Shown here: in pieces, positions 1 through 64,000 of the stretch | Position numbering within the stretch: the stretch's first letter is position 1 | Layout: the number at the start of each line of letters is the position of its first letter | From: Polyangiales bacterium | GTDB taxonomy: Bacteria; Myxococcota_A; Polyangia; Polyangiales; Polyangiaceae | NCBI GenBank assembly: GCA_038231275.1 | Contig: JBBRLQ010000002.1 | Span: forward strand, 96,001 to 160,000 | Reading direction: 5' to 3' | DNA length: 64,000 bases | The notes under the pieces: generated by a model | Told to the model about the DNA's origin: nothing | Seen by the model: only the letters and a program-made list of their open reading frames with translations | Database searches by the model: none | Translations under genes and position numbers: made by a program

Positions 1-1151
1 TGCGTCGCGTCGCCCATGTTCCCGAAATCAGGGCGCAGCGTGTAGCCGATCTGAAGGCCCACCGCGTGGACGCTGACGCCGGCGGCCATGCGCACCGACC
101 GAAGGCGAACCGTGTCGTCGATGAGCTGCACCTGCCCGGCGTTCAGCGCAAAGTGCGTATTTTTGCGACGGATCAGCGTGTTCGAGAGACCTAGCTCCGG
201 GACGACGTAGATGGGGACGGGGCCTGCGAGGAAGAGGAATCGGTAGCCGCCGTTGAGCTCGATAATCTCCGCGAGGTGAGAGGAGGTCGTGGTCGACGCG
301 TCGGGGTTCGACGTGTCGCCGAACGCCAGCGCGAGGCGCGCCGTCAGCGAGATGCGATCGAACGCGATGAGGCTGCCGGCGAGGTAGGCGCCGTAATACG
401 TGTCCGGCGACGTGATGTGCATCGCGAAGCCGAGACCGAAGTCGCCGAACGTGATGCGACCCAGGTACGGCGTCTGGCGCCCCATCTCCTGGCGCAGCGT
501 GGCGAGGCGGTGCGACGGGATGCCGAACGCGATCCCCTGCGAGTCCTTGAGCTGCGACGAGACCACCGCGAGGACGCGCCCGTCGCACGCGAGGAGCGGG
601 CCGCCGGAGTTGCCGGGGTTGAGCGGCGCGTCGGTCTGGATGAAGGCGTCGTTCTTCGCACTGACGACGCCTTGCGAGACGCTCCACTCGAGGAGGCCGC
701 GCATGCTCGACGGCAGGAGCGGTGAGTATTGCGGGTGACCGATGGCGGCGACAGGCGTGCCGAGATCGACGTGATCGCTGTCGGCGAGCTCCAATGGCGT
801 CGCCTCGACCGGCGCCTCGAGCTCGAGGATCGCCAGATCGTGCTCGCCGCTGACCGCGACGACGTGCGCGTCGAGCGCGGGGCCGGTCGCGAACTGCACC
901 TTCGCGGCGCGGCCGAGCGCGACGACGTGGAGCGCCGTGGCGACGTGACGGTTGTCGAAGACGAGGAAGCCCGCGCCGAACGAGCCCGGCACCTCGATGC
1001 GCGCGACCGAGCCGTGCGCGAGGCGGTACACGCGGCTCGTCCATCCCCCTTCGCACGCCGGCGACGCCGCCACCGCCTGCGCGCGCGCGACGCGAGGCGC
1101 CAGAAGAAGAATCGCGAGCGCGAAGAGCGCGAAGAGACGCCGCACGCTCAA
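1..1151 (-). CDS. Secreted trypsin-like (S1C/HtrA-type) serine protease with C-terminal beta-strand-rich domain; runs off the left edge
   Basis: Missing from the ORF track because there is no stop in the window. Manual translation of the minus frame (TTG 1151 or GTG 1145) gives a signal peptide, HVATALHVV (catalytic His) and FIQTDAPLNPGNSGGPLL (catalytic Ser). I found no in-frame stop down to base 1. Confidence 0.85.
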   Translation of the reverse strand, partial: MSVRRLFALFALAILLLAPRVARAQAVAASPACEGGWTSRVYRLAHGSVARIEVPGSFGAGFLVFDNRHVATALHVVALGRAAKVQFATGPALDAHVVAVSGEHDLAILELEAPVEATPLELADSDHVDLGTPVAAIGHPQYSPLLPSSMRGLLEWSVSQGVVSAKNDAFIQTDAPLNPGNSGGPLLACDGRVLAVVSSQLKDSQGIAFGIPSHRLATLRQEMGRQTPYLGRITFGDFGLGFAMHITSPDTYYGAYLAGSLIAFDRISLTARLALAFGDTSNPDASTTTSSHLAEIIELNGGYRFLFLAGPVPIYVVPELGLSNTLIRRKNTHFALNAGQVQLIDDTVRLRSVRMAAGVSVHAVGLQIGYTLRPDFGNMGDAT

Positions 1152-1180
1152 GGCCTGACCGGAAAAGCCGGACAGGCCTT
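1150..1180. terminator. Hairpin between def and the protease gene
   Basis: AAGGCCTG-A-CCGG-AAAAG-CCGG-A-CAGGCCTT imperfect inverted repeat. Confidence 0.35.
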
Positions 1181-1222
1181 TCCCCCAGGAGCGTTTCGCT
1201 CCGCTGCGCTTCGCTCCACTCA

Positions 1223-1798
1223 TCAGCTCCCGAAGCGCGCGACCAGCGCCTTCGCGCGCTCGGTGAACTCCGCCAGCTTGAAGCGATCGAAATCGGTCCA
1301 GGTGCAGAGCGATCGGGTGTCGACGACGCGATCGACGAAGAGCTTGCCGTCGAGGTGATCGACCTCGTGCTGGTAGGTGCCCGCCGTGAGCCCCGCCGCC
1401 TCGAAATCGAGCTCGGCCCCCGCGCGGTCCCAGGCCTTCACGTGGATCTTCACGCTCCGCGGGACTTCGCCGCGCAGGTTCGGCACGCTGAGGCAGCCCT
1501 CGTAGTTGAGGAACGTCTCGCTCGACACGAGCTCGATCGTCGGGTTGACGAGGATCGTGAGGGGGATGTTCGGCTTGTAGGGGTAGCGCGGGTTGTCCTT
1601 GACGTGCAGCGCGCAGATGCGAACCGGCTCGTAGACCTGGTTGGCGGCGATCCCAGCGCCGTTCGCGTCGAACATCGTCTCGACCAGATCGTCGATGAAC
1701 CCTTGCATCTTCGGGGATGCGAGCTCGTCCTTGGACACGGCGCGCGTGGGCTGCCGGAGGATCGGGTTGCCGATCGTCGCGATCTTGCGAAGGGCCAT
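1223..1798 (-). CDS. def: Peptide deformylase
   Basis: GAGIAANQV, EGCLSV and QHEVDHLDG motifs. Confidence 0.96.
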   Translation of the reverse strand: MALRKIATIGNPILRQPTRAVSKDELASPKMQGFIDDLVETMFDANGAGIAANQVYEPVRICALHVKDNPRYPYKPNIPLTILVNPTIELVSSETFLNYEGCLSVPNLRGEVPRSVKIHVKAWDRAGAELDFEAAGLTAGTYQHEVDHLDGKLFVDRVVDTRSLCTWTDFDRFKLAEFTERAKALVARFGS

Positions 1799-1819
1799 CG
1801 CGGGCACCCTAGCAGCTTT

Positions 1820-2791
1820 TCAGAGCCACTTCTTGTGACGGAACCACCCGAGGATGACGAGCGTAGTCAAGGCCATGAGGCCGAGCGCGTACGGGTAGCC
1901 AAACTCCCACTTGAGCTCGGGCATCCGCTCGAAGTTCATCCCGTAGACGCCGGCGATGAACGTTATGGGGAGCATGACCGTGCTCATCAGCGTGAGCGTC
2001 TTCATGACCTCGTTCATGCGGTTGCCCTGGACGCTCAGGTACGCCTCCAGCGTGTTCGAGAGGAGCTCGCGGTTGCTCTCCGCCAGATCGGTGATGCGCG
2101 AGAAGGCGTCGTACACGTCGCGGAAGAAGGGCGAGGCCTCGGGCGGGATCAGCTCGAACTCGCCGCGACCCAGGCGCAAGAGCATCTCGCGCTGGTGGAG
2201 CGACGTGCGGCGCAGACGCTGGAGCGAGCGTTTCAGCGTGAAAATTTGGCGCAAGAGCGCGGGGCCGCGCGGCGTACCGGCCGCGTCCAGGATCTTCTCC
2301 TCGAGCACCGCGATCTCCTGATCGAAGCGATCGACGAGCGGGAGAAAGTCGTCGACCATGTGATCGAGCAGCGCGTGCGCCACCCACGGCGCCCCCTTCG
2401 CGAGCGGGCGCGCGCAGCGGGCGAGCCCGTCGGCGACCGCCTTCACCGCCGCCGAATCGCGGTTGTGCGTGAGCACGAAATTCTTGCCGAGGACGACGTC
2501 GAGCTCCATCGTCTCGAGCTTCTCGGTGCTGGAGCCGACGCGCACGCTGTGGCCGACGACGTAGAGGTACGTCGTGAAGTCCTCGACCTTCGGGGACTCG
2601 GTGTCGTTCCAGATGTCCTCTTGCGTGAGCGGATGGATGCCGAACGTCTTCGTGAGGAGGCCGTCGGTTTCCTTGGTGCGCTTCTCCAGGTCCACCCAGA
2701 GCTGCTTGTTCGCCTTGTGCGCGGCGTCGACCTCGTCGGCGCTCGTCGTCTCGACGATCGCGCCATCGGGGCCGAGGATGTGCGCGCGCAT
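1820..2791 (-). CDS. corA: CorA family Mg2+/Co2+ transporter
   Basis: YGMNF signature, MPEL motif and two C-terminal TM helices. Confidence 0.95.
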   Translation of the reverse strand: MRAHILGPDGAIVETTSADEVDAAHKANKQLWVDLEKRTKETDGLLTKTFGIHPLTQEDIWNDTESPKVEDFTTYLYVVGHSVRVGSSTEKLETMELDVVLGKNFVLTHNRDSAAVKAVADGLARCARPLAKGAPWVAHALLDHMVDDFLPLVDRFDQEIAVLEEKILDAAGTPRGPALLRQIFTLKRSLQRLRRTSLHQREMLLRLGRGEFELIPPEASPFFRDVYDAFSRITDLAESNRELLSNTLEAYLSVQGNRMNEVMKTLTLMSTVMLPITFIAGVYGMNFERMPELKWEFGYPYALGLMALTTLVILGWFRHKKWL

Positions 2792-2803
2792 GGTCCGCCG
2801 TCG

Positions 2804-4843
2804 TCAGCGCTTGGCGGCGAGGATGAGCGTGCGCGGCGAGTCGCAGCCGAAGAAGACGCCGGGGGTCGCCGTGCGGCCGCTCACCTCGGCGACGCGGAAG
2901 CCCTGCTCGTGAAGGACCCGCCCGAGCTCGTGGAGGGCGTACACGCGGATCGAGTACTCGATCTCCTTCGTACGGCCGTCGTCCATCATCATCGTGCGCT
3001 TGACCTTCATGCGGCTGGTGATCCAGTCGATCTGCATCTCGTCCATGCAGATGCAGCCCTCGCCCTCGAACCACGCGAGCGACGGGGACTGCTTCATGAT
3101 GTAGTCGCGGTTCACGACGTCGAGCAGGAACACGCCACCCGGCCGCAGCGCCTTGTGAACCCGCGAGATGACCTGGGCGTTCTTCTCCTCGTCGAAGTAG
3201 CCGAAGCTCGTGCCCCAGCAATAGACGCCGTCGAACTGCTCGTCGAACGTCATGTCGCGCATGTCGCCTTGCACGAAGTTGAGGCGTGCCTCGCGGTCGT
3301 AGGCCTCGTCGGCGGCGCGCGCGAGCATGGCGAGGGAGAGATCGAAGCCGACGACGTGGTAGCCGCGCTGGGTGAGCTCGATCGCGTGGAGGCCGGTGCC
3401 GCATCCGAGATCGAGCAGGACGCCGTCGCGCGCGACGCCGAGGCTCTCTTCGATGAACGTGCTCTCGGCGCCGATTTGGCCGTCGGTGACCTTGGCCGAC
3501 GCGCGGATGAAGTCGTCGTTGAAGAGCTCCTCCCACCAAGGACGGATGCGCTTGCGGGCGGCGGCGGCCTCGGTGAGCGGCGGCGGCGCGAGCGCACCGG
3601 ACGATGGAGGTGAGATGACGCGCGCGCGGTTGTCGGTGCGCGCGTCGGCGCCGCCTGGCGGAGACGGTGCCGCTACGGCGCTCGAGGCAGCCACGGCGCC
3701 GGCAGGAGGCGAAGGCGCGACGGCGGCGGCCGGGGGCGACGGAGAGCTCGACGAGACCGCGGACGCCTGCGGTACTCCCGCCTGAACCGAGACCGCGGGA
3801 GGAAGCGGAGGCTTCGCGGCGGGCGGCGGCGGGTTGCTGGGCGGCGGCGGCGGGATCGACTTCGCCTTCGGCCGCATCGGCGGAATTCCAGGTGGCACGG
3901 GCGCGGCCTTCGGCAACGACTCGACGCTCACGAGATCGTCGACCGAGATCTCCGGCGCGTCCCCCGGCTCCGACGGGCGCGGACGCGGATACGCGTGCGC
4001 GTTCGGGTTCGGCTCGCTCTGCGTTGGCGTCGGCTCTTCTTCTTCGAAGCGGACGTCCTCGCCTTCCGGATCGGCGTTGATCATCGCGCGCATCGGCGCG
4101 CGCGCGGGCGGCAAGGGCCCAAACGGCGGGCTCGAGCGCGACGCTCCGTGCGTGGGCGGACTCGAGGCGTGCGCGGGCGGTGTCGACGCGTGGGTCGCCG
4201 ACGGTCCGGCGGGGCGTGAAGGCACGCGCCCTGCAGCGGGCCCTGCGGGGACGCTCGACGGACCGCCTCCCACGTCGAGCTGCGTCTCCGGCGCATCGCC
4301 GAGGCCGTCCATCACCGGGATCTCTTCGGAGATCGGCCTCACGTATTCCATCGTCGCATCAGGATCGAGATCATGCGTGCGCGGGGTGTTCGGCGCGGCG
4401 TCCGCACCGTCGGCGGCGGTCGGTTGGTAGGGCGTCCAGCTGTCCTCACGCTCCACCTTCGGGACCCCGAGCGGGAGCGGCGCCGGGCTATCGTCGCCGT
4501 CGTCCTCCATCGGCGGCGGGCCTACCGAAATGATGCGCGTGCCCTGGATCGGCTGCCCTTCCTCGATCGGCTCGCCGGAGTCGATCGGCTCGGCGACCGG
4601 CATCGCGCGCGGCGTCGGGCGCGAGACCTCGTCGTCGGGGATGCGCAGGGTCATGCGCGCACGGACGCGGCGGGCGCTCGGAGTGTCCCCGCTGGCCCGG
4701 CGTTGCGAGGGGCGATCGTGGGGGAGCGCCTTCTCCGGCTTCGGCTCCACGGGAGGCGGCTTCGCGGTGATCTCGTCCTCTTGCGGGGCGGCGACCTCGG
4801 TCTCCGAGTCGGCCGGCGCCGTGACCCGATTGTCGTCGGTCAT
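2804..4843 (-). CDS. Class I SAM-dependent methyltransferase with ~430-aa Pro/acidic low-complexity N-terminus
   Basis: LLDLGCGTG, GFDLS and VQGDMR motifs; start placed at MTDDNR (ATGA overlap with psd stop). Confidence 0.85.
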   Translation of the reverse strand: MTDDNRVTAPADSETEVAAPQEDEITAKPPPVEPKPEKALPHDRPSQRRASGDTPSARRVRARMTLRIPDDEVSRPTPRAMPVAEPIDSGEPIEEGQPIQGTRIISVGPPPMEDDGDDSPAPLPLGVPKVEREDSWTPYQPTAADGADAAPNTPRTHDLDPDATMEYVRPISEEIPVMDGLGDAPETQLDVGGGPSSVPAGPAAGRVPSRPAGPSATHASTPPAHASSPPTHGASRSSPPFGPLPPARAPMRAMINADPEGEDVRFEEEEPTPTQSEPNPNAHAYPRPRPSEPGDAPEISVDDLVSVESLPKAAPVPPGIPPMRPKAKSIPPPPPSNPPPPAAKPPLPPAVSVQAGVPQASAVSSSSPSPPAAAVAPSPPAGAVAASSAVAAPSPPGGADARTDNRARVISPPSSGALAPPPLTEAAAARKRIRPWWEELFNDDFIRASAKVTDGQIGAESTFIEESLGVARDGVLLDLGCGTGLHAIELTQRGYHVVGFDLSLAMLARAADEAYDREARLNFVQGDMRDMTFDEQFDGVYCWGTSFGYFDEEKNAQVISRVHKALRPGGVFLLDVVNRDYIMKQSPSLAWFEGEGCICMDEMQIDWITSRMKVKRTMMMDDGRTKEIEYSIRVYALHELGRVLHEQGFRVAEVSGRTATPGVFFGCDSPRTLILAAKR

Positions 4844-5730
4844 GCGCCGCCTCCGTGTCGCGACGCGCCGTTCCCGGCACGTGCGTGCATAGCGGTGGCG
4901 ACGGCGCGCGCGAGCGGCTCGCCGTAGAGGATGGGGCCCTCGCCGGCGCACCACTTCTCGACGGCTTTGGGCTCGAGGAAGACGACCGCGGTCGAGCCGA
5001 GGTGGAACATCCCGAGCTCCTCGCCGCGCGCGACCGGGCGCGGCGCGTCCTCGAAGCGGTGATCGCCGAGCGGCACGTCGTGACCGGGGACGCAGGTGAG
5101 CGTGATTCGCCCGACGATCATCGCGACCACCATCACGACCGTCACGCGCCCCAAATCCGGCGTGTCGATTACGATGGCAACGCGGCGGTTGCGCGCGAAG
5201 AGGTTCTTGACGTGACGCATGCCGATCGAGTTGACCGGGAAGTAGTCGCCCGGTAGCGACCGGACGAGGGTGATCTGACCACTCACCGGCGAGTGGACGC
5301 GGTGGTAGTCCCGCGGCGACAGGTACACGACGCAGCCGCCGCCGCCTTCGTAGCGCCCGACGTCCTTGGCGTCGCCGATGAGCTCCTCGACCGCGTAGTC
5401 GGTGCCCTTCACGCGGAAGCGCCGGCCGTCCACGCGCCCCATCGACTCGACGCGGCCGTCCGCCGGGCTCACGACGACGCGCGGGTCGTCGTCGATCGGG
5501 CGCGCGCCATGAACGAGATCGCGGGTGAAGAAATCGTCGAAGCTCTCCCACCCGCCCTGACGAACGCACTCGGCGAAGCTCACGTCGTAGGCCTTCGAAT
5601 ACACGCCTACGACGGCGCGGCCGACGGCGGGGCTCCAGGAGTGGTCGGCCAAGCGACCGATCGCCCGCCCGATGCCCGCACGCGGCAAGACGCGAAGGAG
5701 CTGGGCGGTGGCGTACGTAAGTGCGCTCAT
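4840..5730 (-). CDS. psd: Phosphatidylserine decarboxylase proenzyme
   Basis: FFTR, SPADG, YLSPRDYHRVHSP and FHLGST cleavage motif. Confidence 0.93.
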   Translation of the reverse strand: MSALTYATAQLLRVLPRAGIGRAIGRLADHSWSPAVGRAVVGVYSKAYDVSFAECVRQGGWESFDDFFTRDLVHGARPIDDDPRVVVSPADGRVESMGRVDGRRFRVKGTDYAVEELIGDAKDVGRYEGGGGCVVYLSPRDYHRVHSPVSGQITLVRSLPGDYFPVNSIGMRHVKNLFARNRRVAIVIDTPDLGRVTVVMVVAMIVGRITLTCVPGHDVPLGDHRFEDAPRPVARGEELGMFHLGSTAVVFLEPKAVEKWCAGEGPILYGEPLARAVATAMHARAGNGASRHGGGA

Positions 5731-5774
5731 ACGGGATTTCGGTGTGGGCGTGGTTGAGACCACACCTTTTTTGG

Positions 5775-5804
5775 ATGCTATCGCCCGCCCGACAACGGGG
5801 TCAA
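5775..5804 (-). promoter_or_regulatory. Putative sigma70-type promoter for the psd operon
   Basis: Minus strand TTGACC (5799-5804) - N18 - TAGCAT (5775-5780). Confidence 0.45.
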
Positions 5805-5870
5805 CGCGTCGTTCTAGCGCGGTTCTCTTTTGCATTGGCCGGACCGCGTTGGCCTTCTCGTGGGTCGCCC

Positions 5871-7409
5871 TCAATCTTTGCCGAGGGGGGGCTCTCCCAT
5901 CTTTCGGGCCGCCTCGCACAAGAGGCGCCCCGCCGCGTTCTCCGGCGCTTTCGCGGGGTCCAGCGTCTCGCAGGCCGCCTCCTCGTCGTACGGATTGGCC
6001 GAAATCGCCTCGACGAACGCTGGATCGGCGACCGCCATATCGTCGCGATCGCGGGCCCATCGCCCTCGGATGGCCCACCATCCGGAGAACGACGCGGAGA
6101 CCTCTTTCGGGTCGGCGAGGAGCGTCTCCCCTTCCTTACGCCGGCCCAGCGCCTCGAGCGTGCGCGCCTTCATGTGACGAACGCTCGGATCGAGCCCGAA
6201 ATCCTTGGGCGGGATGTGACCGAGCTCGGTGAGCGCCTGCTCGGGGTGCTCGCGTCCGTAGAGGAGCTCCGCGAGGCGCATGCGCTCGCGCGTCTCGCGC
6301 ATGTTCGTGGGCGCGTTGCCGAGGCCCATCAGCTCGAGCACGGTCATGTCCTTCTTCGTCCCGACGAGGCTCGCCCGCCAGCGAACGTCCCAGGTCTTCA
6401 TGTCCGCGCCGGTGGCGAGCACGAGCGACTCGTCGACGGTCTTGCCCTTCCGAAGCGCGGCGAGGAGGCCCTGCATCGCGTCGGGCTTCGACGTCTGCGC
6501 GACGTAGCGGACGAAGCTCGTCACCTCGGCGAACGCCACGAGCGCGGCGTCGGCGCTGGGGAGCATCGCGATGGATGGCCCGAGCTTGTCGAGCGGGATG
6601 TCCATCTTCATCTCGACGCCGCGCACCACGATCGAGTCGACCGGCGGGCGATCGTCGAACGGTCCGGGCGCGCGCCATCGGACCTCCTCGCGCTTGGCCA
6701 TCCCCTCTTGCAGCCACAATGGCGCGCGATCGGCGGTCGCGCGGGTGACGGCGAGGTGCGTGAGCTCGTGGGCGATCGTATCGCGCCACGAATACCCGTG
6801 CCGGCTCGCGCGCGGCGAGAGGAGCGTCACCCTCCCCCATTTCGCGACCGCCACCGTCCCCGTCGTCGTCGCCGCCTCGTACGGGAGGCCGGTCATCGCC
6901 GCGAGGCTCAGCAAATCGCGCACGATCGTGATGCGGGTGGGCTTGGGCCACGTCACGCCGAGATCGCGCGTGAGGGCGTCGCGCGAGGCCACGATCGTCT
7001 CGGTGACGAGCGGCCCGAGCGCGCGATCGTTCTCGTCCTGGTAACGGATCTCGATCGCGTGCGTGTCGTCCCGCTCGACGACGGTGGCGGCGGTGGCGCG
7101 CGCGCAGCCACGGGCGATGTCGGCGAAGACGGCCCCCTGCTCGGTCTTCGCGAGCTCGGGGCGCGCGAGGATCACAGCGGCGCCGTCGCAGTCGCCTTCG
7201 TAGATCGCGAGGCGCGCGCGCTCGAGGCCGAGGAGAGGGCTGTCGAGATCGCCCCCCTCGAGCTCCTTCCGCGCGTCCGCGTAGTCGAGGGCCAGAGTGG
7301 CTTCTGCGGCGCGTGACGCGCGCCCGGGCGAGTCGTCGAACGCGGCGTGCGACGGCGCAGCGGACGCGAGCCCTACGAGCGCGGCGACGTAGAAGAGGAC
7401 GCGCTTCAT
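5871..7409 (-). CDS. Secreted TPR-like / peptidase MA (gluzincin) family protein
   Basis: Signal peptide, HELTH zinc motif and downstream PLWLQEGMA; ATGA overlap with upstream gene. Confidence 0.75.
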   Translation of the reverse strand: MKRVLFYVAALVGLASAAPSHAAFDDSPGRASRAAEATLALDYADARKELEGGDLDSPLLGLERARLAIYEGDCDGAAVILARPELAKTEQGAVFADIARGCARATAATVVERDDTHAIEIRYQDENDRALGPLVTETIVASRDALTRDLGVTWPKPTRITIVRDLLSLAAMTGLPYEAATTTGTVAVAKWGRVTLLSPRASRHGYSWRDTIAHELTHLAVTRATADRAPLWLQEGMAKREEVRWRAPGPFDDRPPVDSIVVRGVEMKMDIPLDKLGPSIAMLPSADAALVAFAEVTSFVRYVAQTSKPDAMQGLLAALRKGKTVDESLVLATGADMKTWDVRWRASLVGTKKDMTVLELMGLGNAPTNMRETRERMRLAELLYGREHPEQALTELGHIPPKDFGLDPSVRHMKARTLEALGRRKEGETLLADPKEVSASFSGWWAIRGRWARDRDDMAVADPAFVEAISANPYDEEAACETLDPAKAPENAAGRLLCEAARKMGEPPLGKD

Positions 7410-10273
7410 CGCAAGAGGCCCTCCGCGTAGCGACGTACCGCGTCTTTGTGACGACCGCCCGACGGCTGACCGAGCCCCTTGATGACGCGCTTGCGGAACT
7501 CCTCGGGTCCCTTGTGCTGATCGGCCTTTGGGATGTCGATCGCCTCGAGCGAGTCGCGCTCGCCGTTGTCGCCGCGATCTTGGTCGCTCGACTTTCCCAT
7601 CGCCTCTTTCGCCTGCTCGAGCTGACGCTGCGTCTCGCGCTGGAGCTCGAGGGCACGATCGATCTGGCCTTGTTTGAGCGCGCGCGCCGCTTCGTGGCCG
7701 CTCCGCTCGGCGCCGTCGAGCGCCTCCAGCGCCGGCTGCGGGAGCGAGCCCTGGCCGCCCTTGTCTTTGATCTGCCCGGCACGTTGCGCCATTTTCTCCT
7801 CGTCGTCGCCGTGCTTGGATAGGTCCTTGCCGGCGCGATCGGCGGCCTTCTTGCGGAGCTTGTCGAGCTCCTGCTCGGCCCAGCGCACCTCGGGCTCGAG
7901 CTTCTTCTTCGCGTCCTCGATCTTGCGCTCGGCGTCGCGCGGGTCGCCGAAGCCCATCCACCTCTCGCGCGCTGCGGTGCGCTTTGCTTCGTCGAGGGCT
8001 TGCAGCGCGTTCTTGCCGCTCGACACCGCGTCCGAGGGGTTTCCCTGCTCGAGTGAGCGCGCCATCTGCTCGCCGTGCTCGCGCGCCGCGGCGCCTTTGC
8101 TCGTCCAGGAGTCGCTGCCGGCGCCGATGGAGGGCATCCCCTTGGTGGCCTCTCGAATCGCCTGCGCGTGCTTCTTCGCCTCTTCGGCGACCTCCTTCAC
8201 GTCCTCCTCGCTGCCGGCCTGGCTGAGGGCGCGTTCGGTCTCGCCCATGCCGGCGGCGTGATCGTTGGCGAGGCGGTCGATGTCGCCGGCCGCCTCGTTG
8301 AAGGCCTGCTCGGCGTCGCTCGGCGTGCTCTCGTCGTCGCCGGGCATGCCGCGACCTCCGCCCGACTCGCCGCCAGCGTGCCCGGACTTGCCGCGCGCGC
8401 CGAACGAGGGATCGGGCTGGTGAAGGCGCGCCGCGAGATCGCGCGCGGCGAGCTCGGCGTGCATGACGTCTTCGCCGCCGCGCCCTCGCGCCACGCGGAG
8501 CAGATCGGTCTCGATGATCTCGCCGATGTCGCGCCCGAGCGACCCCATGCGGACCATCGATTTTCCACCGCCCGTGAGGACGGTCACCGCCGCGTCCGCG
8601 CGCGCGATCCCTCGATCCTTCTCTTTGCCGCGCTGCATCTGCGCCGCACCGAGCGCCAGATCATCGGCGACCTCGGCGAGCTTGTGGGCGGAGGCCTTCG
8701 CGTCGGCGATCCCGAGGCCCTGCATGGCGGCGTCGACGACGAGGACGATGCGCTCGCTCGCCTTCACGAGCGCGGCGTGCGTCGTCTGGCTCGCGCCGTG
8801 CGCTTCCTTGTCCATCGCCTCGCGGACCTTGCGCATGTTGCCGCGGAACATCGCCTGGAGGCGCCCCGACACGCGGACGCCAGCGTACGAGGAGGTGATC
8901 GTCGCGTCGAGGAGCTCGGCGTCCTCGTCCACACCCTTGGCCTCTTCGGCGATGAAGCGGCGAAGCGCGAACGTCTCTTTCGGCATCACCGCGGCCATGC
9001 GCCACGCGAGCGCGTCGACGAGCGCGTCGCGGAGCTTGCGGAGGCCTTCGATGCGCTGCGCCTCGGGCTCGCCGACGTCGGGCGGCACGATCGTGATCGC
9101 CTCGCTCTCGCCCCACTTGGGGCCGGTGAGCGGATCGTTGTCCTTCGCCTCGACGCGCACCTCGACCGGCGCGTGGCTCTTCTTGATGAAGGGGTCGCCG
9201 AGGCGCAGTGAGTGGCCTCCTCGATCGCGGCGCGTCTCGCCATCGAGGCGCGCGAGGACGCGCCGCTCTTCACGCGCCCCGGAGCGCAGCACGAGGTGGA
9301 CCTCACGGAGACCGTGGTCGTCGGTGGCTTCGTAGCGGATGGGGATGTCGCCGGCGTCGACCTGGACCGCGAGCATGATCTTGCGCGGCGCCTCCTCGAG
9401 GACGACGACCGGGGCCTTGTCGGCGATGCTCGTCACCTTCGTCGAGACCGGCTCCGGGATGATCACGTCGCCGAAGCGCGCGACCGTGCGAAGCTCCACC
9501 GTCGCGCTGAGCGGCCAGCGCGCGACGACGTGACCAGCGCCGTCGTCCACAAAGGGGACCTCGCTCGTGCCGTCGGTGAGGGCGAGGCGGCGTCCACGAT
9601 GCGACGGGACGCCGCGCACGGTGAGGAGGGTGCCGTACGGGAGCGCGGTGGCGACGTACGGCGCGTGACGCCGCTCCTCTTGGTGAAGGTAGTCCGGCGG
9701 ACGGGCGCGCACGTCGATGTCGTCGAGCCAGACCATACCGACCGGCGCGACGCCACCACGCGCGAACAGGACGTCCGCTCCCTCCGCCGGCGCCCACGGC
9801 TCGTAGGCGAGCAGCGCGAAGGCGATCGCCGTCGTCGCGAGCGCCACCGCGCCGAGCACGAACGCGAGATGGCGCGCGCCGTCCTCGACCCGATCGTGGG
9901 GAAGCGCGCGGAGCATGCGCTCGAGGTGGAGCGCCGCAAGCTCTGGCGACGTCCCGTCGGCGTTGCGATCCAACGTGAGCGCGCGAAGAGCACGCGCGGC
10001 GCGTTCCGGATCGACTCCGCCGACGAGGCGCGTGATCGCGCGCGCAGGATCCGCGAGGGCGCGGCGTTCGTTCCAACGCCACGCCCACATCGCGATCGCG
10101 AAGGCCGCGAGGGCGAGCGCCGCGCCGATGCGGGACGCGAGCGTGCCGTGACGCGCGACGACGAGGGAACCGAGGACGACGAGGGCCGACAGCGCGACCG
10201 TGACCCGCCGCCTCGGCGCCCGGATCGTCTCGGTCCAGGCCTCCACCAGCGGTCTGAGCGCGTCGAGCCTCAC
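7406..10273 (-). CDS. DUF4175-like membrane-anchored coiled-coil protein
   Basis: N-terminal TM helices, ATDDHGL and EAKDND motifs, long helical C-terminus ending VRRYAEGLLR. Confidence 0.7.
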   Translation of the reverse strand: MRLDALRPLVEAWTETIRAPRRRVTVALSALVVLGSLVVARHGTLASRIGAALALAAFAIAMWAWRWNERRALADPARAITRLVGGVDPERAARALRALTLDRNADGTSPELAALHLERMLRALPHDRVEDGARHLAFVLGAVALATTAIAFALLAYEPWAPAEGADVLFARGGVAPVGMVWLDDIDVRARPPDYLHQEERRHAPYVATALPYGTLLTVRGVPSHRGRRLALTDGTSEVPFVDDGAGHVVARWPLSATVELRTVARFGDVIIPEPVSTKVTSIADKAPVVVLEEAPRKIMLAVQVDAGDIPIRYEATDDHGLREVHLVLRSGAREERRVLARLDGETRRDRGGHSLRLGDPFIKKSHAPVEVRVEAKDNDPLTGPKWGESEAITIVPPDVGEPEAQRIEGLRKLRDALVDALAWRMAAVMPKETFALRRFIAEEAKGVDEDAELLDATITSSYAGVRVSGRLQAMFRGNMRKVREAMDKEAHGASQTTHAALVKASERIVLVVDAAMQGLGIADAKASAHKLAEVADDLALGAAQMQRGKEKDRGIARADAAVTVLTGGGKSMVRMGSLGRDIGEIIETDLLRVARGRGGEDVMHAELAARDLAARLHQPDPSFGARGKSGHAGGESGGGRGMPGDDESTPSDAEQAFNEAAGDIDRLANDHAAGMGETERALSQAGSEEDVKEVAEEAKKHAQAIREATKGMPSIGAGSDSWTSKGAAAREHGEQMARSLEQGNPSDAVSSGKNALQALDEAKRTAARERWMGFGDPRDAERKIEDAKKKLEPEVRWAEQELDKLRKKAADRAGKDLSKHGDDEEKMAQRAGQIKDKGGQGSLPQPALEALDGAERSGHEAARALKQGQIDRALELQRETQRQLEQAKEAMGKSSDQDRGDNGERDSLEAIDIPKADQHKGPEEFRKRVIKGLGQPSGGRHKDAVRRYAEGLLR

Positions 10274-10308
10274 GCTAGAAGAACGTAGCACTTCGCCGCG
10301 GCGCGAGC

Positions 10309-10342
10309 GTCAGTAGCCTCTGTCAGTAGCCGGTCAGTAGCC
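10309..10342. repeat. Three copies of GTCAGTAGCC echoing the kinase stop codon
   Basis: Copies at 10309-10318, 10322-10331 and 10333-10342. Confidence 0.9.
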
Positions 10343-11950
10343 CGCGGACGATGTCGGCGCCGGCGGTCCAGGGATGAGGTTGGGGAACGGAATCGGGAAC
10401 GACGGGAGCGTCGTCGGGAATGGGAACGCCGAGCCCGACGGCATGGGGAACGGCAGGCCGCTGGGGAACGGGTTGGGGAACGGGTTGGGGACCGGCGGCG
10501 GCGTGTCGGGCGATCCGCTCGCCGAGCCGGAGGGATGCGGCTTTGGGCCTGGTCCGGGGCCTGGACCCGGGCCCGGCGGCGTCACCTTCGGCGTGCCGAG
10601 CGGCGTGAGCGAGCCTGGCGGCGCGGGCGCGGTGGCTGGCGTGGTCGGAGGTGTCGTCGGCGGTGGCGGCGCGGGCACCGGCGTCGTCGCCGTCGGCACG
10701 TCCCCGCTACTTCCGTTGCTTCCGCTGCTGCCTCCTTCGAGGCGGCTCAGGAGATCGGTCTGGCTCGCGACGATCGCGCCGATCGCGACGACGCCGAGCA
10801 GCACGATCCCGACCACCGCGCCGGTCCGCGAGCGACGCGGCGGCTCGGCGTCGTGGTCGCTCGGATACGGAGCGTGCGGGACGTGCGGGGCGTGCGCGAT
10901 CGCGGGGGCGACCGGCGTCGCCTGCGCGCGACCCAGCGCCGTCTCGTGCTTCTGCCGCGACGCGCCGTTCGCCGCGGGCGCCGAGGCACCACCGCCGAGG
11001 AGCGACTGCGCCGGCGCGCCCATCACCGTCCCCGTTCCAGCCTCGATCTTCGACAGATCGATCGCGCCGGCCAAGGCTTGCAACGGGACGGTCGGTGGTC
11101 GCTTGCCCTGGAGCGCTCCTTCCAGCGCCGCCCGCATCTCCGCCGCGGTCGCGAAGCGAAGCTCCGGGCGCGCCGCCATCGCGCGGTGCGCGAGGCCCGC
11201 GATCTCCCGCGGCACCGACGGCTCCGCGTGCACGAGCGGCCGAACCTCGCCGCGCTCGACCTTCATCGCGATGACGCGCGCGTCCTCACCCGACACCGGC
11301 CGCACTCCCGCGATCATCTCGTAGAGCATGACGCCGACCGAATACACGTCGCTGCGCGCGTCGACACGATCGGCCGAGAACGCCTGCTCCGGCGCCATGT
11401 ACTCGGCGGTCCCCATGAGGACGCCGGCGACCGTCAGGTTCTTCTGCGTGGCGCCGTCCCGCTTCAGCTTCGCGATGCCGAAGTCGATGAGCTTGAGGAA
11501 CGGCTTGCCGGCGAGCCTCGTGACGAACACATTCTCCGGCTTCAGGTCACGGTGCACGACGCCGAGAGCGTGCGCGGCTTCGAGGGCCGCGAGGATCTGG
11601 AGGGTGTAGTCGCACGCGACCGCGACCGGGAGCTTGTGATCGCGCTCAAGCACCGCCGACAGCGGCTCGCCTTCGAGGAGATCCATGACGATGTACGCGT
11701 TGCCCTCGGGCGTCTGATCGATGTCCGTCACGTGCACGACGTGCGGGCTCCGGATCTGCGCCGCCACGCGCGCCTCCTGGAGGAACCGGTCGACGAGGCC
11801 CGAGTGCCGCACGAGCTCGGCGTGGAGGAACTTGATCGCGACGCGCGTGCCGAGCTTCTCGTGGTGCGCCTCGTACACCGAGCCCATCCCTCCGTCCCCG
11901 AGGAGACGGACGAGCCGGTACTTGCCGCTGATGACCTGCCCGACCTGCAT
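10334..11950 (-). CDS. Hanks-type Ser/Thr protein kinase (TM helix, Pro-rich tail)
   Basis: GDGGMG, VAIK, HRDLKPEN, DFG and APE motifs. Confidence 0.95.
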   Translation of the reverse strand: MQVGQVISGKYRLVRLLGDGGMGSVYEAHHEKLGTRVAIKFLHAELVRHSGLVDRFLQEARVAAQIRSPHVVHVTDIDQTPEGNAYIVMDLLEGEPLSAVLERDHKLPVAVACDYTLQILAALEAAHALGVVHRDLKPENVFVTRLAGKPFLKLIDFGIAKLKRDGATQKNLTVAGVLMGTAEYMAPEQAFSADRVDARSDVYSVGVMLYEMIAGVRPVSGEDARVIAMKVERGEVRPLVHAEPSVPREIAGLAHRAMAARPELRFATAAEMRAALEGALQGKRPPTVPLQALAGAIDLSKIEAGTGTVMGAPAQSLLGGGASAPAANGASRQKHETALGRAQATPVAPAIAHAPHVPHAPYPSDHDAEPPRRSRTGAVVGIVLLGVVAIGAIVASQTDLLSRLEGGSSGSNGSSGDVPTATTPVPAPPPPTTPPTTPATAPAPPGSLTPLGTPKVTPPGPGPGPGPGPKPHPSGSASGSPDTPPPVPNPFPNPFPSGLPFPMPSGSAFPFPTTLPSFPIPFPNLIPGPPAPTSSAGY

Positions 11951-12057
11951 TGCGAAACGGGACTGTAGACCATTCATGGGAAAAACAGGCGAATTGCCGC
12001 ACCGCGTCGTTCGTTGGCCGTTGCGCGTCCAGGCGCCCCGGGAGAAAAAGGGCGGCC

Positions 12058-13056
12058 ATGAAGAGCTCCACGATCCTGGGCGTCGGCCACTACGTTCCCA
12101 CGAAGGTCGTCACCAACGACGATCTCTCCAAGCTCATGACGACCACCGACGAGTGGATCGTCCAGCGCTCCGGGATCAAGGAGCGACGCTTCATCGAGCA
12201 CTCCGGCATCGGCGCGAGCGATTTGGCGGTGCCGGCGACGACGATGGCCTTGGAGCACGCGGGGCTCGAGGCCAAGCAGATTGACGCCATCATCTTTGCA
12301 ACCCTCTCCCCCGACCACAACTTCCCCGGCTCGGGCTGCTTCCTCGGCCACAAGCTCGGCCTTCCGGGCGTCCCGGCGCTCGACGTGCGAAACCAGTGCT
12401 CGGGCTTCCTCTACGGGCTTTCGATCGCCGACGCGTGGATCCGCGCGGGCGTCTACAAGAAGGTGCTCCTCGTCGGCGCAGAGGTTCACTCCACCGGGAT
12501 CGAGCTGACCGATCGCGGGCGCGACGTCGCGGTGCTGTTCGGCGACGGCGCCGGCGCGGCGATCATCGGCGAGTCGGACGACGACGCGCGTGGCATCAAG
12601 GGCATCAAGCTCCACGCCGACGGCGCGGGCGCCAAGGACCTCTGGCTCGAAGCGCCGGCGAGCGCGTACGAGCCGCGCCTCACGAAGGAGATGCTCGACG
12701 AGGGGAAGCACTTCCCCGCCATGAACGGCAAGCAGGTCTTCCGCTGGGCGACCGAGAAGATGCCGGAGGTCGCGCGCGAGGTGCTCGCCGAGTCGAAGCT
12801 CACGCCCGCCGACGTCGATCTCTTCGTGCCACACCAGGCGAACATGCGCATCAACCAGATGGTGTGCGCCAAGCTCGGGATCCCCGAGGACAAGACGGTT
12901 CACAACATCCAGAAGTACGGAAATACGACCGCCGCGACGATTCCGCTCGGCCTCTCGGAGGCGTGGCGCGAGGGCCGATGCGCGCGCGGATCAAACGTGC
13001 TCTTCGCGGCGTTCGGCTCCGGCTACACGTGGGGCGCTGCGGTCGTTCGACTCTGA
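12058..13056 (+). CDS. fabH: 3-oxoacyl-ACP synthase III (FabH family)
   Basis: NQCSGF (Cys), FGDGAGA, PHQAN and YGNT motifs. Confidence 0.9.
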   Translation: MKSSTILGVGHYVPTKVVTNDDLSKLMTTTDEWIVQRSGIKERRFIEHSGIGASDLAVPATTMALEHAGLEAKQIDAIIFATLSPDHNFPGSGCFLGHKLGLPGVPALDVRNQCSGFLYGLSIADAWIRAGVYKKVLLVGAEVHSTGIELTDRGRDVAVLFGDGAGAAIIGESDDDARGIKGIKLHADGAGAKDLWLEAPASAYEPRLTKEMLDEGKHFPAMNGKQVFRWATEKMPEVAREVLAESKLTPADVDLFVPHQANMRINQMVCAKLGIPEDKTVHNIQKYGNTTAATIPLGLSEAWREGRCARGSNVLFAAFGSGYTWGAAVVRL

Positions 13057-13082
13057 GACGCGAGCGCATGACCGTCACGCCG

Positions 13083-14204
13083 TCACGCCGCGTCGCGGAT
13101 CTCGCGCGGCTCGGGCGGCTCGGGTCGAAGCAGCGCGCCCACGGTCTCGGCGTCGTCGATCGATGCGAAGACGGGCACGAGGCTCGTGCGATCTTGCCCG
13201 CCGAACGCGCCCATCGGCGCGAGCGCGCGCGCGCGGGGGCCGTCGAGCACCAAGAAGAGATCGTGGAGCGCGCCGACCTTGTCCTTCTGCGGCGCGGCGA
13301 TGACGTAGGCGATCCGCGAGCGATCGAGGTGCAGCTCTTCGAGGCCGCGGTGGATGAGCACGCGCCGATCGGTGACGAAATAACGTGTGACGCGGGCGAG
13401 CCTCGACGGCCGCACGAGCGCGCTGTAGCCAACGCCGACGGCGACCGCGACGAGGAGCAGCGCACCGAGCGCGACGCCGAGGACGAGCAGCGCGATGGCG
13501 CCGGGAGGCAGCGCGTGGAGTCGGAGGATCTTCGCGAGCGGCGGGATCGCCTTGGCCACAGTGCGAATCGCGGCGAGCGCGAGGACGGTCGCGAGCGCCA
13601 TCGAGACGACGCGGCGCACGGTCCACGGTGACGCCATCGGCACGGCGGTCCACACGACGCGTTCACCGTCGTCGAGTCGCTGCGCGAGCGCACGCGATCC
13701 GTCACCGAGCGAAGCGCCGGGAGCGACGCCGCGTACGATCGACCAGATACGATCGGGGGCCTCGACGTCCGACAGCGTCAAGCTGAGCGTTCGCCGCAGC
13801 GCGCCGGTGGGAACGGCGCGGACGAGCACGAGATCGCCGCTCGTGGAGTCGGCGGCGCTCCAGCGGATGAGCGCGTAGCTCACGGCGTCGCGATCGATCA
13901 TGCGGCGGATGCGGCCGCGGCGCCAGATGACGTGCTTGTCGGTGACCAGGTACTCGACGCCCGAGCGCCACACGAGAGGCAGCCGCCACGCCGCGAGGGC
14001 GAGGCTCGCGCACCACCCGGCGAACGCCACCATTCCGCCGACGTGGACGTGGAGCGTGCGCCCCAGCACCGCGGCGAAGCAGAGCGTGCTCAAGGCGAAC
14101 ACCACCAGGCACGCCGCGGCGAGCCGGTAAAACAGCGGGACGCTAACGACCTTCGGCCGCCCGCTCCAGATGATCTGCTCTCCAAACAGCGAGTCGCGCG
14201 CCAT
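13083..14204 (-). CDS. Membrane protein with two bacterial PH-like domains
   Basis: Repeated unit W(S/T)xxP - 2 TM - Y(L/F)VTD(K/R)xVL/I. Confidence 0.6.
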   Translation of the reverse strand: MARDSLFGEQIIWSGRPKVVSVPLFYRLAAACLVVFALSTLCFAAVLGRTLHVHVGGMVAFAGWCASLALAAWRLPLVWRSGVEYLVTDKHVIWRRGRIRRMIDRDAVSYALIRWSAADSTSGDLVLVRAVPTGALRRTLSLTLSDVEAPDRIWSIVRGVAPGASLGDGSRALAQRLDDGERVVWTAVPMASPWTVRRVVSMALATVLALAAIRTVAKAIPPLAKILRLHALPPGAIALLVLGVALGALLLVAVAVGVGYSALVRPSRLARVTRYFVTDRRVLIHRGLEELHLDRSRIAYVIAAPQKDKVGALHDLFLVLDGPRARALAPMGAFGGQDRTSLVPVFASIDDAETVGALLRPEPPEPREIRDAA

Positions 14205-14345
14205 ACGTCCTCTAAGCGTGCGCCCGCCGACCCGAAGTGACAAGGGCACCAGGCCGACGAGCTCACCGCGAACGTCCGCGGCGGGCCGCGGCCGATGGTG
14301 GGTAAGGGAACGACCCGCAGAACGCGCCGATCTTGGGTCGGCCGA

Positions 14346-15368
14346 TTACCGCGGCAGCGGACGGGCGGCGACGCGGCGCGACGGCCCACGGGCGCGCGCG
14401 CTCTCGACGAAGGCGGCGCAGAGCGCGGGGAAGTCCATGCCTGCCGCCGCCGCCTCCTCTGGATAGAGGCTCGTCGCGGTCATCCCGGGCATCGTGTTCA
14501 CCTCGAGCAGCGTGATCCTCGAAGGGGAGTCGGCGTCGCCCACCACGAAGTCCGCGCGCGACAGGTCACGGCAGCCGAGCGCGCGGTGGGCGGCGAGCGC
14601 CACGCGCAGGACCTCGCCGGTGAGCTCGCCGAGTTCGGCTGGGCACGTGTGGACGCTGCGCCCCGGCGCGTAGCGCGCTTCGTACGTGTAGAATGCATCT
14701 TTCGGCGAGGCGATCTCGGTCGGCGGAAGCGCGCGTGGCTCCTGGCCATGGAGATCCAGAATGCCGCACGTGATCTCCCGCCCCATCGCGAAGTGCTCGA
14801 CGATCGCGACGTCGTCGAGCTCCCACACCGCGTCGAGCGCGCGGGCGACGTCAGCGTCGGGCGCATCCTCGGCCAGCCGCGTCACGCCGATCTCCGAGCC
14901 GTGCGACGCCGGCTTCACGACGAGGCGCGCGCCGATCTCGCGACGCGCTCTGGCTGCGCCGACGGCTGCATCTCCCCGCGAAAGCGCGAGGCCCTTGGCC
15001 ACCGGCAGCCCCTCTTCGGCGAAGACGCGGCGCGCGAGCCGCTTGTCCATCGCCAGCGCGCTCGCGAGCACGTTGGAGCCAACGTACGGGATCTCGAGCA
15101 CCTCGAGCAAACCTTGAAGCGCGCCGTCCTCCCCGACCGCGCCGTGGACCACCGGAAACACGACCTCGTAGCCGCCGCCGCGAAGCGACTCGGCGAGGAA
15201 CGCGTCGAGCTCCAGGCGCGCCGCTTGATGCCCCGCCGCCACGAGCGCCCTCGCCACCGCCGCCGCTCCCGCCCGGCTGACCTCCGCCTCGCTCGACGGC
15301 CCGCCCTGCACGACCGCGACCGAAAGGCGCCGCGCCGCCCCTTTCTTCTCCGCGCTCGCCTCGCTCAT
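14346..15368 (-). CDS. ddl: D-alanine-D-alanine ligase
   Basis: GGPSSEAEVS, HGAVGEDG, VKP..GS and LEVNTMPG motifs. Confidence 0.92.
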   Translation of the reverse strand: MSEASAEKKGAARRLSVAVVQGGPSSEAEVSRAGAAAVARALVAAGHQAARLELDAFLAESLRGGGYEVVFPVVHGAVGEDGALQGLLEVLEIPYVGSNVLASALAMDKRLARRVFAEEGLPVAKGLALSRGDAAVGAARARREIGARLVVKPASHGSEIGVTRLAEDAPDADVARALDAVWELDDVAIVEHFAMGREITCGILDLHGQEPRALPPTEIASPKDAFYTYEARYAPGRSVHTCPAELGELTGEVLRVALAAHRALGCRDLSRADFVVGDADSPSRITLLEVNTMPGMTATSLYPEEAAAAGMDFPALCAAFVESARARGPSRRVAARPLPR

Positions 15369-15805
15369 GCGCTCTTGGAGAGATCGACGAGCTCGATGCC
15401 GATCTTCTGCGAGAACTCGTAGATCTTCTGATCGCGGTAGAATTCGCCGAAGTAGATGCGCCCGATCCCGGCGTTCGCGATGAGGCGGAAGCACCCCCAG
15501 CACGGCGACGCGGTCACGTAGATGCCCGCCTGGTCGATCCTCACGCCGTTCTTGGCGGCCTGCACGATCGCGTTGGCCTCGGCGTGCACCGTGCGAACGC
15601 AGTGCCCTTCTTCCATCAAGTGCCCCTCCTCGTCGCAGTGCGGGAGGCCGCGAATCGAGCCGTTGTAGCCCGTCGCGAGGATCGACTTGTCGCGGACGAT
15701 GACGGCGCCCACGTGCTTGCGATCGCAGGTCGAGCGCGTGCCGACCTCACGCGCGATGTTCATGAAGTACTGGTCCCAGGAGGCACGGGGCGTCTCGCGC
15801 GGCAT
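15365..15805 (-). CDS. dCMP deaminase / ComEB family
   Basis: HAEANA and PCWGC zinc motifs, RSTC, GYNG. Confidence 0.92.
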   Translation of the reverse strand: MPRETPRASWDQYFMNIAREVGTRSTCDRKHVGAVIVRDKSILATGYNGSIRGLPHCDEEGHLMEEGHCVRTVHAEANAIVQAAKNGVRIDQAGIYVTASPCWGCFRLIANAGIGRIYFGEFYRDQKIYEFSQKIGIELVDLSKSA

Positions 15806-15854
15806 GGTGCGGATTGCTACCACGCGGCCCCCACCTCTACTATCCTGAAGGGCG

Positions 15855-16820
15855 ATGCGGCATTCGTCCCTCGTGGCAGCGGTCGTCGCGTGCGTGCTGG
15901 TCGGCGTTCAGGGAACGCCGGTCGCACGCGCCGCCGAGCCGTGGACGCCGCCGATCTTCGCCGCGCCGAAGACGCCGAAGCCGCCGCCGCCCGCCGTGCC
16001 CGCCTTCGCCGACGTGGAGACCGCCGAGCAGCTGTACGGAAAGCTCGAGTTCGAGGACGCGAACAAGGTCGCCGAGCGCGTCGTCAAGCAGCGGGGCCTG
16101 TCGCACGACCAGCTCGTGCGCGCGTACAAGATCCTCGCCGTCACGCACGGCTTCCTCGATCACGAAGATCCGGCGCGTGAGGCGTTCATCCTCCTCATGA
16201 CCTACGAGCCGGAGTACCAGGTCGATCCGAACCAAGGCCCCAAGGTGACGACGCCGTTCTTCGAGGCGCGCGGTTTCTGGCGCGCCCAGCCGATGAAGCC
16301 GGGCATCGAGGTCGCGGCCACCGTGCGCGCGCAGGAAGCCGGCGTCCTCCGCGTGACGACGCGCGATCCGACCCACATCGTGAAGAAGGTCACCGTCGGC
16401 TACCGCTGGTCGACGTCCGGCGACTACGCAACGGCGCAGGCGAACGTCGGCCAAAGCGTCGCGGTCGATCTCCCCGCTCCTCCCGCCGGCAAGACTCGCG
16501 TCGAGTACTACGCGCAGGCGCTCGACGATCGCGACGACGTCGCCTTCGAGGTCGGCAACCCTCAAGCCCCCAAGTCGGCCGTGGCCGATGCGCAGCCGAC
16601 CGTCGCGACGCCCCCCGTCACCGGCGGGGGCGGGAAAGACGGCGACAAGGGGGGCGGCGGCGGCGTCTTCTCGAGCCCCGTCTTCTGGACGATCGCGGGC
16701 ATCGTCGTGGTCGGCGGCGCGGCCGGCGCGTTCTTCCTCTTCCGTCAGAAGGACGTCGCGGCCCCCACGCAGGCGGCCCTCACGCCGTCGCTCCAGTGCG
16801 GCATCGCGAAATGCAACTGA
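15855..16820 (+). CDS. Secreted TPR-like protein with C-terminal TM anchor
   Basis: Signal peptide, helical repeat region, C-terminal FWTIAGIVVVGG TM segment; GC-typical codon frame. Confidence 0.6.
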   Translation: MRHSSLVAAVVACVLVGVQGTPVARAAEPWTPPIFAAPKTPKPPPPAVPAFADVETAEQLYGKLEFEDANKVAERVVKQRGLSHDQLVRAYKILAVTHGFLDHEDPAREAFILLMTYEPEYQVDPNQGPKVTTPFFEARGFWRAQPMKPGIEVAATVRAQEAGVLRVTTRDPTHIVKKVTVGYRWSTSGDYATAQANVGQSVAVDLPAPPAGKTRVEYYAQALDDRDDVAFEVGNPQAPKSAVADAQPTVATPPVTGGGGKDGDKGGGGGVFSSPVFWTIAGIVVVGGAAGAFFLFRQKDVAAPTQAALTPSLQCGIAKCN

Positions 16821-16843
16821 CGCGCTACTGACGCGCTACTGAC
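16816..16843. repeat. 11-bp tandem repeat ACTGACGCGCT x2.5 between convergent stop codons
   Basis: 16816-16826, 16827-16837 and partial 16838-16843. Confidence 0.85.
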
Positions 16844-17348
16844 AGCGCGCGGCGCAGTGATCGCCGAGGGTCGCGCACTTGGTGGCCGGCACGTCGAGAG
16901 TCGTCGACGCGAGCGCGAGCTGCACCGGCACCTGCGTGCTCCCTTCGCCGACGTTCTGGATGGCGCACCCGATCAGGAAATCGGCGTTGTTCTTCTGCGC
17001 CACCGCGAGCACCGCGCGGGCGCCGTACGAGATCGTGACCTGGCCCTTGCCGGCGGACAGCTCGCACGTCGGCACGAGCGCGGCCTCGACGAGCGGCGTC
17101 GGCAGCGCCTGGTTGCTCTTGCGCGCGAGGACGAGGGACGGGCACAGCTGCGCGCCTCCATCCGCCGCGTCGAAGACGTAGACCTTCACCCCATCGCTCG
17201 CGACCGCCGCGGCGGTGGACGGAAACGTGATGGTGTACGTCCCGGTGGACGGCGGCGCGGCGTCCTTGGCCGAGCACGCGACGAACACGACGCTGGACAC
17301 GACGGGGACGAGCGCGAGGAGCGCGGTGCCGACGACGAAGCGGATCAT
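16836..17348 (-). CDS. Hypothetical lipoprotein
   Basis: FVAC lipobox; ATGA overlap with upstream substrate-binding protein. Confidence 0.65.
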   Translation of the reverse strand: MIRFVVGTALLALVPVVSSVVFVACSAKDAAPPSTGTYTITFPSTAAAVASDGVKVYVFDAADGGAQLCPSLVLARKSNQALPTPLVEAALVPTCELSAGKGQVTISYGARAVLAVAQKNNADFLIGCAIQNVGEGSTQVPVQLALASTTLDVPATKCATLGDHCAARCQ

Positions 17349-18733
17349 TGGAGCTCTGTGGCCTTGATGCGATCGATGGGCGGCTCGGCGTACGCGCCGG
17401 CCACGACCTTCCAGACGATGTAGTCGGAGATCGTGTTCCCGTTGTCGTCGAGATCGACGTTGCCGGACGCCCCCTTGTAGTCGATGTCCTGCCCGCTGAG
17501 GATCGCCTGGATCGCGTCGCCGAGCTGCGCGGGGCCGTAGGCGATGCCGCCCTTCGAGACCTGGTAAAGCGCGTCGCGGATCTTGGCGCCGTCGGTCACC
17601 GTCCCCGCCTGCACGATGGCGAGGATGGCGAGGATCGCGGCGTCGTACGTATTCGCGGTGTACGCGTCGGGCTGTTTCCCTGCGCCGAGCGGGAAGTATG
17701 CATTATACAAATTTCTGAAATCCGAGAACTCGCCGGTCGGGGGGTTCGTGTCGGGGTTGGTGCCATAGACGCCTTCGGCCACCGTGGGCGACGACGGGTT
17801 CGTCTTGTCGGCGCGGCCGTTGGTGATGAAGCCGGACGTGTAGACGCCGTCGGTACCGATGACGATGAAGTCCGGTCCGAGCTCGGCGATGCGCGACTTC
17901 AGGTCGACCATGTACTGATCGCCGACGTCGTCGTAAGCGATCAGGGCCTGGCACTGCGGGGTCGACTTGATGACCTGATCGACCTCCGCCTTGTAGTTGT
18001 CGGCGCGCTTCACCGGCACCTTCACGTTCGCGGTGATGGTGCCCCCTTTGCCCCGGAGGTAGTCGCCGACGACCTTCGACATCGCGTTGCCGTACGAATT
18101 GTCGATGTAGACCATCGCCATCTTCGTGCAGAAGGAGGTGCCCACGGTGCCGCCGTCCACGCCGCCGTCGGTGCCCCCGGTGCGCGGCGGCCCCTTCAGG
18201 GCGAAGAGGGCGACGGCCTTGCCTTGCAGATCGTCGGGCGGCGTCGTTCGGAAAAAGTAGCGATCGTGCGACGGCTGGATCGTGGACAGATCCGGCGAGG
18301 TCGCGCTCGGCGAGATCATGATCACGTGCTTGTCGGCCGCGAGCTTCTGCGTGGCCACGACCTGCGAGCTGCCGACGGGGCCGATGAGGGCTACGGCGCC
18401 GAGATCGAGCAGGCTCTGAACGGCCTTCGCGGCGACCGCGCCCTCGTCGCTCGTGTCGTCGACGACCTTGAAGGAGACGGGCCGGCCGGAGATGCCGCCG
18501 AGCGAGTTGATCTGACCCTCGGCGACGCGGATCGCGTTTTGAAGAGGCGCGCTGAACGAGTCGAGCGAGCCCGTCAGGCCGAGCGAGACGCCGATGATGA
18601 TCGGCTGGGCGGCGGGCGGCGTCGGCGAGTGCTCCTTTTGCCCGCACGCGCCGCCGGTCATCGGCAAGAGCGGGAGTAGCGACAGCGCCGCGACCTGCGC
18701 GAGGCGTCGCCCGAAGAAGCGACTTCTGATCAT
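17345..18733 (-). CDS. LivK/LivJ-like periplasmic substrate-binding lipoprotein
   Basis: INSLGGISGRP, ISPSATSP, FFRT, YDAA and YKGASG motifs typical of branched-chain amino-acid binding proteins. Confidence 0.88.
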   Translation of the reverse strand: MIRSRFFGRRLAQVAALSLLPLLPMTGGACGQKEHSPTPPAAQPIIIGVSLGLTGSLDSFSAPLQNAIRVAEGQINSLGGISGRPVSFKVVDDTSDEGAVAAKAVQSLLDLGAVALIGPVGSSQVVATQKLAADKHVIMISPSATSPDLSTIQPSHDRYFFRTTPPDDLQGKAVALFALKGPPRTGGTDGGVDGGTVGTSFCTKMAMVYIDNSYGNAMSKVVGDYLRGKGGTITANVKVPVKRADNYKAEVDQVIKSTPQCQALIAYDDVGDQYMVDLKSRIAELGPDFIVIGTDGVYTSGFITNGRADKTNPSSPTVAEGVYGTNPDTNPPTGEFSDFRNLYNAYFPLGAGKQPDAYTANTYDAAILAILAIVQAGTVTDGAKIRDALYQVSKGGIAYGPAQLGDAIQAILSGQDIDYKGASGNVDLDDNGNTISDYIVWKVVAGAYAEPPIDRIKATELQ

Positions 18734-20616
18734 TTCAATCCAAGGCTCCTGCTGAAGTTCTCCCCGCTCTTGATGGTCACAGTATACGTCTGCTTGATGC
18801 CCTGGTCAGGGTTCTCGAGCGTGAGGACGTGGGTGCCGGCGGGGAGGGAGAGCTTGTAGAGGGGCGTCGTCCCGAGAGACCGCCCACCCTCGGACACCTT
18901 CGTGAAGGGGTAGGTCTGGAGGGTGAGGAAGCCCGGATCGTCCGACGCGGCGGGCTGCCCCGAGGGCGGCGGGGGCGGAGGCGGAGGCTTGTGGGTCGGA
19001 CCCGGGTGCGGGTTCGGGTTCGGCTTTCTTCCGCTCGGCGAGAGGGGCGGTGTGTCGTTCGTCGCGAGCGCGGACGCCGTCGGCGATGTGGAGAGCGGCG
19101 AAGACGCGGACGGCGCGGTCGGATCCACCGTCACGAGCGCGCTCGGTGTCGGTGCGGAGCCAACCGTCGCGGCCGCGTCGATCCCCGCGATGGGACCCGT
19201 CTTGACGTGCGGCCTCAAGAGGAGCGCCAGCGTGACGAGGAACCCGAGGCCCAAAAGGAGCGCGACGACCAGCAGCGCGACGCGCCCTCCCCCGCTCGGC
19301 TGCGGCTGCGGGTTCAGGTACTGCGAGGGGTGCGTCTGCACCGACGGCATCGGCGGCATGACGCTCTGCACTTGCCCCGAGTGCGCCATCGAGGGCGGGG
19401 GAGGCGCGGCCTGCTGCTGCGACTCCGGCGCGGGCGGCGGGTACGCGGAGATGACGCCGCTGCCGCTCCCGCTCCCGCCGAGCCGCAGGAGTTTCGTCGA
19501 GCCGTTCTGCTCGAGGCGCTTGAGCGAGTCCGCCGTCAGCGCCTGCAGCTCGCCCGTCGAGCTCGCCGCCGAGACCGCCGCCATGTGCGTCTGAATCTGG
19601 CGCTGCACCTCTTCGCGGAGGCGCAGGAACATGTTGCCGATGACGCGCCCGACGTCGTCCTGCTTCACGAGGCGGCCGGTGCTGCCGATCCACCCCTCGA
19701 GCGCGTCGCGCATCTCGGCGCCGCTCTGGAAGCGTCTGTCCGGCTCCTTCTCCAAGGCCTTCGCGACGATCGCGTCGAGGTGCGGATCGATCCCCGGCAT
19801 CACGCTCGAGACGCGCGGGATCGAGAGGTTCATCAGGCGGTGGAGCGTGTTGGCCGCGCTGTCGCCGGTCATCAAGCGCTGCTGGGTCAAGAGCTCCCAC
19901 AGCACGATGCCCATCGCGAAGAGATCGGCGCGCGCGTCGATGGGGCCGCCCATGGCCTGCTCGGGCGCCATGTACGCGACCTTGCCCTTGAGGACGCCGA
20001 CCTCGGTCTCCGTCGAGCTCAGCGCCGCCTTGGCGATGCCGAAGTCGACGAGTTTCACGTGGCCGTCGTACGTCGCGAAGATGTTGTGAGGGCTGACGTC
20101 GCGATGGATGATGTTGAGAGGTCGCCCGTCGTAGTCGCGGAGCTCGTGCGCGTGGTGCAGGCCGGCCACCGCGTCGGCCACGATGCGTGCACAATACATG
20201 GGGTCGATGCGGTCGCCCCGCTTGACGGCTTCCTTGATGACCTTGTTGAGGGACTGCCCCTCCAGGTACTCCATCGCGATAAAGTAGATCCCGTGGTGCT
20301 CGCCGACCTCGTACGTGTGGACGACGTTGGGGTGGTTCAGGCGGGCGGCGAGGCGGGCCTCGTCGAGGAACATCTGCCGGAACGCGGCCTCTTCGGCGAG
20401 CGCGGGGCGGAGGCGCTTGATGACGACGAGCTTGTTGAAACCCATGGGCCCGCGCGAGACGGCGAGGAACACGTCCGCCATGCCGCCACGGCCGAGGGAG
20501 GCGAAGAGCTGGTATTTGCCAAACGAAAACGCGGCGGCGGCGTTGGAGCCGGACCGCAGCCCTTCGACGATCGTGCCGGCCTCCTCGGCTTGCTGGCCAT
20601 TACCCGCCCCGGGCAT
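18730..20616 (-). CDS. Ser/Thr protein kinase with TM helix and C-terminal PEGA-like domain
   Basis: [17 protein letters not shown] and APE motifs; GTTPL..LPAGTH PEGA-like tail. Confidence 0.93.
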
Positions 20617-20625
20617 CCCACATAT

Positions 20626-20654
20626 GGACTATCCGTCCGGGGGGTCCCGGTCAA
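20626..20654 (-). promoter_or_regulatory. Putative sigma70-type promoter
   Basis: Minus strand TTGACC - N17 - TAGTCC just upstream of the kinase ATG. Confidence 0.35.
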
Positions 20655-20759
20655 GGTGAGCAGGGCAAAGACCCTCGCAAATTCAGTGGGTTTTGCCGCA
20701 AAGGATGCGTGCGCTCCCGACGTACTACGCGGGGAGGTTCGCCGGGCGCGGCGTGCGGG

Positions 20760-21986
20760 TCAGCGCGTCGGTGCGGGGGTCGTCGTCGCGCCGCTCGCTT
20801 CGTTTGCGGACCACGCGAATTTGTCGATGAGCACTGTCGAGTCGAGGCGCCCGTCGCCGGAGTCCCAGATGGCGAGGAGGAGCGTGATGGTCCCGCCGGC
20901 CTTCACGGGGGCGGTCGTCTGGAGCCAGCCGGTCGCCGCGCTGTTGTCGAAGCCGGTGCCCTTGAGGCTCGAAGGACCCAGCGGACAAGGGAAGTGCTTG
21001 TTGGTGCCGAGCGGCGTCTGCGACACGCACGCCTGGAGGAGGCTGTTGTTCACGCTGACCGGGTTGCCATCCTGATCGAACGCGATGTTCGCGTCCGGGA
21101 GGTGCGGCGTCTGCGGCGTGAGCATCGCGACGTAGAAATCGTTGTACTCACTGCAGATGTAGTCGGGGAACTCGTACGTGAAGAAGTTCTCTTGGAACGT
21201 GAAGCTCTTCGCGTTCGTGGGCACGCGGATCGTGAGCTCCAGCGCGGCGCCGTCGTGGGCCTCGCCGGTGCTGATCCCCGGGCACGCGGGCGACTCCTTC
21301 GGGTACCCCGCGGGCGTGCCAGAGGTGTAGCCCTTGTTGTCGCCGCCGACGTCTTTGTAGCCGGAATCGCCGGGCGCGCGCGCGGTGCCGCTCGAGAGGG
21401 CGAGCATGACGCCGCCTTCTTGCGGCTTGTTTCCGCCGAGCGCCTTCAGGAGGCCGTGGCCCATCGCGTCGGGGAGCGCGTTTCCGTCGGGGAGCACGTA
21501 GCGCGCCGAGAGGACGCCCCAGGTCTTGCTCTTGCCGGTAGCCTTCGCGTCGGCCGACTTGCAGAGGCCGAGCGCGCGCGCGGCGTCCATCGCGTCGGCC
21601 GAGGCGATCGCGAGAGAGGCGTCGCAGGAGGCGCCGTCGTCGTCGATCTTGCCGTTGCAGTCCTCGTCCTTGTTGTCGCCAGGGACGTCGAACGCGCCGG
21701 GATTCACGTTCACGTCGCAGTCGTTGCAGTCGCCATCGGCGGACGAGTAGCCGTCGCCGTCGTGATCGGTGGTGTCCGCGAAGCCGCAGCCGTTGGCCTG
21801 CCCCGCGTCGCCGCCGTTCAAGACAGGGCCTCCGCCGGTGTCCGTCCCGCCCGGACCGCCAGCGCCGTTCGCGGCGCCTCCTTTGGTGGTGCCTGCCCCT
21901 TCGAAGCCGGAGCCCGACTTCGATCCCGAGCACGCAACCACCGTCACCAAGAGCAGCGTCGCCGACACGACACTCGAACGCTTCAT
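20760..21986 (-). CDS. Lipoprotein with MopE-like metal-binding repeat and choice-of-anchor L-like domain
   Basis: VVAC lipobox; DHDGDGY..DCND..NPGAFD..DEDCNGKID repeat; FFTYEFPDY..YNDFY and DSTVLID motifs. Confidence 0.7.
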   Translation of the reverse strand: MKRSSVVSATLLLVTVVACSGSKSGSGFEGAGTTKGGAANGAGGPGGTDTGGGPVLNGGDAGQANGCGFADTTDHDGDGYSSADGDCNDCDVNVNPGAFDVPGDNKDEDCNGKIDDDGASCDASLAIASADAMDAARALGLCKSADAKATGKSKTWGVLSARYVLPDGNALPDAMGHGLLKALGGNKPQEGGVMLALSSGTARAPGDSGYKDVGGDNKGYTSGTPAGYPKESPACPGISTGEAHDGAALELTIRVPTNAKSFTFQENFFTYEFPDYICSEYNDFYVAMLTPQTPHLPDANIAFDQDGNPVSVNNSLLQACVSQTPLGTNKHFPCPLGPSSLKGTGFDNSAATGWLQTTAPVKAGGTITLLLAIWDSGDGRLDSTVLIDKFAWSANEASGATTTPAPTR

Positions 21987-22171
21987 GCGAGCCTCCACGA
22001 CCGCAGCCCCAACAGCAGGGCGAGCTTTCTTCGCACGCGCACCACGCGCACCGCCCGCGATTTCCTACGCTGAGACGCGAACGATAGCTTTTGAAGCAGG
22101 TTTCGCTACGTCTCGCACACGAACGGAGAACGGAGTTTATCTCTGGGCCCGCGTGCATTAAAACGCTGTGG

Positions 22172-22735
22172 ATGAAGGCCTGGATGAAGATCCGCGACAA
22201 AACGACGCAGAGATGGACGATCGGAGTGGCCGTCCTCGCGTCCGCGTTCGTCGCCGCGTCGCTCGCGGGGGCGCTGGCCTTCGCAGACGAGACGCGTACG
22301 ACGACGGCGATCCTGGACGGCGTGGAGCAGGATGCGGCGAAGAAAGCGGTGACCGTGGACCTGGTGAAGCGCGCTCGCGACGCCATGGAGCGCGCGGCGC
22401 GGATGAGGAGCGCGGGCGACGAGACGCACGCGCGGCAGGCGGACTTGCTCGCCCGTGAGTGGGCGGAGGCGGCGGAGGATCTCGCGCGCGCGGCGGAGGC
22501 GGAGCGAAAGGCGGCGGCGGCGCGGAGCGGTGCGCTCGACGCGGGAGCGCAGGCCGATCGCGAGCGCGCGCTCCTCGAAGAAGGGATCGCGCGCAACGGG
22601 AGACTCCGCGCGCTGCTGGATCAGACGTCGCGCGAGAAGAGCGACGCGCCGACGCGCACGTCGCTATCGGGCGCCGACGCAGGCGTGCCGAAGAAGCCGA
22701 AGGCGGGCCCTTCCGACGCAGGAGGTGACCGGTGA
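22172..22735 (+). CDS. Hypothetical secreted coiled-coil protein
   Basis: Signal-like N-terminus, Ala/Glu/Arg helical body, GTGA overlap with next gene. Confidence 0.6.
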   Translation: MKAWMKIRDKTTQRWTIGVAVLASAFVAASLAGALAFADETRTTTAILDGVEQDAAKKAVTVDLVKRARDAMERAARMRSAGDETHARQADLLAREWAEAAEDLARAAEAERKAAAARSGALDAGAQADRERALLEEGIARNGRLRALLDQTSREKSDAPTRTSLSGADAGVPKKPKAGPSDAGGDR

Positions 22736-23865
22736 TCGCCGTGGGCAAGCTCGGGGCGCTCGCGCTCGTCGCCGCGCTCGTGACGACGCTTGGCGCGTGC
22801 GCAGGCGGGACGAAGCTCGCCGCGCAGAGCCAGCTCGACGAGATGAACCGCGCACGATCGAGCGCGGCGGCGAAAGAGGCCGCGGCCCTCGCGCCGCAGG
22901 CGTTCGCGAAAGCAGAAGAGGCACGCCGCCTCGCGCTCGCGGCCGATCACGCGGGCGACGATACGGGCGCGGCGCTCCAGGCCGAGCGCGCGATCGCGGG
23001 ATTTTCCCACGCGTTCGCGTTGGCTCGCCTGGCGAGGGCGACGCGCGAAGAAGCCGAGGCGACCGCGCAGCTCGCAAAGGCCGCGGACGATGCGCGGCAG
23101 CTCACCGGCGCGCGCGAGGCCGCGGATCGCGAAGGCGACGATCTCGACAAGCAGGTCAAGGTGGCGCGCGAAGCGCTCGCGCCGCCTCCGAGCGGGCCCG
23201 CCGATCCGCAGCGCGACGCGGCACGCCTCGTAGCTGCTCGCGCGCTCGCGACGCAGGCCCGTCTTTTGTGCGGCGCCGCGCACCTGCTCGCGCCGGCGAC
23301 CGCAGGGCTTGCCGACGCGGAGCGTGGCCTCGACGAGCTCGACAAAACGCTTGCCGGCACTCCGCGACCTGCGCCGATCGATCCCGCGTCTCGCCTGCGC
23401 GCGACGTGCCTCTCGATCCTCTCGAAGGTGCGGCGCGAGGCGGGCGGCGGCGGCACCGCGCAAGGGGACACTCTCCTCTCCGAGCTGTCTGCGGCGGCCG
23501 GTTGGGATCCGGTGCGCGACGAGCGCGGCGTCGTCGTCACGCTGCGCGGCGCGTTCAAGGGCACGGCGCTCGTTCCGGCGATTGAGTCGAAGCTCGCCGA
23601 GCTCGGTCGCGTCGCCGCCGCACACCCCACATTCAGCGTGCAGCTCGTCGTCCACGACGCCGAGGCGCCGAGCGACAAAGAGACCAAAGCCGATCGCGAG
23701 CGCGCCGACGCGTGCGTGAAGGCGCTCGTCGGCGGCGGCGCGGCCTCGGGCAAGGTGCGCGCCGAGCTCGCAGGCGCCCGCGCGCCGGTGGTCGATCCGG
23801 AGGACGTCCCCCGACGCGCGCGCAACGCACGTGTCGAGGTCGTGTTCGTGGCCCCGGGAGGCTGA
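22732..23865 (+). CDS. Lipoprotein with coiled coil and degenerate OmpA-like C-terminal domain
   Basis: LGAC lipobox; DERGVVVTL and RNARVEVVF; canonical GHTD replaced by VHDA. Confidence 0.65.
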   Translation: MIAVGKLGALALVAALVTTLGACAGGTKLAAQSQLDEMNRARSSAAAKEAAALAPQAFAKAEEARRLALAADHAGDDTGAALQAERAIAGFSHAFALARLARATREEAEATAQLAKAADDARQLTGAREAADREGDDLDKQVKVAREALAPPPSGPADPQRDAARLVAARALATQARLLCGAAHLLAPATAGLADAERGLDELDKTLAGTPRPAPIDPASRLRATCLSILSKVRREAGGGGTAQGDTLLSELSAAAGWDPVRDERGVVVTLRGAFKGTALVPAIESKLAELGRVAAAHPTFSVQLVVHDAEAPSDKETKADRERADACVKALVGGGAASGKVRAELAGARAPVVDPEDVPRRARNARVEVVFVAPGG

Positions 23866-23871
23866 GCGCGG

Positions 23872-24378
23872 ATGCAGCGCGCCTTCGTCGTGATGCTCGT
23901 GGGCGCGGGGCTCGGCGCGGGCATGTGCCAGAAAAACATCGCCCGGCCGCCGGTGGAGGAGGTGCCGATTCGGGATCCGAGCGAGCTCGCGGCGATGGCG
24001 ACCCCGACTCCGACTCCGACTCCGAAGCCGACTCCGGCGGCGACCCCGACGCCGACTCCGACGCCGGGCGCGCCGATGTTCACGCCGACGACGAAGGACG
24101 ACCCTCCCGAGCCTCCGCGCGATCGCGCGTTCCCGAAGCAAGCCGATGCATGCAAAAAGGACGACGACTGCGCCGCGACGAACCTGGTCCTCGGTGGCGA
24201 GCTCCTTTGCTGCACGCCATGCAAACCGGTCGCGGGCACGAAGGCGTGGGTGCGAAAAATCGAGCAGGTGTGCCAGCAGAAAGCGAAAGCGGGCCTGAAA
24301 TCGCGCTGCGGCGCGGCGTGGGACTGCAACAAACCCGACGCGGAGTGCCGCGCAGGCAAATGCGCGGTAAAGCCCTAG
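23872..24378 (+). CDS. Hypothetical secreted Cys-rich protein with PT repeat
   Basis: Hydrophobic N-terminus, (PT)n linker, 8-Cys C-terminal domain. Confidence 0.6.
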   Translation: MQRAFVVMLVGAGLGAGMCQKNIARPPVEEVPIRDPSELAAMATPTPTPTPKPTPAATPTPTPTPGAPMFTPTTKDDPPEPPRDRAFPKQADACKKDDDCAATNLVLGGELLCCTPCKPVAGTKAWVRKIEQVCQQKAKAGLKSRCGAAWDCNKPDAECRAGKCAVKP

Positions 24379-24402
24379 CCACGGCTCTCTCGCAACTCCC
24401 GT

Positions 24403-24927
24403 CTATGGGCGCACCGCAACGTCGAGGAACGCAGCCATGGCGGCGCATCGCGAAACGTAGCGGTCGCGTGTCGTCGCGACGTCGTCGGAGAGCGAGATGT
24501 CGCCGGCCCGCGTCCCGATGACGAGGCCAAACGCCGGAACGCCGTTGGAGAGCGGCGTGTCGGAGATCGCCACATCGACGACGTCCGCGACGCGTACCGA
24601 CTCCACCTTCACGACGTGACCGCGGCGCCGCCACTCGATCGCGAGGTCCTCGCCGTCGACTCGGAAGCGCACGACGGTGAAAAGCCCCTGATACGCCAGC
24701 GTCCCCGGAACGAAGCTGGTGAGGACGAAGACTACGGCCATGAGCGCGTAGACGCCGGCGCCGGTGCCAGTCGCGCCCGCCGCCAGCGCTGCGGTCAGGG
24801 CGCCTACCCCAAGGCACACCGGCACCGCGAGCGCGAACAGCACATTGGTGAGAAGCATGCCCGGACGCACGTCGAGCACCCGTGAGCGGCCATTCGCAGA
24901 TCCACGGTACGGCGCTGGTGAGCCCAT
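24403..24927 (-). CDS. Hypothetical membrane protein
   Basis: Two TM segments then a beta-rich domain; start uncertain. Confidence 0.5.
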   Translation of the reverse strand: MGSPAPYRGSANGRSRVLDVRPGMLLTNVLFALAVPVCLGVGALTAALAAGATGTGAGVYALMAVVFVLTSFVPGTLAYQGLFTVVRFRVDGEDLAIEWRRRGHVVKVESVRVADVVDVAISDTPLSNGVPAFGLVIGTRAGDISLSDDVATTRDRYVSRCAAMAAFLDVAVRP

Positions 24928-24953
24928 TGGTCAAATGGTCCAGACGTAAGCGG

Positions 24954-25652
24954 CTAGGGCACGAGCTTGTAGCCGAAGCCGTACACAGTGAGGATGTGCG
25001 CCGGCTTGTCGGGGCTCTTCTCGATCTTCTTTCGTAGCTTCACGATGAAGTTGTCCACCGTGCGGTTCGTCGGGAGCGACTCGAGACCCCAAATCTTCGA
25101 GAGGATCTCGTCGCGGCTCACCGGCTGGCCGATGCGCTCGACGAGGAGGCGCATCAGCTCCACCTCGTAGAACGAGAGCTGGTGCTCCTCACCGCGCACC
25201 ATGGCGGTGTGGGCCGCGAAATTGATCTTCGCGTCGCCGACGTCGAACGCTTCCGGCGCCGTGCTCCCTCGCTGCGCGCGGCGAAAGATGGCGCGCATGC
25301 GCGCGATGAGCTCGTTCACGCTGAAGGGCTTCGTGAGGTAGTCGTCCGCACCGGCGTCGAGGCCGCGGATCTTGTCCGTCTCCTGCGAACGCGCCGTCAG
25401 CATGATGATCGGCACGAACGAGTTCCAGCGGCGGATCTCTTCGCACACGTTGTACCCGTTGATGTCGGGGAGCATGAGATCGAGCACCACCGCGTCGGGG
25501 CTCTCCGACCGCGCGAGGGCGATCCCTTCCTTGCCCTTCCCTGCCGTCACGACGCGAAACCCCTCGAACTCGAGCGAATCCTTGAGGCCCATCACGATGT
25601 GGGGCTCGTCCTCGATGATGAGGATCGTCTTCTTGGCGGTCGGAGCGGCCAT
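24954..25652 (-). CDS. OmpR-family response regulator
   Basis: IIEDE, LDLMLP, GADDYLTKPF and winged-helix TVYGFGYK. Confidence 0.95.
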   Translation of the reverse strand: MAAPTAKKTILIIEDEPHIVMGLKDSLEFEGFRVVTAGKGKEGIALARSESPDAVVLDLMLPDINGYNVCEEIRRWNSFVPIIMLTARSQETDKIRGLDAGADDYLTKPFSVNELIARMRAIFRRAQRGSTAPEAFDVGDAKINFAAHTAMVRGEEHQLSFYEVELMRLLVERIGQPVSRDEILSKIWGLESLPTNRTVDNFIVKLRKKIEKSPDKPAHILTVYGFGYKLVP

Positions 25653-25671
25653 GCGCAGCGCCATTAAACAC

Positions 25672-25704
25672 GAAGGGCGCGGAGACGAAAGCCCCGCGCC
25701 CTTC
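25672..25704 (-). terminator. Intrinsic terminator-like hairpin after the VWA lipoprotein gene
   Basis: GAAGGGCGCGG / CCGCGCCCTTC 11-bp perfect stem, followed on the minus strand by GTGTTT. Confidence 0.7.
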
Positions 25705-25726
25705 TGTAACGCTTAGAGACGTCCGA

Positions 25727-28240
25727 TCACTTCCCGGCGTCGCCCCCGCTCGATTCGATGCACTGGAGGCTGATCTTCGAGCCGACCTGCGGGTTGCCGG
25801 TCGCCGAGAAGAGGATCGCCTGCGGGCAGGTGCCTGCGGCCGTCCCCTCCACGTAGCACCAGCCCGCTTCGCTCGAGGCGGCGCACGAGCCGTTCTGGAA
25901 GTCCTGCGCGTACTTGAACTTCGACGTGACCGCCTGGTTCGTGCACGAGTCCGGACGCGCTCCCGGCGGGACGAGCTGGGTGACCTGGCAAACCGGGAGC
26001 TTCGTGGCGTCGACGAAGCCGGGACCGGCGTCGCCCTTCACGTCGCCCTGCTGGGCCTTCTGCTGCTCGCGGAACTTCAGGAGGACGGTCGGATCCGGCT
26101 CCACGAGGCCCGGGATGTTTCTGCAGTCGCTCTGCGGACCGGGGATCGCCAATGTCTCGAGGATGAGGCACGGCACGTCGCCGCACGTGCTGCCCGAGAG
26201 CTGCTGCGGGAGGCACTGGTTGGCGAGCGCGTTCTTGAGGCGGTCGACGATCGCGCGGACGGCGGGGCGGTAGCCGTAGTCCGGGCTCGCCGTGTTCGAC
26301 GGCTCACGCGGGCAGAGCGAGGCCACGATGCCCTGGTCGCCGAGCTTCTTGGCGACCGTGAGCTCGCGAATGCACGGGTACGCCTTGCCGCGCACCTGCG
26401 TCGTCTTGGTCGTCGCGTCGCAAAGCGGCGGAAGCGGAGGAGTCCCGCTCGCGCAGTCGCACGCGCCCGCGAACTTCGCGAGCTTGCAGTCCTTCGGCGC
26501 CGGGAGCTGGAAGGTGCAGGCGTATTGGAGATCGTTCTTGCCGGTGTCCCACTCGCGGCCGTGGAGCGGATCCGCGGTGTCGCTGGCGGTCGCGTCGGGG
26601 AGACCCGCGCGCGGCGTCTGCGACTGGATCATGTGCGGGTCGATGCCGGTGAAGTCGTACGCCTCGGGATCGTTGCCGATGATCTGCTTCCAGCGATCGT
26701 TGGGGATCGCCGAGAGGAACGGGCTCGCCGCATCCTTCGGATCCTGCGTGAGGAGCTGCCACGGAACGCCGGTGATGGCGGCGTAGAACACGAGATCGCT
26801 CGTGCGCGGGCCGCGCGTCAGCTTGCAGAGCTCGGCGCCGCCGTCGCTCGGGAGGTTCTGCGCGAAGAGGGGGTTGGTGCAGTTGGGGCGGGCGTTGTAC
26901 GAGTTGTTCGGCTTCCCGTCGGAGCCGACGCCGTCGTAGACCTCGCCGTCACGGTTCGGCACCGTGTAGTTCTTGAGGCCGTTGACGTAACGGCTGATCG
27001 GAAACTGCGGATCGACGCCGTAGCGCTCCTTGAGGCGAACGTAGCGCGTGTTGAGCGTGTCCTCGGCGGCCTTGTAGTAGCCGAGCTGCGGCTGGCCGGT
27101 GCCGGTGTCGACGTCGCCCGGCTGCTGGCAGTTCGGGTCCGAGCCGTGGCCGGGGAAGCCGCACGACGTGCATTCGCCGGTCGTGATCTTGGTGACGTCG
27201 TTGCACGCCGATGTGCCACGCGCCGCGCCGCCGCCGACCGAGCCGGGGAAGCGCTTCATGTTGTACGCCCAGCCCTGGCCGCCGACGGCGCGCGGATCAG
27301 GGGCCGAGTCGTCCTCGTCGGACAGAAGAATGATCGCGACGAGCGAGTCGGGGCGGAGGAAGTCGGCGCGCTGCTTCAGCACGGTGCCATCGACGCCATC
27401 GAGCGCGCGGCGGCGGCCGTCCTTCGGATCGGGAATGATCGCGTTGTACGGATCGGGCTGGACGAGGAAGCGGTACCACGACTCGATCTGCGACTCGATA
27501 CCGCAGCCATACTCGTGGACGCCGCCGACGGCCTCGACGAAGTCAGCCTGGAGCTTGGCGACGTCGGTGATCGGCGGCGCGTTCGCGGGCGCGTTTTTGC
27601 CCTTGTTCGCGTCGACGCTCGGGAACCACGCGAGGTAGTTCGATGCGCCGGTGTCGGGGGTCGTGACCTCTGCCGAGTCGATCGTCTTGCCGGTGGGGTC
27701 GACCACGCTGCCGCGGTTGAGGAGGTGGCCCTGATCGTCGTCGTGGCGCTTGGCGCCGGTGCCGACCGGATCGGTGCCGTCGCACACGTCACCGCCGCGC
27801 CCGCCGAGGGACGACGAGACGATGCCGATGTGGAGGTCGTGGACCGGCTGGAACTCCGCCTTGCCCGCGGCGCACTTTCCGTCGGTCGTCGTGCCGAGGA
27901 CCTTGCCGGCTTCGTCGACGCAGTTCGGCGTCACGAGGCGGCTCAGCAAGTCGGGGACGGCTTGCGCGAGGAGGAACTGCTTGTCTCCCATCGATGCGGA
28001 GTTGTCGACCGCGAACAGGACGTCGACCTTGTCGACCGAAGCCTGGCGAACGACGGCGGTGAAGTTGGTCTTCGTCGTCGGCGGCTGCGACGTGACCGGA
28101 CGGCTGAGGCAACCCGCGGCGACGGCGACGCCCGAGATGAAGCCCACGGAGGCGACCGCCCTGGCGACGGACTTCGCGACAGACCCGATCGACGCGACCG
28201 ACGCGACCGACTTCACCTTTTGAATCCCATGCGATCCCAT
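25727..28240 (-). CDS. Large Cys-rich lipoprotein with VWA/MIDAS-like motif
   Basis: AAGC lipobox, DVLFAVDNSASM (DxSxS), FLRPDS...LSDEDD. Confidence 0.7.
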   Translation of the reverse strand: MGSHGIQKVKSVASVASIGSVAKSVARAVASVGFISGVAVAAGCLSRPVTSQPPTTKTNFTAVVRQASVDKVDVLFAVDNSASMGDKQFLLAQAVPDLLSRLVTPNCVDEAGKVLGTTTDGKCAAGKAEFQPVHDLHIGIVSSSLGGRGGDVCDGTDPVGTGAKRHDDDQGHLLNRGSVVDPTGKTIDSAEVTTPDTGASNYLAWFPSVDANKGKNAPANAPPITDVAKLQADFVEAVGGVHEYGCGIESQIESWYRFLVQPDPYNAIIPDPKDGRRRALDGVDGTVLKQRADFLRPDSLVAIILLSDEDDSAPDPRAVGGQGWAYNMKRFPGSVGGGAARGTSACNDVTKITTGECTSCGFPGHGSDPNCQQPGDVDTGTGQPQLGYYKAAEDTLNTRYVRLKERYGVDPQFPISRYVNGLKNYTVPNRDGEVYDGVGSDGKPNNSYNARPNCTNPLFAQNLPSDGGAELCKLTRGPRTSDLVFYAAITGVPWQLLTQDPKDAASPFLSAIPNDRWKQIIGNDPEAYDFTGIDPHMIQSQTPRAGLPDATASDTADPLHGREWDTGKNDLQYACTFQLPAPKDCKLAKFAGACDCASGTPPLPPLCDATTKTTQVRGKAYPCIRELTVAKKLGDQGIVASLCPREPSNTASPDYGYRPAVRAIVDRLKNALANQCLPQQLSGSTCGDVPCLILETLAIPGPQSDCRNIPGLVEPDPTVLLKFREQQKAQQGDVKGDAGPGFVDATKLPVCQVTQLVPPGARPDSCTNQAVTSKFKYAQDFQNGSCAASSEAGWCYVEGTAAGTCPQAILFSATGNPQVGSKISLQCIESSGGDAGK

Positions 28241-28301
28241 GCGCGCTCCTTATAAAGGGGTAAGGCGGGCGAGACGGTACCACAGAACCCCAACCCCCTT
28301 C

Positions 28302-28317
28302 AGCATGGCATATGCCA
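28302..28317 (-). promoter_or_regulatory. Putative sigma54 -24/-12 promoter
   Basis: Minus strand TGGCAT-ATGCC-ATGCT (GG-N10-GC) ~60 bp upstream of the lipoprotein start. Confidence 0.45.
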
Positions 28318-28375
28318 GGGCTCGGCCGCGACGGCCTGAGCAATCTTCGGCACTTACAGAAGCGCACCTGCCAAC

Positions 28376-30370
28376 TCAGTTGCCAGGTGCCTCCTTGGTT
28401 GGCAGCAGGCTCGCGGGGCTCGTTTCTTCGGTCGCTTTCGCCTCGGCCGGGCTCTCGACCTTCGGCAGCGCCTCACGGAGGACGCGGACGTGGCGCTTGT
28501 TGACCCCGGGAACGGCGAGGAGGGCCGCGTCGTCGGCCAGCCGGATCGCGTCGACGGAGCCGAGCGTCTTCAGGAGCGCCTTCTTCGTCTTGTCGCCGAT
28601 GCCCTTGATGTCGTCGAGGATGGACCTGAACCTGCGCGCCTTGCCGACCTTCTCGCGGCCGCGGTTCGAGAAGCGGTGGGCCTCGTCGCGGAGGCGCGCG
28701 AGGAAGAAGAGTGACGCCGAGTGGCTGCGGAGCGGGATCGGGTTCTTCTGGCCGGGCAGGTAGACGCGATCGACGAGCGTCTCCTCGAGCACGTTCTCCT
28801 TCTCCTTCGCGAGCGCGACGATCGGCAGGTCGTGGAGGCCGAGATCGTGGGCCGCGGCCAACGCCACCGCGAGCTGCCCGCGCCCTCCGTCGACGACGAA
28901 CAGATCCGGAAGATCCCACTCGACGTCCGCCTCCGACTCCGAACCCGACGCCGACTCCGTCGCCGATCCCACCGCGGCCCTGCCCCTCCGGAACCTGCGC
29001 GCGAGCACCTCGTACATCGCGCCGTAGTCGTCCCCTCCCCCGCCCTCTGCCGGGCCCTTCACCTTGAACGTGCGGTACCGCTTCTTGTCCGGCAAGCCGT
29101 CCTTCATCGCGACGACCGCGCCGACCGTGTCGTCGCCGCCGAGGTGCGAGATGTCACAGCACTCGATGCGGCGGGGGAGCGACGGGAGACGCAGGCGCTC
29201 TTGCAGCTGTTTGAGGCGCTCCTCGACGTCGTCGGAGGCGCGGCGTTTTTCGGCGAACGAGTGCCGCGCGTTGTCGACGGCGAGCTCGAGGAGGTGCGCG
29301 CGCGGGCCGCGCTGAGGAGAGACGATCTCGACTTTGTGCTCCGCGCGCTCGCCGAGCCACTCTTCGATGCCGGTCGTGCCCTCTGGGCGCAAGGCGACGA
29401 CGATCTCGCGCGGGATCGGGACGAGCACGTCGCCGTCGTCTCCCTCGCGGCCGTAGTGCTGGGCAAGGAAGGCCGCCACGATCTCCTCGTCCGGAATCTC
29501 TGCTTGCTTGAGCGAGAACGTCGCCACCTCGGCGAGCGTTCCCGACCGCACGTAGAGGAGCGCGAGCTCGACGAGATCGCCTTCGCGGTAGAGGCCGAGC
29601 ACGTCGCGATCGACGTCGTCCACGCTGACGACACGCTGCGACTGGCGCACCTTCTCGATCGCGCGGAGCTGATCGCGGTACACCGCGGCGAGCTCGAAGC
29701 GCATGCTTTCCGCGGCGGCGTGCATGCGAGAGATGAGATCGCGCGAGAGCTCGTCGTGCCGGCCGTCGAGGAACTTGGCGACCGCGTCGACCTGCTCGCC
29801 GTACCACGCCGGGTCCACCTCGTAGACGCACGGCGCGGGGCAGCGCTTGATCTGGAACTGGAGGCACGGCCGGCGGCGCGCGGCCATCTCGGTGTCGCCG
29901 CACGTGCGCAGCTGGAAGTGCTTGTTCACGAGGTGCAGCGTCCGCCGCGCGCTCGTCGCGGAGTGGTACGGGCCGAAGTAGCGCGCGCCGTCGTCGCCGG
30001 AGGGGCGGCGCACGAGGTAGAGGCGCGGCCACGGATCCTTCATCGGGAGGCGCAAGGAGAGGAAGTCCTTGTCGTCCCGGAGCTTCACGTTGAAGCGCGG
30101 TTTGTGGCTCTTGATGAGCTCGTTCTCGAGGATCGTCGCTTCCTTCTCGGAGCCGGTCACGATCGTGTCGAGATCCGCGATGACCTTGTGGAGGATAGGA
30201 ATGAAGAAGCGGGTGTCGGTGCCGCCCGCCTGGAAATAGCTGCGAACTCGGCTGCGAAGGCTCTTCGCCTTGCCGACGTACACGACCGTCCCCTTCTTGT
30301 CCTTGAAGAGGTAGACGCCCGACTTTGCCGGCAGGCTGTCCAGTTTCTCCGTGACGGTGGCGGGCAGCAT
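28376..30370 (-). CDS. uvrC: Excinuclease ABC subunit C
   Basis: GVYLF..YVGKAKSLR GIY-YIG domain, IECCDISH, VDGGRGQ, RLRDEAHRF and HhH tail. Confidence 0.97.
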   Translation of the reverse strand: MLPATVTEKLDSLPAKSGVYLFKDKKGTVVYVGKAKSLRSRVRSYFQAGGTDTRFFIPILHKVIADLDTIVTGSEKEATILENELIKSHKPRFNVKLRDDKDFLSLRLPMKDPWPRLYLVRRPSGDDGARYFGPYHSATSARRTLHLVNKHFQLRTCGDTEMAARRRPCLQFQIKRCPAPCVYEVDPAWYGEQVDAVAKFLDGRHDELSRDLISRMHAAAESMRFELAAVYRDQLRAIEKVRQSQRVVSVDDVDRDVLGLYREGDLVELALLYVRSGTLAEVATFSLKQAEIPDEEIVAAFLAQHYGREGDDGDVLVPIPREIVVALRPEGTTGIEEWLGERAEHKVEIVSPQRGPRAHLLELAVDNARHSFAEKRRASDDVEERLKQLQERLRLPSLPRRIECCDISHLGGDDTVGAVVAMKDGLPDKKRYRTFKVKGPAEGGGGDDYGAMYEVLARRFRRGRAAVGSATESASGSESEADVEWDLPDLFVVDGGRGQLAVALAAAHDLGLHDLPIVALAKEKENVLEETLVDRVYLPGQKNPIPLRSHSASLFFLARLRDEAHRFSNRGREKVGKARRFRSILDDIKGIGDKTKKALLKTLGSVDAIRLADDAALLAVPGVNKRHVRVLREALPKVESPAEAKATEETSPASLLPTKEAPGN

Positions 30371-30426
30371 CGCGAGGGCCGTTATACCCAAGAGGAAGGC
30401 AGCCGGGACGGTCTGAGGAGAGACCG

Positions 30427-30966
30427 ATGGGGATTTTTCATTTCCCGTGGGCGGCAGTCGCGCTCGCGATGGCGGGGCTCGTCTCGAGCTCGGCGCCGGC
30501 TTCCGGCACGAAGGTGACGCGCATCGCGATCCACAAGAGCGCGCACACGATGGAGCTGTGGGACAAGGACGGGCGGAGCGCGACGTACCCTGTGTCGCTC
30601 GGTCCGGGCGGCCCCGGCTTCAAGCGCCGCGAAGGCGATCGCACCACGCCGGTCGGGCGTTACCACGTCGTCAATCGCGGACCGTCCAAGTCGTTCACGA
30701 TCTTCATGCGCCTCGACTACCCCAACGCCGAGGACCGAAAGCGCTTCAACGCGCTCAAGACCGAAGGCGCGCTGCCGATCGGCGCGACGATCGGCGGCGA
30801 CATCGGCATCCACGGCGGGACGCCCGAAGGATGGAACAAGAGCGAGGACCGCACGATCGCGGAGCGCGACTGGACGCTCGGGTGCATCGGCGTCGAGGAC
30901 GCGGAGATCCGCGCCATCGCGAAGCGCGTCGCCGACGGAACGATCGTCGACATCGACGACGAGTAG
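30427..30966 (+). CDS. L,D-transpeptidase (YkuD family)
   Basis: EGDRTTPVG, LDYPN and GIHG...WTLGCI catalytic His/Cys motif. Confidence 0.9.
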   Translation: MGIFHFPWAAVALAMAGLVSSSAPASGTKVTRIAIHKSAHTMELWDKDGRSATYPVSLGPGGPGFKRREGDRTTPVGRYHVVNRGPSKSFTIFMRLDYPNAEDRKRFNALKTEGALPIGATIGGDIGIHGGTPEGWNKSEDRTIAERDWTLGCIGVEDAEIRAIAKRVADGTIVDIDDE

Positions 30967-30981
30967 CTGCGGCCCAGCGCT

Positions 30982-31953
30982 TCAGCGCAGCGGGCAGTTG
31001 GTCGCGCAGAAACCGCCCTGGCACTGGTCGGAGCAGCAGTCGGAGGCGACGTTGCACGGCGAGCCGACGAACTTGCACAGCTGCGCGGGCGCGCCGCACA
31101 CCGGAGGGACTCCCGTGCAAATGCGGCCGGCGCAGTCGGCGTTGGAGGTGCACCCCTGACCGTCGGGGAGCGGCGGCGCGGCGCAGACCTTGTAGCCATT
31201 CGGGCCGAGCGTGCAGGGCGCGCGGCAGCAGTCTCCGTCGTTGCTGCAAAAATCACCAGGCGGGCGGCACGGGCCAGGACCCGGATCGCATCTCATTCCG
31301 TCGCCGCTGCCGGAGGTGCATACGCCGGAGCAGCACTCCGACGTATCGCACTCGTCACCGGTCGCCTTGCATCCGCCGCCGGTGCGGCACCGCTTGACGT
31401 CTCCGTCGCAGCTCCCGGAGCAGCAGTCCGCGCCGGTCGTGCACGGGCTCTCCTCTTTCAGGCAGAGCGAGCCGCCGCACGCGCCGCCGTTGCACGCGTG
31501 CGAGCAGCAGTCTTGGGCGCTGGTGCACGAGGCGCCGTTGGCAAGGCAGAAGCTCGTGCACTTTCGCCCTCCGCCGCCGCCGCCGCCGCCGCTACCGACC
31601 GGCTCGCATCGCCCGCTGCAGCATTGGTCGCGCGCCGTGCAGCTCGCGCCAGGTCCCACGCAAACTCCGGACGTGAGGCAGACGTTCGCTTCGCAGCGCG
31701 AGGAGCAGCAGTCGCTCGGCCCTTGGCACGACGCACCGTTGCCGCGGCACGCCTGTCGTGGACCCGCGTCGACGAAATCGCACGGGCGTGTCGCGGCGTC
31801 AGGCTCCGCGCCGTCTCCCTGGAACGATTGGCCGCCGTCGGAAATCGGCAAGAGCTCGATGGTCTCTTCGCGGCCGCACGCCAGGAACGCGACCGCGGCG
31901 CCGAGGACGGTGCCGAAGATGGTTCGCGCGGCGGACGACGTGCGCATCGCCAT
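30982..31953 (-). CDS. Lipoprotein with eight tandem knottin-like Cys repeats
   Basis: FLAC lipobox; repeated C-x6-C-x4/5-CC-x3-C-xn-C. Confidence 0.75.
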   Translation of the reverse strand: MAMRTSSAARTIFGTVLGAAVAFLACGREETIELLPISDGGQSFQGDGAEPDAATRPCDFVDAGPRQACRGNGASCQGPSDCCSSRCEANVCLTSGVCVGPGASCTARDQCCSGRCEPVGSGGGGGGGGRKCTSFCLANGASCTSAQDCCSHACNGGACGGSLCLKEESPCTTGADCCSGSCDGDVKRCRTGGGCKATGDECDTSECCSGVCTSGSGDGMRCDPGPGPCRPPGDFCSNDGDCCRAPCTLGPNGYKVCAAPPLPDGQGCTSNADCAGRICTGVPPVCGAPAQLCKFVGSPCNVASDCCSDQCQGGFCATNCPLR

Positions 31954-31996
31954 CACAGTCTATCCGCCGACGCGAGGGGCTGCACGGAACGACGGC

Positions 31997-32992
31997 TCAA
32001 TTGAGCCGCGCTCCGAGGACGATCGCGCCATGGAGCTGCAGCGGCGAGAGCTCGAGGACCCGCGCGCCGCCGACCGTGTAGTTCTGGTAGCGAAAGAGGT
32101 AGGACCCCCCACCACGTAGTCCGAGGCTCACCGCGCGGGAGAGCGCGAACGAGAAAAGGACGGAGCCGTCGAGCGCCGCGTCGCGCTGCGTCGATTTGAC
32201 CGGGACGTTGCCGGCTTGCACGGTCGTCGCGCCGTCGAGCGAGGTGAAGTGCAGCGCGGGACCGACCTCGGGCTCGATCGCGAAGCGGGTGCCGAGCGGG
32301 AGTCGCCCACGGATCGCGACGCCGAGGCCCAGATCGAGGAAGCGACCCGCGAACGAGTCGTTCGCGACGCCGACGCCAGGCCCTGCCGCGAAGTTCAAAC
32401 CGAGCGCCGCGTACTCGCCGAGGAAGCTCGGAAACCAGAGCGCTCCGAGGCCGATGCGCAAGTCGGCCGAGCTGCCGACCGTGGCGAGCTTGCGCGGTCC
32501 CCCGTACGCTTCGACGCGAAAGACGCCCGCCGCCGGCATGAGTGCGCGCTCGGAGCTGATGCGCTCCTCCACCGGCGCGGCGGTCGTCGATCGCATGAGC
32601 GTCTTCAACGTAAGGGCGAGCGACGCCGCGTTTGGCGCGTCGGTCGGCGGCGCCATCGACAGCGGGCGGGTGACGATGTGACCCGCTTGCGCGTCGAAGA
32701 CCCAGAGCGCGTGGCTCTGCCCGGTCTCGCTGATCCAGACGACGAGGTCGACCTTCTGCGCGTCCGCGACCTGGCGCGCTTCCTTCGCTGCGCCAGGCAT
32801 TCCGCTCGAGAGGCTCGTCCAGTCGACGTGACGCACGTCGAGCTCCCACGTCGAGAGGGCGATCCGTACCTGCCGCTCGACCACCTCGTTGCCGTTCACC
32901 AGCGCGACGGTCCGCCGCTCCGCCGACGCCGTCCTCGCGGCGAACGCGATCGCGAGCGCCAGGAGCGCGGACGCGACGAGGCGAAGAGGCAT
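31997..32992 (-). CDS. Secreted protein with probable C-terminal outer-membrane beta-barrel
   Basis: Signal peptide; amphipathic beta-strands in the C-terminal half. Confidence 0.55.
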   Translation of the reverse strand: MPLRLVASALLALAIAFAARTASAERRTVALVNGNEVVERQVRIALSTWELDVRHVDWTSLSSGMPGAAKEARQVADAQKVDLVVWISETGQSHALWVFDAQAGHIVTRPLSMAPPTDAPNAASLALTLKTLMRSTTAAPVEERISSERALMPAAGVFRVEAYGGPRKLATVGSSADLRIGLGALWFPSFLGEYAALGLNFAAGPGVGVANDSFAGRFLDLGLGVAIRGRLPLGTRFAIEPEVGPALHFTSLDGATTVQAGNVPVKSTQRDAALDGSVLFSFALSRAVSLGLRGGGSYLFRYQNYTVGGARVLELSPLQLHGAIVLGARLN

Positions 32993-33049
32993 GACGAGAA
33001 ACGTAGCCCGCTTGCCTCGCCGATGTCAGCCGCGATGATCGCGCGGCGC

Positions 33050-34231
33050 TCACCGCACCTTCGCGAGGAGCTCCCGCGCGTCCGCCGCGTTCGCGCCGTT
33101 CGGGAAGCGAACGAGGTATTCGTCGAGCATGCGCGCGGCGTCGGCGTTGCGTCCGCGATGCGCCTGGAGCCGACCGGCCGCGAAGAGCGCGTTGGCAGCC
33201 CACGCGCCGCCACCGCCTGCGAGCTTCTTGTACGTCGCGAGCGCTTGATCGGGGTTTTGCGCTTCGAGCTGCGCGGCGCTCTCGTACAACTCTTGCGCGC
33301 TCGGCTGCGGAGGCGCAGGCGGCGGCACGACCGCGGGTGCCGCAGGCGGCGGCGGCGGCAGGTTGAGGCTCGGCGGAGAGGCGGGCGGAGGCGTGCCGAC
33401 AGGAGCGGCTTGCGCGACGGGAGCGGCGGGTGAAGCCGGCGGATCGGCGGTCGCCGCGATGGGCGCCTTCGGGCTCGTGGTCTTCGACAGCGGCGCCGAC
33501 TTGTGTCGCGAAGAGCGAGGCACCGTGCGCGGCGCAGGGGTCGGCGGATCGTTCTGCGTGACGGTGGAGGGCGTCACCGGCGCAATTGCCGTGGGCGTCT
33601 GCGTCGTCTGCGCGGCCGGCCAGCTGTCGCCGTCATGCAGCGTCGTCGTCTGTCCGTGCGACGTCACCTCGACGATGCCGTGCGCGACGAGCACGTGCGC
33701 GCCTCCGCCTTGCGCGTCGCGGGCCACCGTGAAGCGGGTGCCGACGACCTTCACGCGCACGTCTCCCGCTTGCACGACGAACGGCGGGCGGCCCTTGCGC
33801 GGCGCGACCTCGCACTCCACCTTGCCGCGATCGACGACCACCATGATGCCGCGCTCGTCGTCTCCCGACACGAGCACCGCCGACTCCGGCGCCACGTCCA
33901 CGTCCGACTCTCCCAAGGCCACGTGCGAGTCGCTGCTGCCGGTAACGACGCGCGACGGCGCCGAAGCGACCGGCGCGGTCGCAGGTAGTGGACTCGTGAA
34001 GAGCGACTTGGTGGCGAGCGCACCGACCGCGGCGGCCATCGCACCTGCCATCACGAGCGCGACCGCCGGACGCCAACGCCACGACCGCGCGGGCGGCGGC
34101 TGGGACACCATCTTGATCTGCGGCTCCCGATCGAGCTCGGCGTGCTCGAGCTGCGCGAAGAGCGATTTCTCGATCTTCGCCCAACGCGGCTCACTCAGCG
34201 GCTCGACTTCGATCTTCCTGATCGGGTCCAT
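33050..34231 (-). CDS. FecR-domain anti-sigma factor with C-terminal TPR
   Basis: One TM helix, PFVVQAGDVRVKVVGTRFTV FecR motif, YLVRFPNG TPR ending. Confidence 0.85.
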   Translation of the reverse strand: MDPIRKIEVEPLSEPRWAKIEKSLFAQLEHAELDREPQIKMVSQPPPARSWRWRPAVALVMAGAMAAAVGALATKSLFTSPLPATAPVASAPSRVVTGSSDSHVALGESDVDVAPESAVLVSGDDERGIMVVVDRGKVECEVAPRKGRPPFVVQAGDVRVKVVGTRFTVARDAQGGGAHVLVAHGIVEVTSHGQTTTLHDGDSWPAAQTTQTPTAIAPVTPSTVTQNDPPTPAPRTVPRSSRHKSAPLSKTTSPKAPIAATADPPASPAAPVAQAAPVGTPPPASPPSLNLPPPPPAAPAVVPPPAPPQPSAQELYESAAQLEAQNPDQALATYKKLAGGGGAWAANALFAAGRLQAHRGRNADAARMLDEYLVRFPNGANAADARELLAKVR

Positions 34232-34234
34232 GGT

Positions 34235-34912
34235 TCAAAGACCTTCCTGAACGCCGCTCTCGGGCGGTCCGTCATCATCGTCGTCACTATTTTCTTCTTC
34301 GTCCGGCACGAACGCGGCGAGGGTGGCGTCTTTGCGCGCGCGCTTCTCGATCGCGCGGCGCGCACGCCATACCCTCGTCTTGGTCGCGACGAGCGATGCC
34401 TCCATCAAGACGGCGACCTCGGCGAGAGGGCGTCCGTCGATGACGTGCAGCGTGAAGGCGAGCCGCTGTACGGGGTCCATTTTCTCGAGCTCGGCGTAGA
34501 GGTGGCGAGCCGCCTCGCGCAAGAGGGCGCGGGACTCGGCGGAGGCGTCGCCCGACGGCGGCTCCGTGACCAGCTCGAGGTGCGGCGCGCGCGCGCGGCG
34601 CTGCGTGATGTGCGCATAAGCCACCCGCACCGTGCACCGATCGATCCACGTGGCCAAGGACGACTCGCCGCGGAAAAGACGCAGCGAGCGGTAGACGTTC
34701 ATGAACGCCTCCTGGACGAGATCATCCATGAAGGAGTTGGAGCCGAGGATCCGGTAGAGCGTGGCGTGGATGCGGCGCTTGTTCTCGTGGAACAGGCGCT
34801 GCTGGGCGGCGCGATCGCCAGCGACGCACTTCTCGGCGAGCTCGAGATCGGCCGGCGCACGGACCACGCTGAGCGTGGGCGGCTGCGTCTGCGTTCCGAT
34901 CGAGCCAGTCAT
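34235..34912 (-). CDS. ECF RNA polymerase sigma factor
   Basis: DDLVQEAF, FRGESSLATW and region-4 TKTRVWRAR. Confidence 0.92.
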   Translation of the reverse strand: MTGSIGTQTQPPTLSVVRAPADLELAEKCVAGDRAAQQRLFHENKRRIHATLYRILGSNSFMDDLVQEAFMNVYRSLRLFRGESSLATWIDRCTVRVAYAHITQRRARAPHLELVTEPPSGDASAESRALLREAARHLYAELEKMDPVQRLAFTLHVIDGRPLAEVAVLMEASLVATKTRVWRARRAIEKRARKDATLAAFVPDEEENSDDDDDGPPESGVQEGL

Positions 34913-35182
34913 GCCCTCATAGTAGGGAGACGCACTTGAAAGGTTGCGCGGATCGAAAATGACCCAGCACGATTGTTTTTTCGGTGCGCCGATGTGCGCG
35001 GGCGAATTTTCGCCAAAGCGCGCGCGGTTGCGACGGATCGCGTTCGATCCACCTCCGGTGGCGCCAATGTGCGCGCGAAATTGCTACGGTTTTGCTGCAA
35101 CCCCGGCGAGGGCGCGAGACACTAGAGGAGAGGCCCGTCGGACTGGTCGGTGGAAGAGCCACCCGGGCTCGAGGAGAGAAGA

Positions 35183-36106
35183 ATGCGTCATGTCTTCCTG
35201 GTGGGGTCGCTTCTCGTCGCTGGCGCCATGGCGGCGACGGCCTGTGGGAACGCGAACACCACCGTGATCGGCGCCGGCGGCTCGTCGGGCGACATCATCC
35301 TCGACGACGGGGGGACGACGGCCCAGAGCATCGACGGCGGCGCCGGCACCGGGACGACGACCGGGCTTCCTTGCGACGTGCAGAAGGTGCTGGAGGACGG
35401 GTGCATCGCGTGCCACGGCGGAGCGACGTCGCCGCGCCTTCTCACGTACGCGGACCTGACCGCGCAGTCGACGCAGTACGCGGGCCAGACCTATGCGCAG
35501 CGGTCGCTCGCGCGGATGCAGGCCGGGACGATGCCACCGAAGCCCGCGGTCCCGCCGACGGCGCCGGAAATCGCCACGTTCGCCGCGTGGGTGAAGGGCG
35601 GAACGCCGATGGGTGGAACATGCACGAACCTCCCCGACGCCGGCTCCGGCAGCGGCAACACCAACACGCCGCCGGTCTGCACGAGCGGAAAGACCGGCTC
35701 CACGAGCAGCGACAACGGCGCCAACATGGATCCCGGACGGGCGTGCCTCGCGTGCCATCAACAGCAGGGCGGACCTCGCTTCGCCGTCGGCGGCACGCTC
35801 TATCCCACCGCGCACGAGCCGGACATGTGCGTCGGCGGCCCGGCCGGGCTCACCGTCGTCATCACCGACAGCAAGGGCGTCGTCACGACGTTGCCGATCG
35901 AGGCGGCGTCCGGCAACTTCTGCTCGTCGACGAAATGCGGCGCGCCGCAAGGGACCACGATCACGCCGCCGTTCAGCGCCAAGGTCGTGAACCCGACGAC
36001 CGGCGCATCGCGCGTCATGGCCGGGACCATCACGGCGGGCGACTGCAACAGCTGCCACACGCAGAATGGCGCGAACGGCGCGCCGGGCCGCGTCTTCGCC
36101 CCCTGA
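35183..36106 (+). CDS. Tri-haem c-type cytochrome lipoprotein
   Basis: ATAC lipobox; CIACH, CLACH and CNSCH. Confidence 0.8.
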   Translation: MRHVFLVGSLLVAGAMAATACGNANTTVIGAGGSSGDIILDDGGTTAQSIDGGAGTGTTTGLPCDVQKVLEDGCIACHGGATSPRLLTYADLTAQSTQYAGQTYAQRSLARMQAGTMPPKPAVPPTAPEIATFAAWVKGGTPMGGTCTNLPDAGSGSGNTNTPPVCTSGKTGSTSSDNGANMDPGRACLACHQQQGGPRFAVGGTLYPTAHEPDMCVGGPAGLTVVITDSKGVVTTLPIEAASGNFCSSTKCGAPQGTTITPPFSAKVVNPTTGASRVMAGTITAGDCNSCHTQNGANGAPGRVFAP

Positions 36107-36119
36107 ACGATCGCCAACG

Positions 36120-36779
36120 CTACGGCGTGAACGGCTGCGTGCGGAACGTGAGCGACCGGTCGCTCGTGCCGATCTGACGCACGAAGAGGCCCACGAACGA
36201 TCCGAAGAGCGCGTCGCCGGGGCCGATGCCCGTCGAGCCGGTCGGGCGCGCGACCCACTGGCGCATCTGCGCGAGCATCTGCGGCGAGACCGGATTCACG
36301 TCGACGATGACCGCGAGAAAATGCGCCTTGCCACTCGCGAGGAGCGGGCGATCGACGACCGGCAGATCGCGCGCCTCGGCGCACTGGCGGAGGACGCCTT
36401 CGACGTTGATCGCGGCGGTGTCGCGATCGACGCCGGGGCCGGTGATCTTGAGGCGGTAGACCTCCTCCCACAAATCGTAGACGACCCGGCACGTACGCAC
36501 GGTCAAGGCGACCGGCACGGCGTCTTCGTCGCGGAAGACGTACGCGCGCATCGCGATGACGCTCGGGAGTCCGCTCGAGAGCTTGTCGGTGAGCGTCTTG
36601 TCCATGACGTCGCGGAAGGAGAAGCTCGCGCGCAGGAGCGCCTTGTCCCATGCGTAGTTCGCTTGGCGGCTCGGGAGCTGCTGCGGCGCCGTCGGCTGCG
36701 CGGGTTGCTGCGCGCGCGCGTCCGTGACGACCAGGGCCGCCGCCACGAGCAGCCATGCGAATACCGCGCGCGGGCTCAC
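36120..36779 (-). CDS. DUF4390-like secreted protein
   Basis: Signal peptide, LSSGLP and VVYDLWEEVY; overlaps stop of the Omp85 gene. Confidence 0.6.
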   Translation of the reverse strand: MSPRAVFAWLLVAAALVVTDARAQQPAQPTAPQQLPSRQANYAWDKALLRASFSFRDVMDKTLTDKLSSGLPSVIAMRAYVFRDEDAVPVALTVRTCRVVYDLWEEVYRLKITGPGVDRDTAAINVEGVLRQCAEARDLPVVDRPLLASGKAHFLAVIVDVNPVSPQMLAQMRQWVARPTGSTGIGPGDALFGSFVGLFVRQIGTSDRSLTFRTQPFTP

Positions 36780-38443
36780 GGGTTCCCTCGTACCGGCACG
36801 AAACCGAGCAGGTTCGAGAGGCCGAGTGTGAAGGCGCCGGCCTGCGTGTCGATCTTGAGTCCGAGGTTGAACGTGAAATCGATCGGCACCGTCGCGAAGC
36901 CGTTGTACCCACGCGGGTGCTGCGACAAATCACGCCCATCGGCGACGCCGTAGAGACCGGCCGACGTGAAGACGTCGACGCCGTAGACCGAGCGCGTCCC
37001 GCGATAGAGAGGGATGCGGTACTCGAGGTTCACCTTCGCGGCGTATTGCCCGTAGCGAACCTCCACGATGTCGGTGCCGAGGAAGTTCGGCGACGTGCGG
37101 CGGTCGAAGTTCAAGTCGAGCACGCGATCGGGCAAGAGATCGCTGTAGTCGCCGACGTAGAATTTTTCGAAGATCGGCGCGTTGCCGAAGATGGCGCCGG
37201 CGCTCCCCTCGAGGCGCAGGACGTGGCCCCACTTGATCGGCATCCAGTGCGACGCGCGCGCATGGAGCTTCACGTACGAGTAGTCGCTTCCGAGCGGAGC
37301 CAGCGCGGCGTCGGCGAACAGGTACAAGTGCTCGCCGCGCGTCGGGAGGACCGGCTCGTCGCGCGTGTCGTGGATGAGCGTGGCGCGAACGGTCGACAGG
37401 AGCGTCGTGCCCGGCGCGATCTGGAAATCGATCGGCTCGACGTCGAGGCCGCGGTGGTGGCTCGCCGCGAGCGGCAGGTTGGCGTCGATCTTTTCGAGCC
37501 GGTAGTCGAAGAAGAGCTGCGTGGAGACGCCGAGATCGTGCCCGGCGCCGACCATCCCTCCGAAGCGTCGGTACTGCGCGACGGCATAATCCTGGGAGAT
37601 TTGCTGGCGCGGGTCGTCGACGAGGACGTCCTTGTTGCCGAAGAAATCGCGCGCATTGTTGTAGAGGAGCACCGCCTCCGCGGTCCATTGGCTGCCCAAG
37701 AACTGCGGATCGGCGAAGCGGGTGCGGAGGCCGATTTGGCGATCCGCGAGGGCGACGGCGCCGCCCAACGAGATTCCCGTGCCGGCGAGGTTCGTCTCGG
37801 CGATGTCGATGCCGCCGTACGCGGTGAGGGGACGCGCGGCGCCGCTCGGATCGGCGTCGGCGGAGAGGCCGAGCCACACGTCGTTCACGACGATCGTGTT
37901 GCGCTCGACGACGCTGACGACGAGGACGACGAACCCGCGCCGCGTCCCCCGCCGGAGAGACAGGCGCACGTCGCGAAAATAGCCGGTTCCGAGCAAGCGG
38001 AAGCGCGTGAGCTCGAGCTCCTTGTCGTCGACGTCGAGGGTGTCGCCGGCCTTGAGCGGCACGTACCGGAGGACCACACGCGCGAGGGTCGACGTGTTGC
38101 CGCGCACCTCGATGCCCTCGAGCGTGTAGCGGAGACCGACGCGTCCCGGCGCGCGCACGACGCCGGTGGTCGCGGCGGTGGGATCGTCGGGCGCCTTCGG
38201 CGGCGGCGCGGTCGGATCCTTCGGCTCGTCGACCGGCGTCCCGATCGTCGACGGGGGCGGCGCGGGAGGCGGCTGGACGGTCGGCGCAGGCGGCTCCGCG
38301 GGAACGCCGGCGTCGGTCGTCTCTCCACCCCACGTCTTGATCGCGTCGGCGCGCGCCGTTCGTGACGCGCCCGCCATCGACACCATCACCGCCAGGGCGA
38401 GCAGCGTCGAGCAGACCAGACGGGTCGCGGCGTGGCGCGCCAT
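36776..38443 (-). CDS. Omp85/BamA-TamA family outer-membrane protein with a single POTRA domain
   Basis: IEVRGN..T POTRA, LLGTGYF, ETNLAGTG, DTRD.P..PTRG and FEKFYVG. Confidence 0.85.
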   Translation of the reverse strand: MARHAATRLVCSTLLALAVMVSMAGASRTARADAIKTWGGETTDAGVPAEPPAPTVQPPPAPPPSTIGTPVDEPKDPTAPPPKAPDDPTAATTGVVRAPGRVGLRYTLEGIEVRGNTSTLARVVLRYVPLKAGDTLDVDDKELELTRFRLLGTGYFRDVRLSLRRGTRRGFVVLVVSVVERNTIVVNDVWLGLSADADPSGAARPLTAYGGIDIAETNLAGTGISLGGAVALADRQIGLRTRFADPQFLGSQWTAEAVLLYNNARDFFGNKDVLVDDPRQQISQDYAVAQYRRFGGMVGAGHDLGVSTQLFFDYRLEKIDANLPLAASHHRGLDVEPIDFQIAPGTTLLSTVRATLIHDTRDEPVLPTRGEHLYLFADAALAPLGSDYSYVKLHARASHWMPIKWGHVLRLEGSAGAIFGNAPIFEKFYVGDYSDLLPDRVLDLNFDRRTSPNFLGTDIVEVRYGQYAAKVNLEYRIPLYRGTRSVYGVDVFTSAGLYGVADGRDLSQHPRGYNGFATVPIDFTFNLGLKIDTQAGAFTLGLSNLLGFVPVRGNP

Positions 38444-38483
38444 GGGCCAAGCCAAGGTAGCGCAAATCGAGGACGCTCGGCGG

Positions 38484-39131
38484 TCAGGGCGCCGCGTCGG
38501 CCTGGTTCTCCGGGAGCGCGGCCTGTACCGCGGCGGTCGCCAGCGCGGCCTTCTCCGCGGCGACCGCGCGCGGGTACGGCGTCAGATCGAGCTTGAAGCG
38601 CCGCGCGTTGTAAAGCTGCGGCACGAGGAACAGATCGGCTGCGCCGAGATCTGCCCCATATGCGAACGGTCCTGTGACTCCCAGCGACGCGTTGCGTGCC
38701 AAGAGCGCCTCGAACGTCGCGAGGCCGCGCGCGATGAAATGCGTCGCCCACGCCGTGCGCCCCGGCTGCTCGGCGCTCGCCTTCTTGAGGACCGCCAAGT
38801 TCTGCATCGGCTGCGTCCCGGCGTTGATCGTCTCGACGAGCGCACGCACGCGCGCGCGATCGATCGGATCCTTCGGGTAGAGCGCGGGCGACGGCGCCAG
38901 CTCTTCGAGCAGCTCCACGAGCGCCACGCTCTCGGTCAGCTCCTTGCCGTCGATGACCAGGCACGGCACCCACCCCGCCGGGTTGTGCGCCTTGTACTCC
39001 GGCGCCTCCTGCGCGGACTCGAGGAGGTTCACGAAGACCGACTCGTACGGGATCTTCTTGTGCGCGAGCGCGATGCGCACCCGAAACGCCGACGACGACC
39101 GCCAGTACGTATAGAGGACGACCTTGTCCAT
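38484..39131 (-). CDS. maiA: Maleylacetoacetate isomerase (GST zeta)
   Basis: YWRSSSAFRVRIAL, QPMQNL and LVPQLYNARRF. Confidence 0.92.
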   Translation of the reverse strand: MDKVVLYTYWRSSSAFRVRIALAHKKIPYESVFVNLLESAQEAPEYKAHNPAGWVPCLVIDGKELTESVALVELLEELAPSPALYPKDPIDRARVRALVETINAGTQPMQNLAVLKKASAEQPGRTAWATHFIARGLATFEALLARNASLGVTGPFAYGADLGAADLFLVPQLYNARRFKLDLTPYPRAVAAEKAALATAAVQAALPENQADAAP

Positions 39132-39159
39132 GCCTCGGCATACCACGACGCGAATGCGG

Positions 39160-39900
39160 TCAGGGGGCGAGGCGCAGCGCCTTGGCGATCTCGCGCACGT
39201 CGTCGGTCATGATGCCGTCGGCGCCGAGCGCGGCGAGACGGAGGGCCTCGCGCGGATCGTCGATCGTCCAAAAGTGCACGACGATGCCGAGGGCGTGGCA
39301 GCGATCGACGAAGCGGCGCGTGTCGAGGCGAACGCCCATCGCGCGGACCGGCACCTGCGCGGCCGTTCCTTCGAGAGGCGACGCACGGAGGAGCGGCATC
39401 GGCGCGAGCGCGAGGCGGGCGATCTCGGTCTGGCCCAGCCCCGTCGCGCCTTCGTAGCCGAGCCGGCGGACGTGGCGCAGCGTCCGCGCATCGAAGCTGG
39501 CGATGCGGACGCGATCCTGCGCGCGCGCGTGGCGTACCTCGCGGACGAGCGCCTCGGCGGCGGCGGGGCCGGGCGGCTTGCAGTCGACGTTGAACGGCGT
39601 ATCGGGCAGCGCGGCGAGCGCCTCGGCCAAGGTCGGCATCGTGAAGACGCCGAGCCGGCCGTGCCCTGCCGCGACGTTCCACGACCGCACCTCGTCGAGC
39701 GCCGACTCGTCGATGCGCCGTGGAACGCCGGCCGCGCGCGCGCCGGTGGGATCGTGGGAGAGGACGACGTGCCCGTCGCTGGTCAGGTGCGCGTCGGTCT
39801 CGATCGCGGTCGCGCCGAGCTTGATCGCCCGTAAAAATGAGGGGATCGTGTTCTCGGGCACCTCCTTCGGCGCGCCGCGATGGGCGTAGAGCGCGACCAC
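39160..39900 (-). CDS. Glycerophosphodiester phosphodiesterase
   Basis: AHRG, PENT, ETD, HD, WTID and GIMTD. Confidence 0.92.
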   Translation of the reverse strand: MVALYAHRGAPKEVPENTIPSFLRAIKLGATAIETDAHLTSDGHVVLSHDPTGARAAGVPRRIDESALDEVRSWNVAAGHGRLGVFTMPTLAEALAALPDTPFNVDCKPPGPAAAEALVREVRHARAQDRVRIASFDARTLRHVRRLGYEGATGLGQTEIARLALAPMPLLRASPLEGTAAQVPVRAMGVRLDTRRFVDRCHALGIVVHFWTIDDPREALRLAALGADGIMTDDVREIAKALRLAP

Positions 39901-39906
39901 GCGACG

Positions 39907-40827
39907 TCAGCGACGGCGGCGGCGGAACGCGATCACGTTCGCCGTGGGAGCAGGCCCCGGGTCGAGCGGCGGCAGGGCGAGCACCAAGCGCTCGATCTTA
40001 TGGAGCGCCTCGGTGAGCGCGCGCTCGGCGCGGAGCTCGTCGAACGGCGCGTCGTACACGAGCACCACGAGGTAGATGCCGGCGAACGAGCGCGCCACGA
40101 AGCCGTAGTCGTCCTCGCGCACGACGTGGACGATCGGCCGGCCTTTGCGCAGCGCGGGCAGCTCCGGCAGCTCGCGCACCTCACGGATCGCGCGCTGCGA
40201 CACGGCCGGCGGATCCGGATCGTCGTCGAAATCCACGAGCACGTCCGCCGACGGCGCGGGCACCGGCACGAACGCCTCGACGTCTTGCGCCTGCCCCGGC
40301 CGCTCGGGGCTCATCTCGTTGATCAAGCGGAGGAGATCGCGCCGGGACTCCTCGAGCCGCACGAGCGCCGGCACGACCTCTTCGTCCGGCGTGTCGGTCC
40401 GCGGGCCGCGAAGGACCGACGAGCCCCACACGACGGGCGAGTGCGCGTCGAGCACGATCGCGTCGACGGCGCGCGCACGCTGCGCGAGGGCACGGAGCTC
40501 GTCGTGGAGCGACAGCGAAATCGGCTGGCGCGTGGGTCGGTTCATCGTCTCGCTATTGGGCTGCTCCTCGAGCGCCTGCGCGAAGGTGCGGACCAGGATC
40601 TCGAGACGACGCAGGAGCGCCGGCGGGTTCTCCGGCGTCGCGCCGAAGGTGACCGCGACGTGCCTCCCGCCGAGCAGCGACGCGAAGAGGACGTTGGTGG
40701 CACCGCTCGGCACGCTCGCCGCATCGAGGATGCGCACGTCGTCGGCGCCGAGCTCACGCTTCACGAGCGCGGAGAAGCGGGCGAACCCGGTGTCGGTCGG
40801 CGGCGGCGGCGGCGCGCTGGAGGCCAT
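39907..40827 (-). CDS. Hypothetical cytoplasmic protein (possible Roadblock/GAF-like fold)
   Basis: Long ORF in the GC-typical frame; start could be 40848. Confidence 0.6.
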   Translation of the reverse strand: MASSAPPPPPTDTGFARFSALVKRELGADDVRILDAASVPSGATNVLFASLLGGRHVAVTFGATPENPPALLRRLEILVRTFAQALEEQPNSETMNRPTRQPISLSLHDELRALAQRARAVDAIVLDAHSPVVWGSSVLRGPRTDTPDEEVVPALVRLEESRRDLLRLINEMSPERPGQAQDVEAFVPVPAPSADVLVDFDDDPDPPAVSQRAIREVRELPELPALRKGRPIVHVVREDDYGFVARSFAGIYLVVLVYDAPFDELRAERALTEALHKIERLVLALPPLDPGPAPTANVIAFRRRRR

Positions 40828-40991
40828 GAGGGTCCGCCCGTATACCATGAGCGGCGCGGCCTCCGGGACGGACAGCAACGCGCTGCGGCGACACATTTTA
40901 CGATCGATTCAAGTAACTAAAATCGTTGTAAAATTTGCATCTTCGCACGGTTGTGGGGGGCGCGGAGACCGGTTTCGACGTAGAAAGCGGC

Positions 40992-41651
40992 GTGCTTCGG
41001 CCCCTCCTCTTCTCTTTCTGCCTGGTCGCGCCCGTCGCGGCAGGCCTCGCGGCGTGCTCTTCGCCGGGGGACGGAAGCGGCGACGCGCTCGGCGCCATCG
41101 GTGAAGGGGGCGCGGGACACTTTCACGACGCGCAGGTCACGAGCCTCGACGCGTCGCTCGTCGTACTCGAGGCCACGCCCGGTGACGACGGCGGCAACCC
41201 CGTCGACGCGACCACCGGCGACGACGCGGCCACGGTCGATGCCGGGAGCGACGCGCCGGTCGATGCTCCTGTGGACGCGCCCGCGGATACTGGACCGACG
41301 ACGTGCACGCGCACCCTCACGATCGCCGCTGTCGCGATCACGCCGACCGGGTGCCCGCTCAACGAGAGCGTGACGGCGGCGCCGGCGACGCTCACCTACC
41401 CGTGCGCCGGCGGAACGGGCACCGCGACGTTCGGGACGCAGACGTTCACGGGCTCGGTCGCCAACGGCCAGGTCGGCCTCCAGAACGTCGACACGTTCCT
41501 CATCGGCGGCAGCTGCATCTGGCAGAGCACGCAGCGCCTGGAGGGCTCGCTCGCCGGGCCGCTGACGTATACGTACTCGGAAAAGGTCGTAACGACCGGC
41601 TGCTCGTCGAGCGGCGCGTGCAAGGGCTCGGGCAGCTGCAGCGTGAAGTGA
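40992..41651 (+). CDS. Hypothetical lipoprotein
   Basis: LAAC lipobox, DA-rich linker, Cys-containing beta domain. Confidence 0.65.
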   Translation: MLRPLLFSFCLVAPVAAGLAACSSPGDGSGDALGAIGEGGAGHFHDAQVTSLDASLVVLEATPGDDGGNPVDATTGDDAATVDAGSDAPVDAPVDAPADTGPTTCTRTLTIAAVAITPTGCPLNESVTAAPATLTYPCAGGTGTATFGTQTFTGSVANGQVGLQNVDTFLIGGSCIWQSTQRLEGSLAGPLTYTYSEKVVTTGCSSSGACKGSGSCSVK

Positions 41652-41687
41652 CCTTGCGCTGCCGCCTGGGGTGCGTAACCTCCCCGC

Positions 41688-42277
41688 GTGTCCGACGCTC
41701 CCGAAAGCTCCGCCGCGCCTCCCGCGCCTCCCGCGCCTCCTCTTGCCTTCACGACGCGCATCTGGTTCGCGTGGGTGTGCTTCTTCCGCGCACTGTTCGA
41801 CGGTGACTTCGCCGCGCGCGCGTGGACGGTGAGGGACGCGTTGCCTGCGCCCGCGAAAGCTCCCGCGGCGAGCAAGCCCAAGCCCGCGCTCCCGCCGCCG
41901 CCGAGCACCGACGCGGCGCTCCAGCTCCTGGGCCTCCTCCAGCGTGAGGTGCGCCTCATCGATTTTCTCGAGCAAGACGTCGCGAGCTTCGAGGACGCAG
42001 AGATCGGCGCCGCCGCGCGCGCCGTGCACGAAGGCACACGCAAGGCGCTGCGCGCGCACGTGACGGTCGCCGCGGTGCGCGAAGAAGAAGAGGAGACGAA
42101 GGTCACTCTCGCGGAGGGCTTCGATGCGGCGAGCGTGAAGCTCACGGGGAACGTGACCGGTAAGCCGCCGTACACGGGCGTCCTCCGGCATCGCGGGTGG
42201 CGCGCGACGAAGATCAGCCTGCCAGTCGCGATCGAAGGGCACGACGTTCGGGTGCTCTGCCCGGCGGAGGTCGAGCT

Positions 42278-42281
<4 letters not shown>
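41688..42281 (+). CDS. DUF2760 family protein
   Basis: ALQLLGLLQRE.RLIDFLEQD, GVLRHRGW and PAEVEL. Confidence 0.85.
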
Positions 42282-44057
<1,776 letters not shown>

Positions 44058-44065
<8 letters not shown>

Positions 44066-46733
44066 GCCGCGCGTCGTCGGCATCGATCTGGGGACGACGA
44101 ACACGCTCGTCGCGTTCGCCAACGATGCCGGCGCGCTGTCGGTCCTCCCCATCGCGCAGCTCGTCGCGCCGGGGGTCGGCGAAGAACGCGCGCTCTTTCC
44201 GTCGTGCCTCTATGCGCCTGCGCCCGGCGAGGACCTCGGCGATCCGTTCGGCGACGCGCCGTATGTCGCAGGCGAGCTCGCGCGTCTGCGAGGCGCAGAG
44301 GTCCCCGGTCGCCTCGTCGCGTCGGCCAAGAGCTGGCTGTGCCACCCCGCCGTCGATCGCACCGCGCCGATTTTGCCGTGGGGCGCTGGCGAGGACGCTG
44401 ATTTGCCGCGAATCTCGCCGATCGACGCCAGCGCGAGGTACCTGGCGCACGTACGTCGTGTGTATAATGCACTTTTCCCCGACGAGCCCCTCGAGTTCTG
44501 CGACGTCACGCTCACCGTGCCGGCGTCCTTCGACGAGGTCGCGCGCGAGCTGACGCTGGACGCCGCGACGCGCGCAGGGCTCACGGTGCGCTTGCTCGAA
44601 GAGCCGACCGCGGCGTTTTACGACTACCTCCTCCGCGAAGGCTCGCCGGCCGTTCACGCGATCGCCGACGCGCACGGCGGCGAGGCGTTCGTGTTGGTGG
44701 TCGACGTCGGCGGCGGCACGACGGATCTGTCGCTGCTCAAGGTCACGAGGACGGCGATCGAGCGCATCGCCGTGGGGCAGCATTTGCTCCTCGGGGGCGA
44801 CAACATGGACCTCGCGCTCGCGGCGGTGTGCGAGGCGCGGCTCGGCAAGCTCGATCCGGCGCGCTTCGGGCAGCTCGTCGCGCAGTGCCGCGCCGCGAAG
44901 GAACGGCTGCTCGGTCCCGAGCCGCCGGAGGAGGTGGAGATCGCGCTCCTCAGCAAGGGCTCGAAGCTCGTCGGCGGGACGCTGCGCACGAAGCTCGGGC
45001 GCGAGGAGACGGCGCGCGTCGTGCTCGACGGATTCTTTCCGCTCACGTCGAGGGACGCGCGGCCAGAGCGCACACGTAGCGCGCTCGTCGCGTTCGGACT
45101 GCCGTACGAGAAGGACGTCGCGATCACGCGCCACGTCGCGCACTTCTTCGCGCGCCACGCTCCAGCGGACGCGCACCCGCACGCGCTCCTCGTGAACGGC
45201 GGAGTCTTTCGCGGCAAGAAGGTCATCGAACGCCTCGCCGCAGCGATCGAAGGATGGGGCGGCCCCTCGCTGCGCGTTTTGCCGCAGCCCGATCCCGATC
45301 TCGGCGTAGTGCGTGGCGCGGTCGCGTACGGCCTGTCCCTTCGCGGGGCGCTGGAGCGAATCGGCGGAGGCTCGGCGCGCGGCTTCTACGTCGGCGTCGA
45401 CGGAGGAGCGGTGTGCGTCGTGCCGCGCGGCGCCAAAGAAGGTGCGCTGCATCGCGCGGCGTCGCGAACGTTCGCGCTGACGGTCGGTCGCCCGGTGCGT
45501 TTCGATCTGTACGCCTCGGACGATGCGCGCGCCGACGCGCCGGGGGACGTCGTGCCGATCGACGAAGAGAGGATGCTGCGTTTGCCGCCGATCGCGGTCG
45601 CGCTCGGTGCCGGCGAGAAGGCGCGCGAGGTCCAGGTCGTCCTCGAAGGGCAGCTCACCGCCGTCGGCACGCTGGATCTCGCGTGCGTGGAGCTGTACGG
45701 CGCACCGCCGCGTCGCCATCGCCTCGCGTTCCAGCTCCGCAGCGGAGGATCGGAGGCGCCGACCTCGCGCGCGACGCGGCCGCCGCAGTCGATCGCGCCC
45801 CCGAGCCGCTCCTTCGAGAGCGCCGCCGCCGCGATCGCGCGCGCGTTCGGAAAAACCGGCGGCGAGCGCGAGGCGAAAGATGTCCTCCGCGAGCTGGAGC
45901 GCGCGCTCGGTGAGCGTGCGACGTGGACGACAGAGGTGACGCGCGGCCTCTTCGACGCGCTCTCGCAGCACCGCAGCGCGCGGAGGCGAACGGCCGATCA
46001 CGAGCGCGTGTTCTGGATGCTCGCGGGCTACTGCGCGCGCCCCGGCTTCGGCGATCCGCGCGATCCCGAGCGAGTCGCCGCGCTCGTTGCGCTCTGGAGC
46101 GATCGCCTCGCGTTCCCCGCCGAGGCGCGCGGATGGGCGCAGTACTGGATCGCATGGCGCCGCGTCGCCGGTGGCCTCGATGACGAGACGCAAGCGCGGA
46201 TGCGCGAAACCGTGGACCCGTACCTCGCGCCGACGGAGGCAGGCCTCAAGAAGAACAAGAAGTGGAAGCCCGAGGCGATCGGCGAGCTCCTCGAGATGGC
46301 GTCGTCCCTCGAGCGCGCGGGATCGACGTCACGCGCGGCGCTTGGCGAGTGGACCCTCGAGCGAACGTGGGTCGACGACGACGCGCGCTTGTGGGCAGCG
46401 CTCGGCCGTGTCGGCGCGCGGGTGCCGTCGTACGCGAGCCTTCATCACGTGGTCGCGCCGCTGACGGTCGAAAAGTGGCTCGAGCAAATGCTCCGCACCG
46501 CGAAATGGACGATGCCGATGGCGGAGGCCGCGGCGCGGATGACGCGCAAGACGAACGATCGCGCGCGCGACGTCGGCGATCGCGTACGCCGCGAGGTGGA
46601 GAAGAAGCTCGTCGCCGCGAACGCGCCTGCGGAGTGGCTGCGCGTCGTGCGCGAGCATGTGGAGGTGGAGGAGACGGAGCGCGCGGTTTGGCTCGGTGAC
46701 GGGCTGCCGGTGGGCCTGCGCCTCGTGACGTGA
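44058..46733 (+). CDS. Atypical Hsp70-family ATPase with C-terminal DUF3731-like domain
   Basis: Same Hsp70 motifs plus GYCARPGFGD..D, WIAWRRVAGGL, WAALGRVGAR.P.Y and GDGLPVGL. Confidence 0.88.
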
Positions 46734-46749
46734 GGTGCCGAGCGCGCGG

Positions 46750-47376
46750 TCACCGCCCCCTCGCGACCCCCTCGCACCACAGCCAGCTGCGGCGCGGGAA
46801 GACCAGCGGCGGCCTGGCGCCGACGTAGCAGCGGACGTCGTCGATCTCCGCCGCTCCCGCCCTGGCCGCGCGACGGCGCAGGTCGTCGAGGGCGTGCTGC
46901 ACGAGATGCGTCGTGCTCTGCGTGTCCTCGTGCTCCCGCTCCTCGAGCGCTTCCCCGTAGCGCGCACATGACGAGGTGTATCCGAAGAAATTGCGCGGGG
47001 GTGGCCAGTCCGCGGGGCGCCACCACGCCCGCTCGAGGGCGCTCTTCTCGTCGCTCGTGAGGTACACGTTCGCCGAACGCACGTCGTAGCGGCTCTCGCC
47101 CGCGGCCGTGTCGTTCGCCCGCCCCATCTCGAGGTTGCCCGCCAGATCGGGGAGCCGGAGCGTGAGGCGGAAAAGGTACCGGCTGCCGCAGCGCTCCATC
47201 CGCAGCACGGGCGCGACGATGAGTCGCACCGACTCGATAGGCGTCGGGGCACCCAAGCGCGCAGGATCGATCGGCTCGGCAACGGAGTACTTGGGGTACG
47301 TCGCGCCGCACGCCGTAAGAAGAGCCGTAAAAAACGCGAGCGGGGCCGCGCGCGGACCCTTCACGAGGACGAACAT
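46750..47376 (-). CDS. Hypothetical lipoprotein
   Basis: LTAC lipobox after MFVLVKG start. Confidence 0.55.
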   Translation of the reverse strand: MFVLVKGPRAAPLAFFTALLTACGATYPKYSVAEPIDPARLGAPTPIESVRLIVAPVLRMERCGSRYLFRLTLRLPDLAGNLEMGRANDTAAGESRYDVRSANVYLTSDEKSALERAWWRPADWPPPRNFFGYTSSCARYGEALEEREHEDTQSTTHLVQHALDDLRRRAARAGAAEIDDVRCYVGARPPLVFPRRSWLWCEGVARGR

Positions 47377-47411
47377 GAGAGGCGCGCATCGCAACCCGCG
47401 TGCCGTGCCGG

Positions 47412-47873
47412 TCAGTCGGCGTCGGCGCACACCGCGTGGCACGAGGCGGTTCGGCACGCGAGGTACGCGTCGTAGAGCGGTGCGGCCGCGGCGTCGGCGG
47501 CGCGGCACGCGTCGCGGCAGAGGAAAACGGCCTTCGGATCCTCGTTCGTCGCGAGCTTGGCCTGGCACGCGTCGAGGCACGCACCGAACGGCGCGCACAG
47601 TCCGGCGCCGTCGTGGCCGAAGCAGCTGACCGTGAGCTCGCAGCACTTGTCTTGGAGACACGCGTCACAGAAGCCATGCGCGTGGGTCCCGTCAACGCGC
47701 GGTGCGTCGAAGGTGACGGCAGAGTGCACGAGATCGCACGTGGCCTTCTCCGGCTCCGTCGCGCTCGACGCGTTGGGCGCCGGCGCGGCGTGCTCGGGCG
47801 CGCTGCTGCACGCGCCAAGGATCGGGGCCACAGCGAAGGCGAAGAGCGCGGCGACGGATGCGCGGTGGATCAT
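47412..47873 (-). CDS. Cys-rich hypothetical lipoprotein
   Basis: LGAC lipobox; CxxC/CC helical Cys pattern. Confidence 0.6.
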   Translation of the reverse strand: MIHRASVAALFAFAVAPILGACSSAPEHAAPAPNASSATEPEKATCDLVHSAVTFDAPRVDGTHAHGFCDACLQDKCCELTVSCFGHDGAGLCAPFGACLDACQAKLATNEDPKAVFLCRDACRAADAAAAPLYDAYLACRTASCHAVCADAD

Positions 47874-48055
47874 GTCCCCCCGTCTCTCTTCACGAGTCGT
47901 GCCGCGGTGCAACCCCGCGGTCAGAGGAGGCGCGTTCGATCGGTGTGACGCGTTGTGACGAGCCTGTAACGCCCCCCACGAACGAACGATCCACCACCCG
48001 GCTCGCGGCGCGCGCTTTGTCGGGAGGCGCAGGTGTGGCATCCTCCGCCCGTTTC

Positions 48056-48128
48056 GCCCCCGTAGCTCAGTGGATAGAGCAGCGGTTTCCTAAACCGTTG
48101 GTCGCAAGTTCGATTCCTGCCGGGGGCG
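48056..48128 (+). tRNA. tRNA-Arg(CCT)
   Basis: Acceptor stem GCCCCCG/CGGGGGC, D-arm GCTC-AGTGGATA-GAGC, anticodon loop TTCCTAA, T-loop TTCGATT; CCA not encoded; one A-C mismatch in the T stem. Confidence 0.95.
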
Positions 48129-48270
48129 CCTCATCGTTGTTGGTGGTCGGGACTGGCGAGAATGATCGCGACCGACCACCAGCTCGCCATTGGCGTTCGC
48201 CTTCCGTGCGCCGCGGTGACCTGGTCAACTCGGGTCCCTCGCCAGAGGGGATTTCGGCCTGAAGCCGCAG

Positions 48271-48552
48271 CTACGGCGCCGGTCGCGAGAGGTCCTGCCA
48301 CTCGCCCGTCGCGATCGCGACGCACTGGGATCCCCCCGGCGAGGTCATGCAGTGGTAGCGCACCCAACGACCGCAGCCCTGAAAGGTGAGGCTCGCGTGT
48401 CGGTACTGCGTGACCTTCTCACGCGGACACCCCAAGTCCGACGGCGCGTGGTCCTCGGCGATGTGAAACTCCCGCAGAGGAGACGCGCACGCGAAAAGAG
48501 GGGCGACGACCAGTGTCGTCGCGAACCAGGCCCGGTGGATCGACATCGCCAT
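48271..48552 (-). CDS. Small hypothetical lipoprotein
   Basis: LFAC lipobox; DLGCP and GCGR..RY.C pattern. Confidence 0.6.
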   Translation of the reverse strand: MAMSIHRAWFATTLVVAPLFACASPLREFHIAEDHAPSDLGCPREKVTQYRHASLTFQGCGRWVRYHCMTSPGGSQCVAIATGEWQDLSRPAP

Positions 48553-48579
48553 CGACGCGAGAGCTTACCCGCGCATCCG

Positions 48580-49866
48580 TCACTGCGGCACGACGATCGG
48601 CACGTGGTACGCGCCAATGCCGTTCGGCACGCCGTTCCCGTGATACGTGAACCCGCCGTCGGCGTCGCGCAGGATGGGGGCGATGAGCGGGAAATTGATG
48701 CCATAGCTCGCGAGCATCAGCTTGCCGTCGGGATCGTACTCGAGGGACGTCCCGCCGACCCCGTTGACGAGCGGGTGCGCCACCGGCGCGGCGAGGCCAC
48801 CGGTCAGGCCGTCGAGCGGGAACGTGTAGAGCGTCGACGCCGAGGTGCTGCCGACGTAGAGCACAGCGCCGCCCGGATCGATGGCCAACCCCTCGATCGA
48901 CGCGGTGGTCACCGATTGTGAGCCGAAGACGTTCATCGCGCCCGTCGCGTCATACGAGACGGCATAGACGACGGTGCCATTCGGGCCGGTCACGTACAAG
49001 ACCGGCTTCGTCGGATGATGAACGACCACCGACGGCCCCCCGGGAGTGCTGACCGTCAGGCGGTTCGAGAGCGCGCCGGTGCCCGGGTCCACCTTGAACG
49101 ACGACAGCGAGTCCGAGTTCACGTTCGTGACGAAGAGGAGATCCCCCGCCGGCGAGAGCACCGTGCCCCGCGGCCAGACGAGGGTGGTCGCCGTCGCCGC
49201 CTGCGCGGTGAGCGTGCCGTCCGCCGCGATGTCGTAGACGGTGATGCTCTTGCCGTTGAAGTTGGAGACGTACAGGTGCTTTCCGGCGGGATCGGCGACG
49301 AGGTACGTCGGCGTAGCGCCCGCGGTGGCCTGCGTGCCGAGGGGCGTGAGGGCGCCCGACTTCGTATCGACCGCGTACGCGGAGACCGACTGGTCGCCGT
49401 TGTTCGCCGCGTAGAGAAATTTCGAGTTCGGCGTCGTCGCGCAGGCGACCGGGCCCTTGCCCGCGGGAACGCTGCCCTGAAATCCCGCGTTGACCGCGTC
49501 GGTGTCGAAAGGTGCGATCGCGCCGGTCGTGGGATCGAAGGCGTACCCGAACACGCCGCTCTGCGGCCCGCCGTCGGGCAGTGGCGTCTCGAGCGTGGCG
49601 CACACGTACGCGAAGTGAACGGGGCCGGCGTCGAACGTCGTCGCGCCGTCGCCGGAGTCCGTCACCACGGAGCCGTCGGGCGCGCCGCCGTCGCCCGGCA
49701 GCGTGCCGTCGGGGAGGGCGCCGTCCAAGGGAGGAGCGTTGACGTCGTAGCCGCCGCCGTCGAAGGACTGCGCGCCCGGCGGGCTCGCGTCGGAGGTGAC
49801 GCAGGCGAACGGAGCGAGCGCCGTCCAGACGAGCACGAGGGCACTCCAGGCGTACGAGGTTCGCAT
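48580..49866 (-). CDS. Lactonase-family beta-propeller lipoprotein
   Basis: Repeated blades P.GKxLY.xN...SVxxYxVD..SGAL. Confidence 0.8.
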   Translation of the reverse strand: MRTSYAWSALVLVWTALAPFACVTSDASPPGAQSFDGGGYDVNAPPLDGALPDGTLPGDGGAPDGSVVTDSGDGATTFDAGPVHFAYVCATLETPLPDGGPQSGVFGYAFDPTTGAIAPFDTDAVNAGFQGSVPAGKGPVACATTPNSKFLYAANNGDQSVSAYAVDTKSGALTPLGTQATAGATPTYLVADPAGKHLYVSNFNGKSITVYDIAADGTLTAQAATATTLVWPRGTVLSPAGDLLFVTNVNSDSLSSFKVDPGTGALSNRLTVSTPGGPSVVVHHPTKPVLYVTGPNGTVVYAVSYDATGAMNVFGSQSVTTASIEGLAIDPGGAVLYVGSTSASTLYTFPLDGLTGGLAAPVAHPLVNGVGGTSLEYDPDGKLMLASYGINFPLIAPILRDADGGFTYHGNGVPNGIGAYHVPIVVPQ

Positions 49867-50093
49867 TCGCCGAGCAGCATGCGGCCGCCCGCGTGCCTAC
49901 GCAAGCGCACGCGTGTCACCCGTTTGGGGGCAGGAGGAAGAGAACATTCGACCGCGGACAACCGTCCGCCATGGAGCGGCTTCTTGTCCTCGCGATGGAC
50001 GCGCTGCCGTCACCCGAATCTGGAATTTTTCTCGTCGCGCGGTATTTCTCCGGTGAAACTCACTGCGCACGCGACGTGCAAGAGAGCCGCGTC

Positions 50094-51527
50094 ATGGAAC
50101 CTCGGGCCCGTCTCGCTCGCGTCGTGTCGCTCGGCGCCGCCGCGCTCGCCGTCGTCGCCCTATCCTCGGCGTGCGGGAGCGCGCACGGCGAGGGATTTCA
50201 CGACGACCCGCCCGCAACACCCGCCGCGAGCGGAGCGGACGCCGCTGGAGGCGCCGACGGATCGACGCCGCTCCTCGGCCCCGCGATCGAAGGCGGAGCG
50301 CCCGGCTGCGGCACGACGATCAGCGGCACCGTGTACGATCCCGCCGGACGCAATCCGCTCTACGGCGTCGCGGTCTACGTCCCCAAGTCGACGCCGGCCG
50401 CGTTGCCGTCCGGCGCCGCGTGCAACTCGTGCAGCGAGCTCTACACCGGCGAGCCCGTCGCCGCCGCAATCACCGACGCGGCCGGCAAGTTCACGATGAA
50501 CGGCGTGCCTGGCAGCGGCAAGACACCGCTCGTGCTCCAAGTCGGCAAGTGGCGCAAGCAGCTCGTCGTCGACGTCACCGCGTGCAAGGACAACCCGCTG
50601 CCTGATCGCTCGCTCACGCTCCCCAAGAACCACACCGAAGGGGACATCCCGAACATTGCGATCACCACCGGCCAGGCCGACACGCTCGAGTGCTTGCTCC
50701 GTCGCGTCGGCATCGACGCCGCCGAGTACGTGCCGGGTGCCGGCGGCGCGGGACGCATCCATATCTTCCAGGGGACGGGGTGGACGGCAGGCCCAGGTCC
50801 GAACACGCAGCCGGCCGCGCCCGATCCGATGACCGTCCTCTGGGACGCATCCGCGCACATGATGCCGTACGACATGGTGCTGATGTCGTGCCTCGGCGAC
50901 GAGCCCGGGCCTGCCCTCGTCGGCCTGAGCGACACCAATCGGCAGGCGCTCTACGACTACGCGGCGGCGGGCGGGCGCGTGTTCGCGTCGCATTTTCACT
51001 ACGCGTGGTTCAACGCGGGGCCGTTCGGCGGCGCGAACCTCGCGTCGTGGAGCGCCGGCGCCAACAACATCGGAACCGTGAACGCCTCGATCGCCGCGAC
51101 CCTCCCCAACGGCCAGCCGTTCCCGAAGGGCATCGCGTTGAAGGCGTGGCTCGGCAACGTGGGCGCGCTCCAAGGCGGCGAGCTCACCATCCAGGAAGCG
51201 CGGCGCAACGCGACAGTGAGCGCGGCGAACCCCGCGTCGCAGCCGTGGATCGTCGCCGACACCGGCCCGACGCAGTACCTCTCCTTCGACACCCCGATCG
51301 GCGCCGCGCCTGACAAGGTTTGCGGGCGCGTCGTCTTCAGCGATCTGCACGTCGGCGGCGCCTCCGGCGACTACGGCGGAAATCCCAAGGGCGCGACGAC
51401 GCCGGCCGGATGCGCCGCGAACGATCTCTCCCCGCAGGAGAAGGCGCTCGAGTTCATGCTGTTCGATCTGTCGTCGTGCGTCACCCCGAACAGCGTCCCG
51501 CCCCCGCCGCCGCCAGTGGTGAAGTGA
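50094..51527 (+). CDS. Lipoprotein with carboxypeptidase-regulatory-like domain
   Basis: SSAC lipobox, ISGTVYDPAG..PL, TDAAGKF and QEKALEFMLFDL. Confidence 0.7.
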   Translation: MEPRARLARVVSLGAAALAVVALSSACGSAHGEGFHDDPPATPAASGADAAGGADGSTPLLGPAIEGGAPGCGTTISGTVYDPAGRNPLYGVAVYVPKSTPAALPSGAACNSCSELYTGEPVAAAITDAAGKFTMNGVPGSGKTPLVLQVGKWRKQLVVDVTACKDNPLPDRSLTLPKNHTEGDIPNIAITTGQADTLECLLRRVGIDAAEYVPGAGGAGRIHIFQGTGWTAGPGPNTQPAAPDPMTVLWDASAHMMPYDMVLMSCLGDEPGPALVGLSDTNRQALYDYAAAGGRVFASHFHYAWFNAGPFGGANLASWSAGANNIGTVNASIAATLPNGQPFPKGIALKAWLGNVGALQGGELTIQEARRNATVSAANPASQPWIVADTGPTQYLSFDTPIGAAPDKVCGRVVFSDLHVGGASGDYGGNPKGATTPAGCAANDLSPQEKALEFMLFDLSSCVTPNSVPPPPPPVVK

Positions 51528-51547
51528 GACTCGCGCGATAGGACTCT

Positions 51548-51763
51548 CTAAAGGCGCACGTCGATCGGCACGGCGCGGCGCAGCTCGATCAGCCAACGCT
51601 TCATCTCGCGATCGACGACGGTCTCGATGGCGCGGTCGAACATGACCCTCCTGACCTCCTCGAAGGCCGGCATGGGCGCTCCCGCGGTGAGCTGGCGGAC
51701 GGCCTGCGCGTACGCCGCGCGCGCGTCTCGCTCCGTGACTTGCACCCTTCCGCGAACGCGCAG
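51548..51763 (-). pseudogene. 3' fragment resembling a SurA-like chaperone C-terminus
   Basis: LRVRGRVQVTERD...RWLIELRRAVPIDVRL*; N-terminal part absent. Confidence 0.45.
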
Positions 51764-51765
51764 CG

Positions 51766-51879
51766 TGCAATGGCCCCGCCGGCTACACGTGCCACTGCTC
51801 CTCCGTGGACGCCGGCGACGGTGGCGGCGGTGGCCAGTGGTCCTGCGTCGGAACCGGCGGCGCGTGCCAGGTCAACTGA
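51766..51879 (+). pseudogene. 3' fragment of a Cys-rich lipoprotein gene
   Basis: CNGPAGYTCHCSSVDAGDGGGGGQWSCVGTGGACQVN*; no start codon after the in-frame TGA at 51736. Confidence 0.5.
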
Positions 51880-51961
51880 AGGGCATGGCGTCTTCGCGGG
51901 CGCTCGCCGATAGTTTCTGACCTGAGCGCGCGACGGCCGAGGTGACGGGTATCCTTGTTCG

Positions 51962-53497
51962 ATGCGGCACGCCAAGCTCGCTCTTGCGCTCGCGGTCCTC
52001 TTCGCGCTCGTCGCGTGGGCGTGCGGAGGAGACTCGCCGTCGTCGTCCGTGACCGCGCCCGATGCATCCATTCAGGACGCGTCGGGCGATGGCCCGGTGG
52101 CGCCCGGCACCGACGGCTCCTCGCCCACGGATGGTGGCGCGTCCGATGGATCGCGTGAGAGCAGCGCGCCGGTGACGTCGACCTCGCAGCTGCCCGATCC
52201 CAACGTGACGTTCTTCGCGCTGTCGAAGGCGTTCAAGCCCAACAAGCGCGTCTTTGCACACTACATGCTTTGCTGCGGATCCTTCGGCGTGACCGTCGAC
52301 GACTTCGCGAACGAGGTCACGCTGGCGCAAGCGATGGGCATCGACGGCTTCGCGCTCAACGCGGGCGGGTGGAGCGCTGCAAACTACAAGGCCGACGCCG
52401 CCAACATGTTCGCGGCGGCGAAAACACTGGGCACCGACTTCAAGCTCTTCTTCTCGGCGGACCTGTGCTGCAACCTGCCGGCGGCCGACATCGTCGACAT
52501 GATGACGACGTACGCGGCGCACGCCAACTACCTTCGCGAGGGCACGAAGGCGGTCTTGTCGGCGTGGGCGGGCGGAAGCCACACGGCCGCGAGCGTCGAC
52601 TTCTGGCAGAACCAGGTCATCGGCGCAGCGAAGACGGCGGGCGTCGACGTCTTCTTCATTCCATTTTTCTATCCGGAGCCCGTGTCCGAGGTGCCGGCAC
52701 CCGCGCTCGTGCAGGACAACGTCGCATTCTGGAAGGATCACGTCGACGGGATGTTCTATTTCGGCGCGTCGGGTCTTCCCTTCGGCGATCCGTCGCTCGT
52801 CACGGCGAACGCCGCGTACGCGCAGGCGCTCGCGGCAGCCGGGAAGAAGGCGATGGCGAGCTACAGCGCCGCGTATTGGGGCGCGGTCCAGGGCGATCGT
52901 CGGTACTTCGAGTACCAGGGCGGCCTCGGGACCGAGACGCAATGGAAGGCACTCGTCGCCGCCGATCCCGATTGGGTCGAGATCTCGACGTGGAACGATC
53001 TCAACGAGTCGTACATGATGCCGATGGACGATTTTCAGAAGCACCGCGACTGGGGCATGCCGCTCGGCTTCTACAAACCTCACTACGGCTACGCCGAGCT
53101 CGTTCGGTATTACATACAGTGGTTCAAGACCGGCATCGTCCCGACGCTCACGCGCGACAGCATCTTCTACGCCTACCGCACGCAGCCGAAGAACTTGGTG
53201 CCGACGGCTCAGGACGGCGGCGTCGCGTTCATCGGTGACGTGCAGGACGACATCTACCTCACCATCCCTCTCCTCGCCCCCGCGGAGCTGCGCGTCACGA
53301 CGGGCGGCCAGGTCGTCACCGTTCCCCTCCCCGCCGGGATGAACCAGAAGGCGGTGCCCTTCAACGTCGGCGCGCAGTCGTTCGAGCTATGGCGCGGCGG
53401 CGCGAAGATCAACGGGATCGCCGGCGAGCCTGTCGTGGACAAGGGTGCGCGCTACGATTTCTGGAGCACGACGGGCTTCGTCGAGACCACGCCGTAG
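51962..53497 (+). CDS. Glycoside hydrolase family 71 (endo-alpha-1,3-glucanase) lipoprotein
   Basis: VFAHYM, GIDGFALN, FKLFFSAD and VEISTWNDLNES motifs; AWAC lipobox. Confidence 0.85.
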   Translation: MRHAKLALALAVLFALVAWACGGDSPSSSVTAPDASIQDASGDGPVAPGTDGSSPTDGGASDGSRESSAPVTSTSQLPDPNVTFFALSKAFKPNKRVFAHYMLCCGSFGVTVDDFANEVTLAQAMGIDGFALNAGGWSAANYKADAANMFAAAKTLGTDFKLFFSADLCCNLPAADIVDMMTTYAAHANYLREGTKAVLSAWAGGSHTAASVDFWQNQVIGAAKTAGVDVFFIPFFYPEPVSEVPAPALVQDNVAFWKDHVDGMFYFGASGLPFGDPSLVTANAAYAQALAAAGKKAMASYSAAYWGAVQGDRRYFEYQGGLGTETQWKALVAADPDWVEISTWNDLNESYMMPMDDFQKHRDWGMPLGFYKPHYGYAELVRYYIQWFKTGIVPTLTRDSIFYAYRTQPKNLVPTAQDGGVAFIGDVQDDIYLTIPLLAPAELRVTTGGQVVTVPLPAGMNQKAVPFNVGAQSFELWRGGAKINGIAGEPVVDKGARYDFWSTTGFVETTP

Positions 53498-53600
53498 ACT
53501 TTCGAGCACGTCTTGCGCAGGTCAGGCGAGCTCCGAGAATCGACTGAGCAGACCATGCTCGACCCACCACCACGAACGCGGGGTTGGCGCGGGCGTCTTC

Positions 53601-53615
53601 GGTACGGTGATTGCT
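53601..53615 (+). promoter_or_regulatory. Possible sigma54 promoter
   Basis: GGTAC-GGTGA-TTGCT (GG-N10-GC) just upstream of ATG 53628. Confidence 0.3.
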
Positions 53616-53627
53616 CCACGGGTGAGC

Positions 53628-54395
53628 ATGGACCTCCACGCCAACGCGCTCATCGCCGCCATCCTTTGCGTCACCGGGTGCACGACCGCCACGACCACCT
53701 CCGCCACGGGAGGCGACGGCGGAGCGCCCACGGACGGAGCGACAGCGGGGGGCGACGGAGGCGCGGCGGGGGCGAGCGGCGCGCTCACATGCGGCGCGAT
53801 CCTCGATTGCTTGGGGGCGTGCGCGAGCAGCGACGCGGCCTGCCCCGACGCATGCGTCGCGAAGGGATCGCCGCCGGCGAAGGACGCCGTCACGAAGCTC
53901 GCGACCTGCTCCAACACCAACGCGTGCGCCGACGCGCCGTGCCTCCAGAGCAAATGCAGCGCGGAGCTGCAAGCTTGCGTCGCATCGGCATCGACGGGAG
54001 GAACGCCGCTCGACAGCGGCGTCGCGCCCGCGGGGAACGTGCCCGCGGAGCTCGTGGGCAAGTGGTACAGCTATGGCGTCCTCTTCGAGTTCGGCGCCGA
54101 CGGCTCGGCCTCACGGAGCACCAACGTGTCGACCGGAGGCTGCACCTCCACGTCGCTCGAGAAGGGCACGGCGGTCGTAGCCGGCACGACGCTGACGACG
54201 TACTTCACCAGCGGCATCATCAAACTTTGCGGCTCGTCGTCGGGCGATCCCTACCAGCCGACGACGACGAGCTACACCTACCGCGTCGAGACGGTCGACG
54301 TCGGGATCGTCCTTCGGCTGTCGAAGCAGAACTGCCAGTACACCGACCAGGCGAGCATCGATTTCTACTGCACCGACGGGTACGACAAGAAATGA
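53628..54395 (+). CDS. Cys-rich hypothetical lipoprotein
   Basis: VTGC lipobox, CxxxxxC..C helical domain, PAELVGKW lipocalin-like start. Confidence 0.65.
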   Translation: MDLHANALIAAILCVTGCTTATTTSATGGDGGAPTDGATAGGDGGAAGASGALTCGAILDCLGACASSDAACPDACVAKGSPPAKDAVTKLATCSNTNACADAPCLQSKCSAELQACVASASTGGTPLDSGVAPAGNVPAELVGKWYSYGVLFEFGADGSASRSTNVSTGGCTSTSLEKGTAVVAGTTLTTYFTSGIIKLCGSSSGDPYQPTTTSYTYRVETVDVGIVLRLSKQNCQYTDQASIDFYCTDGYDKK

Positions 54396-54396
54396 G

Positions 54397-55392
54397 TCAC
54401 CCCGCCGTCGGGCACCCGCCGCCGCACGTCTTCACGCCGTAGCAGTCCGACGTGCAGCTCGGGCCGCCACACTCGCAGTCCTGCTTGCAGACTTGATCGG
54501 CGAGCGCAGGATCCGAACCGCAGGAGACCTCGCACTGCGAGTAGACGCTGGGAATGACGGCGTGGTGGATGCAGCAGACGGTGCCGGCGGGACAATCGGC
54601 GGTCTCGTCGCACTTGAGGGAGACGTTGACCGGCTTGAGCGTGCAGCCGTCGCCGGAGGGAGAGCACGCTCCGTTGCAGCACTGCTCCGCCTGCGCGGCG
54701 CACGGGCCAGACGGCGGGCAGTCGATCCCGGCGGTGAAAGGGCCACAAGGGCCCGCGTCGACGCGTGTGGTCGTCGCGTCACCGTCCGATGCGCCGTCGC
54801 GTCCGCCGACGTCGGCGCGGGCGTCCGTCAGCGAACCGGGAGGCGGAGGGGTCGGAGTCCCCGGCGGCGGCGCGAGGTTCGAGCACGCCGGGTCGACGCA
54901 CGCCGCCGAGACGCAGCCGCCCGCGAGGCACGTGTACTCGGGCTCGCATCGCACGCCGGCACAGTCCTGCCGGAGCTCGATGGGGAGGAGGAGCGGCGTG
55001 TGCGCGACGAAGCGAAGACGACGGCGGGCGACGACGCACCCCGCGAGGCTGGCGCCAGGCGTGCGAACGGCGCACGCTTCCCGCCCGAGGCCCGCCACGA
55101 TCTCGATCGCGATCTCGGCGCCGCGATCGCCGCTCGGCACGACGACGAGATCGCCGATTTCGCGCGGCGAAGACGGAGCACACGTCGCGGCGGTCGCCCC
55201 CGGCGCACCTTCGAGCGAGGCAAAATCAGGCCCGATCGTGATCGTGGTGGTGCCCGGCTCCTTGGACGCGGCGATCGGTGGACAGCTCGCGAGATCCGTC
55301 GTGAGGACGAGTCGGATCTCCGTCGGATCCCGGCAGCTCGCGACGATCGCGATCGCCCCGAGGAGGGGAAACAGGACCGCCCCTCGCACCAT
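54397..55392 (-). CDS. Cys-rich hypothetical lipoprotein
   Basis: VASC lipobox, TEIRLVLTTD and CVVARRRLRF. Confidence 0.7.
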   Translation of the reverse strand: MVRGAVLFPLLGAIAIVASCRDPTEIRLVLTTDLASCPPIAASKEPGTTTITIGPDFASLEGAPGATAATCAPSSPREIGDLVVVPSGDRGAEIAIEIVAGLGREACAVRTPGASLAGCVVARRRLRFVAHTPLLLPIELRQDCAGVRCEPEYTCLAGGCVSAACVDPACSNLAPPPGTPTPPPPGSLTDARADVGGRDGASDGDATTTRVDAGPCGPFTAGIDCPPSGPCAAQAEQCCNGACSPSGDGCTLKPVNVSLKCDETADCPAGTVCCIHHAVIPSVYSQCEVSCGSDPALADQVCKQDCECGGPSCTSDCYGVKTCGGGCPTAG

Positions 55393-55427
55393 CTGCACTA
55401 CGATACATGGGAGACGCTGGGAGTGCG

Positions 55428-56774
55428 TTACCCCCACCGAATCGTCTCCAACATCCGCATCAGCCGTTCGCCGCGCGCCGGGTCGGATGCCGCGACCCAC
55501 GCGACGAGGCCGCGGAGGTGCCCGCGGAAGTCTTCGTGCCCGCCGCGGTTCTGCGTCGCCGGGCCGAGGCGAGCGCAGTTGTAGAGCGTCGCTTTGAGGC
55601 GGTCCACGGCTTCGCGGGAGACTCGCGGGCGCTCGTTCACGACGAGGCCAGTGACGGTCTGCCGGCCGCCGGCGGGCATGATGCGCGTCTTGCGATGGTT
55701 CACGACGAAGCCCTCTTCGAACACGATCGCGCCGACGCGCGCAGCGAATCGGAGCGCACCACGCGCGAAGTCGGCGCTGCCCGAGAAGACGAGATCGTCC
55801 GCGTACCGCGTGTACGCCGCGCCGGCTGCTGCGGCGGCCGCCGACAAGCGAACGTCGAGACCAAACGCCACGAGGTTGGCGAGCGCGGGCGACGTCGGCG
55901 ATCCCTGCGGCAAGTGACGCGCGCGTGCGAGGGCCTCGGCGCGTCGCCACGCGTCGATGTCCGCGCGCGCCGCGTACGGCCCGAGGGCTCCGCGCCGCGC
56001 GATCGCGTCGACCGGCGTGCGGTTGGTGCAGAGGCGCGAGAGGACGAACGCCACCTCCTCTGGATAGCCCGCGGTTCGAAAGACCGCCGCTACGCGTGCC
56101 GCGGTGATCGTGAGGAAGAAGTCCGCCAGATCGATGCGCATCACTACCGCGCGACCCGCATGCGCCGCCGCGTGGGTGCGGGCCGAGCGCCCGCGACGAA
56201 ATCCGTGAACCGCGTCGTGGGGAGGGATGACGTCGAGCACCTCGCGCAAGATGGCGCGCTGGATCGCCTTCATCCGCGGCTTCGGCGCTTCGAGCAAGCG
56301 CACGCCTCCGCTTCCGTCGGCGCGCTTCGAGACCCAGCGGTACCGGTACTGCCGCAGGGCTTCGCGTTCGACGATTCGCTCGAGACCTCGCGCGTCCGCG
56401 AACCATTCGAGCTCGCCGGCGCGGAGTCCCAGCCACGCCGCCACGTCGCCGTGCGTCGTCAGAACCCGAACGTTCCACCGCGGGCTCCTCATCTCGACGT
56501 GCGGCACGAGCCAAGCACGAACCGTCGGCGCCTCACGCCGCCCACACACCTCGATGAGACGCTTGTCGCCGGCGACGAATCGCGTCAGCTCACGGAGCCG
56601 ACCGCGAGGTGAATTCTGGAACTTCGCGAGGACTCGCGCCGCGACCTTCGACACCCAGGGGAGCGACCCGCCGAGGGCGGTCGCAGCGCGCGCCTTCAGT
56701 CCCGCGCGCGTCCACTCCCCTTCGGCGAGAAATGCTGCCGCAAGGGCGCCGGCCACGTTGACGAGCTCGGCCAT
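55428..56774 (-). CDS. Retron-type reverse transcriptase
   Basis: HGF, region X HAAAH (NAxxH variant), DLADFF, LPQGSPTSP, YTRYADD and region Y QTVTGLVVN; ~100-aa N-terminal extension. Confidence 0.93.
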   Translation of the reverse strand: MAELVNVAGALAAAFLAEGEWTRAGLKARAATALGGSLPWVSKVAARVLAKFQNSPRGRLRELTRFVAGDKRLIEVCGRREAPTVRAWLVPHVEMRSPRWNVRVLTTHGDVAAWLGLRAGELEWFADARGLERIVEREALRQYRYRWVSKRADGSGGVRLLEAPKPRMKAIQRAILREVLDVIPPHDAVHGFRRGRSARTHAAAHAGRAVVMRIDLADFFLTITAARVAAVFRTAGYPEEVAFVLSRLCTNRTPVDAIARRGALGPYAARADIDAWRRAEALARARHLPQGSPTSPALANLVAFGLDVRLSAAAAAAGAAYTRYADDLVFSGSADFARGALRFAARVGAIVFEEGFVVNHRKTRIMPAGGRQTVTGLVVNERPRVSREAVDRLKATLYNCARLGPATQNRGGHEDFRGHLRGLVAWVAASDPARGERLMRMLETIRWG

Positions 56775-56784
56775 CCTTCGTCAA

Positions 56785-56958
56785 CGTGCGGCGGCGAGGC
56801 CCAACCAGACTTGACTGGCGTGCGGAATCGTACGTTCTGCGTACCGCGCCGCACGCGACGAAATGCGGGTCCAATTGCGTTCCCTCGGGGTAACCCCGAG
56901 GAGGATCCGAGCCGTCCGAGACGGTCCCTTCTCCGACTTGAGCCCCCGCCGCCGCACG
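56785..56958 (-). ncRNA. Retron msr-msd non-coding RNA
   Basis: Perfect 12-bp terminal inverted repeat (56785-56796 / 56947-56958), extendable to ~20 bp with G-U pairs and one bulge. Internal hairpins at 56818-56856, 56883-56901 and 56912-56924. Lies directly upstream of the RT. Confidence 0.82.
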
Positions 56959-56992
56959 ACGCGAGACTACACGAAGGCGCCGTCCGCGCGCA

Positions 56993-58546
56993 TCACCCCG
57001 CCTTGTCGCCCTGAAGCTTGCTGTGGTGCCGCCCGTACGTCCCATAGATCACGAAGCCGATCACGAGCCACACGACGAGCCGGATCCACGTGTCCTTCGG
57101 CAGACCGCTCATCACCCACAGGCACGCCACCGCGCCTAGCGGCGCAACGATGTAGAATGCAGGTACCCGGAACGGCCGCACGGCCTTCGGCTGCGTGAAG
57201 CGGAGGATGAAGACGCCCGCGCACACGAGCACGAACGCGAGCAGCGTGCCGATCGACACGAGCTCGCCGACGAGGCTCATCGGAAGGAGACCGCCCGCGA
57301 CGGCGACGAACGCGCCCGTCACGACCGTGGCCTTGTGCGGCGTGCCGAATTTTTTGTGCGCCTGCGAAAACCAAGGGAGAAGGCCGTCTTTGCTCATCGC
57401 ATAGAAGACGCGCGTCTGGCCCATCATCATGACCAGGATGACCGACGTGAGGCCCGACAGCGCACCGAGCTTCACCAGGAACGTGAAGGCCTTCGTCGCG
57501 CCCGGCGACCACTGCCGAAGCTGCACGATGCGATCGATGCCGACCGCGACCGGATCGGACACGCCGAGCTCGTGGTACGGGACGACGCCGGTGAGGACGA
57601 GCGCGACGAGGATGTAGAGGATCGTGCACACGACGAGCGAGCCGAGGATGCCGATCGGCAAATCCCGCGTCGGATTTTTGCATTCCTGCGCCGTCGTCGA
57701 GACCGCGTCGAAGCCGATGTACGCGAAGAAGACGACGCCCGCGCCCGTGAGGACGCCGCCCCAGCCGAAGCTCTGGATCGTCTCGCCGGCGCGCGTGCTC
57801 GGCCCGGCCGGAGGCACGAGCGAGGCGAGGCCGGACGCGGTCGCGTCGCCGACCCAGTTGGCGTGATTGACGACGCTCCATCCGAGCAGGATGAAGGTGA
57901 TGACGATGATGACCTTCACCGCGACGATGAGGTTGTTCACGAACGCCGACTCGCGCATGCCGCGGTAGAGGATCGCGGAAACGAGCACCGCGACGAAGCT
58001 GGCCGGGAGGTTCCACATGCCGTGCGTCGTCGTGCCATTCGCCAGCGTCACGACGTCGCCCCATGGCCCCTGCGTGAGGACGAGGAGGGAGTCGGGGAGC
58101 GTGATGCCGAGCGTCTTGTGGAGGAGCGAGATGAGGTAGCCCGACCACGAGACGGAGACGGTCACAGCGCCGAACGCGTACTCGAGGATGAGATCCCAGC
58201 CGATGATCCAGGCGATGATCTCGCCGAGCGTCGCGTAGGAGTACGCGTAGGCCGAGCCGGCGACCGGGATCATCGCCGCCATCTCCGCGTAGCAGAGGCC
58301 GGCCAGCGCGCAGAGAATGCCGCCGAGGACGAAGCTGTAGACGATGCCAGGGCCCGCGTAATACGCGGCCGCGGTCCCTGTGAGCGAGAAGATGCCAGCG
58401 CCGATAATGGCGCCGATGCCCAGGGCCACCAGGTTGAGGGGGCCGAGGGAGCGCTTGAGCGTGCCGTGCGCCGCGGCCTCGCTGGCGTTCGGATCGTTCG
58501 CTTCGGCGAGCAGCAGAGCGAGCGGCTTCTTCTTGAGGAGGTCCAT
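56993..58546 (-). CDS. APC-family amino-acid permease
   Basis: GIGAIIGAGIF, PVAGSAY.Y, FFAYIGFDAV and VSIGTL; ~12 TM helices. Confidence 0.95.
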   Translation of the reverse strand: MDLLKKKPLALLLAEANDPNASEAAAHGTLKRSLGPLNLVALGIGAIIGAGIFSLTGTAAAYYAGPGIVYSFVLGGILCALAGLCYAEMAAMIPVAGSAYAYSYATLGEIIAWIIGWDLILEYAFGAVTVSVSWSGYLISLLHKTLGITLPDSLLVLTQGPWGDVVTLANGTTTHGMWNLPASFVAVLVSAILYRGMRESAFVNNLIVAVKVIIVITFILLGWSVVNHANWVGDATASGLASLVPPAGPSTRAGETIQSFGWGGVLTGAGVVFFAYIGFDAVSTTAQECKNPTRDLPIGILGSLVVCTILYILVALVLTGVVPYHELGVSDPVAVGIDRIVQLRQWSPGATKAFTFLVKLGALSGLTSVILVMMMGQTRVFYAMSKDGLLPWFSQAHKKFGTPHKATVVTGAFVAVAGGLLPMSLVGELVSIGTLLAFVLVCAGVFILRFTQPKAVRPFRVPAFYIVAPLGAVACLWVMSGLPKDTWIRLVVWLVIGFVIYGTYGRHHSKLQGDKAG

Positions 58547-58661
58547 GGGGTGGCGCCAGCCTACCGCGCCCGCGCCCGCGGGTGCTAATGCGCAAGGAGA
58601 CACCGGCGAGACCGTGCCCGACGCCTTGCGGGCGCCCGGATTTCGCTTCATAAGGGGCCGC

Positions 58662-60428
58662 ATGCGTGGGGGGGTCTTCTTTTTCGCTGCGCTCGCGTTC
58701 GCGGGGCTGGCCGGTCTCGCGGACTGCGTCCCGTCGGACCCGAGCGCGGCGGACGACGCGGCAGCCTCTTCGCAGGATGGCGGCCCCGGCAACGGCGACT
58801 CCGCAGCCCGCGAGGACGCCGCGAGCGACGACGCGACGACGCGACCCGACGGCGACGTCGGAAACGAGGCCGGTGCGAACGACGCTCGCGACGACGCGAC
58901 CCCGGCACGCGACGCCGGCTGCGACGCGCAGGTCCCGACCGACGGCGGGCTCGCGCCGCTCTGCGCCGTCCCCATTCCGCAGCCCACCGGCGGCGACGTG
59001 ATCGACGTCGCCGCGGCCGTGCGCCTCGGCAAGGCGATCTTCTGGGACGTGCAGACGGGCGGCGACGGCAAGCAAGCGTGCGCGTCGTGCCACTTCTCCG
59101 CCGGCGTCGACACGCGCCGACTGAATACGATTCACCCCGGCCCCAACGGCACGTTCGAGAGCGACGGCGTGACCGGCGCGGGGCAGACCGCGACGATCGC
59201 GAACATCGGCAACGACGACCGCGTCGGCGCGCAAGGCGTGATGGCGGCGACGTTCAACGCGATCGCGGGCGACCCCGCCACCGGCACGGACGACTGCACG
59301 CCCGCGCCGGCCGCGCCGTTCGGCACGAACCGCCAGGTGACGCCGCGCAACGCGCCGACCGTCATCGGCGCCGTCTTCTACCGCGATCTGTTCTGGGACG
59401 GCCGCGCGAGCCACGCCTTCAACGGCGTCGATCCATTCGGCGCCACGGGCAACGCGGCCGGGAGCCTCGCGAACGTAGGCGCCGCGGCGCTCGCGTCGCA
59501 AGCGGTCGGGCCGCCGAACAATCCCGTCGAAATGTCGTGCGCCGGTCGGAGCTTCAACGGACCGGGCAGCCTCGCGACGAAGATGCTCGCGCGCCAGCCG
59601 CTCCACTCCCAGAAAGTGAGTCCGAACGACGGCGTGCTGGGCGTCCTGTCGGCGTCGCCGGGAGACGGCCTCGCGTGCAACGGCAGCGCGTGCACCTACC
59701 GGGATCTCGTGGTCGCGGCCTTCGGCGCTTCGCTCGGCGCGCAAGCCGAAGCGCAGTTCTCACGGTTGTGGGGCCAGGCGCTCCTCGCGTACGAAGCGAC
59801 CCTCGTCCCCGACGACACGCCGTTCGATCGCTACCTCGCGGGGAGCGGGTCCGCGCTGACGGCGTCGCAGGTCCAGGGATTGTCGCTCTTCACCGGCAAG
59901 GGCCAGTGCGTTGCGTGCCACGCGGGGCCGGAGCTCAGCGATGCGACGTGGAGCTTCGCGACGCGCAAGGGCCTCGTGAACGAGGACACCGGCGATCAAG
60001 GTTTCCACAACACCGGCGTGCGCCCGGGCGGTCGCTTCCCCGAAGACCTGGGCCGCGCCGACGTAGGGCCCAAAGGCGTCACCTACTCCGTGAGCGCCGC
60101 GCAAGTCGATCGCGGCGCGTTCAAGACGCCGTCGCTCCGCAACGTGAAGCTCACCGCGCCGTATTTCCACAACGGCGGCAAAGCGACCCTCGACGATGTG
60201 CTCGCGTTCTATGCGCGCGGCGGCGACTTCAACAATCCCTCCTCGCGTGTCCGCGCGATCGTCTTCCTGGCGGGCGAGCAGGCGGCGCTCGTGGACTTCC
60301 TGGCGAACGCGCTCACCGACTGCCGCGTCGAGAAGGAGCGGGCGCCGTTCGATCACCCATCGCTCGACGTTCCCAACGGCCCGAGCCTCCCGGCGGTCGG
60401 CGCCGCGGGCGTCGGATCGTGCCCGTAG
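58662..60428 (+). CDS. Di-haem cytochrome c peroxidase / MauG-family protein
   Basis: LGKAIFWD, CASCH, RNAPT, FWDGRA, CVACH and FKTPSLRNV..TAPYFHNG. Confidence 0.9.
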   Translation: MRGGVFFFAALAFAGLAGLADCVPSDPSAADDAAASSQDGGPGNGDSAAREDAASDDATTRPDGDVGNEAGANDARDDATPARDAGCDAQVPTDGGLAPLCAVPIPQPTGGDVIDVAAAVRLGKAIFWDVQTGGDGKQACASCHFSAGVDTRRLNTIHPGPNGTFESDGVTGAGQTATIANIGNDDRVGAQGVMAATFNAIAGDPATGTDDCTPAPAAPFGTNRQVTPRNAPTVIGAVFYRDLFWDGRASHAFNGVDPFGATGNAAGSLANVGAAALASQAVGPPNNPVEMSCAGRSFNGPGSLATKMLARQPLHSQKVSPNDGVLGVLSASPGDGLACNGSACTYRDLVVAAFGASLGAQAEAQFSRLWGQALLAYEATLVPDDTPFDRYLAGSGSALTASQVQGLSLFTGKGQCVACHAGPELSDATWSFATRKGLVNEDTGDQGFHNTGVRPGGRFPEDLGRADVGPKGVTYSVSAAQVDRGAFKTPSLRNVKLTAPYFHNGGKATLDDVLAFYARGGDFNNPSSRVRAIVFLAGEQAALVDFLANALTDCRVEKERAPFDHPSLDVPNGPSLPAVGAAGVGSCP

Positions 60429-60431
60429 ACG

Positions 60432-61286
60432 TCAGCTCGTGAGGGCGCGGCGGGTGAGCCCGAACGACGCGCGCATGACGAGATCGACGAGGCGCGTAGG
60501 GAACAGGCCGACGAGCGCGATCAGCAGCCAGAATCGGCGCGGCGCGACGTAGCGCGTGCACGGACGCCGGGACTCGGCCGCGTGCGTGATCGCGCGGACG
60601 ACCGGGCGCGCGGAGCTCGCGACGAGATCGAAGCTGCGCCGGAGATCGTCGGCGCGCGCGTAGATCGACGCGTAACGCGAATCGGGCAGCTGCTCGCGCG
60701 CGAGCTCGCGAAGCACGCGGTCGCCGAAGCTCGTCTTGATCGTGCCTGGCTCGACGATCGCGACGTCGATCCCGAACGGCTGGAGCTCCATGCGAAGCGC
60801 GTCGGAGAGCGCCTCCAAGGCGTACTTCGTAGCGTGGTACGCGCCGAGCAGCGGCGCCGGGATGCGGCCGGAGACGCTGCTCACGTTGACGACGCGACCG
60901 CTCCGCTTCGCGAACATCGCCGGCAAGAAGGCCCGCGTGACCGCCATCAGACCGAACACGTTCGTGTCGAACTGCGCGCGAAGCGTCGCGTCGGAGAGCT
61001 CCGCGAGCGGCCCCACCGTCGCGTATCCGGCGTTGTTGACGAGGACGTCGAGCCCGCGGCCCTCCGTCCGCTCGCCGACCTGCCGAACGGCCTCGGCGAT
61101 GCTCTCCGCCGATGTCACGTCGAGCGCGAGCGTCTCGAGCGCGAGGCCCGACGCCTCCTGCTCCAGCGCGGCGAGCGCTGCCCGGTCGCGCCCCGTGGCG
61201 AACACACGATGGCCGCGCCGCGCGAGCCAGAGCGCCGTGTCACGGCCGATCCCCGCGGTGGCGCCGGTGATGCGAACGTTCTTCAT
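60432..61286 (-). CDS. Short-chain dehydrogenase/reductase
   Basis: TGATAGIG, NNAGY and YHATK. Confidence 0.93.
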   Translation of the reverse strand: MKNVRITGATAGIGRDTALWLARRGHRVFATGRDRAALAALEQEASGLALETLALDVTSAESIAEAVRQVGERTEGRGLDVLVNNAGYATVGPLAELSDATLRAQFDTNVFGLMAVTRAFLPAMFAKRSGRVVNVSSVSGRIPAPLLGAYHATKYALEALSDALRMELQPFGIDVAIVEPGTIKTSFGDRVLRELAREQLPDSRYASIYARADDLRRSFDLVASSARPVVRAITHAAESRRPCTRYVAPRRFWLLIALVGLFPTRLVDLVMRASFGLTRRALTS

Positions 61287-61376
61287 GATTTTTTCCCCGA
61301 GCTGCGAGCGCTTCGATGCTCGGCGAGGCGTGGCGTTGCGGGATTTCTCGCGGCGAAACGCGCGCTGACTTCCGCC

Positions 61377-62312
61377 TTAGTGGCACTGCGCCGGGTGCGC
61401 GATCTCTTCGAGCTGCACGCACTGGGTGGGGCACCTCTGGGTCGTCGTCACGCCTTGGAAGCATTTCGAGCGCCGCGCACCGTGATCGACACAGCGGTAA
61501 ATCGCGTCGAGCTCCGCCGGGCACACGGTGCCATCCCCCTCGGGCGGCGGAATGTGCACGGCCACGTCGGCGTGGTTGTCGTCGTAGTGGAGCTCCGCGA
61601 TCATCCGATCGGGGTTCACGGTGACCGAAAGCACGTAGTCGCCGGCGGGCACGTCGGTGATGTCGATCCAGTTGCCCTCGGTCGTGTTCACGTACCCGTC
61701 GCCCCACCCGCGATGGAGGCCGGGGTGGTGGCAGTTGGTCTGCATCTTCGGCGTCCACGTGTCGGGCACCGGCGGCGAGCCGAACGGACGCTGCGGAGGG
61801 CGCGGTAGGAGCGAGCGTCCGCCGCCCTGCACGTTGTCCTCGATGCAGAACGACTCCTTGTGCCCCTTGGCCGCCTGCGTGCCGTCGCGCGCCTTGAGCT
61901 CGTAGTCGGCGTAGCCCTTGAAGTGGAAGTGACCGTGGCACGACGCGAACTCGAAGAAGCGCGCGTTGCCCTTCGACGGATCGCCGAGGAACAGATCCTT
62001 GGTGCCCACGTTCGTCACGAACGTCGTGAACCGGAGCAGGCGGCGACGGCCGGACGCGAGGATCGTCCCCTCGGCGACGGAGCACGAGTCTTCGGCGATG
62101 TCGCGCGTCTCGATCACGATGGACGCTTTGACGGTCGGCGCGTCGAGGCGAAGATCCGGACACCGAGCACCGGGCGCGCACACGTCGAACCGCGGCGCGT
62201 CGGTGAGTGCCTCGTCGTCGCTCCCGTCGTAGGCCGGCTGCGCATCTGCGCCGCCGCACGCTTGAATCACGCCCGCAACGGCGACGAAAACGGCGAGTCG
62301 AGCACCACGCAT
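61377..62312 (-). CDS. Lysyl oxidase family lipoprotein
   Basis: RRLLRF, SCHGHFH, GHKESFCIED, GWGDGY, WIDITDVPAGDY and VNP...E..YDDN; IQAC lipobox. Confidence 0.88.
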   Translation of the reverse strand: MRGARLAVFVAVAGVIQACGGADAQPAYDGSDDEALTDAPRFDVCAPGARCPDLRLDAPTVKASIVIETRDIAEDSCSVAEGTILASGRRRLLRFTTFVTNVGTKDLFLGDPSKGNARFFEFASCHGHFHFKGYADYELKARDGTQAAKGHKESFCIEDNVQGGGRSLLPRPPQRPFGSPPVPDTWTPKMQTNCHHPGLHRGWGDGYVNTTEGNWIDITDVPAGDYVLSVTVNPDRMIAELHYDDNHADVAVHIPPPEGDGTVCPAELDAIYRCVDHGARRSKCFQGVTTTQRCPTQCVQLEEIAHPAQCH

Positions 62313-62400
62313 GGCGGTTCATGGTGCCAATGTCATACCAAGTCCTACATCATGTATTTATAGGTACTTAGCGCTCCATTTCGCGAAATATCGACCGCCC

Positions 62401-63114
62401 TTACTGGATCGCTTGCGCACCTGTCGCCCTGCGCGACCCGAGCATGGCGGCGACGAACCAGACCTCGAGGAGCGTGAACGCGATCGCGTTGCCGGCGCCG
62501 ATCCGCTCCGCGCTAGGTCGGATCGCGAGCGGCACGACTGGCGCGACCGAGATCGCGACGAACAGGAGGAGCATGGGAGGAGACAAGAGCGCGAGGGCGC
62601 GACTCCAACGTCCCGTTGCACGAAGCGTCCACGCCCACGCGATCGCAGCGAGCGTGTAGAGCAGCGCCGCCCATCCCGAGGTGAGCGGGAACACGACGTC
62701 CTCGAACGCCAGGAAGGCGGATGCGTCGCGCAGCCTGGCGGCCTCGCGTGCGAGCTCCACGCCGCGCGTCACCAAGAGGAGCTGCGCGCCTTGATCCGGA
62801 ACGATCGCCAGGAGCACGAAGACGAGCTGCGCGATCGCGGCTCGCCGTCCGGGACCCGCCGGCGTGCCGCGGAGCAGCGCGATCGCGAGGACGACGTCGG
62901 ACGCCGCCGTGATCTGCCACCCCAACCATCCAAGTCGATACGACGAGGGCGACGCGGCGACGCGCATCGCGCGATCGAGATCGCCCCCCGCGCCGCCTCC
63001 TCCCGGCAGCATCGGCAGAAGGAACACGAGCATCCCGAGCATCGCGGCCCCGTGCGCGAGGAACGTGAACGCCAAGGCGCGCACGAGCAGCCCATCCCCT
63101 GCGCGACCACTCAC
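62401..63114 (-). CDS. Hypothetical integral membrane protein
   Basis: About 6 hydrophobic segments; GTGA overlap with the upstream SDR. Confidence 0.65.
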   Translation of the reverse strand: MSGRAGDGLLVRALAFTFLAHGAAMLGMLVFLLPMLPGGGGAGGDLDRAMRVAASPSSYRLGWLGWQITAASDVVLAIALLRGTPAGPGRRAAIAQLVFVLLAIVPDQGAQLLLVTRGVELAREAARLRDASAFLAFEDVVFPLTSGWAALLYTLAAIAWAWTLRATGRWSRALALLSPPMLLLFVAISVAPVVPLAIRPSAERIGAGNAIAFTLLEVWFVAAMLGSRRATGAQAIQ

Positions 63115-63932
63115 GTCGCCGCCCGCGGAGACCGGGGTCCGAAGAGGTCACGGCGGTAGTAACGCGGCGTCAGGAAACGCAGCGCCCCTTTCAGGAGGGT
63201 CATCCACGCCAGGTGCGCGCCTGTTCGCCGGTTCTCGAGCAGCCGCCGCGCGAGCCAGGGCGCCACGACGTCCACCGGATCGGCGATGAAGTTGAAGAGC
63301 CGCCGCTGTGAGCGCCACAGCGCCGGATCACCTTGCTCGTAGACCGACACCAAGAGATCCGTGACGACGATTCCCGGGCTGGCGGTGCCGACGACGACGT
63401 CGCGACCTCGTGTCTCGTCGACGAGCGAGCGCGTGAAGTAACGGAGCGCGCGCTTGGTGCTGCCGTAGATCGCCATCCCGCGCTGGCGGGCGCCATCCGC
63501 GCCGAAGCCCTCCATGTTGTAGAGCGAGCCGCTCCCCTGCTTCAGCATTCCCGCGAGCGCGACGCGTGAGCCGTTCATGACGCCGATTAGGTTCGTCGCG
63601 ACGACGGAATGGATTTGCGCGGGCGGCAGCTCGACGAAGGCGCGCTGCGCGTTGCTCGTGCCGGCGTTGTTGACCCAGACGTCGACGCGGCCGAACCGCT
63701 CGATCGCGGCGTCCCAGAGCCGCTCCACATCGTCGTACGCCGCGACGTCACAGCTCTTGCCGAGGATGCGCGCCTCGGGAAATCGCGCGGAGAGCACGCG
63801 AACCGCGTCGCGGACGCCGTCTTCGCCGCGCGCCGAGACGACGACGTTGGCGCCCCTCGTCAGGAGCGAATCGACGAGCCCGAAGCCGAGCCCCTTGGTG
63901 CTCCCGGTCACGACGACTGTCGGCGCGCTCAT
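63111..63932 (-). CDS. Short-chain dehydrogenase/reductase
   Basis: TGSTKGLG, WVNNAG and YGSTK. Confidence 0.92.
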   Translation of the reverse strand: MSAPTVVVTGSTKGLGFGLVDSLLTRGANVVVSARGEDGVRDAVRVLSARFPEARILGKSCDVAAYDDVERLWDAAIERFGRVDVWVNNAGTSNAQRAFVELPPAQIHSVVATNLIGVMNGSRVALAGMLKQGSGSLYNMEGFGADGARQRGMAIYGSTKRALRYFTRSLVDETRGRDVVVGTASPGIVVTDLLVSVYEQGDPALWRSQRRLFNFIADPVDVVAPWLARRLLENRRTGAHLAWMTLLKGALRFLTPRYYRRDLFGPRSPRAAT

Positions 63933-64000
63933 CTCTCGTGTCGCCCCCCCATGCGTCGGCACGAGCGTACCAGCGGCGGAGGAACGAAGGGGGCGGCAAG

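Follow-up and report, generated by a model that had tools for sequence, protein, structure and literature searches.

A two-part retron in a Polyangiales genome, very probably of a catalogued lineage without an effector

Current models of retrons require an effector, and a retron beside which no effector gene can be recognised raises the question of whether a component has been lost, is overlooked, or is supplied in some other way. The locus considered here lies in a stretch of 64,000 nucleotides from a Polyangiales bacterium (GCA_038231275.1, contig JBBRLQ010000002.1, positions 96,001 to 160,000; the whole stretch is termed the window). A first-pass annotation, made from the sequence alone, had called it a complete retron without a recognisable effector in cis, a description that holds, in that the non-coding RNA (ncRNA) and the reverse transcriptase (RT) gene are both intact and the neighbouring genes have no PADLOC effector match. 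The answer reached below is that the locus is very probably a complete two-part, i.e. stand-alone, retron belonging to a catalogued effector-less lineage.

The RT gene (55428..56774, minus strand) is an intact, retron-type open reading frame (ORF) of 448 aa, the product of which matches Pfam RVT_1 at 1.6e-18. With PADLOC the best model is RT_other (5.9e-155, 515 bits), followed by RT_outgroup (5.3e-148, 492 bits), where residues 10-447 align with positions 10-407 of a 407-position profile, i.e. over its full length, and then by RT_XIII (5e-94, 314 bits); the best 25 of the 57 matched families are all RT models, most with retron-type names. The scores of the NCBIfam retron models all lie under their curated cut-offs (the best being 176 bits versus 235), and the same collection gives weak matches to Drt2 and group II RTs. 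According to Mestre 2020 (PMC7736814), the retron motifs are NAxxH in region X, with H the most conserved, VTG in region Y, with G the most conserved, and YxDD. As initially annotated, all three have counterparts in the window RT, i.e. region X 'THAAAHAG', containing an HAAAH variant of NAxxH, region Y 'QTVTGLVVN', and YADD (Y324-D327), and in an alignment of 39 sequences the key residues H205, G376, Y324, D326 and D327 are invariant. The first residue of the region X motif is H, not N, in most family members; HAAAH is thus a family trait, since the family consensus is THAxxHxG.

The fold gives the same picture. In a profile search of the PDB the best match is the RT of retron Ec86 (8.6e-49), and retron RTs span 8.6e-49 to 1.9e-14, with group II intron RT chains and DRT RTs scoring 1.9e-10 or weaker. 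Two group II intron RT chains in the PDB carry the depositors' label 'retron-type'. The AF2 model of the RT has a pLDDT of 93.4 and, when searched with Foldseek, the best 17 among the matches listed are retron RTs, led by 7v9x_A (E 3.7e-21, TMt 0.81, 26% identity). By both sequence and fold the RT is a member of the retron clade. Its family is a large set of proteins of ~445 aa, only three members being longer, with a different extra domain in each (none, T2SSE, and HTH_17 plus citrate synthase); these three are probably gene-call fusions, and no recurrent fusion partner of the family RT was found. A search of a phage collection gave one weak, partial match (36% identity, 57% coverage).

A further feature of the RT is its family-specific N-terminal extension, comprising approximately residues 1-100 (56475..56774, minus strand), the length of which is kept across the 39 aligned relatives. 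In a model of residues 1-108 (pLDDT 90.7), it forms five short helices (residues 2-16, 23-34, 39-51, 60-68 and 71-77) and then an extended linker. The E. coli retron RTs of the PDB profile search align with the window RT only from about residue 138-143 on. The extension has no Pfam match, its best ESM Atlas score (0.80) is under the level of a lead, and the best VIA-align match in the PDB, to part of a deubiquitylase (Z 5.3), is within the noise expected for helical bundles, the next matches being saposin-like bundles with Z about 4. The proposal of the first-pass annotation that the extension supplies the output of the retron is not borne out in this form, the domain being a family-wide five-helix bundle without an enzyme-like fold match or other mark of an effector.

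Immediately upstream of the RT gene the first-pass annotation had placed an RNA of ~175 nt closed by inverted repeats. This assignment stands; measured over both arms of the repeat, a1 and a2 included, the msr-msd ncRNA gene is 174 nt long (56785..56958, minus strand), and the 218-nt upstream region folds at -112.8 kcal/mol (z = -3.0), a value that 0 of 200 shuffles equalled. The arms of the closing repeat, which pair over ~20 bp, are a1 at the 5' side (CGTGCGGCGGCGGGGGCTCAA, 56938..56958, minus strand), which was read from the sequence and covaries, and a2 at the 3' side (TTGGGCCTCGCCGCCGCACG, 56785..56804, minus strand), which is supported by sequence, fold and covariation and ends 10 nt before the RT ATG at 56774. 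Directly 3' of a1, as located by the alignment column, is a G (56937, minus strand) that is the candidate for the priming, i.e. branching, residue, its 2'-OH being the putative primer. Opposing it, directly 5' of a2, is another G in the aligned ncRNAs (56805, minus strand), predicted to be the start of the reverse-transcribed template; the retron ncRNA consensus in Mestre 2020 (PMC7736814) likewise marks 'two opposing G residues'. Between these residues are the stem-loop SL2 (CCTCGGGG-TTA-CCCCGAGG, 56883..56901, minus strand), likely the msr hairpin recognised by the RT, to judge from characterised retrons, and a hairpin with two covarying helices (56820..56854, minus strand; outer stem GTGCGG/CCGCAC, inner stem GTACG/CGTAC), which is predicted to be the msd template of the msDNA stem. 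This is the layout of a retron, i.e. a contiguous ncRNA that is closed by inverted repeats and has a G at each inner end of the closing stem. Rfam gave no match to a retron family, the sole match at E values up to 1 being a chance one to mir-48 at 61785.

The structure of this RNA is well supported across the RT family. A covariance model, R1, was seeded with 51 upstream regions, that of the window included. In 85 of 90 family loci, 34 of them outside the seed, it gives a single match ahead of the RT gene; of the five loci missed, four start at the RT gene and one is split by an insertion sequence (IS). The match in the window itself (56782-56962, 128.3 bits, E 2.4e-22) arises by construction, because the window is in the seed alignment, and the independent support for the RNA is that of the 34 non-seed loci, in which all four helices are 93-100% paired. 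In the 51 upstream regions, RNAalifold predicts 32 pairs, 23 of them with compensatory changes. Cells of these pairs are paired in 92.9% of cases versus 40.1-49.6% in slid controls, cells changed on both sides number 217 versus 44-64, and the covariation score was reached by 0 of 500 shuffles.

The individual elements differ in what is conserved. In the a1/a2 helix 13 of 14 pairs are changed on both sides in the 51 sequences, and 417 of 447 cells are paired in the non-seed loci. The SL2 helix is 99.8% paired in the 51 sequences, with pair 93:106 being CG in 28 of them and UA in 21, and its GGGG/CCCC core (G68-G71 and C75-C78) is invariant in all 51 seed sequences. Each of the two msd helices has four of five pairs changed on both sides in the seed, with 159/170 and 166/170 cells paired in the non-seed loci; the sequence of the msd hairpin is itself also conserved across the family. 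The candidate priming G occupies one alignment column in 67 of the 85 ncRNAs and, in the window and most others, the column after it; the G before a2 is present in 83 of the 85. On a replicon of a cultured Burkholderia sp., a gene annotated as 'reverse transcriptase family protein' has an R1 match (75.3 bits) 7 nt upstream. In the cultured Burkholderia replicons that bear family members, the RNA is without annotation.

The neighbourhoods of the homologues bear directly on whether an effector has been lost, the possibility having been raised at first that relatives might always carry one. No neighbour is shared in the 90 family loci: an all-versus-all comparison, run on 3023 ORFs with a minimum length of 70 aa that lay in flanks of at most 5-6 kb (at least 1 kb downstream in 59 and at least 3 kb in 38 of 87 loci), gave only the RT and its shadow frames as shared, the best non-RT cluster being present in 5 of 90 loci. 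When ORFs down to 25 aa were included, in the 600 nt downstream (79 loci) and in the upstream stretch between -800 and -185 (73 loci), no cluster comprised more than 3 loci. Of 87 loci, 39 have the gene downstream on the RT strand, 38 have it on the other strand and 10 have none, i.e. its orientation is random. The 148 immediate neighbours of family RTs, as called by a home-made, error-prone GC3 heuristic with ORFs running into the RT trimmed, are mostly metabolic or housekeeping genes. In the window the flanking amino-acid permease recorded by the first-pass annotation is confirmed (AA_permease_2 at 2.5e-52), its orthologue in same-genus genomes being 91% identical. A retron-free junction was sought in two of these (G001 and G002), where synteny ends at single genes and no clean empty site was definable. 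A scan of 55200-57300 for consensus promoters, a consensus of little weight in a high-GC genome, found 0 promoter-like sites, and the -10-like TATCGT noted for the lipoprotein gene is thus unconfirmed as a functional box. A terminator scan gave a single candidate, which lies within the RT gene, a yield no higher than chance. Within the flanks covered, the lineage is without an effector, either fused or adjacent, and nothing has been lost in the window copy.

Cassettes of this kind have been catalogued. Mestre 2020 (PMC7736814) describes stand-alone (msr-msd)-RT cassettes in RT clade 11, and SPIRE 2026 (PMC13712802) has clade11-A and clade11-B, with msr/msd models 'OutgroupA/B', '-' as the Top accessory module in its Table 1 and the label 'Heterogeneous/low priority'. 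By way of the 'Outgroup' name, common to the PADLOC model RT_outgroup and PMC13712802, and the shared architecture, the window lineage may be equated with clade 11 of Mestre 2020. Its named relatives include Labilithrix, Planctomycetaceae, Sedimenticolaceae, Asanoa, Flavobacteriaceae, Burkholderia and Tsukamurella. The spread of the family over many phyla agrees with SPIRE clade11-A but is at odds with one published statement. With respect to experimental work, PMC10849725 reports tests of retrons from each RT clade, with RT-DNA production at an intermediate level outside clades 2, 9, 10, 3 and 4. A literature search on clade 11 found, in the passages covered, no experiment on clade 11 retrons, and searches on effector-less retrons, retron 'type XIV' and actinobacterial msDNA found nothing on function. 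The first-pass annotation had suggested that the function of the locus might be undescribed; this is so for the function, not for the effector-less kind as such, which already appears in PMC7736814 and PMC13712802. The novelty was thus overstated, because the locus joins a known, functionally unsolved lineage.

That lineage runs counter to current retron models in having no effector, yet across phyla it has kept the RT, a private N-terminal domain and even the msd sequence. The present analysis adds a covariance-supported ncRNA map, on which the candidate priming G and the G opposite it are placed together with the msd hairpin and a hairpin that is almost invariant; the finding, from 90 loci, that no gene is linked to the cassette, even among ORFs as short as 25 aa; and ncRNA-bearing family members in cultured Burkholderia replicons.

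By analogy with characterised retrons, the working of the cassette can be outlined as follows. One transcript would carry the 174-nt msr-msd RNA (56958-56785, minus strand) and then the RT gene (56774-55428); a search of sequencing runs for the stretch gave contig-level DNA runs and no RNA run. Pairing of a1 with a2 closes the RNA, which has three hairpins inside, a variable one, SL2, which hardly varies, and that of the msd, with the RT probably binding the msr hairpins. The 2'-OH of G 56937 would then prime the RT, which would copy from G 56805 back through the msd hairpin (56854-56820), so yielding a branched msDNA, i.e. multicopy single-stranded DNA, some 50-80 nt long. The reading preferred here is that the RT-msDNA particle may act via an unlinked partner or via the N-terminal helical domain of the RT, on the grounds that RT and msd sequence alike have been conserved from phylum to phylum and that the surroundings of the cassette are housekeeping genes.

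More specifically, it is possible, albeit doubtful, that an effector lies at another locus of the genome, with the RT-msDNA restraining an unlinked toxin or enzyme as tripartite retrons restrain a neighbouring one. The strong constraint on the RT and ncRNA across phyla implies a function, and therefore some output, for which the family loci hold no candidate effector in cis, and the msd hairpin sequence is conserved as if it were read by a conserved partner. However, no candidate was found in trans either: in the bacterium's own genome (94% complete) SWIM_XIII has no match and HEAT-ARM_XIII has weak generic matches only (58.8 bits at most, with a model that also matches 7 of 14 control genomes), and the spread of the bare cassette across phyla is hard to square with dependence on an unlinked, lineage-specific gene.

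It is unlikely, but deserves consideration, that the RT-msDNA particle works on its own, with no dedicated effector anywhere. This would account for a bare cassette that crosses phyla yet stays under strong constraint, and for its position near housekeeping genes and not in defence islands. The msd hairpin, which is unusually conserved, and the family-specific five-helix domain might then together bind or titrate a conserved nucleic-acid-handling protein of host or phage; alternatively, the retron may be domesticated, with a role other than defence.

That the locus is instead a degenerate type XIII (Mx162-like) retron, from which SWIM and HEAT/ARM genes have been lost, is very improbable. Mx65, Mx162 and Sa163 had been cited as myxobacterial retrons that make msDNA; we take Mx162 (Retron-Mxa1), Mx65 (Mxa2), Sa163 (Sau1) and Ne144 (Nex2) to be type XIII retrons with SWIM and HEAT partners, i.e. 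of RT clade 10, a different clade from that of the window RT, which ranks on RT_other and RT_outgroup well above RT_XIII and is not of their type. It is the case that RT_XIII is the third-best PADLOC model for the RT, that relatives in the same order bear canonical type XIII loci, and that an N-terminal extension of about 90-100 aa is present in both kinds of RT. The scores argue otherwise, the window RT being ~200 bits higher on RT_other and RT_outgroup, with true type XIII RTs ranking inversely; for two type XIII RTs used as controls, RT_XIII (553 and 517 bits) outscores the other models, the former, the canonical type XIII RT of a relative, having 330 on RT_other and 316 on RT_outgroup. By BLASTP the window RT is 38% identical to a type XIII RT over residues 88-445 only, and the region X motif is NAAAH there and HAAAH here. 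Furthermore, 85 of the 90 relatives have the same bare cassette with its own ncRNA, which R1 did not find in 12 loci with weaker RT matches (L011-L022), two of whose RTs were typed by PADLOC, with RT_XIII the best model for both.

It is extremely unlikely that the gene downstream is the effector of an undescribed tripartite type. This Cys-rich ORF of 331 aa (54397-55392, minus strand) has a lipobox-like 'IVASC' and no match in Pfam, PADLOC or NCBIfam; it is on the RT strand, with 35 nt between the RT stop and its start codon. However, two genomes of the same genus, 95% and 83% complete, have orthologues (64% and 62% identity) in other contexts and gave no RT match, three further paralogues are present in the bacterium's own genome, and in the other 89 family loci no homologue lies close to the RT. 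On general grounds, an exported lipoprotein would also be beyond the reach of a cytoplasmic RT-msDNA. The lipoprotein is thus a bystander, because its orthologues occur in two same-genus genomes in which no RT was found, as the first-pass annotation had supposed in discounting it as a partner. A non-retron RT plus ncRNA system, i.e. one of the DRT/UG class or a group II intron remnant, scarcely merits consideration, for although other defence RTs (DRT2 and DRT9) also have upstream ncRNAs and there are the weak NCBIfam matches, the Drt2 and group II matches fall short of those to retrons by 30 to 40 orders of magnitude, the RT has the VTG and xAxxH retron motifs, and the ncRNA is retron-like in its a1/a2 closure, its opposing G residues and its abutting of the RT start.

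Among known systems, the RT of Retron-Eco1 (Ec86; 7v9x/7v9u) is the closest PDB match of the window RT both by structure and by sequence. Ec86 is a type II-A3 retron with a nucleoside deoxyribosyltransferase-like effector and an RT of 320 aa; by contrast, the window locus lacks this effector, and residues 1 to about 100 of its RT are without an Ec86 counterpart. Type XIII is the nearest typed RT clade (314 bits) and occurs in related bacteria, but its ncRNA family differs, and SWIM_XIII and HEAT-ARM_XIII genes adjoin the RT (as in locus L117), whereas neither gene flanking the window RT matches them. The Retron-Eco5 (Ec107)/clade 2 stand-alone branch is, according to PMC7736814, also a bare ncRNA plus RT with no effector. 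This clade is distant from the window RT, which scores 185 bits on RT_Ec107-like versus 515 on its best model. The clade 2 stand-alone RTs are of about 300 aa and are without the ~100-aa N-terminal domain. According to SPIRE (PMC13712802), clade 2 stand-alone retrons are mostly from Bacillota and host-associated environments. It is clade 11 that the window retron most resembles, with no recurrent accessory gene, an ncRNA directly upstream of the RT, a full-length match of the RT to RT_outgroup, and a family distribution over many phyla that fits that of SPIRE clade11-A.

The gene at 55428-56774 (minus strand) encodes an intact 448-aa reverse transcriptase (RT) of the retron clade. RVT_1 (1.6e-18) is the sole Pfam family on the protein, which matches 57 PADLOC RT models, with RT_other ranked first (5.9e-155, 515 bits), RT_outgroup second (5.3e-148, 492 bits; residues 10-447 aligned to positions 10-407 of the 407-position profile), RT_XIII third (5e-94, 314 bits) and the remaining retron types lower. 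The NCBIfam retron models that match all fall under their curated cut-offs; the highest score, 176 bits, is that of retron_St85_RT, whose cut-off is 235. Of 8000 candidates scored in a protein search, at least 4515 are relatives with E no higher than 0.001; the 119 listed besides the window protein itself are 342-545 aa long, with 47-76% identity, and 38 of them were aligned with the window protein. The YADD, region Y VTG and HAAAH motifs reported in the first-pass annotation are present, with YADD, VTG and the final H of region X (THAAAHAG) in invariant or near-invariant columns of that alignment; since the family consensus is THAxxHxG, HAAAH is a trait of the whole family. An AlphaFold2 model from the same alignment (pLDDT 93.4, pTM 0.86) has retron RTs in all of the best 17 Foldseek rows listed, headed by the Ec86 RT (7v9x_A, E 3.7e-21, TMt 0.81), and a profile search of PDB sequences returns retron RTs at 8.6e-49 to 1.9e-14, with group II intron RT chains and DRT RTs at 1.9e-10 or weaker.

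Residues 1 to ~100 of the RT have no counterpart in E. coli retron RTs, whose alignment starts at about residue 138-143. The length of this extension, and partly its sequence, is kept across the RT family. Modelled alone with 45 relatives (pLDDT 90.7), it forms five short helices and, after them, an extended linker; its top structural match (Z 5.3) is at the noise level for helical bundles, searches of Pfam and the ESM Atlas gave no match, and no enzyme-like signs emerged from fold comparison or from either database.

Directly upstream, a 174-nt ncRNA ends 10 nt ahead of the RT ATG at 56774, and its element order, all on the minus strand, is the retron layout. The arm a1 (56958-56938) is followed by a G (56937), the candidate primer, then by a variable hairpin lying between that G and a hairpin with an invariant GGGG/CCCC core (SL2, 56901-56883), a linker, a two-step msd hairpin (56854-56820), a G (56805, found in 83/85 copies) and, directly after it, the arm a2 (56804-56785), which pairs with a1. 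For the 218 nt from the permease stop codon to the RT start, the folding energy is -112.8 kcal/mol (z = -3.0), equalled by none of 200 shuffles. This fold opens with a separate GC-rich hairpin (56959-56992, minus strand), placed after the permease stop codon and ahead of a1; it could be a terminator of the permease transcript or part of the retron 5' leader.

The first-pass annotation had described an RNA closed by inverted repeats just upstream of the RT; Rfam has no match to it, and comparison with relatives bears it out. These comprised three loci from species genomes, six full-length matches from 60 related genomes and 80 metagenome loci. Of the 76 loci whose sequence extends 320 nt or more beyond the RT start on the upstream side, 59 passed a simple stem search that asked for at least 10 bp, a span of 120-200 nt and an end no more than 45 nt from the RT start; after eight were excluded by eye, 51 formed the seed alignment. 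RNAalifold gave 32 pairs for the 51 sequences, 23 with compensatory changes. On this structure 92.9% of cells are paired, vs 40.1-49.6% with partners slid by 1-3 columns, and 217 cells are changed on both sides, vs 44-64 in the slid controls; the covariation score was reached by none of 500 shuffles. The seed was chosen on the a1/a2 stem, which biases that helix alone, and the three inner helices, which had no role in locus selection, covary too. R1, a covariance model of the 51 upstream regions, matches once in the window's source genome; of the 90 family loci, 85 have one R1 match each, in every case a short way upstream of the RT. In the 34 matched loci outside the seed, whose alignment was fitted to R1 and so leans to the structure, paired cells number 417/447 for a1/a2, 267/267 for SL2, and 159/170 and 166/170 for the two msd helices. 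Four of the five misses are contigs starting at or inside the RT gene; in the fifth, L084, the RT is truncated at its N-terminus and preceded at 5 nt by a DDE transposase gene. R1 has no match in 12 loci with weaker RT matches (L011-L022). The ncRNA is thus conserved, covarying, of retron layout and directly upstream of the RT. At L084 itself (2863-5294) the RT match begins at query residue 102 and the gene ending 5 nt upstream is DUF772/DDE_Tnp_1; this RT copy appears to be broken by an insertion sequence.

Within the flanks covered at the 90 loci, the RT has no linked partner gene. In an all-against-all comparison of 3023 six-frame ORFs of at least 70 aa, the only clusters common to the loci were the RT and its shadow frames; the best other cluster reached 5/90 loci, and none of the window's non-RT ORFs of this size clustered with any ORF of the 90 loci. 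Where the RT start was mapped (87 loci), coverage is at least 1 kb downstream in 59 and upstream in 65, and at least 3 kb in 38 and 41, respectively. Lowering the size limit to 25 aa, for the 600 nt after the RT (79 loci) and positions -800 to -185 before it (73 loci), gave clusters of at most three loci. A rough gene caller placed the next downstream gene on the same strand in 39/87 loci, on the opposite strand in 38/87 and found none in 10/87; the upstream gene and the RT start are separated by a median of 242 nt, enough for the ncRNA. By Pfam, the 148 immediate neighbours have scattered housekeeping functions. Those that recur are ketol-acid reductoisomerase (four loci), NadA, PALP, Dus and MacB/FtsX (two each), and PadR and cytidine deaminase (two each, both from the duplicate pair L087/L088); UvrC, ribosomal protein L1 and TatC are among the single cases. 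Few neighbours are defence-like or mobile (Uma2 twice; HNH, PIN, MazE and transposase once each), and a search for longer fused RT forms gave three proteins, each with a different extra domain. The neighbourhood comparison proposed in the first-pass annotation therefore agrees with its reading that no effector is encoded in cis.

At the window itself, the gene upstream of the RT is an amino-acid permease (Pfam), and a 331-aa Cys-rich lipoprotein-like ORF without a family match in PADLOC, NCBIfam or Pfam follows on the same strand, 35 nt past the RT stop codon. No RT match came from either of two genomes of the same genus (95% and 83% complete), and both have lipoprotein orthologues (64% and 62% identity), so the lipoprotein occurs without the retron and, as had been suspected, is no retron partner. 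One of them has a permease orthologue (91% identity), and the contexts of these orthologues differ from the window's. Beyond the flanking genes lie a GH71 hydrolase, a second Cys-rich ORF, a di-haem cytochrome c peroxidase and a short-chain dehydrogenase. The two Cys-rich ORFs, neither with a Pfam family, are convergent (54397-55392, minus; 53445-54395, plus), and the lipoprotein-like family is multi-copy, with four matches in the source genome, four in the same-genus genome G001 and seven in the other, G002 (E up to 1e-5). The G001 permease has 91% protein identity and 85% DNA identity over 1554 bp; window positions 46000-64000 have no detectable similarity to G001 either side of it, which implies that local gene order is heavily rearranged between the two genomes.

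Stand-alone cassettes of msr-msd and RT are already described for RT clade 11 (PMC7736814). A 2026 SPIRE survey built 'clade 11' profiles, split by the msr/msd models OutgroupA and OutgroupB, and gives no top accessory module for clade11-A (n = 71; mainly Pseudomonadota, Actinomycetota and Acidobacteriota) or clade11-B (n = 39) (PMC13712802). Because PADLOC RT_outgroup shares the name 'Outgroup' with these models, it can be read as the clade 11 lineage, and we infer from profile name that the window RT belongs to this clade 11/outgroup lineage. Named sources of the RT include Labilithrix, Planctomycetaceae, Sedimenticolaceae, Asanoa, a Flavobacteriaceae MAG, four Burkholderia replicons (0.9-1.4 Mb) and a Tsukamurella plasmid; a phage collection yielded one weak partial match to the RT and no other. 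In Burkholderia sp. FXe9 the RT is annotated 'reverse transcriptase family protein', with an R1 match 7 nt upstream (75.3 bits). This ncRNA (L126:4750-4928; CP101281.1 166226-166404) is absent from the record's annotation, and the order there is an 'Osa protein' gene, the ncRNA, the annotated RT and an H-NS family gene.

By analogy with characterised retrons, the ncRNA and RT would be co-transcribed, the 2'-OH of G 56937 would serve as primer, and copying would start at the G at 56805 and run back through the msd hairpin, giving a branched msDNA of roughly 50-80 nt. A retron census tested retrons 'from each RT clade' in E. coli, with high RT-DNA output in clades 2, 9 and 10, almost none in 3 and 4, and intermediate output in the others (PMC10849725), which would imply that clade 11 members make DNA. 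Of the earlier proposal of an effector-less retron, the lack of an effector stands and the novelty falls, the lineage being already catalogued (PMC13712802); the locus is a new representative of a known lineage.

The myxobacterial retrons cited for comparison by the first-pass annotation, Mx162, Mx65 and Sa163, belong to type XIII (RT clade 10), whose partner genes encode SWIM and HEAT/ARM proteins (PMC7736814). Searches of the window's source genome gave no match for SWIM_XIII, and weak, unspecific matches for HEAT. At a further locus (L116:4550-8013; relative genome G030, contig C18), a 626-aa RT with ~200 extra N-terminal residues scores best with RT_XIII (517 bits) and lies 68 nt downstream, on the same strand, of a 504-aa protein kinase (PADLOC PD-T4-6, 1.8e-84), with no SWIM or HEAT-ARM among the eight ORFs scanned; it may be a kinase-linked type XIII variant. 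A canonical type XIII locus, with HEAT-ARM_XIII, SWIM_XIII and RT in a row, is present in the genome of a relative. BLASTP aligns its RT with residues 88-445 of the window RT at 38% identity, leaving the N-terminal ~87 residues unaligned. Region X is NAAAH in the type XIII RT, whereas it is HAAAH in the window RT. The order of PADLOC models is likewise reversed, the type XIII RT scoring 553 bits with RT_XIII, 330 with RT_other and 316 with RT_outgroup, against 314, 515 and 492 for the window RT, a ranking that sets the latter apart from the type XIII retrons.
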